Origin: Saccostrea cucullata
Lineage: Eukaryota
Reading direction: 5' to 3'
Assembly: GCF_032062105.1 (NCBI RefSeq)
Contig: NW_026929843.1
Coordinates: forward strand, 1-38,439
DNA length: 38,439 nt
This document shows, one piece after another, positions 1 through 38,439 of the stretch (within the stretch, counting starts at the first letter, position 1; each line of letters opens with the position of its first letter). The notes beneath the pieces are model-generated. The model was not told the DNA's origin. It did not search any database and saw nothing but the letters and a program-made list of their open reading frames with translations. Made by a program: the position numbers and the translations under genes.

Positions 1-72
1 ACGTCATGTACGCCTTTGTTACGGAGTGTCAGGTGGAGGACAGTATCTTTTTTTTCCTGACCACGGCGTCAC

Positions 73-244
73 GTGACTATATCAGAATACTGCCGGTCCT
101 GGTATTATGAAGGAGGGGGGAGAAAGATTCTGTATGTACCGTACAGTCCAGAGGAGATGTACGACCTCTTCATCAAACTACAGCTGGACATCATCACACA
201 CTGTACTGGTCGGACAGGAGGATTCGTGACAGGATCAGTAACTT
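73..244 (+). CDS. Candidate coding exon of unknown product; possible upstream exon of the ROCO gene or an exon of a neighbouring gene
   Basis: An open frame ...ISEYCRSWYYEGGGRKILYVPYSPEEMYDLFIKLQLDIITHCTGRTGGFVTGSVT ends at a consensus donor ACTT|GTGAGT at 245-250. Its 1-nt overhang is phase-compatible with the acceptor at 14499, but that happens one time in three by chance. I recognise no domain in the peptide. Confidence 0.2.
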
Positions 245-3200
245 GTGAGTATTTATAACTTTTAATAAAGTTTTCCCCCTAGAAACTAGTTTCAAAAATC
301 GCCATATAAATAACTTATTATTGATCATCAGAATTTTCAGGAATTTAAATACATAATTATTCAATATTTTTTGGTATTATTTCATTTGTATTACAGTAAC
401 TTATTTAGTATTGGATTTTTATGAAGAGACTTACTTTTAAATGACGGCTGACTTTTACATTTTAAAGGGGCCAACTCCAAACTAAAAAAAATATAGAATA
501 TGAATTTTCTTTATAAAACACATCCAAAATACAAGTATTTAATTAGTATTTCTGTTTTTTTTTGCTGGGATCTGTAAAGTTCTAAGGTAAATACTACAGT
601 ACTTAATATCAATTTTTGTAATTATCAAAATTTTGGGCCAGCAAAAAAACTTTTGATTTTTTTATAATAATTTTAAACAGCTATGTCATTAATTGTAAAA
701 TCTAAAGTGGGTTTATGAAATAGACCCTTGGTTGCCATAGAAACGGGGTGCAAAATTTCAATTTCGTTAATTTTAAAAACGTGTACTTATCAAGAAAAAC
801 TGTGTCCAGAAATGAAAAGGGATAACTTAATATGTTTTCATTATTTAAATTTAATCTAAAATTTAAAAGAAATATATCTGTATTTTTAATTTAATCTTCA
901 ATGGAAAATGGCCTTTTTAAATTTTTAACATATCAGATATGTGATTGGTTTAGTGGAGTTTTTGCAGGCTTAAAACAAAAAAGGACAAAAAATTTAGTAG
1001 TAATTAATTATGAAAGGCTGATATTTGATTATATCAAAATATGTAAAATATTGGTGGGAGACTCAAAGATGTAAAAGGAATTCAAAGGTAAAGATGACTT
1101 TTTTCTACATTTTGAAGCATTTTTTGCTTCCTAATTACTTCCCTTGAACTACTCTTAACGTTTGGAGGTACTATGTGTATAGTAAACAGCAATGAACATT
1201 TTCTGGCGAAAGATCTCATCAAATTTTACAGTCTGGAAGAAGAAAAGAAGGCTAGACATCCTAAACAATAAACAGAAGGTAAATTTATGTATATACTGAG
1301 CATTACAAAAATATCAAGATTAACAAATGCATATTTTCTTAATTTAATTTGCCTTAAAATACACAGTTGTTTTACCGGTAGTGGTCGGGTCCTTATCAAA
1401 TCAAGTGAACTATACCTTTTGACAGTTTGACTTTCTGAACAATGAATTAATTATTTTTAAATAAAAATAAATTTAAAAAGCATATAAACATCACAAGTTT
1501 GCTGATATAGCTGATCCCCCCCCCCCCCCGCGAAATATAAATGTCTATATAGCAGTGTATAGAGATTGTAGAATCTGTCCCATTCAGTAGGTTTACTTTT
1601 TATGATGTGCTGAAAGAGACTTTTAAGTGAACATTATTTATCTTTATAATAAAATTTACTTCTGTCAGTTTTCATTCATTGGTTATCCTATTATTTCAAT
1701 TCTTTATTGGCATTAGGCAATATTTTACAGAATTGTGTTGTTAAAATATTTAACTACTTTTGGTAGCTTTAAATACCTACGTAGCTATTAATACCTACGT
1801 AGGTAGAAATAGTCTTTGGACTGGACCTTTTAAAGACAATAAAGAAAAAGTAAGACCAGTAAACCAAAAAACCAAAAAGGTATGACTAATTTCAAGTGCA
1901 TTCTGCAAGAAAGTGGACAGCCTAGATTTTGTTCTTTTCAAAAACCCATTTTAAAAATGAAAGTAAATTTAGGCAGATGATACAAACAAAAAATGGATAC
2001 CGGATTGGTATATATTTTTTGGCATAATTTAATTGCAAATTAATGATGCTATTAATAAATTTCTAGAATATTAATAAATTGTAAACCTTCTGTGATGTTC
2101 AAAAGTCTGCCCTCTTGAAACTATCCTTATTAGTCTATACAACTATTTTTTACTTAAAATTCCTTTTTTATGCAAATATGATTTAAAAATAAAAAAGACT
2201 TGAAGATAATTTTTAATTTTACTGATTTAAACATGACCTCAGTTGTTATTTTCAAATTCTTTGACAAAAGTTTTTTTTGTCCCGTGGGTATCATCTGTCC
2301 TTAAATTGTTAAAAAATATTTTAGTTTTATATCTAAATTTAAATCTTGCTTTTTTTTTTTTTTTAAACAAAATTTAATACCTGTCCAGTAACAGAAGAAT
2401 TATGATACTAGAAAAAAGAAAACAATTTTTAAAGGATTACATACACATTTAATTAGCTTGAAATCAGTGTATATTGGAAAGTGCAGGAATTATTTACTAT
2501 TGCAGGTTGAGAAGGGATGCCATATTTTAGGTTTGAAACCAGGCAAGTAAAGCTGAATTCCAACCTACTACAACATACTTGTACCCACTGTCTTCAAGAT
2601 ATCAGTGTTTGAGATGTAAAAGTTCAAATATAATAGGAACATGTTTACATTATTATGTGAAGGCATTCAAATCTTATGCTGTTAACAATATGTTTTAGAA
2701 CTTATCATGCTTTATCCTGTACCCTTTCCAAAAAAAATCAACTCAGCATAATTCTCATTAACTAATTATCAGTGTTACTTGCGTATGTCAATGTAGGTCA
2801 TTACTTGTACATGCCTGTCCAACAAAAACTCTAAAATTGAAAAATCAGAGAAAATTTTCAGAGCAGCAGAAACGTGAAATTTTACATAAATATGATGATA
2901 TGTAAAATAGTTAAAAACATGTACTTAAATGTTGCATATATAAAAAATAAAAAAAACGAAAAATTCTCTTGTTTTCAGAATTTATATTTACACGTGAAAA
3001 AAAGAAAACGAGATTGAATAGTTCTGTGAGAGATGTTGGCAAACCTAGTAAAATGAAAGGAAGAACTTCCTTAAAATAACTTTGGGGGAGTGTTTATGGG
3101 GGGGGGGATTGTTTGTTAATTATATGCCAAACACTATGTTTAAAGTTTTCCATTGTTGGAATTTATGTTTAGATCCAAGATAACTTACCCAAGAGGATGT

Positions 3201-4951
3201 GATTTTTTTTATACCAATGAATTTTTCTAAGTTTAAAGCCGTGTTTCATAAGTTTTATAAAAAAAATAAGAAGGGGGGGGGGAAATTTTTGATTTCATTC
3301 AAAGTATCTGTGGTTTGCAGTTGCCAATGAATTTAATAAATAATTATATAAAGTAACAAGTTGAAATGAGTAAAATATTATGAATGTCCTGCTTGTTTTA
3401 GTTTCATTTAATAATTTTTCAAGATTGACCAAATCTTGGAAAAAGTAAAAGCCACAAGGTTTTGCAATTATTTGACATAGCATTACAAAATGCATTATAT
3501 TTTTGCAACATATAGAAAAGCAAAATTTTAAGTGAAAAAATTTAGTTCACATTTACATTTAACTCATTACACAGGTTTTATAAAAGAGTAAATAAGTCTA
3601 GTTTTGGGGAAAATTTTTACTTTAAACGCAGCCATTTTGGTTAAAAATGTGGTTTCCTGTCTCCATGGTAACAAATCTTGCATTCCTGTTTCCATAGTAA
3701 TAGAGAATGGATAGGGGAAAAATTTTTTTTCATATTAGTTTCAATCTAAGGGGGAAATTTCAGGAAACTTGAAACAATCCCTGGTTAGTCTACTGTGATG
3801 TACTTCAAAATTGTCAATTTTACGGAAGGGGGGGGGGGGGGGGGCATTTTGTGCAGGTGTTCACAGTTCTCCTATCTAAAACATAGGAAATGGGATGTGA
3901 ATATTTTTACATGACACTTCTCCTAGATATGGACTAATTTTTCTGTAAATGACATCAAAACAGGTAGAAAGGAAATTTCTTTTCTATATGAACTTAATGT
4001 AATGTGCATATGTTCCTTGAAATAAGGGAAATTTTGCAGATTTTGGTTAATTTTTCATATTTAGCTTTTTAAAAAAAATGTTTAGGTGTCCCATAAATAT
4101 TTTAATGTGTTAAAACTAACTTATGTACCATCTATACAATGCACTGTTTCAAAATCAGTGTGCAAAGTATTAAAAAATCGCTTTGAAAAGGGTCTAAAAT
4201 GGAAATTTTCTCAATTTGGCAAAATGCCAAATCCCCAAAGCTAAGCGTTGTTAAGCCATTATGTAGAATTACAGTTTTTAAAAAATTATGTTGTTATACT
4301 AAAGAGAAATAATGGTAGTTTTGAAACAAAAGTAGATTTTCCCATTCTCTTGTTTCTTTTAAGCTCATTTTTATTCAGTAAAACCTATAAAATCACGTTT
4401 TTTGGTCAAATTTTAGGAAGAATTTACAGGGGAAACAATGATTAGTACCATGGCAACGAGACATTTTTTGAAATAAAAAAATATAAAACCATTAATGATG
4501 TGACAATGTGAGTACACACAAAAAGTTTCATTAAAATTGAAAATGTAGCGTGGCCAAGCATTATTGATATTGTTTGATTATTACAGAATTGATATTAAAA
4601 CGCATACAAACATAAGGATAACTTTACATCGTAGATTTTAAATACGAGCTAGTTTGCTGAAATGCGCTTATGCGAGAATTTTCCAGGTCTAAGTTATTCG
4701 TGCATTTCTCAGCTTTACGTTCTCTTCATTTAACAAAATTACATAAAAAATTCATTTTCAATTATCAATAAATTCATTTGAATGAAAAATCAAAACTAGT
4801 GGTACATTGCATATTTCTTATTCTGAATCACTGACCCCGAGAGCTCTCAAGAGCTTCGGACCTTTTGATTATACGCCTCCTAGTTCGACCGAATTAGCTC
4901 CATAGTTGGTCTTTTTTTTCCTTTCCTCTCTGGTCTACATTCCTCAGATGA

Positions 4952-5179
4952 AGAGGTAAGGGTCATCTTAATGATGCTCAACAGTATTCCCGTCTTCCTG
5001 AAATAGGTGGACCAGAACTACCTTTTCTAGACGAGTGTATTTTACTTGGGGATAAAATATATCCTAACCATCACCCCGTTGTTACCGCATTGACAGAACA
5101 ACAAATAGATAGAAGGACCATTTTTGAAAGAAAAAGGTGTCGAAAAGTAAATCGAATCATTTCAACACATACACTTTAA
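4952..5179 (+). pseudogene. PIF/Harbinger DDE transposase C-terminal fragment (remnant)
   Basis: The frame reads GHLNDAQQYSRLPEIGGPELPFLDECILLGDKIYPNHHPVVTALTEQQIDRRTIFERKRCRKVNRII*. GhLnD...LLGDkiYP...pvvT matches the Harbinger/HARBI1 C-terminus (PGSLQDCAVLQQSSL...SWLLGDSSFFLRTWLMTPL). An in-frame TGA sits immediately upstream at 4949-51 and no N-terminal DDE portion is found, so this is a truncated relic. Confidence 0.45.
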
Positions 5180-5215
5180 AAAATGCGCTTAGAAAATAAA
5201 CACTTCCATTACGTG

Positions 5216-5400
5216 TTTTGACCTTAACATGTATAAGATTGTGTTAAACGGCTAAACACTTAGGTCTAAACGTGTGTTAGATTGTGTTTAACGGCTAAAC
5301 ACTTATGTCTAAACATGTGTTATATCTACATGATGTTAAGATTTCACACATGTTTAGATATAAGTGTTTAGAAATCCGAACACTTTTCTGTGAAGTGCAG
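5216..5400. repeat. Cluster of short direct and inverted repeats (gtctaaacaYgtgt family), including a 46-bp tandem duplication
   Basis: Two tandem 46-bp copies (gattgtgttaaacggctaaacacttaggtctaaacgtgtgtta and its near-duplicate), about 5238-5283 and 5284-5329. They are followed by the palindrome ctaaacatgtg...cacatgtttag. The cluster abuts the Harbinger remnant and may be its subterminal region. Confidence 0.5.
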
Positions 5401-6395
5401 AGTTATCTTCCCGGAAATGACGCATATATATTCGAATGATAAATAGAGCGGTTATCGAAACAAAGGAAATCCAAATATTAGCTAAAGAAGATGGATTAAA
5501 AGAAGTGAATGCTAATCAAAGTGATAACCATGAAGAGATTGTGAAATGCATTTAAACTGCAACATTACTGCGATAAAAGGTATGTTAACTATTATTTTTA
5601 TTTTACATAAATTGACCATGATGGGCAACGTAAACAGGCATGCGTTTGCACATGTAGCTGTAGATCAAGATTACCTTCGGTATATTTTGTATTCCTGAAA
5701 TCTAGAAAGGAGTACATTATATGGAATATCAATAAAATCTATAACAATATCAATACTAAAGAGTGGTTATATAGACGAGGTTCAATAAAAGTAGCACAAT
5801 AATAGCTATCAAACATGTAAAAAAAAAGTTCATACAAATCCAGCCATTGAAAAGCATATTTTGATAAAATTTGAATTTCTTTCTTGTAGGATATGGTCCA
5901 CATCGAACATGAAAGTAATATACACGTATCAGAGAAACTGTTGTCATCTCCAAGTCCACAATGACATGCCAATTATGCCATCGTTCTTACATTTTTCAAC
6001 ACTTCTTACTTTCTAGGGGAAACTGAGTTTTGTGAAGCCTGCTGTTCGTTATAGCTTTGAACAACCTAAAAAAATTCTCAAATGATGACAGTTGATTACT
6101 TACTGACGGTCACCGATGAAAACAAATTATGCGTGTGTTGCTCAGTGAAAAATTGCTGGAAGTTAAACTTGATACAGACATAAGAAATAACTGCTTGCTA
6201 ATCTGGTTAGAATTAAAACCAGCGTGTAAAATTTAATGTACATGTATATTTGATTTAAAATTCTTTATAAAAAATCCATGTTTGAATGTTCATTGAATAA
6301 AATTTAAAATGTAAACAATTGTTATTTTTTCAGTTTTCTTGCAGGAAGACAACGAAAACATCCAAGTGTTGAATTTGTAAACATGTATAACATAA

Positions 6396-6560
6396 CATTT
6401 TTTGTAAAGTGTTTAAAGTCTAAACATGTAAGTGTCTAGGGTCTAAACACTTTCCGTTACACGTAATGAAATAAAATGTGTTTAAAATTTCAACGCATCA
6501 AAAAAAGTGTGACAATAAAGTGCTTAGGAAAGTGTCTATCATCTAAACACATTTTTTTAA
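6396..6560. repeat. Second cluster of the gtctaaaca / tgtttag short-repeat family
   Basis: It contains aagtctaaacatgtaagtg, gggtctaaacactttcc, atcatctaaacacattt and the inverted copies gtgtttaaa. It shares the motif family with 5216-5400, about 1 kb away. Confidence 0.4.
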
Positions 6561-8099
6561 AGTGTAGGTCTATTGTTGAACGATCTATTTGTAGATTAAA
6601 GAGTTATAAAATATTGAGTAGTGTTTGGAGGCAAAAAAAGAAGACAACTTCGCCAAATTGTATTTATTGTTGCATGGTTGGCTACTATAAAAGAGAAATT
6701 TAACATTATTCTTTAATTATTGCCGTAATGTACAAAAGGCTGTATAAAAAACTAACTACCGGTTGGAATACACTTTTTATTTTGATAAGATATTGAGCAT
6801 TACGGGTTATCTAAAGGTTTTTGTAATACAATGTTTAAAACGATAACCCTAAAATGGTTAGTATTTATTGCACTAAATATACACCATACTTCAAATATGG
6901 TTTTTGTTCACTTGTTTGGATATATGCTATCCTGTGCAATTAAAGAATAAAACATTGAGATAAAGCAACAAAAAATAGTTCCTAAAGACAGAGGGTAATA
7001 ATCCATCTTTTGTTTTCTTTTCTGATTTACTTTATAAGTGTGTAGCTATAGTGTGTGTTGAGATTCAATTTAAGTGTTTGGAGTCGGTCCCTTTGAATTG
7101 TAAAAGTCAGTCGTTGATTGTAAAAGTAAGTCTCTTCATAAAACTCCATTACAAACAATTATATATATTTTCAAGTAAAACCCTCACAACTACTTTACCC
7201 TTTTATATCTACATCAATACCCTAAATTATTTGATTAATGTCAGTAATAACAGACCAAATAATTGAACTGGAAATCAATTTGACCGCTGTCGCATAATAT
7301 TTGGTCCGCATTGTTTAAAGCTCCGGCCGGACCTAATACGATAACATATTTGGTCCGCCTGGCTCTATAAGAAAAGGTCCGCCCTCGGCCTTTTAAACAA
7401 ATTGTATGCACGTGGTTCATTCGATATTAATTAAAAACTATTCTTTTAAAATGAATTAAGGATATATAGTCGTATTAATAGGTAGTGTTTCCTCCAAGAA
7501 AATGTAAGAAGCAAAAAGTAAGAAATCGAAATGAATACATTTACATAAATAAAGGAATGTATAGATTTATTGATCGGGTTTCCTGTCGGGATGATGGGAC
7601 ATGCTTCTTTTGTCGTTTAAATTAATAAACTAATGTCAACATTATCATAAAAAATATTAAGAATACAATTGAACATACATTTACCTTCACCTCCTTGTTT
7701 ACTGGCAGATTAATCAGTATTGAATGAACAGATAATGTTCTCAAGTCCAACACGAATCATTTAGTTACAGTTTCTTTCATATAAACATGATAAACATTTG
7801 ACTAATCCACTCACAAAAACTAAAGTTCACATCTTTCAAAATATATTTCTTTATAGTATTAAGAAAAGAAATCTATCATTCTTTACGTTTAATATTGTTG
7901 TAAATAACTGGAGGGTCACTAGCTGTGACAGGGGCTTATTTTACGGTGTACTTCCCTACACCCCTAATTGTAAAAACAACATGCCTACGGACTGGGCAGT
8001 TGATTGTTTCGTTTGAGAAAACCTAAAGTACCATGTTTCTTACCTATTCAAAGGCTAAATTTTTATATCTACTAGATCTCTGCATTTCATTTTCTGAAT

Positions 8100-8250
8100 T
8101 TAACATTGCATTTTCCGACAATTTTTGTAATTTTTTCGGAATCCGACAATTGTTTTTTTCATTTCCGACATTATCTACTAGTATTTCTTTTTCTTTTTTC
8201 ACACTTTCGGATTTTTTAGGATACCTTTCCGGCAATTTAAGTTTAACATA
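8100..8250 (+). repeat. Copy A of a 'ttccgacaat ... ttcgga-tttttt-ag-tacct-tccggcaat' repeat family
   Basis: Direct similarity to 10975-11075. Both carry repeated tccgacaat motifs and end in ttcggattttttaggatacctttccggcaatttaagtttaac, compared with ttccggaattttttataggtacctctccggcaatgtaatgtttacc. Confidence 0.5.
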
Positions 8251-8599
8251 TATATATAAAAAAGATGGAAATTGAATTTTAACAGGGTATTGTATATATG
8301 CATTGTATAATATTATTTATTTCAAATCACGTTTTTTCTAATCATTACATACACTCTGTAATCAATATTAAGACGGGTTAATAAGTATGGAAACAGTGAA
8401 GTGAAACTTCACATTCACAATTCATGTACCTTTATCTGTTCCAGTGCAAAATCAAGTACGTTTCTTTGACAGCTAAGAGCAAAGCCTTTTATTTGAATAA
8501 ATTATCTAAAATATTTTACCTTAATTAAGGATTTTTATAACGGATGTATGACTTCTTTTTTCATTGACGAAAAAAGTACTGAAATGAATTTGACAAATG

Positions 8600-8700
8600 T
8601 GAAAACTTTTAAAATGTAAAAACTTAAAAATGTCGGAAATGAAAAGGACAGAAAATTCCGGAAATGAAATACTACTACTAAATATTACTTCGGGACAAGG
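8600..8700 (-). repeat. Inverted partial copy of the same repeat family
   Basis: tgtcggaaatgaaaa and aattccggaaatgaaat are reverse complements of ttttcatttccgaca and of the tccggaat motif at 8150-8200. Confidence 0.4.
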
Positions 8701-9204
8701 TAAATGTGCATTAATTGGCGAAATCAAACCAAATTAAGTCGATTAATTGCTGGATTTATAAATGCCTTTATTTTTTCATAATTAATATACATGTGGCTCA
8801 TATAAAATCTCTGTGCACTACATTTATGATATATTATATATACTAATGTCTCTCAGTTTCAATGAAAATCCGAACATTTTATACCCCCTCCTTTTTTTTA
8901 ATTATTACATGTGTATTTTTTTCAACTGTAAAAAAAGTTTAAAGTTTTAAAGTATACCGATATTGTACATATAAAGAGCTTGAGTTTAAAGACACAATTT
9001 CAGAAAATAATGAATGCACTTATGGGCCCTGGTAAAATGTGAAAAAATAAGCAAAGTTAGCAAAATTTTCATCTCAAATCATTAATTCATATCCAAACCA
9101 ACGATTCAACAATTTTTTACCATGGAATTCACAAAAAATAAAGAACAAAACCATACAATGTGGTAGGGTCAGCCGACTTTTGTGATTTTCTATTAAATTA
9201 CTAA

Positions 9205-10345
9205 ATCGAGATGCAGTACAGAGGGCGGACCTTTTCTGATAACTGCGTTTTAAGGTCCGCCCTGTCTATTTTTCTAGTTTTCAACCTCCGAAAATAAACC
9301 CTGTCCAAAACTTCTCTTTATGACATGAATATATATGAAATACAAAGGGCGGACCTTTTCTGATAACTGTGTTTTAAGGTCCGCCCTGTCTCTTTCTCTA
9401 GTTTCTAAGCTATACGTAAATAAACCCTGTCCAGAAATTACCCTATAAAAATGAAGAATCTGAAATACAAAGGGCGGACCTTTTCTGATAACTGCGTTTT
9501 AAGGTCCGCCCTGTCTCTTTCTCTAGTTTTTAAGCTATACGAAAATAATCCCTGTCCAGAAATTACCCTATAAAACATGAAGGTATCTGAAATACAGAGG
9601 GCGGACCTTTTCTGATAACTGCGTTTTAAGGTCCGCCCTGTCCCTTTCTCTAAATTTTAAGCTACGAAAATAAACCATCTCCAAAAATTATTATTTTTTT
9701 GATAACATGAGGATATCTGAAATACAAAGGGCGGACCTTTTCTGATAACTGCGTTTTAAGGTCCACCCTGTCTCTTTCTTTAATTTCTAAGCTATACGAA
9801 GATAAATCCTGTCCAAAAATTTCCCTATAAAAAATGAAGATATCAGAAATACAAAGGGCGGACCTTTTCTGATAACTGCGTTTTAAGGTCCGCCTTGTCT
9901 CTTTCTCTAGTTTCTAAGCCATACGAAAATAAACTCTGTCCAGAAATCACCCTATAAAAAAATGAAGATATCTGAAATACGAAGGGAGGACCTTTTCTGA
10001 TAACTGCGTTTTAAGGTCCGCCCTGTCTCCTTCTCTAGTTTTTAAGCTATACGAAAATAAACCCTGTCCAGAAATGTCCCTATAAAACATGAAGGTATCT
10101 GAAATACAAAGGTCGGGCCTTTTCTGATAACTGCGTTTTAAGGTCCGCCCTGTCTATTTTTCTAGTTTTCAACCTCCGAAAATAAACCCTGTCCAAAACT
10201 TCTCTTTATGACATGAATATATCTGAAATACAGAGGGCGGACCTTTTCTGATAACTGCGTTTTAAGGTCCGCCGCCTTGTCTCTTTCTCTAGTTTATAAG
10301 CTACGAAAATAAACCCTGTCCAGAAATTACCCTATAAAACAGGCG
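9205..10345. repeat. Tandem satellite, about 123-bp unit x about 9, each unit with an internal 10-bp inverted repeat
   Basis: Unit ...acaaagggcggaccttttctgataactgcgttttaaggtccgccctgtctctttctctagttt.taagctatacgaaaataaaccctgtccagaaattaccctataaaa.atgaag.tatctgaaat. The unit phase starts about 9219 and is periodic at about 9343, 9466, 9590, 9716, 9843, 9968, 10093 and 10218. gggcggacc...ggtccgccc can form a stem with a 20-nt loop in every unit. Units 1 and 8 share a distinct variant (ttttctagttttcaacctccg...cttctctttatgacatgaatat), hinting at a 7-unit higher-order period. Confidence 0.9.
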
Positions 10346-10974
10346 TGAGATAAATAATTATAAACAACTTTTCGCAGAAACCTTCAAGTCGGTTATAATA
10401 TAACATAATTTTCGGTTATACTAGTAATAGAAAATAATTCATAGTTACTAACACTTAACAGTTCTTGACAAAGGACCAAGCTTCTTCACCAATCGTGGCT
10501 TCTTAACATCTTCACATTCGGAACTCTCTGGATTTCTTTATATAATATGCTGCATTGCCACGAAATTCTATTCTAAACCAGCTCATACAATGCGTCAATC
10601 TGCATCTTTGCCATATTATATAGAGTCTCCCCCCTCTGATGTTTCGGAGGTCCGTGTTTGCTCTGCTCTTATTTTGTATATTTGTTTAATGGACGTTGAG
10701 ATTGAATACTGTTTTTTATTTCCATATCCTTCCTCTCCAGTAAAGGTCATTAATGTTCCGTTGCGCCAAAGCTCCAATAGGTCCACCCCCCCCCCCTCGT
10801 TTATTTACCTATATGTCTATAAAACTCACTTCACAAAACAATTATAACTTGATCACACTCCAGTCTCGGAAAAATTAAATATTCAGCAAAATAAATCAGT
10901 TGAACACGGACTTTCCTTTCTGTGTTTAAAAATTGCTACGGCGCTAGCTCACTTATCTTTTTTATAAGATAAAC

Positions 10975-11075
10975 TTGTTTTATTTCCGACAATTACTCTT
11001 TTTTCCCGACATTTGATTTATCTTTTTTTATTTCCGGAATTTTTTATAGGTACCTCTCCGGCAATGTAATGTTTA
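10975..11075 (+). repeat. Copy B of the tccgacaat/tccggcaat repeat family, flanking the 123-bp satellite on its right
   Basis: See 8100-8250. Together with the inverted copy at 8600-8700 it brackets the tandem array at 9205-10345. Confidence 0.5.
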
Positions 11076-11877
11076 CCGGGTACATGGACGTAGAAAAGGA
11101 ATTTTGAAAAAAAAATTATTAAACACCACAGTTTTAATATAAAAATCTGTATAATACATCTGTACATGAAGCACCAAGTCTATTTAACAGACTACAAATA
11201 ATGAGCATGCAATTTTTTCCTCACATTTAATGTTCGATAAATCAAATGCCAAATACTGCCTTGAACTTATGTCTATAATTTTATTCTTTAAAATTTTCAA
11301 TTACCGAAATTTAAATCAAAATTTGCGTTTTATATATAGATATCAGAGATTTAAAACAATGACCGATTCTTATCGATTCGGAATTTAAATATCAGACACA
11401 GTTTTAATTCAATTAGCTTGAATTTAACTAATAGGGGATATTTAAGTTCAATATCGGTGAAAATTTTAATTTAAATATAAATATCAACTCTCATGTAAAT
11501 ATACGCTTAATCTAGTATTTATAATTTTTAACTCAGATACGCCATATTTAGCTTTAAATTTTCAAATAAAGACTATATGATTATAATTAATATAAATGTC
11601 GCAGTTTTGAAGTGTACGCATGGATATTTTGTTCCTTAGCATGATTTATTAATTCAAGAAATTTAAATCTATTGATATGTAAAGCTAACACATGACCATA
11701 AGGTTCACCGACCATTCAATGACAGCGCCATCTGCCGCGGGCTCTACCTGTGGGTACCTGTCAGGTAAACAAATACGTCACACCCCCATTGTTTTATTAG
11801 CTATACACACCGACAGATTTCACACCTTTAATCGTATTCTAATTCACACAAAGCTAATTCTAGGGAAAACAAACACT

Positions 11878-12446
11878 TATTTATTTCAATAGTGGTCACT
11901 ATTTATGTTTGTTATTGAAATGCACTTTCAACCACTATTGATTATTTCAATAGTGGTCGTATTTCAATAGTGGTTATTACCTATGTTTGAGTAGTGCCCG
12001 TATTTCAATTGTGTTTGAAACCTATGGTTACCATATTGTAATGCACTCTCACCCACTATTGAAATAATTATTTCAATAGTGGTCGTATTTCAATAGTGGT
12101 CACTATTTATGGTTGTTATTGAAATGCACTCTCAACCACTATTGATATCATTATTTCAATAGTGGTCGTATTACGATTAATATTGGTTATTACCTATGTT
12201 TGTTATTGAAATGCACTCTCAACCACTATTGATATAATTATTTCAATAGTGGTCGTATTTCAATAGTGGTAACTAACTATGTTTGCTATTGAAATGCACT
12301 CTCAACCACTATTGACATAATTATTTCAATCGTGGTCGTATTTCAATAGTGGTTACTAACGATGTTTCTTATTGAAATGCACTCCTAACCACTATTTATA
12401 TAATTGTTTCAATAGTGGTCGTCATTTCAATAGTGGTTGCAACATT
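11878..12446. repeat. Tandem satellite, about 88-bp unit x about 6.5
   Basis: Unit is about atttcaatagtggtcgt atttcaatagtggttactaac tatgtttg.tattgaaatgcactctcaaccactattga.ataatt. Each unit holds two direct atttcaatagtggt copies and one inverted accactattgaaat. Confidence 0.85.
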
Positions 12447-12899
12447 GCAATCTTGTTGTGTATTAATGAGAAATATTAAAACTTTTATCCAGAAAAATAA
12501 TTTTATTCAGAATAGAAAAGTTAGAAACAAACTCCTTCTGGATTTTCTGGATTATAGTATTCAATGACATATTTTTCATTTTTACACAATGAAATTGCTA
12601 CTTTTCCAAAGGATTAAGAATAGAATTCATTTGTGAAAGAGCAAGGATGTGTTTATCAAACCCGCCAAAAAATTTGAAATTTTAATATCTTTTATATGAA
12701 ATAAGATTTTTAATTAATGTTTGTGTGAAATGCTATTAAAATATATAAGTCGTCATATTATAGAGAAAACAATAACTTCAAATCTGTGTCAATTACCTTT
12801 AAAATATGTACAAAATAATAAAATGCAAATTACTTTTTAATGAATATTCACAAACATTTTCATTTATTATAATAATTTAGTATTATTACATTAAACCCA

Positions 12900-13230
12900 T
12901 GAATACATCTTAAATATTAACGAGATCTTCTATGACTTCGAAATACACATTTATAATACCTGTCAACTTATCAACAATACATTAACAAATATACTTTTAT
13001 GACTTCGAACTTTGCAATAATAATAATGTCCAATAATAATAATGTCAACGTGTCGACCTGTCAGCCAGATATAAAACAAATATATTTATCAACAAATGCA
13101 CTTCAATGACTTCGAACTTCACAGTAATATTGATGTCAACAGTTCTACTTGTCAACCTGTCAACCAAACAGACATTGTAGCATGTTTTTGAACAAATGTT
13201 CTTCTATGACTTCAAAATACACATTCATAT
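12900..13230. repeat. Degenerate tandem repeat (about 80-100-bp units) with core cttctatgacttcgaa.t.cac
   Basis: The core recurs four times, at about 12928, 12995, 13098 and 13198, with diverged spacers. Confidence 0.4.
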
Positions 13231-13339
13231 AATAAGGTCAGATTTGTAGTATTCAAATACGATAATATAAAACAAGAACGTAGACAGTGCATGTATATAA
13301 TGCACAAATATTTAAAATTCCAAAGAATCTGGGGGATTA

Positions 13340-14354
13340 GGCGAGTCATATGCCCACAAGGATTTTCTCGCTTTGTAAGCATATCGAACATTTCATAGTC
13401 GTACGATTAACCTTAACATTTAAACTTTGTACAGCAATGTCCAAATGACAATATCTATATTTCTTTAAATCTTGAGGTTATCGTGACATTATTTTAACAT
13501 ATGTGATCTTTTCATACTGCGTGTTAATTGTTATATCAAATATGTTTTCAGGCGTTAGGAGATGATTATACATTTCTTGTTAACTGTTTTTGTATACAGT
13601 ACAGTCATATCGTTCCGGTATACCAATGGTTGTTTTCATTTCAATTGTGTAATACCGGTGTAGTCTTGAACTAAATGCATTCAAATTGTTATATACATGT
13701 ATCTCGAAAACTTGTTTATTATGGGAAATATATTAATGGACTATATATAAATTCATTATCTTATTTATTCATTTTGTTTTATTGAAAAAAATATATGTAT
13801 CTATAAATTTCAACCTAAACTTAAAAAAGCTGTGGTCCGAATACTCGCGACAAGTGATGCGTGCTTCAGCACCGCCGCTATGACCAGTGAGCTACGAAGT
13901 CTCAGATACGTTGCTCTTTAAATTACAAACAGTTCTATATGTATAGCAACCCCCTAATTATACTTGGAGTTTTTGAGAATATGTTCCGAAATTTAAATAG
14001 GTAAACTAACTTTTTCATATAGAGTGGGTCTTCTTACCTTTTTTTTTAAATGAAGAGAGATACATCCTCCCATACCCTTTCAATATTTGTATACAAAAAT
14101 TGGTACAAAGACCCACTCTATATGAAAATACAAATTTAACATTCAATTTCTAATATTTTTACGGTTACTAAAGCGTGTTACCATTTTGGTGGGTTAATTA
14201 AAATCAATTTCTAAGTCATTTGATTCAGGTTTTATCATAACTGTATATACAGTCGAATATGGTTATAAATAAATCCCAAATTTAACAAAAGCGAAATTTA
14301 TCAGAATTTCTAAATTAATATTTTTTCTGCCCTTGCCTAGGCATATGACTCGCC
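13340..14354. mobile_element. Non-autonomous PIF/Harbinger-type (Tourist-like) element with about 24-bp TIRs and a TTA target-site duplication
   Basis: Left end gggggaTTA|ggcgagtcatatgcccacaagg. Right end ccttgcctaggcatatgactcgcc|TTAaaccc. The TIR is GGCGAGTCATATGCC.A..AAGG with 2 mismatches, flanked by TTA at 13337-39 and 14355-57. No ORF lies inside. It contains a nested 21-bp perfect hairpin. It ends 145 bp upstream of the Roc exon. Confidence 0.5.
14014..14129. repeat. Perfect 21-bp inverted repeat (ttttcatatagagtgggtctt / aagacccactctatatgaaaa) with about 75-nt spacer
   Basis: An exact reverse-complement pair read directly from the sequence. It lies inside the Harbinger-type element. 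Confidence 0.6.
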
Positions 14355-14499
14355 TTAAACCCAAAATTCATTTGAAACGTTATAAATTAAAGTTGAATAT
14401 TTGAAGTTTTATTAAGATAGTACTTTATATTTCGTTAATAAGAGTTATTTTTCATCATTGATGAGTAAATTAATTGTGTTCATTATTTGCATCATTTAG

Positions 14500-14751
14500 T
14501 AAATATACCCAAAGAAGTATTAAGTTGGGATATCCATGCTAGAGAAAGGTTTGTGAAGAACTCCAAGCTAGGAAGCGTACAAATGTTTCGCGCCAGAGGC
14601 ATGATAGTTGGATGTGCAGGTGCCGGAAAAACAACTCTTTTACGAAAACTTCACGGAAGAGGTATAACAGATGAAGATGAACCAACTGAGACAACTATCG
14701 GCCTTGAGGTTCATGAAGATTTGTTTGCTATTAAGGAAAACAAGTTAACAG
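14500..14751 (+). CDS. ROCO-family Roc GTPase, coding exon with P-loop (G1) and G2 Thr
   Basis: The ORF-track frame translates to ...FRARGMIVGCAGAGKTTLLRKLHGRGITDEDEPTETTIGLEVHEDLFAIKENKLT. GxxxxGKTTLL followed by T-I/V-G is the Roc/Ras G1-G2 pattern, as in LRRK2 MIVGNTGSGKTTLL...TVGIDV. The acceptor is tttgcatcatttag|TA at 14498-99; an alternative AG lies at 14513-14. An in-frame ATG at 14583 (MFRARGMIVG...) is a plausible translation start. The donor is AACAG|GTGATA at 14752, leaving a 1-nt overhang. Confidence 0.6.
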
Positions 14752-15102
14752 GTGATATTTTCCTTTATCATATACTTAGTGATAAATACACCAATTCTGC
14801 ACGGTGTGATATGGGTGACGTCACAATACCCCATATCACGGACCGGTCCGAAAATCCATATCACGTATCAGACCGGCGGGCCGAAAATCATTATTAAACC
14901 GAAAGTCACGTTTGTATCAATTTTAAAAGTTAATTTACTTGATTTTATTTAAATATTCATATAAAATAATTCTTCAATGACTTTTGTAGTCTTAATTTTT
15001 TTGTCATTTACCTAAAATTGGTTCTATTACATTTTAAATAAAAATGCCATAAACAAGCATGAAACCTCGCATATTAAGTATTTTAAATGTATGATAAATA
15101 GA

Positions 15103-15246
15103 ATACTACATACTAAAATCCATATCATATGTCACATCAGCCCTCGGGCCCCTTATCAACCCTCTGGCCTTCGGCCCTCGGGCTGATATGGTGCCACTCG
15201 GGCTGATATGACATATGATATGGATTTAAGTATGTAATATTCTCTA
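15103..15246. repeat. Hairpin/MITE-like inverted repeat (about 36-bp arms, GC-rich loop) in ROCO intron 1
   Basis: The arms are tacatact.aaatccatatcatatgtca.atcagcc and its reverse complement. They flank ctcgggccccttatcaaccctctggccttcggccctcgggctgatatggtgccactcgggctgatatg. Confidence 0.5.
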
Positions 15247-16771
15247 TTTTTCAAACAGTGTATATGCTATGTTTTAGAGTATATACTTATTTAATCAAAC
15301 TGAAGTTCGAGTTTCTAATCCTTTTGATTAATTCCGCTTATGTTTCTCATTTGTTGAAAAGTTCCAATATCAGGATAGGTATGGTGAATTTCTTAGAAAA
15401 TTGTTCAGCATGTTTAAAACTAATGTATACACAGTAAAAAGATGACTACATTAAATATAGCAAAAGCATTGCATTTAAACACCATGAAGGTTATCAAGGT
15501 ATTGGATTGCTAATGTACATGTAATTATAATGTTAAAGATATATATGCCGTATTAGTGTTTTATTGCTAAAGAAATAAATATATGTGGTGTCTCATCAAG
15601 TTACATAAGTTATGTAATTTCTGCAATTAAGACAATTCCACTCCATCACTTTTAAAAGTTATGAAATATTATTTTGTAAAAATTATTTTCTCTCCGAATC
15701 GGATATTAAACCGCCTCTTATTGAAATATTCATGAACACGTGGTCTCGCATGCTCACAGCAAACAATGGTCCAATCTCGTGAATGAGCCGAAAAGCATGA
15801 TGGTCTACTACGTTTTTACTACAAACACGTGGGTTAGGGAATTGTACGATGCGATTTAAAATGACGGCTGGAAAGCCAATTTACATTTTTTTAAAAACCT
15901 GTTTTAGAAAAAAAGGAAGAATAGTTACTAATTGAGAATTCCCATGCTCACATTAACAAACAAATGCAGTTTTTCTTGTTAGCATACTGTATGTTTCGAG
16001 GTTGTACACATTGTAAACATTGTCAATACGTGAACACACCTCAGAGTTAGTAGCTTTTTGTACCGAGGAATATATAGTTACGTGCAATTGTCTTTTCATT
16101 GTCAGTAGAGCACGGGGAAATTGTAAACAAACGGACCTGTACAATAGAGTGGGGAAACTCTTATTTTTATCATTGTTCATTTGTATGCAAATGTTAGGAT
16201 GGGATTTGTAGATGATAATGTACATAATGCATTAAGCGTGTAAATACTTGGGAAATGCTCCACGTCTTTCTGAGAGCGATTTAAAAAACTAGCCTGTTCG
16301 AAAAACACATGTAGTATTTATGTACCGAGTAGTAACCCATAAATGCATTAAATACAACTCATTGAGCTGATTGGTCGATTTATCAGTCTTGTTGGTTCCT
16401 CGCTGAACAGACGTCACAAAAAATAGTCTCCTCGACCTGATGATTCTCGTGATACTTTTCCCGCGCACATGCGCAGATCCAACATAAACGTCAGGCCTTT
16501 ATAAATATGTATGAGAATATCGTGTTCTTTTCCCAACCAGTACTTTGTTAATAACGAATAATATTTCGTCGAATTTGCGAGAATGCTTCATTTTTGATAG
16601 CTTATCATACTTCAGAAATTTCTGTTTGGTTTCAGCTGTGCAAAAATACTGTTTAACACGGCATACATATCTTTAAGTTTTATGAAATATTTAGCAAAGA
16701 TTTTTGTCAGGAATTCTCTTTTAGTTTTATATTACCCGGTAATTAATAAGTTTATCTTCGTACTCGAACAG

Positions 16772-17005
16772 ATTTTGCGAATGCTGACAACAGTAGAAAT
16801 CCATACCTTGACAACAACGTAATAAGCATGACAGACTTTGCAGGACAAGTGGCGTACTACGCATGTCACCAGGTTTACCTGTCAAGAAGAGCATTTTATA
16901 TCGTAGTTATTGACATGTCCAAAAAGCTTGATGAAGAATGTCGATTGTATGACACAGATCGTCATGATCCAACAGGATCCTTATTTCATTCATGGACTTA
17001 CGGAG
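16772..17005 (+). CDS. ROCO Roc GTPase exon with switch II / G3 (DFAGQ)
   Basis: Translation ...MTDFAGQVAYYACHQVYLSRRAFYIVVIDMSKKLDEECRLYDTDRHDPTGSLFHSWTYG matches the Roc G3 region (LRRK2 [31 protein letters not shown]). The phase suits a 1-nt overhang from exon 1. The acceptor cgtactcgaacag|AT at 16770-71 has the better pyrimidine tract. The alternative in-frame acceptor catgacag|AC at 16833-34 (exon start 16835) removes 21 aa. The donor GGAG|GTGAAT is at 17006. Confidence 0.5.
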
Positions 17006-17427
17006 GTGAATAACATATTGATGCTAAAATTATCTGCCCCCAGTCTGAGTAAGATCAATTATGAATTTTATTAAATTTAATCAGATTTTCTAAGACAACT
17101 TTTCTTTAAATTTGTGAAATCATGAGTTTCTTCTCCTAAGTAATCTGTTTTATGTGTCTGTATTTTGTATTTATGATATATTAAGTATTTTGCAGAGGGA
17201 CTATGAAAAAGCTTTGCTAATGAGGTTTGTTTTAAATATTGAGAAAAAACAAACATCCACACACTCCCAAGCAATGCCAATGAATAATGGGGCATGAACC
17301 AATAACATTGTAAATGACATACAACATGTATATTTTACCTATACATGTATATACATAGCAGTAATTTAATGTAAAGGGTGATGAATTTACCAACCAAAGT
17401 TAAACACCGAAGTAAAAATATAAACAA

Positions 17428-20400
17428 TGTACACAGGAAAAATGTATACATGTGTTGAATATATGTTAAACATGTGTTTATCATATATTTTTTACACATG
17501 TAAAACACATAAAAGGAGCACATATGTATAGGGTGTTTATTTTTACACATGTTAAACATATGTTTCACATGTGTTTAACATGTGTAAAAATAAACAAATT
17601 ATATATTTATACATATGAATCATGTGTTAAACATGTGTTTTATATATGTTATACTTTATATGTGAATTATACGTGTATAATATTACTGTTGTACTTATTA
17701 TCATTTTTATACTTTTTTCATGTCTGTCCACATATGTGAATCACATGAAAAGGGCAGCATATGTAAATCATATGAAATAGTTACATGTGTTCTCTTTCAA
17801 TATTTATCAGAAGGAAAAACACATTCTTGTACACATTTAAAAATCAGATATTTCTGCTTTAGATGAAAATCCATTACATTCCAATGATCTATCTTCATGG
17901 GTTAAATATTTGAAAATTAATATCTTAAAATGCTTACACAACTTTTTTAACATAATTAGTCCATGTCCTTTTTTATAATTTATATGATTTGACATGAAAC
18001 TGTCCAAAGCAAAATTAAAATATCACATATAACATTTGTCATGTATTCTCTATTGTAAATTTATGAAAAATCAAGTTATTTGATATTACAGCATACAAAT
18101 AAGAATGGGAATTAAATCTTTACAGGTCAAATGCAGACAAGATTCTGTACATCCTCCCAATTTCATAATTATTTCATATATTTTCTTGTTCTTTTTCCTT
18201 CTGTATCTTTCAGTTTTCTTCAGTTGTCCTCCCTCTGATCTTCCATGAGCTTGACCATTTTGAACTCTCTTTGAACTGTACCCAAAATGCAAATCCACCA
18301 TTTCTCCCTTTCCTAAGCAATTTCTTTGTGGCACAGAATGGTCTCTACAAAAATTTCAAAAGTAAAAATAAAACAATTCTTAAATTACAAAATCAATTCT
18401 ACAAGTAATATTAAAGTTCAGCAAACAAATGTATGACCAGTTCACCAACAGAGATATGATAAGAGATAAAACTAATGTTATATATGCTATGCTAGGTGTT
18501 TTGTGGAATCCTATGATGTAATTAGCAAGACAATTACACTGTTGGAAGATATGCTTCATAATAAAGTCATAAAAAGCATTTTTTTTTATTTTTACAATTA
18601 AATTTGGAATGTACAAACAGTATTACTAATTCATATTGCAAAAAAGTAATAAGATTCTGACACAAATATTTTATTTTTGGACAAAAAATACTACAGAGAA
18701 GTAGACAGGCAGAAAAACAGACAGTATGATTCCAGGATATCCCAAATGTTGTTGGGAAGAATATAACAAAGTTTATCTAACAGTGTGTAGTTACCTTAAT
18801 TAAGCTTTTAAGCAAGTCTTGGATCTTGGGATTTATTCTTATGAGACGCTGACTGTATATTGAACCTGTAAAACAAATATTCACGCAGTAGATATCTTCT
18901 AAGCATAACTAAAACTTAATTAAACTACAACTACAAAAAAGAGAGAGTACTTGTTTGTAGGTTCTTAATAGTCTTAATTAATATCTTACATCTTACCAGA
19001 AACTATGTTCTCTAGTGTTGGAAAAAAATAATAAATGTCAGGTAATGAATACCGGTACATAATAGTTGTAAATATCCAATGGATTAGCTAGCTGATGTAC
19101 TTTCAACAATCAACACATATGCACATGTACTTGTACCTTGTACCTTGAAAGTTGGATGTCTTTCTTCTTTCTTTATTATCACTTTAAGCCTTACAGCTTA
19201 TCAGTATATTTACAAAATAATCAGTTTCATTACAGTACAGAAGCGGATATTTTACTGTTATTATTAATTTTTAACTGAAATTAAAAAATTCAATAACCCC
19301 CCCCCCCTGAAGTCATTTACAGTACATGTACCAATTTCATAGCTTTTAAAGCCAGCAAATTCTATTCATACTTTCCATATTTTAAAAGTGCACTGGATTA
19401 AAACTGTTTTATAATACAGAATAAAATTATTGTAGTATTGAGTTGAATTCATTCAGAAACAAATTTATCCAAAATTACTTACCTGTATACAAATTATAAA
19501 AAATAGTCATGCCTTTAGCATGTTTAGCCTAACATGTAACCGCTTACATTCACGGGCACTGGAAGTTAATATATCATGTATAGATCTATAGTTAGATAGA
19601 ATGTTCTATCGTTAAAATGATATTGTCCTACGGACCCGGTTTAACGTGAGGGCCTGTACCGAGACACAGTTAGATTATTCTAACTAATCTATAGTATGTG
19701 TATGTATAAAAAAGAAGGGTCTTTTTTAAACATACACATACTATATGTTTACATTAACTTCCAGTGCCCATGCTTACATTCAGTCAGAAACATTTTTCAC
19801 CAAAATTACTTACAGATCACTATCGTTAGGTTTACGAAATGCATGACAAGTCACAATGATAATTAAGAGTATTACAGAAAGTTCATACGCACCTGTAACT
19901 ATATGAAATGATATTTAAACAATATGAATTAAAAGTCTTTTAAAAATTGTTTGGAGATCACTTACCTTTCCAATACACCCAGCACGTCTGTTGCAGCAGT
20001 GACGTCAAAAATGACGTACATTTTCATCCGATAAAAGACAAAACCGGCCCTGAGACAAATACGGAATTAATAGAATTTTACTCAAGAAGTAAGCCAAGCC
20101 CAAAAGATTTAAAATGAAAAGAAAATGAATTCATTCCTTATCAATTTTGTCTGATAAATGCATTATTAGAGAAAAAAAATGTGAAAGTTTTTTTTAGAAG
20201 GGAAAGGGGGGGGGGGGTAAACAAAGTTAAACTTTACATGAGTAAAATTTTACTAACATTTACAAATTCTTTTGAATTAATGTACACACACATATGAGAT
20301 AAAGCTTATCATGTGTATAACATGTGTATATGAATACACATATATTTTATTTAAATTAAACATGTATAATTCATCTGTATTTTCGCACACATATATTACA

Positions 20401-20625
20401 TATATATAATACGTGTTTTACATGTGTGGTGAAAAACATATGTTTAACATATATATTATCTTACAGGTGTATAACATGTGTATATTATATGTGTTTTACA
20501 TATAAATGAAACACATATTTTACATGTGTTTATTTACACACATGTATTACATGTATAAAACATGTGTTGAACACATGTGAAACCAAACATATGTTTAACA
20601 CATGTGGACATTTTTCCTGTGTACA
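17428..20625. mobile_element. About 3.2-kb element bounded by long degenerate inverted repeats (ACATGTGT-rich arms), in ROCO intron 2
   Basis: The left arm opens tgtacacaggaaaaatgtatacatgtgttgaatatatgttaaacatgtgtttatc at 17428. The reverse complement of 20560-20625 is tgtacacaggaaaaatgtccacatgtgttaaacatatgtttggtttcacatgtgttcaacacatg. The arms extend about 330 bp, to about 17760 and from about 20280. The interior has no convincing ORF and contains a 35-bp-arm foldback at 19541-19790. Confidence 0.45.
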
Positions 20626-20806
20626 TAGTAATCTATAAAAAGAAACATCAAAATATCTTGATAAGTACAGAAAAGAAAATATTTAATATATTGCAAAATA
20701 TCTATACCTTTTTCCCAACTGACCACATTTTTGGATTGGGCATCAAGTCAAAAGGATAAAGAAGGATGATTATATTCAAACGAGAATTTTTTCAGTAATG
20801 TAGTAT

Positions 20807-20968
20807 AGGAATCACTGTCTAGTTAGTATAGTATGCCAGGGCATCAGCAATAGTGAGAAACATGGGATAATTTGCATAACCTGCGAAGCCCGTTTTACAT
20901 AAATTATCTAATGTTTCCCATTATCGTTGATGTCCCTGGCATACTTTACTAACTAGACAGTGATTCCT
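20807..20968. mobile_element. 162-bp MITE-like hairpin element with TA(T) flanks
   Basis: aggaatcactgtctagttagtatagtatgccagggcatcagcaatagtgagaaacatgggataa ... ttatctaatgtttcccattatcgttgatgtccctggcatactttactaactagacagtgattcct. These about 65-bp imperfect inverted arms are flanked by tat on both sides, at 20804-06 and 20969-71. Confidence 0.55.
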
Positions 20969-21570
20969 TATATTTCCATTTCATTGTAAAATAAAATTGT
21001 AGATTTAGATTTTAAAAATGTAGACATATATATTTAAATTACACAAGAACTCCCATGCCAATTTTAACAGTCCTCGACAACTGACGTCAAAAACAAAGGC
21101 AGCCGTACGAGATTCACATGCATATCAGGCCTCCTTAGCGTTGAACACAGATGCGCACAAAATTTGAATGCATATCAGGCCTCTTTAGCTCCTGACCTAT
21201 CGACCTGCCTAATTTACATCCCGGTAGAATTATCAAGATATCAACTCCGCTAACTTTCAAAGAGTTATCACAGAGAATAAAATTAAAATGGAAATATATT
21301 ATTATCACTGTATGATTTATTTCTAACATTAAATTTTATTCTTGTCCATTACAAAATAACATATTCTTGTGATTATGCTGTATTTGTGTTCAAGTAAATG
21401 GTAACAAGCAAATTATTATTATTATTATGATTAATCACAGTCCCTGGTGATTTTTTCATATCAACCTACTAAGGGAAAATAACTTTATAAATATTTTTTT
21501 AAAAAATAAAAATATTCATATTAAATTCATTTCGAGTTGATATAAATATTGCCATGTATATTATCTGTAG

Positions 21571-21722
21571 AATACTTCCATTTTTGGCTGCAAACTGTAA
21601 ATACATATTGCAATGATGGAACAACACAGGAGAATCCTAAAGACACAACAGCAATCAAAAACTCCACGACGAATTTCAATATTCCCCCGATAATTCTTAT
21701 TGCCTCCCATAAAGATCAGATG
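21571..21722 (+). CDS. ROCO Roc GTPase exon with G4 motif (HKDQ)
   Basis: The acceptor ttatctgtag|AA at 21569-70 completes the split codon as G+AA = E. Translation EYFHFWLQTVNTYCNDGTTQENPKDTTAIKNSTTNFNIPPIILIASHKDQM aligns with LRRK2 PWLFNIKARASSSPVILVGTHLD. The donor ATG|GTAAGA at 21723 is consensus and phase 0. Confidence 0.6.
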
Positions 21723-21883
21723 GTAAGAACAAATTCCACCCTGTGTTCGTTTTCAAACTGTTCAAGTATGCAGATTTATTTGCTTTGAACCAACTTGATG
21801 TTGGAAACCTCATTTGCAGCTGATAAATGTATATTACAACAAAAATAAGAAATTCAAACCTGATGATAGAAAGTTTGTTACCT

Positions 21884-21911
21884 TTTTTTAGGTCACCTGA
21901 GTAAACTCAGG
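21884..21911. repeat. Perfect palindrome aggtcacctgagtaaactcaggtgacct (11-bp arms, 6-nt spacer)
   Basis: Read directly from the sequence. The motif ctcaggtgacctat recurs at 26613-26626. Confidence 0.6.
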
Positions 21912-22012
21912 TGACCTATTGCTATCTGTTTTCGTCCGTCGTCGTGCATTGTCCGTCGTCCGTCGTGCGTTAACATTTGAACATTTTCAGCTTCTTCTCT
22001 GCAACCACTGAA

Positions 22013-22039
<27 letters not shown>

Positions 22040-22043
<4 letters not shown>

Positions 22044-22670
22044 TCTGGGTAAAGGGGAACAAAAAATTGTGAATTTCTTGGTCCCTGTTGCCCTGGGGCC
22101 TGAGGGATGGGGCCAAAACTACTAAAATTAATGCAATCTTTAAAAATCTTCTTCTTTACTCCTGTACATCAAGCAGTCAAACTGTTTGCATGATTGTAAT
22201 CAGCAATGAGTTCTCTACCAAAATTGTGAAATTCATGGCCCCAGGGTCATGGGTTCTAGTGCTAGGGCTTGGCTAAATAAGTAGGTAGTAAAAATGCAAT
22301 ATTTCTTTGAAAATCTTCTTCTCTGTTGCTAGGTATTAAATAAACCAACTAAATACATAGTTATGATGAGCAAGAGTGCCTCTACCAAAATTGTGAAATT
22401 CATGGCCCTAGGGTCAGGGGTTCTGATGTTAGGGCGGGGCTCTATTGATTATATAGTGAAAATACATGACTTCTTTGAAAATCTTCTCTGCTCCTGGGTC
22501 ATAAATAAACTAACTAAGTACATAGTTATGATGGGCAAGAGTGCCTCTACCAAAATTGTGAATTTTATGGCCCCAGGGTCAGGGGTTCTTGTTTTAGGGT
22601 GGGGCTCTAATATATAATGAAATGCATGTATTCTTTGAACATCTTATCCTTTGCTCCTGGTTAATAAACT
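22040..22670. repeat. Tandem satellite, about 166-bp unit x about 3.7
   Basis: Full units lie at about 22205-22370 and 22371-22536. A truncated unit follows at 22537-22670 and a diverged copy precedes at 22040-22204. The core is gagtgcctctaccaaaattgtgaaattcatggccc.agggtcaggggttct...cttctttgaaaatcttct.tgctcctgg...aaataaac.aactaa.tacatagttatgatg.gcaa. The ORF-track ORFs at 22088-22617 are artefacts of this repeat. Confidence 0.8.
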
Positions 22671-23151
22671 AATGATCTAATTACATATTTAAGGGCAGGA
22701 TTTATTTTATTTTCAGTTTTACAAATCCTCCGCTCAAGGTTTTGAATTTTCAGAATAAAAAAAATTAAAAAAATTTCTCTCCGATGTCAAATTTGAGTCG
22801 GGATCTAGATTTAAAATTTACGAACTCGCACTTCCGGTTTTAAGATAAAACGGCGGGTAAATAAAGCTAGATCTAAGAAGATAGTTTGGGTTAGTGTAAA
22901 AATCATCTATATGAGTGCCATTCAAAACGTTTCACCCGTTCAAAGGACAAATAAAATGCTGATGACTTTGTTGCACAATGACATGCTGGTGAGATAATTA
23001 TAGATTCGTTTCAAAAGTATCTGTCTGTTAATTATTTTCGTCCCCCAGGTTTTCAACTGCCTGTGGTAGCTATTGCATATTGCCAGCGACATTGTTTAGG
23101 TCTCTGTTATAGCTCACAGTCTAAGCATCATTCTTCAGAAAAGGGTTGCTT

Positions 23152-25803
23152 ATAGTGGAGTGACAAGACCATCAAAAATTTGACTTTAATGTACCACCCT
23201 ACCCTACGGCTGATTTGTACTTTTTTGGTCAGATATATTATCAAGCAATAATTTTTGCCCGGTCGTAGAAAATTCTATGGTCAAAATTTAAAATAAATGG
23301 AGATCAAAGATCAATGAATGAAATGTGACCATAATATTGTACATATGAAGAAAAGATGAAGGACTTCGTGAAAATAATGTATATTTGTATAGGAATTTTT
23401 ATTTATTCGGTGAATATATTGATTTCATGGAAAAGGAACGAAAAGTTGAATAAGAAAGCCCGTTTGTCTGTCTGTAAAATGAAAGGTTTGTCTTAGAGTA
23501 TTTTATTTAAACTTAAAAGATTTAATGCTAATGTACGTTATTTTTTACGTACAATCACTTAATTTTTAGTACACAAAGCAAAGAAAAATAAAAAGAAGAA
23601 CAACAACTCCCATCACCCCTACCCCCCCCCCCCCCACCCACCTAAGAAAACGGAATATGACCATTTCGCATTTTTTAAAAAAAAATGTTATGTTTTTATT
23701 ACGCCTTTTACATCTGATTCATTATTTTATTATAAAGAAATTGTTCGACCCTGTTTTAAAAGCTTTTTAGTAAAACAATCTTCTTGAGGTCATCCTTGCT
23801 CTCACACTGAAGTACAGTATTCCGGTCTCATCCAAAGGACGGACAACATATTATTTAAAGTCTTATTATTATTCATTTCTCTGTCTAAATAGGCCAAAAA
23901 ATTTTTTTTTCAATGAATGTTATCTATGATTTGAAAATTTACGTTTAATTTGGCGAACTTTTGAATAAGCGTTTACTCATAAATTAAGCAGGTTACATTG
24001 TAGAGATTTTGGGGTTTTGAAAGATTTTAAACACGTATTGGTGTTAAAATTGCAATTCTTGGAAAAGGGGTGAAGAGTTTAAATAATGACGTAATACTGT
24101 AATTTCTATTCATTGGTTTTCATGTACACGTACATGTATATCTTTATCGTTATTTTTTCAAGAATATATTTTATTTGAAAACTAAAAAAGTAGAAATTTT
24201 GTAAAAGAGCTACACTGTAAAAGTAAAGATAGCCGATCTTTAAAAAGATACTTCAGGTGGGTAGATAATAATTAGAGCAGTGCAAAATGGCAATATTCAC
24301 ATTAAATGCATGTCATGCGTGGCTTTTTTCATCTGCTGACAGAAAACTTTATATTTTTGAATTTTGAAAAGGGCTGATTGCCTAAATACTCAGTAATCTT
24401 TTTGATTTCATCAGAAATCCTAAAAAAAATGTTAGAAATCCCTCGTTGTTTCTGTGGTTGGTTAAAGATAGCGTATATAGTACTGTTTCTTCTGTCTCTA
24501 TTGCAATTTTTAAAATTAATATTAGACAATTAATTCTTGAAGCAAAACTGACAACTCTTTCTCAAAAGAAAAAAAATATCAAAAAAGCTTTCTTATGACA
24601 GAATAAACCATGAGTTGTCCAGCAATATCTTTAGTGGATTGCTTTTAAGGTTCCGTTTGATTCATATCTTCCTTACTGGTACGTCGTTTCAAAAGAAAAC
24701 TTTTAAGTACTGTAAGCAGTGAGCTGACAAAATATGATACCCCCGCTCTTAAAGGATCATATAGTAAAAGAGTTCAATTTTTGGCAGTATATATGTACAT
24801 GTAAATGAGGAAATGCGTAAACAAAATATGTATCCCTTAGTTTGAATAATGACAAAAGTCCATGTTTTTGCTGTAGAAAACACTATATATATTTCCGAAG
24901 GAAACATGAAAAAGTTTCTGTAAAGTGATGGACAGTCTTTAAGATGAAATACTTTAATCAGTTTTCTCTTTCTGTTTCATACTTGCGTTAATCTGTATTG
25001 CTTATAAAGCAGAAAGGCAATATCCAATCATGCAAGATACCTCGTTCAAACAAGAATGTGAAGGAAAAGTGATATCTTTGTCCTTTACGTATTTTTTTAA
25101 TTGAAAAAAAGGAAATGACTTTCAAATGCTAATTGATTTACATTCAAACTGAATATTAGCGTTATATTATTAATTAATAGAAGCCAATTTAACATATTTA
25201 ACAATATTTTGATCGATTAAGTCCTTGTCATAGACATGATGGGATTCTATAATCCGTTTCGATCAAGTAGAATACCAGACTTAGTGCGACGTTGTCTTTA
25301 AAAATTGCGGTTTATTTGATCAGAAATCATTGTCTTATGTATCTTTCTAACACTTAAGTAAACATTCGTTATTAATATTGCATGAAATAATTGTACTGAA
25401 TATATTTTGTTGAAATTAACGCAGTTTCTATAACAAAACATAAGATTTTTTTTTTTAAAAGAAGGGGGGGGGATAATATTCCTGATTAATTTTGCATTGT
25501 CAATTTAGATACCTGTAGCTTTCCTTTCACACACAAATTAGTATTTCTTTAAATATCAATGATTAATCTTTGAAAAAGAACATTATCAGCGAGTAAAATA
25601 AACGACTTATATACCCCCCCCCCCTCTTTTCACTTTAATCGCAAGTTTAAAAAAAGTTTTGACTTGGGAAAACTCTACGACCGGGCGAAAATGTATGAGG
25701 ATGAATGTCTCTTTTATAAAATATAACTTTCAGCTGTAGGGTATGCCGGTCCATTAAACTCGAAAACTAAGCATCTTTTTCTAGGATTGTCACTCCACTA
25801 TTA
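23152..25803. mobile_element. About 2.65-kb segment bounded by about 150-180-bp inverted repeats; putative non-autonomous TIR element
   Basis: The reverse complement of 23141-23290 is gaccatagaattttctacgaccgggcaaaaat...cagccgtagggtagggtggtacattaaagtc...ttgtcactccactataagcaa. It matches 25665-25803 (ctctacgaccgggcgaaaatg...cagctgtagggtatgccggtccattaaactc...ttgtcactccactattatgta). The outer termini are atagtggagtgacaa / ttgtcactccactat. I cannot resolve a clean TSD. Confidence 0.4.
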
Positions 25804-26439
25804 TGTATCAGATGTAATGAATAAAACTATGGGAGAAGTTTAGTCCATTTGAGGAAGAAATAAACAATAACCTGAAGAAATAAAAAACAAATTCAACTAT
25901 TAAAAGGCAAGGATATACAAATATATACAGGCATGTAGTATCATTTGTATAAGCCAGAAAATTATTTTACACTTAACTTAATTGAAAAAATGTTCACCCT
26001 ACTCCCCAATACTCCCTATCTGTTTTATGATAGAAATTATGATTTTAGGCAACATGTTAATTTTAGAACAATGTCAGTATACATTTACCTAACACATATT
26101 TAAAAAATGAAGATATATTGAAAGGCTTTTAAAGAATTGATTTTTTAAAATATATTTTGACCAACATCACAAAATTTATATAACTGACCCAAACTGGCAG
26201 ATGATGAAATAAGCAATTAAATGTTCTACTTTCCTATTTGTAAGCATTATGTGTCCAGTGGTAAGGAGCCTATTTGTATAGCATAAAAAAAGAACGTACA
26301 AATGCTAATAATTGATTTATCAAAAAAATTTTATTTCCTTCTCCTTCGGAACTTTTTTTATTCTCATTTCATAACTAAACTTAAACATTAAAAAATGCTG
26401 GCCTTATAATGAAGAAAGGGGCCTCTTTCAAAATAGATA

Positions 26440-26626
26440 ATTTCAGGGCCGCTGGGTCAGGGGTACCCGGGGGGTACTTTGACTAAAATACATTAATGCT
26501 TTGAAATCTGCCCTTTGATAAGCAATGGTGCCTTCTTCAAAATTTGTGAATTTCATGGCTTTGGATTAAAACACGAACCAAATACAATCGCTGGAAAGTT
26601 GTTACATGATACTCAGGTGACCTATA
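26440..26626. repeat. Diverged copy of the 166-bp satellite unit ending in the ctcaggtgacctat motif
   Basis: ttcagggccgctgggtcaggggtac...ctttgaaatctgccctttgataagcaatggtgccttcttcaaaatttgtgaatttcatggc parallels the unit at 22371-22536. It is followed by atactcaggtgacctataagg, matching 21897-21910. Confidence 0.45.
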
Positions 26627-28152
26627 AGGCCCGTGGGCCTCTTGTTTTATAAAGGATTGTTTTAGGTTACCATTTCCGTCTTTTTACTGTACTAGTTACA
26701 TGTCTAAAAAATAAAAATAAAATAAAAACTCTAAAGTATATGTTAACATTTATACCAATTTCGCTAGCTTATATTAAGTCGACGTACATGTATGAACGGA
26801 AGTTTCTATAATTGTCAATTGATAGTACTACGATACACCTAAATATCGAGTTGAAGACCACACCTATCTGAATTTACATACAGGTTGCTTAATTTTAAAC
26901 CACTTATTTTCTAAAAAATAGAATGGAAACACATATAAAATACCAATATTGAAACTTTTTTGTCATTCCGACCCGAAAGTAGCTATTTTTATGATTTATT
27001 GACCCTTTAACCCCTAGCTTTTCATGGTATATACGCATTTCTACGCATCTGACGTGAAAAATGGGTATAGTGTGAAAAAAACATTCATAACTTCTTGAAT
27101 ACTGCAAATATCAGAATACTTTTTGCACTGCTGGAAAGAGAATACAATAACAATAGAAAGTTTCTTGCTAGCTTGAGTTAAACTTTGCCGCGCACTATTT
27201 GAGCAATTCTGCCATAGTCAATGCGGTGGTAAAACGTTATATGTAAAAAAAAACTTAACTTAGGTGATCTCCTTCCAACCCCAACCCGTCCTGCCAAAAT
27301 ATTAAAAAAATTTTTTTGTTTTTTTTAAATGTACGACATGCGCATAATTTACAACAGAACAATAAAATGATCAAATATTTTAAAAATATTTTTAACTTAA
27401 AATGAAAAAAACTAAAATGGCACTCATTCTTCAATAAATGAAATTCCAGCAGGATGATGGCGTATTTCGTTGCTATGGTAACTACATTGATATTTTATAA
27501 TCATTTTCAGACACTACACCATGCCTGCTTTCAGAATATATATGTATACATTGGTATACACAAAAAATTAAAGAAATACTCGAAAAAATGCTTTGAAATT
27601 TGAATACAATTTGTTTAGAAATACTTAAAATCTTTGCCAATTGGAAGGGATTAAGTGTATCTGGCACTTGCTATTAAAGTACTCTATGCAAATGATTCAT
27701 TTGCTGTGTTTCCTTATGAAGAAGGATATGGAGATAACGAACAGTTATACAAATACAGCATGCAGACATTTCTTCATCGTCTCTTTAATCTTTTGCTGCT
27801 GTATTCATAAATGAATCAAATCATATACTGATTTTAATTGTCTTTGTAAGCCTTAATAAAACTTCAACTTGTTTTCACTCAATCATTTGATGAGTATTAC
27901 TACTGTCAAGAGTATAATTTGTTATTACTTGTACAGAGTGTATTCCCGGCGATAGAGTGTCATAATAGGTGATCAACGTTTAAAAATGAACAAAGGGAAA
28001 TAATAGGGAAAACTAATTTTTAATATCCGATAATTATAGAAGCTACGTAATTCATGTTTAATTATATTAAAATATAATCTCGAAAGTTAACATTATTAAA
28101 TTACCTTCGTTGGTTTTTTAATACATTTATTAATTTCCTTATTATTAAGCAG

Positions 28153-29466
28153 GTCAGAACTTGTAACCCATCAGAAACATTTTACAGCCAATTGGAAGCG
28201 TGTTTATCTAAAGAACAAACCTTAAAACGGCTTATATCACCATACCGATATTTTGAAGTAGAATGTCCACCTGGAGCATTGACTCAAAAACAACAAATGA
28301 CAATTGACTGTGTTAAGAAATGTATTGTAGAAACTGTAAAAAATCTACAACATTGGGGGGAAGAAGTTCCTTTGAAATGGTTTGAACTTGAAAAAATTCT
28401 GAATAATGAAAAAGCAAATGGGAAAAAAGTCATATGGAGGCCACAATTCAGAGAAACAGCAAAATACCTTTCAATAGATGAAGATGACCTCAATGATGTT
28501 CTTCGTTTCTTACATGAAATAGGAAAAATCTTATACTTTTCTGTGGATAAACTCAAGGATACAATTATCATAGATGTTCAGTGGTTTGTTGATGCATTCA
28601 AGTACATTATAACTGACGAAAAGCATTTTGCTCGGAAAGACAACATAAACGCACTAGTTAATACTGGGAAAATTACTGGACAGTACATTGAAGAGATATG
28701 GAAAAATATACAAGGCAGTCGTGGTGTACCTTGTGCTGATACAAAAGTTAGTGTCGAGACTGATAAAGGTCATGATTCCTTGTGGCAATCTTACTTAAAT
28801 CACAAAAATGAAATTTTACAATACATGGACAAACTTGGCCTAATTACGAGAATTGGAAGACATGTAAGCACTTACAATAAGGAGGAAATGTATTATATTC
28901 CGAGCATGAACCGAACCGACCTTTCTGATGACAGTAAAAATGAAATCAAAGGAAAACAAAAGTCAGCAATGATGCTGTACTTTTTCAAGTCTTATTTACC
29001 CCATTTTTTCTTCTTTCGATTGGTTGTAAAGTGTTTAAAAAAATGGAAAGTTTGTGATAAAAATTCCTTTTTTAAAAATGTTGCACTTTACAAGGCAGAA
29101 GATGCCGGCCATTATTTTGCTATCGCCGTCAGCAAAACATCCATCCAGTTGCAGGTTTTTACACGTGATGAAACCGTGAAACTTGATGAAAAATGCGTCA
29201 AGAAAATCAGACAAACAGTGGAAGCCTTTATAAAGGAAATAACAGAAACTTTTCACAGGGGAATTATCTATGATGTGGGTTTTTCATGTAGCGACATAAA
29301 AATTACAGATGAAGATGAAGAATTCTTTTTTAAAGAGACAGATATTAAAGGTGGAATTGAACATTCGAAGGAAATATCTTGTCCAAAACATTTTCTTGGT
29401 AATAACAAACACAAAATCGATACAAGTAGAATACATATGTGTTTGTTGGAGAGAAAGTCCACTTAA
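28153..29466 (+). CDS. ROCO terminal exon: end of Roc plus COR-A/COR-B domains, stop TAA
   Basis: The acceptor ttccttattattaagcag|GTC at 28151-52 is phase 0 and joins ...ASHKDQM|VRTCNPSETF. The 438-aa exon has VPLKWFELEKILNNEK...DDLNDVLRFLHEIGKILYFSVDKLKDTIIIDVQWFVDAFKYIIT, compared with LRRK2 COR-A IPDCYVELEKIILSERKN...LPHAVHFLNESGVLLHFQDP...LYFVEPKWLCKIMAQILT. It has YYIPSMNRTDL, compared with YLLVPSSLSD, and MMLYFFKSYLPHFFFFRLVVKCL, compared with [22 protein letters not shown]. A possible internal donor TTG|GTAATA at 29399 could splice to undetected downstream exons. Confidence 0.7.
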   Translation, partial: VRTCNPSETFYSQLEACLSKEQTLKRLISPYRYFEVECPPGALTQKQQMTIDCVKKCIVETVKNLQHWGEEVPLKWFELEKILNNEKANGKKVIWRPQFRETAKYLSIDEDDLNDVLRFLHEIGKILYFSVDKLKDTIIIDVQWFVDAFKYIITDEKHFARKDNINALVNTGKITGQYIEEIWKNIQGSRGVPCADTKVSVETDKGHDSLWQSYLNHKNEILQYMDKLGLITRIGRHVSTYNKEEMYYIPSMNRTDLSDDSKNEIKGKQKSAMMLYFFKSYLPHFFFFRLVVKCLKKWKVCDKNSFFKNVALYKAEDAGHYFAIAVSKTSIQLQVFTRDETVKLDEKCVKKIRQTVEAFIKEITETFHRGIIYDVGFSCSDIKITDEDEEFFFKETDIKGGIEHSKEISCPKHFLGNNKHKIDTSRIHMCLLERKST

Positions 29467-30392
29467 TTTTCAAGAGACAATTAAAAACGCATCTTTCAGA
29501 GCTATACTAATTATATCGTATTTTGAAATAGATTTATTATTTTTTGTACATAAAACTTTATTAACCAAGGGACAAACAGTCAATTATACCTGAATTGCGT
29601 ATATTCTCAATGTAGATTTCTCTTGTTAAATATGTATGCGATGAGCATTATCCCATATTTAGATTTTTTTTTCTTTTGTTGTACAATGTACGCTGTTATT
29701 CATTTTCATTTTATTACTAATTAAGCATATTTTGACATGATTTGACATGGTAACCGTACCACACAGAAAGATCTTCTTACCTGGTTTATGTTTATGGCAT
29801 TAGATGATCGTATCAGAACGAGTTCTGAAATAGTTTGATGACTACCATGTTGGGTTTCATTCCATCTCAGAGAGTTGCTCTTGAGTCATATAGCGTATTA
29901 TGTTGTAATGTTGTCATCTCTGAATTGTTAGTTTTTTTTTTATTATCTAAAACTAACATATGCATTTTTCAAGAGTTCATTAACATCAATTTCTGTAAAT
30001 AGGTCAGAATAAATGTCTGTGTTTTTTTTTCTAAATATAACTATCCTTATTATGCATGGATATTTGCTTCATAATTTTATGTATATATTGTGTATAAAGT
30101 ATATTTATTCTATATAATAAATAATGTTATATAGTTAGCTTTTTTTCAAAAAATAGCATTGTACGTATTAGTTAAATGTGCCAAAGAGTTGTGCGGGCTG
30201 CATCTGTTATTAAACAAAACAAAAATCAAAACTGTTCCCGTTTGTTGACATTTAAAGGTCATCGGGTATTTTATGACGGATCTTACATTCCACTCCACTG
30301 TTTCTCGTTTCTTGTTTCTCGTTTGTTTTACACATCATGTACATACCCGGCAAAATTGGTATAAATACCATTTGAAACAAAAGTAAACATAC

Positions 30393-32619
30393 GAGGGGCA
30401 TTTCAAAAGTCCTGAGAACTGTTTAAGGTATACCTTGACTCAGATGACTAAAAATTCCACTGATAAGAACGAAAAACTACCTATTGCACATTGTACACCT
30501 ATGATTCTTGTTTTAAATTTTAATTTCAAATAACTAGGTCAATGACCTCGTTTTAATGCTAGGGGCCCCAGAACATTTCTCGGGAAATACCTCAATTGTT
30601 CACACTATGACCATTTATTTCTTCACTAACAAAATATTACATGCAACAAAACTCTTTAAATAATGAAATATTATAGCAATGGAACAAAGTTGCTCTATTT
30701 AAAGAAATGAGTGAAGTTTCGGCCATAAATGTGATAATTATTACAGTCCGAATTTCCTCTGTCATATTTATATTTTTTCCTATTTTTAATCAAATATTGC
30801 AAAAATCTGACTGATAAGAACTCTTAATTACTTATAGTCTCTGGCTACTTTTGTTACCCTCATTCTTATGGTATCAATATTATATTGGGTCATTGATCAA
30901 ATTATTGAGATATGTTGACTACAGTGGTTTTTGTACATGTTTTTTTAATTTCTTTATTTCATAGCATTCTTTTATTTCAAATAATTAATGAGCTTAAACA
31001 CAAACTAAATTTGAAAAACGGTGTCTTTAAATACAAGTAACCTTTTCTTTGTGATTATTATTGCAAGGAATAAAAATTTTGAAAAAAAAATGAAAAATTA
31101 CAAATTTAGACCGAATTTCCTCTGCATAGCAATACATTGAGTTTTGTTCCCGTATATTTTCTTCAAGAACTTATATATTAAATTTTTTAATTGATATTGA
31201 GATAAAACTTAGTTATTTCATCCATTTAGAATAATTTTTGATTCAATATATTATGCTTTATAAAATTTCCTCTCTGATTTCTGAAACCTGAGTAAACGTC
31301 ATCCTTAATAAAAAAAAATAATAACCGTTTTACGGAAATTATTGAGTTTGATATCATTGAAAAGATCAGAAAAATATACACATATTGACGTCATTTTATA
31401 ATTTTTATGACTTAATAACCCCGAAAAATGACGTCATACTTCCGCATGCTACAATACTGGCCATCAAAATGACGTAACAAAAGACACAATTTCATCAAAG
31501 TAAATTATAAAAAAAACAACTTTGGCTCATTACTCGGGCGCAAACCATCGGACGCAAATGTCAGTTGGTAGAATCTTTACATGGACTACAATCTATCATA
31601 TGATGGTCTATTTTGGAGATCTTCTTGTTCTGAAATGGTTTCAGCGATTGTCAAACAGCATGTTTTTATTGAATCTTGCTGAAAAATATTGCGTAAAACA
31701 GACCTAAGTGTGAGAATAATGCAAAGTTGGAAATCAGAGAAAAATAGACGATCGTGTTAAAAAAAATTTGATGGCATCAATTCGTCAGGTATATTAACGA
31801 GATTTTTGGGATCAATGAAGGCTTAAGAGAAGTTAAGGTTAGTGTGCCCCATATTTTCTCGTAAAATCAAAACTGGTGCGGGCGCAGTTCTATCCCTACC
31901 GTACCTCCACATATTCGCAAAAACTAATTCATTGAAATTAAATAACATTCTACAAGTCTATGTAACTTATAAACCTTTTTTGGATCAAAAGTTAAAAGCA
32001 GTAGTGCGTTTTGGCGCACCGAAGTTGAATTAATAAGAAAAAATACGCACAGAAACAAGTCAGGAGCAAGACTTTTGTACATTTTATTTGTAAAAGTAAG
32101 AGTACTGTTAATCAAAATATATTTGTTGAAAACTGCATTAAAATACTTCTGTTTTATACTGAAAATGCTTTATTTCATACAATGGAAAATTATATAAAAG
32201 GCCGCAAATCCAGTCGTTTCATGTAACTTAAAATCTTGAATGAATGTCGATGATAGCATAACCGGACATAATCCATGCTAGTAAACAAACCAAACAATAA
32301 TATATAGAAATGTTGATAAGCAGTACCATAGTCCAATCTACTTCTTTGCAAATAAAAAATTTCTTTGAAATATTTTATCAAATAAGCCTTTGGCAGCACT
32401 TTTAAAATTGACTCATGTGGGGAAAAAGCGACTTCTCAGTACGCTAAACATTCTATACTCTGACGTCATTTTCGGAGATATTACGTCATAAAAATTATAA
32501 AATGACGTCACAATGTGTGTATATTTTTCTGATCTTTCCAATGATATCAAACTCAATAATTTCCGTAGAACGGTTAATATTTTATTAAACAGTTCTCAGG
32601 ACTTTTGAAATGCCCCTCC
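30393..32619. mobile_element. About 2.2-kb TIR element (about 150-bp TIRs starting GAGGGGCATTTCAAAAGTCCTGAGAACTG) whose left TIR is split by a nested insertion
   Basis: The reverse complement of the right end, 32461-32619, is gaggggcatttcaaaagtcctgagaactgtttaataaaatattaaccgttctacggaaattattgagtttgatatcattggaaagatcag...tgacgtcattttataatttttatgacg... It matches the left end in two blocks, 30393-30426 and 31316-31431. I find no ORF inside and no obvious TSD. The subterminal regions hold several TGACGTCA palindromes. Confidence 0.5.
30427..31304. mobile_element. 878-bp non-autonomous element inserted into the left TIR of the 30393-32619 element, flanked by TTAA duplications (piggyBac-like target)
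   Basis: TTAA at 30423-26 and 31305-08 flank the insert. The uninterrupted right TIR shows the empty site (...ctgtttaa|taaaat...). The insert ends form an imperfect 17-bp TIR, ggtataccttgactcag versus the reverse complement ggatgacgtttactcag, with 12 of 17 matching. Confidence 0.45.
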
Positions 32620-32895
32620 TAATAGCTATGTCAATAAGGGTGATTCTCTAAGATTCAATTTTATTTTATAACTAATTTTAAGTCTTGTAGCATTTTTAGC
32701 ACCGATGATCTTGTTTCTATATTTTTTTTTCAAGTTTCACGTTTGTTATATAAATATTGAGGTAAATAATTCAGCATCTTTTCAAGAATAAGACACTGAT
32801 TTCATATATAATTACCAAGAGATATTTGAAATGTTTTTAAGCAATCATTGCTTTGATTCTCATGGACACCTTAACTGAGCTATCCGTCTTAACCA

Positions 32896-35760
32896 TTTGT
32901 TCAGGATTTTACATTTGGAAATATCCATACACTGCATTTTTGTATTTTTTCCCCTCTGCATCTCACTATTCTACACCTGAATGATAGCGCAGCTTTAAGT
33001 TAAAAGTCAAAATGGCGGTTCAAAATGGCGGATATTCATGGGAGAAAGGATTTGTAAATATCTTACTGAGCGTAGTACAACTATGTAAAATGCCAACAGA
33101 ACATTAATTTTATCACTTTAAATCAAAAATATAGTAGTTTAAATTTGAAATGTGTTATTTATCTCAAAATGGCGATTAAAAATGACGTCTGATACACTCG
33201 AATTTCGCAAAAACTGCTTAACTCTGGTTCGTTTTGCAGAAAATAAATTACAGTTTGTTTTTTATATACATAGTATATATGGTATATTGATTAGTCCATT
33301 AAATATGAACAAAAATACTTAAAAGATTCATTTTTTTCTGGAAATAAAACAAACTTGACTTAAGAGTTTCCAAATTCCCCTCTTCGTATTTGACCGTACG
33401 TGTTCCAAATCCTTTGAGCCCCCGTTCACCTTAAATCAGTCCCGAATCGCTGTCATTATCAACTCACACTTCTACCTCAACATCGATCGGCACACTATCA
33501 AATATAACTGAAGAAATTCTTTTCCGATTTCATTGAACACTTTGTTCTAGCTTTTTAGCACTAATAAGAACTTAATATTATCCCTTAACATCTATTCCAG
33601 CTTTATTTGCTATATGTTTCAGTCTGTCTTCGGAAGATTGGAATTTTAAACACTCAAGTAAAATGGTGCCCTGTGTCAAGGATGACAACCCCCTTAGCAT
33701 GTAAAAGATCGTTTCTCTGGAGTTCGAAAAAGATTAAGCTCATTGGGGGCCGCCAGAGAATCCAAAATCCTTAAAAAACCGATTATTTAAACTGATAGTC
33801 CGCCGAAACGTAGCTGAAAAATTGCCAACTCGGCGTTAAACAATATACAATCAATCAACCAACACTCAAGGAACAACACATTTAAGTTCAAATGTGAAAA
33901 GTCTATTTTGTTTGCCAAAACCATGTGCAAAACGAACTAGAGGTACTGAGAGCAATTAGCTCACTAAATGATACCCAGATCTCCCATATAAATATACTGA
34001 CAGTGTCCATGTTTTGGAAACCCAAAGTATGTGTCGGATCAAAAAGTAAAATAGGAGGTCACAATGGCAATATGTGATAAATATTCTGTGAAAGTTTCAT
34101 CTAATTTCATTCAGTGATATGAGAGGAGTTGGGGATAAGAGATGTGTACCCCAAAGTGTAACAGACTGACAGACGGACATACCAATTACTCTCTACCCTC
34201 CCGCTTTTCATGCGGAGGGGGGTATAAAAAAAATCTCTGATGTTCAAGACATGTAGCTCTTTATTTGTGACATCGTATAGATTTATTGTCTTTTAGGGTA
34301 GAACGGTAATTCTATTAGCAAGAAAATTCTCAAACTTGATCATCTAAAATCACATTGTGTGCATTTGGTGAGAAAAAGTGTTAAAAAAAATTCGAAATTT
34401 AAGAGCGCCTGTAGATTACTCGTGATTCCTATCACTTACAAGCTTTCGTACCAATAGGCCTAAGCCATTTCTGATTTAGATCTAGTCAACAGTTTAAGAA
34501 CTTTAAAAGGCAACTAGATCCACACTTCTTTGTTGAGATAGTGTAATTAAGGTTGTATCAAGAATCGAGGGGGGATTGAACACAAACATTTTTTCTTTTT
34601 TCAGATTTTGTAAATTTCAATTTTTTTAAAATTTATAAACACTGTCCAATACAAAGTTATTTATTCACATATATAGAGAATATTTAATAATGCAGTTGAA
34701 TTATTGACTGAGAATATAACAAAATACAAATGTAGGGACACAGAATCAGAGCTGGACAATCAAGAAAATTTATGGTTTACAGTGTACGTATATTATACTG
34801 ATAATTCTTAATATTTTTTTTTTTATATTTGGATATTATAATTTATTCAGATTTATATGAGGTAACAATTACAAGCCCTGTAATTGGTAGTGGTCATTCA
34901 TTTTAAAAAATCATACTAAGTTATGTTGCACTAGACCTTTCACATGAACATAAACATGTATTTTTTCCACACTGGACTAAAAATAGATCAAGAATTTTCA
35001 GCAACTGAATGTTCACTCGCCTTAATGCTCTGGGAACACTGCTCTTGGAGTAGCTTTATTTATTTTCATATTGTCTTTAAAAAAAGCAATTATTTATGAT
35101 ATTATTAACTTTTTATATGAAGAAAGCATGGTGAGACACGTAAATGGTAAATTGTCACCGGAATTGTCGTCAAATATCTTAACATTAGAAGTACATAATT
35201 ATGTAATTAAAAAAATCAAACATCCGTGTTATAAAAATTCTTAATCATTAACAAAATATATCCTCCAAATCCCAGTGCATATTTGAACATTATTTCAAGA
35301 ATAAAATAAAAACAAACTGTAATTTATTTTCTGCAAAACGAACCATAATTATGTAGTTTGGGTATTTTTCGAAATTCGAGTGTATAAGACGTTATATAAA
35401 TTATCAATCAAATTTTGACTTTTAACTTACAGCTGCGCTATCGTTCGTGTGTAGAATAGTGCGACGTAGAGGGAAAAATACAAATCTGCAGTGTATGGAT
35501 ATTGCAAATGTAAAATCCTGAACAAAGAAGAATATAGAAACAAAAGACAAAAAATCAGAGAAAATTCGAATTAAGTGTAGAAACGACTAAATTTTCTGAG
35601 TTAAACTGATAACGTTGGCATTCTATTATAATTTCTACAGTTCTATTACACTCACTTAGATAATTACACATTATTTCTCCTTTTTGAACGATATTAAGAA
35701 AAAATTAGAAAAATTGGATGTCCGCCATTTTGAATCGCCATTTTGACCTCTTTGACGTCA
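32896..35760. repeat. About 2.9-kb region bracketed by about 350-450-bp inverted-repeat arms with internal rearrangement (foldback-like)
   Basis: Left arm block A (32896-33035: tttgttcaggattttacatttggaaatatccatacactgca...tagcgcagctttaagttaaaagtcaaaatggcggttcaaaatggcgg) matches the reverse complement of 35420-35526. Left arm block B (33196-33262: ...acactcgaatttcgcaaaaactg...ggttcgttttgcagaaaataaattacagtttg) matches the reverse complement of 35290-35400. In the right copy the tcaaaatggcg. direct-repeat module sits outside, at 35715-35750 near gacgtca, so the arms are permuted relative to each other. The interior 33270-35280 has no ORF. Confidence 0.4.
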
Positions 35761-35977
35761 TTTTTCACGAAGGCCAGCATATTTTTCGGATTTAGCATAC
35801 TCGAAATAGGTTAAAAAAACTATGCTGGACCAAATAATAATTATCTGCCGTGAGAAGTTATTTCTAGCCTTTTTTTTAAATCAGGACCATTTTGCTATTT
35901 TTTGCTATCGGCTCGCGTTCAGCCCTCGATGCATATGTGTCCATAGGTTGGGCTTCCTCAGTATGTTCCTCCGTCCA

Positions 35978-36881
35978 CTAATCATCACACGGATCATAGA
36001 GCACACCATTAACGAAAAGACGATCTCGTACAAGTTTCACTCGAGATCCCTCGTTCCAGAATTTATTCATGATTGGAATGAATGTGCGACGCCTCCCCGC
36101 CATTGTTGCTGGGTACTGCTGGTAGACTCGGAACTGTGTCCCTCTTAAGAATGAAGATAGATGTAAACAAAGGTCAAGATCCTCCTGATATATGAAACTG
36201 GCGACAACCGGACGATTTCTTCCTCTGCTGTGTCGTCCAAATCTGTGCCCATTTGCAAACTGAACTTCATGTTGTATGTTTAATTCATTTGCTAGAAAAC
36301 ATCGTATTTTGTAATAGATATCTCACCTCCCAGATTTTCAAAAATCAGATTCATTTTCATTGAACGATACTTAAGATCCACTAATCGCTCTTCCATTTCC
36401 TTTTCATCCCGTCTCATCTGATCCAAGTTTTTGGACATATTTTCTATCATGTTTGAGTGCCGTATAGATTCCTTTTTCTCTTTTTTTGGCGTTTTCCATT
36501 TAATTCTTTTATACTTGACACGTGTTTTTGTAGATCCAGTATTTGTTTCTCGTGATCTTTCATTTGCACTTGAATCTCTTTTGTCAATGTTGTCATACGG
36601 CAGCTCTCATTATCAAACGTGTCTGACATAAAATTGACCACTTCTTCAATTTCGTAATTTCTGTTCTCTAGTCTCCCAACTCAAGTATTTAGATTCTTTA
36701 CAGACTTCTCCATCTCTAGCAGCTTCGTTTCGATAGTGTCTAGTTCTGAAAGCTTACTTGTTATGATATTTAACTTTTCATTGGTAGACTCACTTTGTTT
36801 CTGCAGCACAACAAGTTTAGTTGACACATCTATTAGTTCTGTCACATTCTGCGGTGCAGCTTTTGGTGTGGAGGTAGCCAT
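35978..36881 (-). pseudogene. Degraded LINE ORF1p-like gene: N-terminal coiled coil plus L1-ORF1-type RRM (Transposase_22-like)
   Basis: The minus strand reads MATSTPKAAPQNVTELIDVSTKLVVLQKQSESTNEKLNIITSKLSELDTIETKLLEMEKSVKNLNT, then an in-frame TGA, then ...NFMSDTFDNESCRMTTLTKEIQVQMKDHEKQILDLQKHVSSIKELNGKRQKKRKRN. After a -1 frameshift it continues ...EMEERLVDLKYRSMKMNLIFENLGG. After a second shift it reads ...ANGHRFGRHSRGRNRPVVASFIYQEDLDLCLHLSSFLRGTQFRVYQQYP...RVKLVRDRLFVNGVLYDPCDD*. The NL[IR]I.G...AHRxG..RPiivkF...d pattern matches the L1 ORF1p RRM. I find no ORF2 or RT downstream. Confidence 0.5.
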
Positions 36882-38439
36882 TTTATCATCGTATCTGATT
36901 CCGTGGTCGTCGGCTCGCAGGAATCGTTGTTGTTGATCGCCTACAACGGCGCTCAATATAAAGCTTTGTTTACTTCTTTAATAACGCTACTGACCAATGG
37001 CTATAAACTGTTATCACTACCACTGACGTCTGAACTGTTTGACTTCAATTTCTTCCTAGAAATTCTCATAATAATATCCTAAAGTATCAATCATGCATCA
37101 GTATCATTTAAATTCTATATATCACACTTTTCAACTGGAATTCAACCTTACAGCACAGCAAATCTTAAATTCATTTTAGGAAGGAAAATGGTCTTTTGTC
37201 TACTCAGAAATTAAATTGTAAGGCATAAAGTGGTTTATAAAAGGTAAACTGTCCAAATTGCAAGTTATTTTATATGGTATCATTTTCATGGTTCCTTTTG
37301 GCTCCTGGTGGAACATAGGGCCTCTATATGGTATAACATCTATACTTATAAATTAATAAATTTTGCAAATAAAGTCCGAAACGGATGCACAAGAGTTCTT
37401 ACTTACCCCTCTAATACTACACTACATACAAGATGATGTCCGTAAACTATATTTAGATTTCACGCGCTCAACATTGTCAACAACCTAAAATTTATAAATA
37501 TCTATAAAAAGGATTTGTCAGATTGTCAAGCAGATGTCAAATTAAAGAAATAGACGGTTAATATCACAGGAAAATTTAAGGCTAAAAGTTTTTGATGCAG
37601 TTGAATAGCTCTTATAATCTACTATTACATATCAAAACATTAGATTTGACAAAATTTATTTGATTGAAAACGGAGCTCAGTTCTTATTTTAGAAAAGATA
37701 GGTCAAGATCAAAGGACCTTTTGACAACTTATTTTAACTGCGACTTAACAAATTGTTTACATAAAAAGTCAGTCAACATTTGACTTATTGATTTTGCTAT
37801 CAATGTCATTTTATCATGCACAGAATTTGCAGCTTTGAATTTTAACGAGACTGTTGATATCATTGTATCAACTTATTTGCCAATAACTTGTCTCGTTTAG
37901 TATGTATTCATCCATGAACGTAGAGCATGCAGTTTTGCACATCTTATCAAAAAAGTTGAAGACATGAACTCGATATGCAGGTGACAATAGTAAATTGCTG
38001 CATAAATAAGGTATGATATACTCTGTACTATCTTATACTTCAAATTCAATGGGATATTAGCGTAAGAATGAAGACGGTTGGTGTTTTTTAATTGCTAAAA
38101 AACTATGAACATAAATTCTCTCTTCTACGTACATGTAGAATGTTTTGAAAATAATCAGCTCAAATGCTAAAAATCTACTTTAAAGTCTTTTTCCTAAACG
38201 CTGTATCAAAGAGAACGTATATGTTGTAAAAGTATTTAGTGAGTTTAACATGTTTAAGTGTCACTTAATGTCTTAAATAATAGGATACGGCAAAAGTTCT
38301 CGGTATACTTTAATTAACATAGCATATCTTGGTCATTCTCAAGTTAACTAGTTGATTCAGCTTTGCACCAAGTCTGATTGGAAATTGTCAGTGGTCGAGT
38401 AAAAACATAATAATATTTGTCCGTCAAATGAAGACACGG

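What the first reader, a model, noticed from the sequence alone, without database searches (positions are those of the whole stretch)
8100..11075. 123-bp satellite array bracketed by copies of one repeat family, a candidate composite (satellite-bearing) transposon
The about 9-unit array at 9205-10345 lies between copies of the tccgacaat/tccggcaat repeat: copy A direct at 8100-8250, an inverted partial copy at 8600-8700, and copy B direct at 10975-11075. Every satellite unit holds the gggcggacc...ggtccgccc stem-loop, and ggtccgcc motifs also occur at 7290-7390. Bivalve genomes are known to have TIR elements that carry internal tandem repeats (pearl-like elements), and satellites can be born from such elements. 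Units 1 and 8 share a variant, which suggests a 7-unit higher-order duplication.
Basis: partly seen in the sequence, partly recalled or inferred. Interest (0 to 1): 0.55.

Follow-up and report, generated by a model that had tools for sequence, protein, structure and literature searches.

The report
Hairpin-bearing 127-bp tandem repeat in oyster intron
This is a short tandem array of nine ~127-bp hairpin-containing units in the first intron of a rock-oyster (Saccostrea) gene, an ordinary kind of dispersed, probably transposon-derived "mini-satellite" in oyster genomes; nothing I could test shows it is a composite transposon.

Summary
Nine head-to-tail units of 124-130 bp (TRF period 127, not 123) span 9197-10345. 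Each unit folds into the same 12-bp-stem hairpin. GGTCCGCC relics lie at 7325-7394. The flanking repeat ("F") is real: copies A and B align far above a genomic null, and A and C share an exact 16-bp inverted repeat.

The window is Saccostrea oyster DNA, and the array lies in the 14-kb intron 1 of a pats1-like Roc-COR gene.

The composite-transposon reading found no support. Candidate TSDs occur at chance frequency, there are no terminal structures, and A and B are only about 70% alike and lie 950 and 630 bp from the array. No second copy of the monomer or of F turned up in about 139 kb of S. echinata DNA or in the public scans. A textbook HINE elsewhere in the window (21884-26645) shows what a satellite-carrying oyster element looks like, and this array lacks those hallmarks.

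Each hairpin is followed 10 nt later by CTAG plus T, the layout of a Helitron-type 3' end, and the hairpin is five times better conserved than the rest of the unit.

Best reading: a decayed array derived from the Helitron superfamily. The 7-unit higher-order repeat is not supported. This is a new member of a known kind, of low interest.

The parts
9197..10345 (+). Tandem array: nine units of 124-130 bp (starts 9210, 9334, 9459, 9586, 9716, 9843, 9971, 10098, 10222) plus a degenerate partial unit at its left edge. GC is 38% against about 31% for the window.
   Evidence: TRF; unit alignment; self-BLAST; nhmmer E 1e-36 to 1e-43 per unit; identity matrix; composition.
9222..9263 (+). Hairpin of unit 1, as the example: AGGGCGGACCTT, 18-nt loop TTCTGATAACTGCGTTTT, AAGGTCCGCCCT. 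The same hairpin lies at 9346-9387, 9471-9512, 9598-9639, 9728-9769, 9855-9896, 9983-10024, 10110-10151 and 10234-10278.
   Evidence: Folding of all nine units. The hairpin departs from consensus in 2.6% of cells against 13.4% in the rest of the unit, Fisher p = 4e-10; variable columns 9/45 against 54/91, p = 2e-5.
9274..9278 (+). CTAG plus T, 10 nt after the hairpin of unit 1. The same CTAG lies at 9398, 9523, 9907, 10035, 10162 and 10289. Unit 4 has CTAA at 9650 and unit 5 has TTAA.
   Evidence: The chance that CTRR plus T starts 9-13 nt after a random position in this window is 1.8%, and for CTAG it is 0.9%. The canonical Helitron 3' end is a palindrome about 11 bp from CTRR (PMC4067079). 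The C. gigas Helitron Box 5 ends palindrome, 7 nt, CTAGT (PMC8268682 Table S3).
7325..7394 (.). Monomer-related relic 1.8 kb upstream. It holds a diverged hairpin CGGACC, 18 nt containing GATAAC, GGTCCGCC (7330-7359). It also holds a 21-nt stretch at 7366-7386 that is 95% complementary to the start of the monomers (GAGGGCGGACCTTTTCTGATA).
   Evidence: I18, I21-I23; nhmmer minus-strand hit E 0.005; folding z -4.3 on both strands.
8100..8250 (+). Flanking repeat F, copy A: a T-rich block with 3-4 TTTCCGRCAWT motifs. Its end lies 950 bp left of the array.
8590..8700 (-). Flanking repeat F, copy C, inverted. With A it forms a foldback with arms 8151-8207 and 8595-8651. It overlaps a 17-bp repeat of 2.4 copies (8595-8633) and is followed by (TAC)3 at 8671-8680.
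   Evidence: I19: 22 nt, 91% complementary; exact 16-mer; score 23.0 against a null maximum of 19.5; TRF.
10965..11085 (+). Flanking repeat F, copy B, direct with respect to A. It lies 630 bp right of the array.

Best explanation
The array is a short, old, non-coding satDNA-like tandem repeat of the dispersed type that fills oyster genomes. It sits in intron 1 of a Saccostrea Roc-COR (pats1-like) gene, on the gene's strand. Its unit is built around a conserved hairpin (12-bp stem, 18-nt loop) followed 10 nt later by CTAG and a run of T. This is the layout of the 3' terminus that rolling-circle (Helitron/Helentron) transposases recognise for termination. I infer that the unit derives from the terminal or central-repeat module of a non-autonomous Helitron-superfamily element. 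I further infer that it was multiplied by rolling-circle read-through and/or unequal exchange, then decayed in place to about 16% divergence, with later patchy conversion (units 1/8 and 3/7). The hairpin relic at 7325-7394 is a leftover of the same family. The F copies (A, C, B) are a genuine but separate local repeat: A and C form a foldback, and B is a solo copy. Shown: the anatomy, the hairpin conservation, the intronic position and the oyster host. Inferred: the Helitron ancestry and the mode of expansion. No host function is implied.
For: Host and position. Best protein hits are Saccostrea, at 85-98% identity. Exons lie at about 3-219, 14499-14750, 16768-17004, 21570-21752 and 28147-29481, so the array is in intron 1.

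Array and hairpins.

Hairpin conservation. The hairpin, loop included, is five times better conserved than the rest of the unit. This points to a sequence-specific constraint during amplification.

CTAG plus T. It lies 10 nt after the palindrome in 7 of 9 units, with CTAA in an eighth. The chance expectation is 1-2%. This matches the canonical Helitron 3' end (PMC4067079) and the end of C. gigas Helitron Box 5.

Literature prior. Most oyster satDNA-like arrays are central repeats of Helitron/Helentron non-autonomous elements. About 25% of arrays are 'intermediate' and 5-10% 'standalone' because they have lost their boxes (PMC7492417; PMC8268682; PMC11136912).

Other points. A genuine HINE lies 11 kb away in the same gene, so the superfamily has been active here. 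No ORF, tRNA or Rfam family lies in the region.
Against: No Helitron or HINE terminal box flanks the array. None of the five C. gigas boxes is present within 2 kb. No subTIR pair rises above chance. No GC-containing palindrome follows the array. There is no GTCY microsatellite.

The array does not end at a CTAG. The palindrome spans 42 nt, longer than the canonical 16-20 nt.

The CTAG coincidence was noticed after the fact.

No second genomic copy was found, so neither mobility nor family membership is demonstrated. The 8-mers of the stem are absent from the C. gigas satellitome and Cg_HINE supplements.
Confidence: 0.45

Rival explanations
1. The array is a purely local tandem duplication (a standalone intronic minisatellite or satDNA-like array) with no transposon ancestry. 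Slippage or unequal crossing-over of a 127-bp segment that happened to hold a palindrome built it, and the palindrome may have favoured the slippage.
For: There are no terminal boxes, TIRs or TSDs. No other copy exists in any sequence I could search. The window holds several other unrelated small arrays.
Against: The hairpin, loop included, is five times better conserved than the rest of the unit. CTAG plus T sits at the Helitron distance. A related hairpin relic, partly in inverted orientation, lies 1.8 kb away. TE-unrelated satDNAs are scarce in oysters (PMC11136912).
Confidence: 0.27
2. The array is the cargo of a HINE/pearl-like element whose inverted ends are F copy C (left, minus) and F copy B (right, plus). 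The layout would be: left flank 8629-8669, (TAC)3 microsatellite, a 520-bp spacer, the array, 630 bp, then a right flank at 10978-11043 holding the TTCCGGAA palindrome.
For: C and B are in inverted orientation and bracket the array. The B against rc(C) score is 20.5, equal to the best of 1240 null tiles. The order of modules mimics Cg_HINE: inverted motif, microsatellite, variable spacer, repeats, inverted motif plus palindrome. All F copies cluster within 3 kb of the array, with none in the other 35 kb of the window or in 139 kb of S. echinata DNA.
Against: The motif order in C and B is not collinear for a true inverted duplication. There are no T-runs at the putative termini. The right flank is 630 bp from the last repeat, not adjacent to it. 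The TTCCGGAA palindrome has no loop. TSD and empty-site evidence is unavailable. A pairs with C better than B does.
Confidence: 0.1
3. One reading: a composite transposon in which direct copies A and B of one mobile element mobilise the array between them.
For: A and B are truly related and lie in direct orientation on either side of the array.
Against: A and B are only about 70% identical over about 100 nt, and neither has termini of its own. Candidate TSDs occur at chance level. C lies inside the bracket and forms a foldback with A. No such architecture is described for pearl/HINE elements.
Confidence: 0.05
4. The array is made of tandemised miniature inverted-repeat units. Read in the other phase, each unit is a 109-bp segment with perfect 12-bp terminal inverted repeats (AAGGTCCGCCCT ... 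AGGGCGGACCTT), and units are separated by an 18-bp spacer.
For: The 12-bp inverted repeats are perfect in four units. The oyster satellitome paper cites tandemisation of whole TEs or parts of them as a source of satDNA (PMC11136912).
Against: The 18-nt 'spacer' is the most conserved part of the unit, which is not expected of target DNA lying between insertions. There are no TSDs between units. No solo unit exists in the window.
Confidence: 0.06
5. The structure is a non-autonomous LTR-type element (TRIM/LARD) with A and B as terminal direct repeats and the array as its internal domain.
For: A and B are direct repeats of about 100 bp bracketing 2.7 kb. TRIMs exist in bivalves (PMC6934838, listed).
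Against: Reading searches shows no primer-binding site after A, no polypurine tract before B, and no 5-bp TSD above chance. The 70% identity would require a very old insertion.
Confidence: 0.03

Closest known systems
Cg_HINE / pearl (CvA, CvE, CvG) elements of oysters: non-autonomous Helentrons carrying short satDNA-like central repeats (PMC7492417; PMC11136912)
   Same: The host is an oyster. The array is short (9 units) with monomers over 100 bp, and it is dispersed and intronic. The repeats contain a segment of reduced variability. The orientation is uniform.
   Different: The monomer is 127 bp, against the usual 140-180 bp. There is no subTIR/IR hairpin, no GTCY microsatellite, no right-flank palindrome directly after the last repeat, and none of the C. 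gigas boxes 1-5. All of these are present in the control HINE at 21884-26645 in the same window.
Canonical Helitron 3' terminus (palindrome about 11 bp upstream of CTRR, inserted before T) and tandem arrays generated by rolling-circle read-through (PMC4067079; discussion in PMC8268682)
   Same: Each unit has a GC-rich palindrome, then 10 nt, then CTAG, then T. Iterated end-modules are a described by-product of rolling-circle transposition.
   Different: The palindrome spans 42 nt with an 18-nt loop, against 16-20 nt in the canonical case. No 5' TC end, A|T target or autonomous partner can be identified. The array does not terminate at a CTAG.
Cg170/HindIII satDNA (CgiSat01, OYS1), the commonest oyster satellite
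   Same: It is the same class of object, a TE-linked satDNA-like repeat. A relative of it is present in this very window at 22213-22645, and in S. echinata L001.
   Different: The sequences are unrelated. The 127-bp monomer shares no stem 8-mer with any of the 52 C. gigas satDNA consensus sequences or with the CL arrays held as text.
Composite or macro-transposons bracketed by two copies of one element (IS-type composites; foldback-bracketed elements in Drosophila). This comparison is from general knowledge, not tested here.
   Same: Related repeat copies lie on both sides of a cargo.
   Different: The bracketing copies are short, degenerate motif clusters with no ends of their own. There is no TSD and no evidence of mobility.

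Membership tests
HINE / non-autonomous Helentron (includes pearl) | Short internal array of satDNA-like tandem repeats in a single orientation | tested here: met
   Nine units of 124-130 bp, all on the + strand.
HINE / non-autonomous Helentron (includes pearl) | Complementary 11-15-bp subterminal inverted repeats near both ends | tested here: inconclusive
   A scan of 7000-9215 against 10330-11300 gave only AT-rich or F-motif matches, at about the number I estimated for chance from the base composition. The one strong inverted match pairs 7366-7386 with the monomers themselves (21 nt, 95%). With a single copy the ends cannot be defined.
HINE / non-autonomous Helentron (includes pearl) | Left flank: an IR complementary to the 5' subTIR within 1-22 bp, followed by a microsatellite (GTCY in many Cg_HINEs) | tested here: not met
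   No hairpin with a stem of at least 7 bp and GC of at least 3 lies in 6500-9215, apart from an unrelated one at 8396. There is no GTCY run. The control at 21884-21970 has both features.
HINE / non-autonomous Helentron (includes pearl) | Right flank: a 3' subTIR plus palindrome within about 60 bp after the last repeat, then a T-run | tested here: not met
   No palindrome was found in 10330-11500. The control right flank at 26612-26650 has CTCAGGTGACCT, 4 nt, GGCCCGTGGGCC, TCTTG, TTTT.
HINE / non-autonomous Helentron (includes pearl) | Known oyster Helitron conserved boxes within 2 kb of the array (the operational test of PMC8268682 and PMC11136912) | tested here: not met
   Boxes 1-5 gave only 8-10-mer chance hits near the array. 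The positive controls are Box 3 at 21981-22043 (E 2e-17) and Box 2 at 26628-26645. The boxes come from C. gigas families, so boxes specific to a Saccostrea family could have been missed.
HINE / non-autonomous Helentron (includes pearl) | Insertion at TT without a TSD, shown by paralogous or orthologous empty sites; many dispersed copies | not testable with these tools
   No tool here searches a Saccostrea assembly as DNA. Four S. echinata loci (about 139 kb) hold no copy. The S. echinata relative of the host gene (L001, exons 82-87% identical) has a 3.4-kb intron 1 with no similarity to this one.
Canonical Helitron terminus | Palindrome about 11 bp upstream of a 3' CTRR, followed by host T | tested here: met
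   CTAG plus T starts 10 nt after the stem in 7 units, and CTAA in one more. The chance expectation is 1-2%. Caveat: the palindrome is longer than the canonical one and the match was noticed after the fact.
Canonical Helitron terminus | 5' TC end, A|T target, and an autonomous Rep/helicase partner with the same ends | not testable with these tools
   There is no coding remnant in 268-14480 and no genome to search.
   The F copies are motif clusters of 100-150 bp, and A and B are about 70% alike. Candidate TSDs number 12 against about 13 expected by chance.
Classical satellite DNA | Long homogeneous arrays (tens of kb or more), typically heterochromatic | tested here: not met
   This copy is 1.15 kb, lies in an intron, and has 83.5% mean unit identity. 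Other loci are unknown.
Higher-order repeat (7-mer) | Units i and i+7 more alike than neighbouring units, for every i | tested here: not met
   Units 1 and 8 are 94.4% identical, but units 2 and 9 are 86.7%, no better than unit 2 against units 3, 5 or 6. The best pair is units 3 and 7 at lag 4.

The most novel reading that the evidence does not exclude
The units are iterated, still sequence-constrained rolling-circle termination modules (hairpin, 10 nt, CTAG/T) from a Saccostrea-specific Helitron/Helentron lineage that has not been described. On this reading, the inverted relic at 7366-7386 and the F blocks mark the remains of the carrier. The locus would then be a caught-in-the-act example of a satellite born from a transposon's 3' end rather than from its usual central repeats.
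Probability: 0.12. Interest if true: 0.4.

Novelty: new member of a known kind. Interest (0 to 1): 0.15.

Why it matters
Very little, beyond annotation. The locus adds one more family to the large and well-documented set of TE-linked satDNA-like repeats in oysters; this family is not in the C. gigas satellitome. If the Helitron-terminus reading were confirmed genome-wide, it would give a clean example of tandem repeats arising from the termination signal of a rolling-circle transposon. It would also give a marker family for Saccostrea repeat annotation. No effect on the host Roc-COR gene is indicated.

Tried and rejected
1. Exact-pattern scans of metagenome contigs and genome contigs with the 32-nt hairpin found nothing.

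2. A looser stem-loop pattern returned 27 metagenome and 17 genome contigs (0 viral). Most are GC-rich, those with titles are bacterial, and they match the stem only. They are irrelevant.

3. I translated the recurrent 35-47-aa minus-strand pseudo-ORFs of the array and searched 5.8 billion proteins, hoping to fish out other copies from run-level assemblies. The only hit was one chance match (E = 3) in a compact, gene-dense contig that looks bacterial or phage-like.

4. I tried to fetch Saccostrea DNA through homologues of the host gene. S. cucullata proteins are not on record. Four S. echinata loci were read, and none holds the monomer or F.

5. k-mer look-ups in the C. gigas satellitome and Cg_HINE supplements found no stem 8-mer. 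Cg_HINE Table S2, which lists the subTIRs, is illegible in the stored text.

6. The TTTTCTGAT match between Helitron Box 1 and the hairpin loop was rejected: the same 10-mer occurs at four unrelated places in the window (E = 1).

7. A resemblance between the F motif and the sequence upstream of the hairpin was rejected as chance: 18 hits against 10.6 expected, and all hits outside the array have 3 mismatches.

8. A weak monomer-like nhmmer hit at 30395-30441 is chance. It has no stem motif.

9. Rfam and tRNA scans found nothing. The hairpin is too short for a miRNA precursor.

10. The TSD search is uninformative because the boundaries are fuzzy.
Full report
**What is there**

TRF finds one strong array at 9217-10341: period 127, 8.9 copies, 85% matches, score 1585. 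Anchoring on the invariant 23-mer GGGCGGACCTTTTCTGATAACTG gives nine units starting at 9210, 9334, 9459, 9586, 9716, 9843, 9971, 10098 and 10222. Their lengths are 124-130 bp. Self-BLAST shows a degenerate partial unit from about 9188-9197. The unit length is about 127 bp, not 123.

Every unit folds as DNA into the same hairpin: AGGGCGGACCTT, an 18-nt loop, AAGGTCCGCCCT. The stem is perfect in units 1-4 and has one or two non-compensated defects in units 5-9. Free energy runs from -13.5 to -6.2 kcal/mol. GGTCCGCC occurs 17 times in the window against 0.08 expected. Fifteen occurrences are in the array and two are at 7352 and 7376.

**The upstream relic**

Region 7325-7394 holds a diverged copy of the hairpin: CGGACC, 18 nt containing GATAAC, GGTCCGCC. 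It also holds a 21-nt stretch at 7366-7386 that is 95% complementary to the start of the monomers (I18; nhmmer minus-strand E 0.005; folding z -4.3). Family-related sequence therefore exists 1.8 kb upstream, at least partly inverted.

**The flanking family F**

- A against B aligns with score 33.5. The maximum over 1240 tiles of the window is 19.5, and T-rich tiles average 12.4 with sd 2.1. Identity is only about 70% over about 100 nt.
- A and the inverted copy C share an exact 16-mer (8157-8172 on the + strand, 8629-8644 on the - strand) within a 22-nt, 91% inverted repeat (I19). Together they form a foldback with arms at 8151-8207 and 8595-8651.
- F is itself a cluster of TTTCCGRCAWT motifs spaced about 22-28 nt apart.
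- A profile built from A, B and C finds no other copy in the window or in S. echinata DNA.

The family is real, and it is local to this 3-kb neighbourhood.

**Higher-order structure**

Units 1 and 8 are 94.4% identical against a mean of 83.5%. Units 2 and 9 are only 86.7% identical. The best pair overall is units 3 and 7 (95.3%, lag 4). This pattern indicates patchy exchange or conversion, not a 7-unit higher-order repeat.

**Context**

The 424-aa ORF at 28192-29466 is 85-98% identical to Saccostrea cucullata Roc-COR ("pats1-like") proteins. tblastn places exons at about 3-219, 14499-14750, 16768-17004, 21570-21752 and 28147-29481. The array therefore lies in the 14-kb intron 1, on the gene's strand. 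The related S. echinata locus (L001, exons 82-87% identical) has a 3.4-kb intron 1 with no similarity to this one. The region contains no ORF longer than 85 aa, no tRNA and no Rfam family.

**An internal positive control**

The same gene carries a textbook HINE.
- At 21878 there is a T-run, then AGGTCACCTGAG, taaa, CTCAGGTGACCT (5' subTIR plus IR), then a (GTCC/GTCG)n microsatellite.
- Next comes a 90% match to C. gigas Helitron Box 3, then 165-bp Cg170-like repeats.
- At 26612-26650 lies the matching 3' subTIR CTCAGGTGACCT, the palindrome GGCCCGTGGGCC, then TCTTG and TTTT.

The box sequences come from PMC8268682 Table S3, and the architecture from PMC7492417 and PMC4067079. This is what a satellite-carrying oyster element looks like.

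**Testing the interpretation**

Pearl elements have been reclassified as non-autonomous Helentrons (PMC7492417). Around the 127-bp array I find none of the following:
- a subTIR pair above chance;
- a left-flank hairpin or GTCY microsatellite;
- a palindrome after the last repeat;
- any of Boxes 1-5 within 2 kb.

Candidate TSDs around every plausible boundary pair are as frequent as at random positions: 12 found against about 13 expected. A and B are direct, degenerate, and lie 950 and 630 bp from the array. A pairs better with C than with B. Nothing testable supports a composite transposon.

The alternative in which inverted C and B act as the ends of a HINE-like element mimics the module order (inverted motif, (TAC)3, spacer, repeats, inverted motif plus TTCCGGAA). 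It fails on collinearity, on the T-run termini, and on adjacency of the right flank to the array.

**What speaks for a transposon origin**

1. The hairpin, including its loop, departs from the consensus in 2.6% of cells against 13.4% in the rest of the unit (p = 4e-10). By columns, 9 of 45 are variable against 54 of 91 (p = 2e-5). This is a sequence-level constraint. It is not structural covariation, because stem defects are not compensated.
2. Ten nt after the stem comes CTAG plus T in seven units, and CTAA in an eighth. The chance of CTRR plus T at that distance is 1.8%. This is the canonical Helitron 3' layout, and it mirrors the end of C. gigas Box 5: palindrome, 7 nt, CTAGT.
3. In oysters most such arrays are Helitron/Helentron cargo, and a quarter to a third have lost one or both boxes.

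Against this, the coincidence was spotted after the fact, the palindrome is longer than the canonical one, the array does not end at a CTAG, and no second copy was found.

**Search for other copies**

- Exact scans with the hairpin found nothing in metagenome or prokaryote collections.
- A looser stem-loop pattern returned only contigs that match the stem alone; most are GC-rich, and those with titles are bacterial.
- A pseudo-ORF search of 5.8 billion proteins gave one chance hit.
- About 139 kb of S. echinata DNA has no monomer and no F.
- The stem 8-mers are absent from the C. gigas satellitome and Cg_HINE supplementary sequences.

**Verdict**

The object is an ordinary oyster satDNA-like array.

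| Reading | Probability |
|---|---|
| Decayed array derived from the Helitron superfamily | about 0.45 |
| Purely local tandem duplication | about 0.27 |
| HINE-like element with C and B as inverted ends | about 0.10 |
| Tandemised miniature inverted-repeat units | about 0.06 |
| TRIM/LARD-type element | about 0.03 |

Novelty: a new member of a known kind. Interest is low.

Noticed in passing
window 21878-26650: A complete HINE of the Helitron-N2_CGi type. It has perfect 12-bp subTIRs (AGGTCACCTGAG at 21884 and CTCAGGTGACCT at 26612), an IR, a (GTCC/GTCG)n microsatellite, a Box 3 match (21981-22043, 90%), 165-bp Cg170-like repeats (22213-22645; remnants at 26404-26560), and a right-flank palindrome GGCCCGTGGGCC followed by TCTTGTTTT. 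The 4.8-kb span suggests one or more nested insertions between 22700 and 26400. S. echinata L001 has a homologous, longer array at 12063-13479.
   Followed up: partly
window 11863-12438: A second intronic tandem array: 83-bp period, about 5-7 units, 88% matches. Each unit contains a near-perfect palindrome ACCACTATTGA(TATAATTAT)TTCAATAGTGGT plus a duplicated TATTTCAATAGTGGT. It lies 0.8 kb right of F copy B. Like the 127-bp unit, each monomer carries a hairpin.
   Followed up: no
window 14022-14118: An inverted pair of GAAGACCCACTC (14022-14033 on the - strand, 14108-14118 on the + strand). It matches the subTIR core of C. gigas Helitron Box 5 (ACGGAAGACCCACTC). It is possibly a tiny Box4/5-type HINE remnant just upstream of exon 2.
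   Followed up: no
window 10628-10712 and L048 10286-10366: An 87-nt stretch right of the array is 80% identical, in inverted orientation, to a site in an unrelated S. echinata locus. A fragment of some dispersed repeat therefore lies between the array and F copy B.
   Followed up: no
window 7076-7250 versus 315-482: A 176-nt inverted match at 70% identity between the region just upstream of the hairpin relic and the start of intron 1. This is another old dispersed repeat.
   Followed up: no
window 3-29481: The window carries most of one pats1-like Roc-COR (ROCO) GTPase gene from a large Saccostrea-expanded family, with dozens of S. cucullata paralogues at 30-98% identity. Its intron 1 is 14 kb, against 3.4 kb in the related S. 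echinata locus L001. The excess is repeat-rich.
   Followed up: partly
window 5226-5322 and 8595-8633: Two further small tandem repeats: 43 bp x 2.3 copies, and 17 bp x 2.4 copies. The 17-bp repeat overlaps the inverted F copy C.
   Followed up: no

Follow-up and report, generated by a model that had tools for sequence, protein, structure and literature searches.

DNA transposons of the PIF/Harbinger superfamily carry terminal inverted repeats (TIRs) of 14-25 bp that, in published elements, start with GGG or GGC, and they are flanked by a 3-bp target-site duplication of TTA or TAA (PMC2213677). MITEs usually measure 100-500 bp (PMC2836001). Both PIF-Harbinger elements and MITEs are common in the genomes of bivalves, for which 58 autonomous PIF-Harbinger consensus sequences have been curated (PMC10294476).

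Here, we analysed a stretch of 38,439 nt from the oyster Saccostrea cucullata (contig NW_026929843.1, positions 1 to 38,439; referred to as the window in the following) and characterised a segment of 1,015 bp with 30.6% GC (13340-14354) that is bounded by a pair of TIRs and by TTA on either side. We read this segment as a DNA transposon of the cut-and-paste type that is non-autonomous, has PIF/Harbinger-type ends and resides in an intron of a Roc-COR gene, and we put the probability of this reading at about 0.7. The features on which the argument draws are the following (window coordinates):

157-244, plus strand: predicted upstream coding exon of the Roc-COR gene (tblastn of paralogs P0010, P0039, P0040, P0045 and others; alignment to S. 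echinata locus L002)
245-14499, plus strand: predicted intron of 14,255 nt containing the element (donor and acceptor phases match)
13318-13336, no strand: left flank, imperfect inverted copy of 14358-14376 (13/19 positions)
13337-13339, no strand: putative target-site duplication, left copy, TTA (read from the sequence)
13340-13354, plus strand: 5' TIR, GGCGAGTCATATGCC (exact match)
13340-14354, no strand: whole non-autonomous element, 1,015 bp (bounded by TIRs and TTA)
13825-13905, minus strand: GC-rich tRNA-like piece, A-box-like TAGCTCACTGG and TTCGGACC, then T6 (a weak resemblance, read from the sequence)
14012-14128, no strand: internal hairpin, 37-nt arms at 86% (14012-14048 / 14092-14128)
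14340-14354, minus strand: 3' TIR, exact reverse complement of the 5' TIR
14355-14357, no strand: putative target-site duplication, right copy, TTA (read from the sequence)
14358-14376, no strand: right flank, imperfect inverted copy of 13318-13336 (13/19 positions)
14500-14753, plus strand: Roc (P-loop) exon, first in-frame ATG at 14583

Ends, content and class of the element

The sequence GGCGAGTCATATGCC is present in the window in two exact copies that are inverted with respect to each other (13340-13354 on the plus strand and 14340-14354 on the minus strand), and no third match exists in the 38,439 bases even when 3 mismatches are tolerated. Immediately outside both copies, the sequence reads TTA (13337-13339 and 14355-14357). 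These TIRs and the TTA at both flanks had been proposed in the original prediction and were confirmed by direct reading as an exact 15-bp inverted pair, with G or C at 9 of the 15 positions of each arm. Inside the element, the longest stop-free stretch amounts to 56 codons, and none of the six reading frames yielded a Pfam match at E values of up to 1. The segment thus lacks coding capacity, as MITEs do, yet at 1,015 bp it falls outside their size range. Because this length exceeds the usual 100-500 bp and no second copy was seen in about 200 kb of Saccostrea DNA, the label “MITE”, which implies a short element with many near-identical copies, is a loose one, and “non-autonomous Harbinger-like element” is the safer and more accurate name. 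From the initial designation as a Harbinger-type MITE, we therefore retain the Harbinger-type ends (TIR and TTA) and the non-coding nature, but not the size class.

As to the superfamily, the exact 15-bp TIR lies within the length range of about 14-25 bp described for PIF/Harbinger, the single insertion is flanked by TTA, one of the two characteristic triplets, and the TIR begins with GGC, as published plant PIF/Harbinger TIRs do. Since a 15-bp TIR beginning with GGC and a TTA duplication match the published definition, an assignment to PIF/Harbinger is plausible, judging from the structure of the ends. Compared with the mPing/Ping TIR, GGCCAGTCACAATGG, the oyster TIR agrees at 8 of the first 9 bases and at 9 of 15 overall, a short match that is suggestive at most, and the motif G(N)5GTT of plant TIRs (PMC2213677) is absent from it. 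Alternatively, the segment could be a genuine DNA transposon of another superfamily that creates 3-bp duplications (Zator, Academ or CMC/EnSpm), in which case TTA would be just any triplet in AT-rich DNA. Zator and Academ elements have been reported in bivalves (PMC10294476), TTA and TAA are frequent triplets (2,612 such sites in the window) and, with a single copy, TTA is indistinguishable from any other 3-bp duplication. On the other hand, the length of the TIR, its GGC start and its agreement with mPing/Ping over the first 9 bases fit PIF/Harbinger. TIRs of the CMC group start with CACTA or CACTG, and the TIR of the oyster element does not. Altogether, we consider membership in one of these other superfamilies unlikely.

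Within the element lies a hairpin (14012-14128) whose core is formed by perfect 21-bp arms (14012-14032 / 14108-14128). Folded as DNA, it reaches -23.7 kcal/mol (z = -7.1 relative to shuffled sequences), and searches in Rfam returned generic sub-threshold matches to miRNA hairpins and nothing else. A nested perfect 21-bp hairpin had previously been placed at 14014-14129; the structure is real, but these coordinates are 1-2 nt off. We considered the hairpin as a nested MITE and rejected this interpretation: it has no flanking duplication and its arm has no further occurrence across the window and 163 kb of S. echinata sequence. Besides, a GC-rich piece inside the element (13825-13905) is reminiscent of a degenerate tRNA or a SINE head. 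It was recognised neither by ARAGORN at default settings nor by Rfam, and ARAGORN with relaxed thresholds produced poor models only.

Position within a Roc-COR gene

Downstream of the element, the P-loop of a Roc GTPase is encoded in the exon at 14500-14753 and a COR-A domain in a large ORF at 28192-29466, and tblastn located exons at about 14500-14753, 16768-17004, 21570-21752 and 28147-29481. At the protein level, the Roc exon is most similar to Saccostrea sequences designated “pats1-like” or uncharacterised: those of S. cucullata match it at up to 85% across its full length (98% in the case of a partial model), those of S. echinata at 74%. The Roc-COR family is greatly expanded in Saccostrea rock oysters. 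Far upstream, positions 3-219 of the window were matched in tblastn by the N-terminal segment of ten paralogous proteins, one of which stems from Ostrea edulis. The exon found there ends in a phase 1 donor between 244 and 245 (T followed by GTGAGTATTTA, that is, T then GTGAGT), with the same exon end in S. echinata L002, and frame 1 from the ATG at 157, the start used in the annotated proteins P0039, P0045 and P0034, remains open across the junction and on into the Roc exon.

When donor and acceptor are joined, the T of the donor and the TA that follows the AG at 14499 form TTA (Leu), which restores the conserved junction of P0010, P0039 and P0040 (L followed by NIPEE or NIPKE). S. echinata paralogs are annotated with this junction too, across introns of 3.45 kb (L002), 5.4 kb (L029) and 26.4 kb (L028), and the L028 match is identical to P0040, its residues 84 and 85 coming together at the junction. 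The 14,255-nt intron of the window falls within the range of these paralogs (3.4-26 kb). Because the upstream exon donor at 244 joins the acceptor at 14499/14500 in phase, as it does in the paralogs, the element is most probably intronic and situated 145 nt upstream of the 3' splice site. The original prediction had given distances of 145 bp to the exon acceptor and 228 bp to the ATG at 14583, and both are correct: the element ends at 14354 and the acceptor AG at 14499, which gives 145 nt, and 228 nt lie between the element and the ATG (14583-14585). It had also offered two placements, promoter or intron. The intronic one gained support from the exon at 157-244, its phase-matched donor and the junctions of the paralogs, whereas no supporting evidence emerged for the promoter.

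The upstream exon itself poses a complication. Relative to S. echinata L002, window positions 1-244 contain indels of -3, -2, -3, -3, -1 and -2, three of which shift the frame, and the indels break the reading frame in the first part of the exon. This Roc-COR copy may be partly decayed, or it may have a shortened N-terminus as in P0039, P0045 and P0034; that the upstream exon is used in this gene copy is what we infer from the sequence. The indels bear on the possibility that the element, or the 145 nt 3' of it, acts as a proximal promoter, from which a transcript would start at the Roc exon and be translated from the ATG at 14583. Such a role would be compatible with the transposon identity of the element. 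The annotated paralogs P0004, P0012 and P0059 begin at the equivalent methionine and, because the upstream exon differs from that of S. echinata by frameshifting indels of -2, -1 and -2, initiation at the internal ATG would still yield a Roc-COR protein, albeit a truncated one. However, the Roc exon starts at a conserved AG acceptor, an open and conserved frame (NIPKEVLSWD...) precedes the ATG at 14583 for 27 codons, and the upstream donor is intact and phase-matched, with frame 1 from the ATG at 157 reading through the junction. In addition, S. echinata P0013 has its coding start beside the Roc exon, yet its gene start is 3.9 kb upstream. A promoter at this site hence appears quite unlikely to us.

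With the element placed in the intron, the Roc exon would have to be annotated as an internal rather than a first exon, and the exon at 157-244 should be added to the gene model, followed by a repeat-filled intron of 14.3 kb. In S. echinata, the P0013 Roc-COR gene (L001, 1-38148) lies wholly inside the span of a larger gene on the same strand, the 2,503-residue product of which has a CEP209_CC5 match.

Relatives, flanking sequence and neighbouring repeats

Relatives of the element were sought in the window and in a sample of four S. echinata loci (163 kb), together about 200 kb of Saccostrea DNA. The window holds no second copy, as judged both from TIR matches with at most 3 mismatches and from BLAST of the whole element, and the TIR, with up to 2 mismatches tolerated, is absent from the four S. 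echinata loci, as are the element body, the subterminal sequence, the hairpin arm and the tRNA-like piece. Inspection by eye of the stop-free stretches that reach 130 codons or more, both in the window and in the 163 kb of S. echinata sequence, revealed none resembling a transposase. The closest S. echinata locus (L002) aligns with the window intron over no more than the last 36 nt before the Roc exon. An uninterrupted site at the TIR-bounded ends would read ...GGGGGATTAAACCC..., and an empty site with a single TTA would read ...TCTGGGGGATTAAACCCAAAA...; the reconstructed empty site had no paralogous match. A scan of viral contigs for the element returned 20 single matches, consistent with chance, and a metagenome scan returned 5 matches, attributable to chance, all flanked by unrelated sequence and on contigs with a bacterial type of GC content (40-54%). 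The Logan, JGI and ENA contigs contained no relative of the Roc-exon ORF above 58% identity and, because a near-identical relative is lacking, these collections appear to be missing Saccostrea genomic DNA. A full-text search of the literature for the TIR sequence retrieved no paper.

The sequence outside the element is partly symmetric. The 19 nt beyond the left TTA agree with the inverted 19 nt beyond the right one at 13 positions (binomial p = 3.6e-4), a match reached by 0.09% of window sites, and an inverted-repeat search extends the arms to 37 nt at 81% (13318-13354 / 14340-14376). With this inverted similarity past the TTA, the ends of the element are less clean than they seem. It might be argued that the true repeat is this 37-nt imperfect inverted repeat, belonging to an older, larger element or foldback within which the TTA would be internal and coincidental, and both the extension of the arms to 37 nt and the rarity of the outer 19-nt match favour such a view. 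Against it, the inner 15 nt are perfect and the outer 22 nt match at 68%, the opposite of how a single TIR decays. We also rejected outer element ends at 13318/14376 for want of a credible flanking duplication, as just chance AT-rich 2-3-mers occur there, and in gapped local alignments of the wider flanks 30% of random TTA/TAA sites reach the observed score. Moreover, PIF/Harbinger elements have an extended target preference of 9-15 bp (PMC2836001), which could explain part of the symmetry. Taken together, a larger element ending at 13318/14376 is very unlikely, and the symmetry of the flanks most likely reflects either a target that was itself symmetric or a small foldback that predates the element and received it at its centre. 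The extended target preference of PIF/Harbinger has been described as palindromic.

Chance was assessed by means of 600 first-order Markov simulations of the window, which were screened for exact inverted pairs no shorter than 15 bp and no more than 3 kb apart. Simulated windows contained 0.67 such repeats each, nearly all of them AT-rich; pairs whose arms had at least 50% GC did not occur in any of the 600 windows, and pairs with TTA or TAA on both sides occurred at 0.008 per window. The 15-mer TIR is expected 0.21 times per window with 3 mismatches allowed. The combination of TIR and TTA is not a chance product. Although a single copy of the element is known and repeats and inverted repeats abound across the window, these figures (no pair with at least 50% GC, 0.008 TTA/TAA-flanked pairs and 0.21 expected 15-mers per window even at 3 mismatches) make it highly improbable that we are dealing not with a mobile element but with inverted 15-mers and TTA flanks brought about by coincidence or local rearrangement.

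As for the surroundings, the intron at 245-14499 is packed with tandem arrays and other repeats. One array (9212-10328) has a period of about 127 nt and the motif AGAAAAGGTCCGCCCTC, which is also found inverted at 7370; another (11882-12438) comprises 4.8 copies with a period of 83 nt and 88% matches; and a third (12926-13230), made of degenerate units of ~100 nt, adjoins the element and recurs with a single additional unit in the next intron (14950-14983). Several further TIR-bounded elements are present in the window. A 2.2-kb element at 30390-32621, apparently flanked by TA, has 37-nt TIRs at 97% (TACGAGGGGCATTTCAAAAGTCC...) and an inner inverted repeat at 31312-32586, and looks like a mariner-type non-autonomous element with a second inverted-repeat structure inside. 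Near the exon at 21570, we observed a compact, MITE-like insertion of 162 bp (20807-20968) with 35-nt inverted ends at 97% and TAT on both sides. The intron just after the Roc exon contains a 144-bp foldback (15100-15243) with 44-nt arms at 93%; the motif CCATATCAC recurs near this foldback, and related short repeats are found at 14831-14894. Finally, long inverted-repeat pairs (35-67 nt, 88-91%) bound the segments 17424-20629, 32896-35526 and 405-7155 (2.6-6.8 kb), which are probably larger DNA transposons or composite insertions.

Possible behaviour of the element and comparison with known systems

If the non-autonomous Harbinger-like reading holds, the 15-bp TIRs would have been recognised by a transposase and a Myb-like partner, both encoded by an autonomous relative at another genomic location, and we infer that the element was mobilised in trans in this manner. 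It would have inserted at a TTA, with repair of the staggered cut duplicating this triplet on both sides, and it would have landed in a Saccostrea Roc-COR “pats1-like” gene, within the 14.3-kb intron that separates the N-terminal exon, whose last base is 244, from the Roc exon, whose first is 14500. Because the TIRs are perfect and the two TTAs identical, the sequence suggests that the insertion is not very old, with the 36 unmutated bases constraining its age only loosely. The element is most likely a neutral passenger that would leave the gene unaffected, and it shows no sign of a function. An effect on splicing is not expected, because branch point and polypyrimidine tract usually lie downstream of where the element ends. 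At its right end, the element resembles a 3' splice site (ttttttctgcccttgcctag followed by G at 14320-14340, with the pyrimidine tract ttttttctgcccttgcc and then tag followed by G); this acceptor-like site, between 14339 and 14340, precedes the real acceptor by 160 nt and could serve as a cryptic one.

The finding is thus an ordinary one, namely a further non-autonomous DNA transposon in a transposon-rich oyster genome. It would come as a considerable surprise if the insertion, or the 145 nt 3' of it, had become an alternative promoter after decay of the N-terminal exon (yielding a truncated Roc-COR protein from the ATG at 14583), or if the 117-nt hairpin gave rise to a small RNA acting on the Roc-COR family. 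Should transcripts start at the element, this would represent a small case of transposon-driven rewiring in the expanded oyster Roc-COR family, and should the element be polymorphic between haplotypes, it might be of use as a marker.

Among described systems, mPing/Ping/Pong of rice, a Tourist-like MITE with its autonomous partners in the PIF/Harbinger superfamily, share with the oyster element a 15-bp TIR and a TTA/TAA duplication. The mPing/Ping TIR (PMC2836001) has the start GGC-AGTCA in common with ours (8 of the first 9 bases), whereas bases 10-15 differ. Both mPing and the oyster element are non-coding, and movement in trans by two proteins, a feature of mPing, is proposed here for the oyster element. 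In contrast, mPing is a plant element, while the present one is from an animal, is 1,015 bp long and is known from a single copy, with no partner element identified. The length of mPing is 430 bp.

Zator and Academ are likewise TIR-bounded cut-and-paste elements, with duplications of 3 bp or 3-4 bp, and have been reported in bivalves (PMC10294476). The 3-bp length of the duplication is the sole pointer from the oyster element towards them. To our knowledge, neither has a preference for TTA/TAA.

The likeness of the oyster element to the curated PIF-Harbinger elements of bivalves is one of structure, not of compared sequence. Together with non-autonomous Harbinger elements of animals such as Harbinger3N_DR of zebrafish, the bivalve PIF-Harbinger families resemble it in residing in animal genomes and in having a 3-bp TWA duplication. 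In vertebrates, Harbinger elements show an extended target preference of 15 bp (PMC2836001), and the extended preference of animal Harbinger elements may be related to the symmetric flanks of the element described here.

What the first reader, a model, noticed from the sequence alone, without database searches (positions are those of the whole stretch)
14500..29466. Compact Roc-COR (ROCO) GTPase gene with no kinase, LRR or death-domain exon detected in 38 kb
The Roc motifs (GAGKTTLL, TIG, DFAGQ, HKDQ) and COR-A/COR-B read straight off four phase-compatible exons, and the ORF closes with TAA after COR-B, so the product in this window is a minimal Roc-COR of about 650 aa. ROCO proteins usually carry extra modules such as LRR, ankyrin, a kinase or a death domain, so this is either a bare Roc-COR paralogue or a gene with further exons. 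Candidates for further exons are the exon at 73-244 with a GTGAGT donor and the internal donor TTG|GTAATA at 29399. Lineage-expanded ROCO families in invertebrates are poorly characterised.
Basis: partly seen in the sequence, partly recalled or inferred. Interest (0 to 1): 0.7.

Follow-up and report, generated by a model that had tools for sequence, protein, structure and literature searches.

The report
Oyster Roc-COR GTPase gene, kinase-less
This is one copy of a very large oyster-specific family of LRRK2-like GTP switch proteins without a kinase; its switch part (Roc-COR) is intact, the exon for the family's N-terminal module upstream is broken, and similar copies are already in public oyster annotations, so it is a fairly ordinary family member.

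Summary
Four phase-compatible exons (14500-14751, 16772-17005, 21571-21722, 28153-29466) splice into one open 649-codon frame. It passes Pfam's thresholds for Roc and COR-A and folds as a complete Roc/COR-A/COR-B tandem like C. tepidum Roco, LRRK1 and LRRK2.

The window is oyster DNA. The gene belongs to a large Saccostrea/Ostrea expansion (187 hits; best 74% identity, same exon layout, same stop). No kinase, LRR, ankyrin, TIR, Death or HEPN exon was detected in the 38 kb, and relatives end at the same stop.

The gene is not simply compact. Family members carry an uncharacterised N-terminal module.

In this copy that exon has three frame-breaking deletions, three in-frame deletions and excess changes at conserved sites. 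The Roc-COR exons have no frame-breaking change and look constrained.

Best reading (about 0.55): the locus now encodes only a stand-alone Roc-COR GTPase, reached by exon skipping or an alternative 5' exon. The main rival is a young pseudogene. Nothing here tests expression. It is a new member of a known kind, of modest interest.

The parts
1..244 (+). 3' part of the last exon of the family's N-terminal module (the equivalent of exon A in the S. echinata P0001 locus). It is cut by the window start and decayed: relative to all relatives it has deletions of 3, 2, 3, 3, 1 and 2 nt. Conserved peptide is read in frame 3 (3-75), then frame 1 (76-207), then frame 3 (210-242). The stops are TGA at 58-60 (frame 1) and TGA at 108-110 (frame 3).
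245..250 (+). Intact GTGAGT donor of that exon. The exon ends in phase 1 (T|TA = Leu), which is compatible with the acceptor at 14499.
245..14499 (+). Intron of 14.25 kb (3.9 kb in the S. echinata relative), enlarged by repeats: a 127-bp satellite at 9217-10341, an 83-bp tandem at 12034-12438, and a weak DDE_Tnp_4 remnant at 6476-6703.
14500..14751 (+). Roc exon 1: helices before the G domain, P-loop GCAGAGKTT (14610-14636) and the switch I TIG. It enters in phase 1 and leaves in phase 1.
14583..14585 (+). First in-frame ATG of the Roc-COR frame (MFRARGMIVGCAGAGKTT). The RefSeq models P0005 and P0018 start at the same residue. It is only a candidate start.
16772..17005 (+). Roc exon 2: strand NVISMT and switch II DFAGQ (16834-16848).
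21571..21722 (+). Roc exon 3: helix, a variable loop (low model confidence) and the G4-type motif SHKD (21705-21716).
28153..29466 (+). Last exon: end of Roc, COR-A (Pfam residues 285-448, about 28369-28860), COR-B (about 28861-29463) and the stop TAA at 29464-29466, at the same position as in the relatives.

Best explanation
The window holds the last five exons of one member of a large, oyster-restricted (Saccostrea and Ostrea) expansion of ROCO-type GTPases. The family layout is an N-terminal module built from an internally duplicated unit, then Roc, COR-A and COR-B. It has no kinase, and more distant paralogues add a C-terminal Death or DZIP3-type HEPN domain.

In this copy the exon for the end of the N-terminal module (1-244) has decayed and cannot be read through. 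The 649-codon Roc-COR part is intact and still looks constrained. So the locus most likely now encodes only a stand-alone Roc-COR GTPase of about 620-650 aa.

There are three possible routes to such a product. All are inferred; none is shown.
- Skipping the broken exon. In the S. echinata relative it is a 501-nt phase 1-1 cassette, and joining the first coding exon ATGG directly to 14500 would read M-V-N-I-P.. in frame.
- A short alternative 5' exon, as in paralogue model P0016 (MVKM|NIPEEIL).
- Initiation at the ATG at 14583.

How it would work is inferred from what is established for ROCO proteins. Roc binds and hydrolyses GTP. COR-B mediates dimerisation, so the protein acts as a nucleotide-controlled dimeric switch. 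A copy without sensor or effector modules could act by pairing with full-length paralogues. The variable Death and HEPN ends, and the lineage-specific expansion, point to innate immunity or cell-death signalling for the family as a whole.

Shown here: the exons, the domains, the fold, family membership, the absence of other domains in the window, and the broken N-terminal exon. Inferred: expression, the true 5' end, GTPase activity, dimerisation and an immune role.
For: - Exons and frame.
- Domains: Pfam Roc and COR-A are above their cut-offs.
- Fold: the AlphaFold model has pLDDT 84 and pTM 0.86. Foldseek matches LRRK1 8e05 (E 4e-20), C. tepidum RocCOR 3dpu (TM 0.74 on the target) and LRRK2.
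- Family: 187 homologues with E <= 1e-5. All named hits among the 120 listed are from Saccostrea or Ostrea.
- Same gene layout in the P0001 locus, with exon sizes 252/252, 234/237, 152/152 and 1314/1314 nt.
- Broken N-terminal exon.
- Unequal constraint:
  - There are 3 frameshifting and 3 in-frame deletions in 244 nt, against no frameshift and only 5 gap columns in 1,952 nt.
  - The exon deviates at 10 of 54 highly conserved columns, Roc-COR at 4 of 118 (Fisher p 0.0016).
  - The N-exon/Roc identity ratio is 0.83-0.87 to the three relatives with the most similar Roc regions, against a family minimum of 0.97 and a median of 1.40.
- Roc-COR dN/dS against the P0001 locus is 0.30.
- Precedent: RefSeq has stand-alone Roc-COR models, and the P0016 locus has no N-terminal exon within 13.9 kb upstream.
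- Exon A is phase 1-1 and the first coding exon in L001 is ATGG|gtaatt.
- No other domain was detected in the window.
Against: - No transcript evidence could be consulted, so neither expression nor the 5' end is known.
- The first exon and the acceptor of the broken exon lie outside the window.
- No alternative 5' exon was found by similarity.
- Frame-corrected dN/dS of the broken exon (0.33 over 75 codons) is no higher than that of Roc-COR, so relaxation shows only in indels and conserved-site changes.
- Gene conversion from intact paralogues could keep Roc-COR clean in a dead gene.
- The family contains many fragmentary gene models, and at least one relative (P0006) has a frameshifted C-terminus. 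Dead copies or assembly errors are therefore common.
Confidence: 0.55

Rival explanations
1. The whole locus is a young pseudogene. The frameshifts in the N-terminal exon killed the gene. Roc-COR has not yet picked up a disabling mutation, or has been repaired by gene conversion from intact paralogues.
For: - There is an uncompensated frameshift with stops in both relevant frames.
- No start exon was identified.
- The family has many partial or split gene models.
- The intron is expanded to 14 kb by repeats.
Against: - Under equal neutral decay, the indel density of exon 1-244 (6 in 244 nt) predicts about 48 indels in the 1,952-nt Roc-COR. There is no frameshift and there are only 5 gap columns.
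- The chance that all 3 frameshifts fall in that exon is 0.0014.
- Roc-COR deviates at 4 of 118 conserved columns, within the family range.
- No known paralogue is more than 86% identical, so no recent conversion donor is visible.
Confidence: 0.27
2. The frameshifts are sequencing or assembly errors. The gene is then an ordinary full-length family member (N-terminal unit, Roc, COR) like P0001, with its first roughly 80 codons upstream of the window.
For: - Apart from the indels, the exon has an intact GTGAGT donor and the correct phase-1 end.
- Its frame-corrected dN/dS is 0.33.
- One deletion lies next to a T run.
- P0006 shows a frameshift at a T run in another assembly.
Against: - Six deletions and no insertion fall in 244 nt, against none that shifts the frame in 1,952 nt of the same gene.
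- Most of them are not in homopolymers.
- The exon also carries non-conservative substitutions at invariant family positions (SEGERC to GG-RKI, L to Q), which indel errors do not explain.
Confidence: 0.13
3. The gene is a larger ROCO gene whose kinase, LRR, ankyrin, TIR or Death exons lie in the window undetected, or just beyond it on the 3' side.
For: More distant paralogues do carry a C-terminal Death or HEPN_DZIP3 domain after COR-B. Short LRR exons can escape a scan limited to segments of 45 aa or more.
Against: - The stop codon is at the same position as in P0001, P0005, P0012, P0013 and the Ostrea protein P0020.
- No Pfam hit other than Roc and COR came from any stop-free segment of 45 aa or more.
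- tblastn with paralogue Death and HEPN domains found nothing.
- Neither Pfam scans of fourteen homologues nor the precomputed Pfam lists of the 120 listed homologues show a kinase or LRR.
Confidence: 0.03

Closest known systems
RefSeq models of the same oyster family, for example P0001 ('probable serine/threonine-protein kinase pats1', Saccostrea echinata, 819 aa), and the S. cucullata models P0003, P0006 and P0011
   Same: - P0001: 74% identity over the whole Roc-COR.
- The S. cucullata models: 83-86% identity over partial lengths.
- The P0001 locus (the only one of these whose DNA was read) has the same five-exon layout, with nearly identical exon sizes and the same splice phases.
- P0001 has the same stop position.
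- The Pfam content is the same: Roc plus COR-A, and no kinase.

   Different: - P0001, P0006 and P0011 have an intact N-terminal exon of constant length (85 aa for the visible part). The window's copy has six deletions there and no continuous frame. P0003 has no N-terminal exon in its model.
- The intron after that exon is 14.25 kb here and 3.9 kb in the P0001 locus.
- The 'pats1 kinase' name is an annotation transfer. No kinase domain is present.
Stand-alone Roc-COR models in the same family (P0016 of S. echinata; P0005, P0018, P0034 and others of S. cucullata)
   Same: The predicted products start just before the P-loop or with a 4-12 aa alternative first exon spliced to the same acceptor (MVKM|NIPEEIL) and have no N-terminal module. 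This is what the window's locus could still make.
   Different: - They are 42-67% identical to the window's product.
- The P0016 locus has no relic of the N-terminal exon, whereas the window keeps a decayed one.
- Their expression was not checked here.
Prokaryotic Roco proteins: Chlorobium tepidum Roco (LRR-Roc-COR; 3dpu, 6hlu) and Methanosarcina barkeri Roco2 RocCOR (4wnr)
   Same: Kinase-less Roc-COR tandems. The model superposes on the whole 3dpu RocCOR (TM 0.74 on the target, E 9.5e-19), and 4wnr is also matched.
   Different: - Only 13-18% identity.
- C. tepidum Roco has N-terminal LRRs, which are absent here.
- The oyster Roc has long inserts (low-confidence loops at 185-197 and 405-417).
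Human LRRK1 and LRRK2, with DAPK1 and MFHAS1 as the other human ROCO proteins
   Same: Roc/COR-A/COR-B core. LRRK2 is the best PDB sequence match (E 1.5e-9), and LRRK1 8e05 is the best fold match (E 4e-20). The switch II DFAGx motif is visible in the LRRK2 alignment. The likeness of the G4 motif to LRRK2's THLD is from memory.
   Different: No kinase, WD40, ankyrin, armadillo or LRR. Position 109 is Gln (DFAGQ), where LRRK2 has Arg (DFAGR, seen in the alignment). DAPK1 and MFHAS1 were not compared directly here.

Membership tests
ROCO proteins (Roc-COR tandem GTPases) | A Roc (Ras of complex proteins) G domain | tested here: met
   Pfam PF08477 scores 35.5 bits against a cut-off of 27. The motifs GCAGAGKT, DFAGQ and SHKD were read directly. 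The G-domain fold matches Roc of LRRK1, LRRK2 and CtRoco.
ROCO proteins (Roc-COR tandem GTPases) | A COR-A domain immediately C-terminal to Roc | tested here: met
   Pfam PF16095 scores 55.9 bits against a cut-off of 35.3, over residues 285-448. LRRK2 COR-A aligns to residues 266-366.
ROCO proteins (Roc-COR tandem GTPases) | A COR-B domain completing the tandem (the dimerisation domain) | tested here: met
   There is no Pfam hit for residues 449-649, but the confident model (pLDDT mostly 85-95 there) aligns over about 650 columns with the complete RocCOR of 3dpu (TM 0.74 on a 485-residue target) and with LRRK1 and LRRK2. Domain-by-domain superposition was not inspected.
ROCO proteins (Roc-COR tandem GTPases) | GTP binding and hydrolysis, and nucleotide-dependent dimerisation | not testable with these tools
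   Only the motifs are seen. Biochemistry is needed.
LRRK / Dictyostelium Pats1-type ROCO kinases (the name given to the relatives by automatic annotation) | A protein kinase domain C-terminal to COR | tested here: not met
   The stop comes directly after COR-B, at the position conserved in relatives. No Pkinase hit was found in the product, in six-frame segments of the window, or in fourteen scanned homologues.
LRRK / MFHAS1 / bacterial Roco type | Leucine-rich repeats N-terminal to Roc | tested here: not met
   No LRR hit was found in the window or in the homologues. The N-terminal region of relatives is a different, unannotated, mainly helical module.
Oyster N-module-Roc-COR family (Saccostrea/Ostrea expansion) | High-identity Roc-COR with shared exon structure and shared stop | tested here: met
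   74% identity over 100% of the product to P0001. The exon phases are identical and the exon sizes near-identical.
Oyster N-module-Roc-COR family (Saccostrea/Ostrea expansion) | An intact N-terminal module joined in frame to Roc | tested here: not met
   The last module exon is present at 1-244 but frame-broken, with stops in both relevant frames. The rest of the module lies outside the window and could not be examined.

The most novel reading that the evidence does not exclude
Oysters of the Saccostrea/Ostrea lineage have built an NLR-like innate-immune receptor repertoire on a Roc-COR switch instead of a NACHT or NB-ARC switch. It would have a lineage-restricted, internally duplicated N-terminal module as constant or sensor part and swappable C-terminal Death or HEPN effectors. 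Copies such as this one, which have lost the N-terminal module but keep a constrained Roc-COR, would be retained as stand-alone regulators that pair with full-length paralogues through COR-B.
Probability: 0.2. Interest if true: 0.6.

Novelty: new member of a known kind. Interest (0 to 1): 0.3.

Why it matters
For this locus, not much: it is one more paralogue of a family that public pipelines have already annotated, under a misleading 'pats1 kinase' name.

The family context is more useful. It is a large, young expansion of kinase-less ROCO GTPases with three notable features:
- An unannotated N-terminal module found only in Saccostrea and Ostrea sequences. An exhaustive scan of 1.84 billion representatives gave only 92 hits, and all 9 that were checked and carry a name are Saccostrea.
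- Variable Death or HEPN ends.
- Frequent truncated copies.

This fits the pattern of lineage-specific immune-adaptor expansions described for bivalves (PMC8195603) and the ROCO-as-immune-receptor idea raised for brown algae (abstract of PMC11378527) and for Aplysia TIR-ROCO proteins (PMC9334734). I found no paper on oyster ROCO proteins in three literature searches.

The contrast between a decayed N-terminal exon and a constrained Roc-COR gives a concrete, testable case of how modular switch proteins shed domains.

Tried and rejected
- Acceptor at 16835: rejected. The homologues read through 16772-16834, and the segment encodes the strand before DFAGQ.
- Internal donor at 29399: rejected. Conserved residues and structure follow it.
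- Extra domain exons:
  - Pfam on 248 stop-free segments of 45 aa or more in six frames gave only Roc/COR and a sub-threshold DDE_Tnp_4.
  - tblastn with paralogue Death, HEPN and N-terminal 1-300 regions gave nothing below E 0.1.
- N-terminal module as DZIP3-type HEPN: rejected. In paralogues PF18738 lies at the C-terminus, after COR-B, not in the N-terminal module.
- Identity of the N-terminal module:
  - No Pfam hit.
  - The AlphaFold model is only moderate (pLDDT 68).
  - Foldseek against PDB gives nothing.
  - The afdb50 library was unavailable.
  - So a winged-helix-like fold is only a hint.
- Genomic loci of the closest S. cucullata paralogues (P0003, P0006, P0011) are not on record, so closer DNA comparisons were impossible.
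- Alternative 5' exon: no similarity to the 5' regions of L001 or L002 in the window.
- Rfam: no RNA family anywhere in the window.
- dN/dS of the broken exon (0.33) did not show relaxation by itself.
- The species of the window could not be identified. No exact protein match exists in the collection.
Full report
**What is in the sequence**

The window is AT-rich (31% GC; exons 37%) eukaryotic DNA. Each has an AG acceptor and a GT donor, and together they give a single stop-free frame of 649 codons that ends in TAA at 29464-29466.

- Exon 1 begins with two bases of a split codon (x|TA), so it needs an upstream partner that ends in phase 1.
- The alternative acceptor at 16835 also keeps the frame. 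It is rejected because oyster homologues align through 16772-16834 and because that stretch encodes the strand NVISMT that precedes DFAGQ in the model.

**What it is**

- Pfam: COR-A 55.9 bits (cut-off 35.3) and Roc 35.5 bits (cut-off 27).
- PDB sequences: the best matches are LRRK2 Roc and COR-A (E 1.5e-9).
- Structure: an AlphaFold model built with 77 homologues is confident (pLDDT 84, pTM 0.86).
- Fold search: Foldseek aligns the model over its whole length with LRRK1 (8e05, E 4e-20), the C. tepidum RocCOR tandem (3dpu, TM 0.74 normalised on the 485-residue target) and many LRRK2 structures.

Roc, COR-A and COR-B are therefore all present. The G motifs are GCAGAGKT (14610-14636), DFAGQ (16834-16848) and SHKD (21705-21716).

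**Where it comes from**

A protein search found 187 homologues with E <= 1e-5. Every named hit among the 120 listed is from the oysters Saccostrea cucullata, S. echinata or Ostrea edulis, and most are automatically named 'probable serine/threonine-protein kinase pats1' or 'uncharacterized protein'.

- The best full-length match is P0001 (S. echinata, 819 aa), 74% identical over 100% of the product.
- Partial S. cucullata models reach 82-86%.
- No exact match exists, so the species or locus is not in the annotated set.

The P0001 locus (L001) has the same gene layout and phases. Exon sizes in the window and in L001 are 252/252, 234/237, 152/152 and 1314/1314 nt. P0001 ends ..MCLLKREST and the window ..MCLLERKST, so the stop is conserved.

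**Are other modules present?**

I translated all six frames, took every stop-free segment of 45 aa or more (248 segments) and scanned them against Pfam. Only Roc and COR appeared, plus a sub-threshold DDE_Tnp_4 match at 6476-6703. tblastn with the Death and HEPN_DZIP3 domains of paralogues found nothing. Neither the fourteen homologues scanned against Pfam nor the precomputed Pfam lists of the 120 listed homologues show a kinase or LRRs. The kinase name is therefore an annotation artefact.

The suggested internal donor at 29399 lies after residue 627. Using it would delete the nearly invariant H632 and the terminal strand and helix. It is not supported.

**The gene is not simply compact**

Of the 120 listed homologues, 92 share a conserved region N-terminal to Roc, up to about 410 aa long. 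About 40 carry it nearly full length, and the rest carry part of it.

- It has no Pfam match.
- It is an internal tandem duplication (E 3e-10 between the halves).
- An exhaustive HMMER scan of 1.84 billion representatives found only 92 proteins. All 9 checked proteins that carry a name are Saccostrea, and a tenth has no name. A word-indexed profile search found only Saccostrea and Ostrea.

More distant paralogues add a C-terminal HEPN_DZIP3 or Death domain after COR-B.

It matches ..VMYAFVTECLVEDSDLEFFLTTASRDVISEYCRSW..LYVP..MYDLFIDKLQLDIITHCTVSD..ISKRL and begins at or before window position 1. The gene therefore runs off the 5' end of the window. By analogy with L001, about 230 nt of this exon and a first coding exon (ATGG|gtaatt in L001) lie upstream.

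**This copy's N-terminal exon is broken**

Aligned with L001, the window has six deletions in 244 nt: 3, 2, 3, 3, 1 and 2 nt.

- The conserved peptide is read in frame 3 (3-75), then frame 1 (76-207), then frame 3 (210-242). The exon ends back in the phase that fits exon 1.
- No frame crosses the first shift. Frame 1 has TGA at 58-60 and frame 3 has TGA at 108-110.
- The equivalent segment is 85 aa in 12 of the 13 relatives examined.
- After frame correction, the window deviates at 10 of 54 highly conserved family columns, against 0-6 in members. The changes include SEGERC to GG-RKI.

**The Roc-COR exons look healthy**

- There is no frameshift, and only 5 gap columns against P0001 in 1,952 nt.
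- dN/dS is 0.30 at dS 0.46.
- Only 4 of 118 highly conserved columns deviate, all conservatively. The family median is 2.

The contrast with the broken exon is unlikely to be chance. Fisher's test on the conserved-column counts gives p = 0.0016. The chance that all three frameshifts fall in 244 of 2,196 coding nt is 0.0014. In relatives the N-terminal exon is normally more conserved than Roc (median identity ratio 1.40, minimum 0.97). For the window, the ratio to the three relatives with the most similar Roc regions is 0.83-0.87.

One measure does not show relaxation: frame-corrected dN/dS of the broken exon is 0.33.

**Interpretation**

The N-terminal exon appears to have been free of constraint for longer than Roc-COR. 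That argues that Roc-COR went on being used without it.

A route exists. In L001 the exon is a 501-nt phase 1-1 cassette, and joining ATGG to 14500 gives M-V-N-I-P.. in frame. RefSeq also has stand-alone Roc-COR models in this family: P0016 begins MVKM|NIPEEIL and has no N-terminal exon within 13.9 kb upstream, and P0005 and P0018 start at the Met that corresponds to 14583.

My probabilities:

| Reading | Probability |
|---|---|
| The locus now encodes only a stand-alone Roc-COR GTPase | 0.55 |
| Young pseudogene, possibly kept clean by gene conversion | 0.27 |
| The deletions are assembly errors and the gene is an ordinary full-length member | 0.13 |
| Hidden extra modules | 0.03 |

None of these can be settled without transcripts or raw reads.

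**Mechanism (inferred from established ROCO biology, not tested here)**

Roc is a GTP-binding switch, COR-B mediates dimerisation, and flanking modules sense or execute. The family's Death and HEPN ends and its lineage-specific expansion resemble the bivalve immune-adaptor expansions described by Kaur et al. (PMC8195603). They also resemble the ROCO-as-receptor proposals for brown algae (abstract of PMC11378527) and for Aplysia TIR-ROCO proteins (PMC9334734). A module-less copy could modulate full-length paralogues by pairing through COR-B.

**Verdict**

The gene is a new member of a known, automatically annotated family. The locus itself is of modest interest. The uncharacterised N-terminal module and the family architecture are the more interesting by-products.

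Noticed in passing
window 9217-10341: A 127-bp satellite-like tandem array of 8.9 copies (85% matches), with 255- and 382-bp higher-order periods. It sits inside the 14-kb intron and coincides with the local rise in GC and the negative GC skew.
   Followed up: partly
window 12034-12438 and 22213-22645: Two more intronic tandem arrays: 83 bp x 4.8 copies, and 165 bp x 2.6 copies. The second gives repeated open frames (..STKIVKFMAPGSGVLVLG..) with no Pfam match.
   Followed up: partly
window 6476-6703 (+): A weak match, below threshold, to the C-terminal end of DDE_Tnp_4 (PIF/Harbinger-type transposase; E 0.004, 17.2 bits against a cut-off of 24.8). It is probably a transposon remnant in the intron.
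   Followed up: no
window 35981-36977 (-): Four overlapping open segments in shifting frames on the minus strand: a coiled-coil-like stretch, then ..MNLIFENLGGE.. and ..GHRFGRHSRGRNRPVVASF... They look like a frameshifted coding relic and, from memory, resemble retrotransposon ORF1 proteins. There is no Pfam hit, even for the joined peptide.
   Followed up: partly
window 9005-9198, 10628-10743, 21885-22058, 37764-38011, against L001 at unrelated positions: Interspersed repeats shared at 70-85% identity with non-homologous places in the S. echinata locus, some in both orientations and in several copies. These are dispersed repeat families common to both genomes.
   Followed up: no
[not shown]
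   Followed up: yes
homologues P0059, P0078, P0055, P0099, P0060 (HEPN_DZIP3) and P0071, P0076 (Death): More distant paralogues carry a C-terminal HEPN_DZIP3 or Death domain after COR-B. The family thus has a constant core with swappable C-terminal effector domains.
   Followed up: partly
protein hit lists; P0006: Many family gene models are fragments (N-terminal module only, COR only, or 'partial'). P0006 ends in a frameshifted version of ..LPHFFFFRLVV.. at a T run. This suggests many dead or mis-assembled copies in the S. cucullata assembly.
   Followed up: partly
L002 (S. echinata JAVQLB010000049.1, 2292443-2330590): The stand-alone Roc-COR paralogue P0016 lies on the same strand within the span of a 2,503-aa gene (Pfam CEP209_CC5) that covers the whole locus, so it appears to be nested within that gene.
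   Followed up: no
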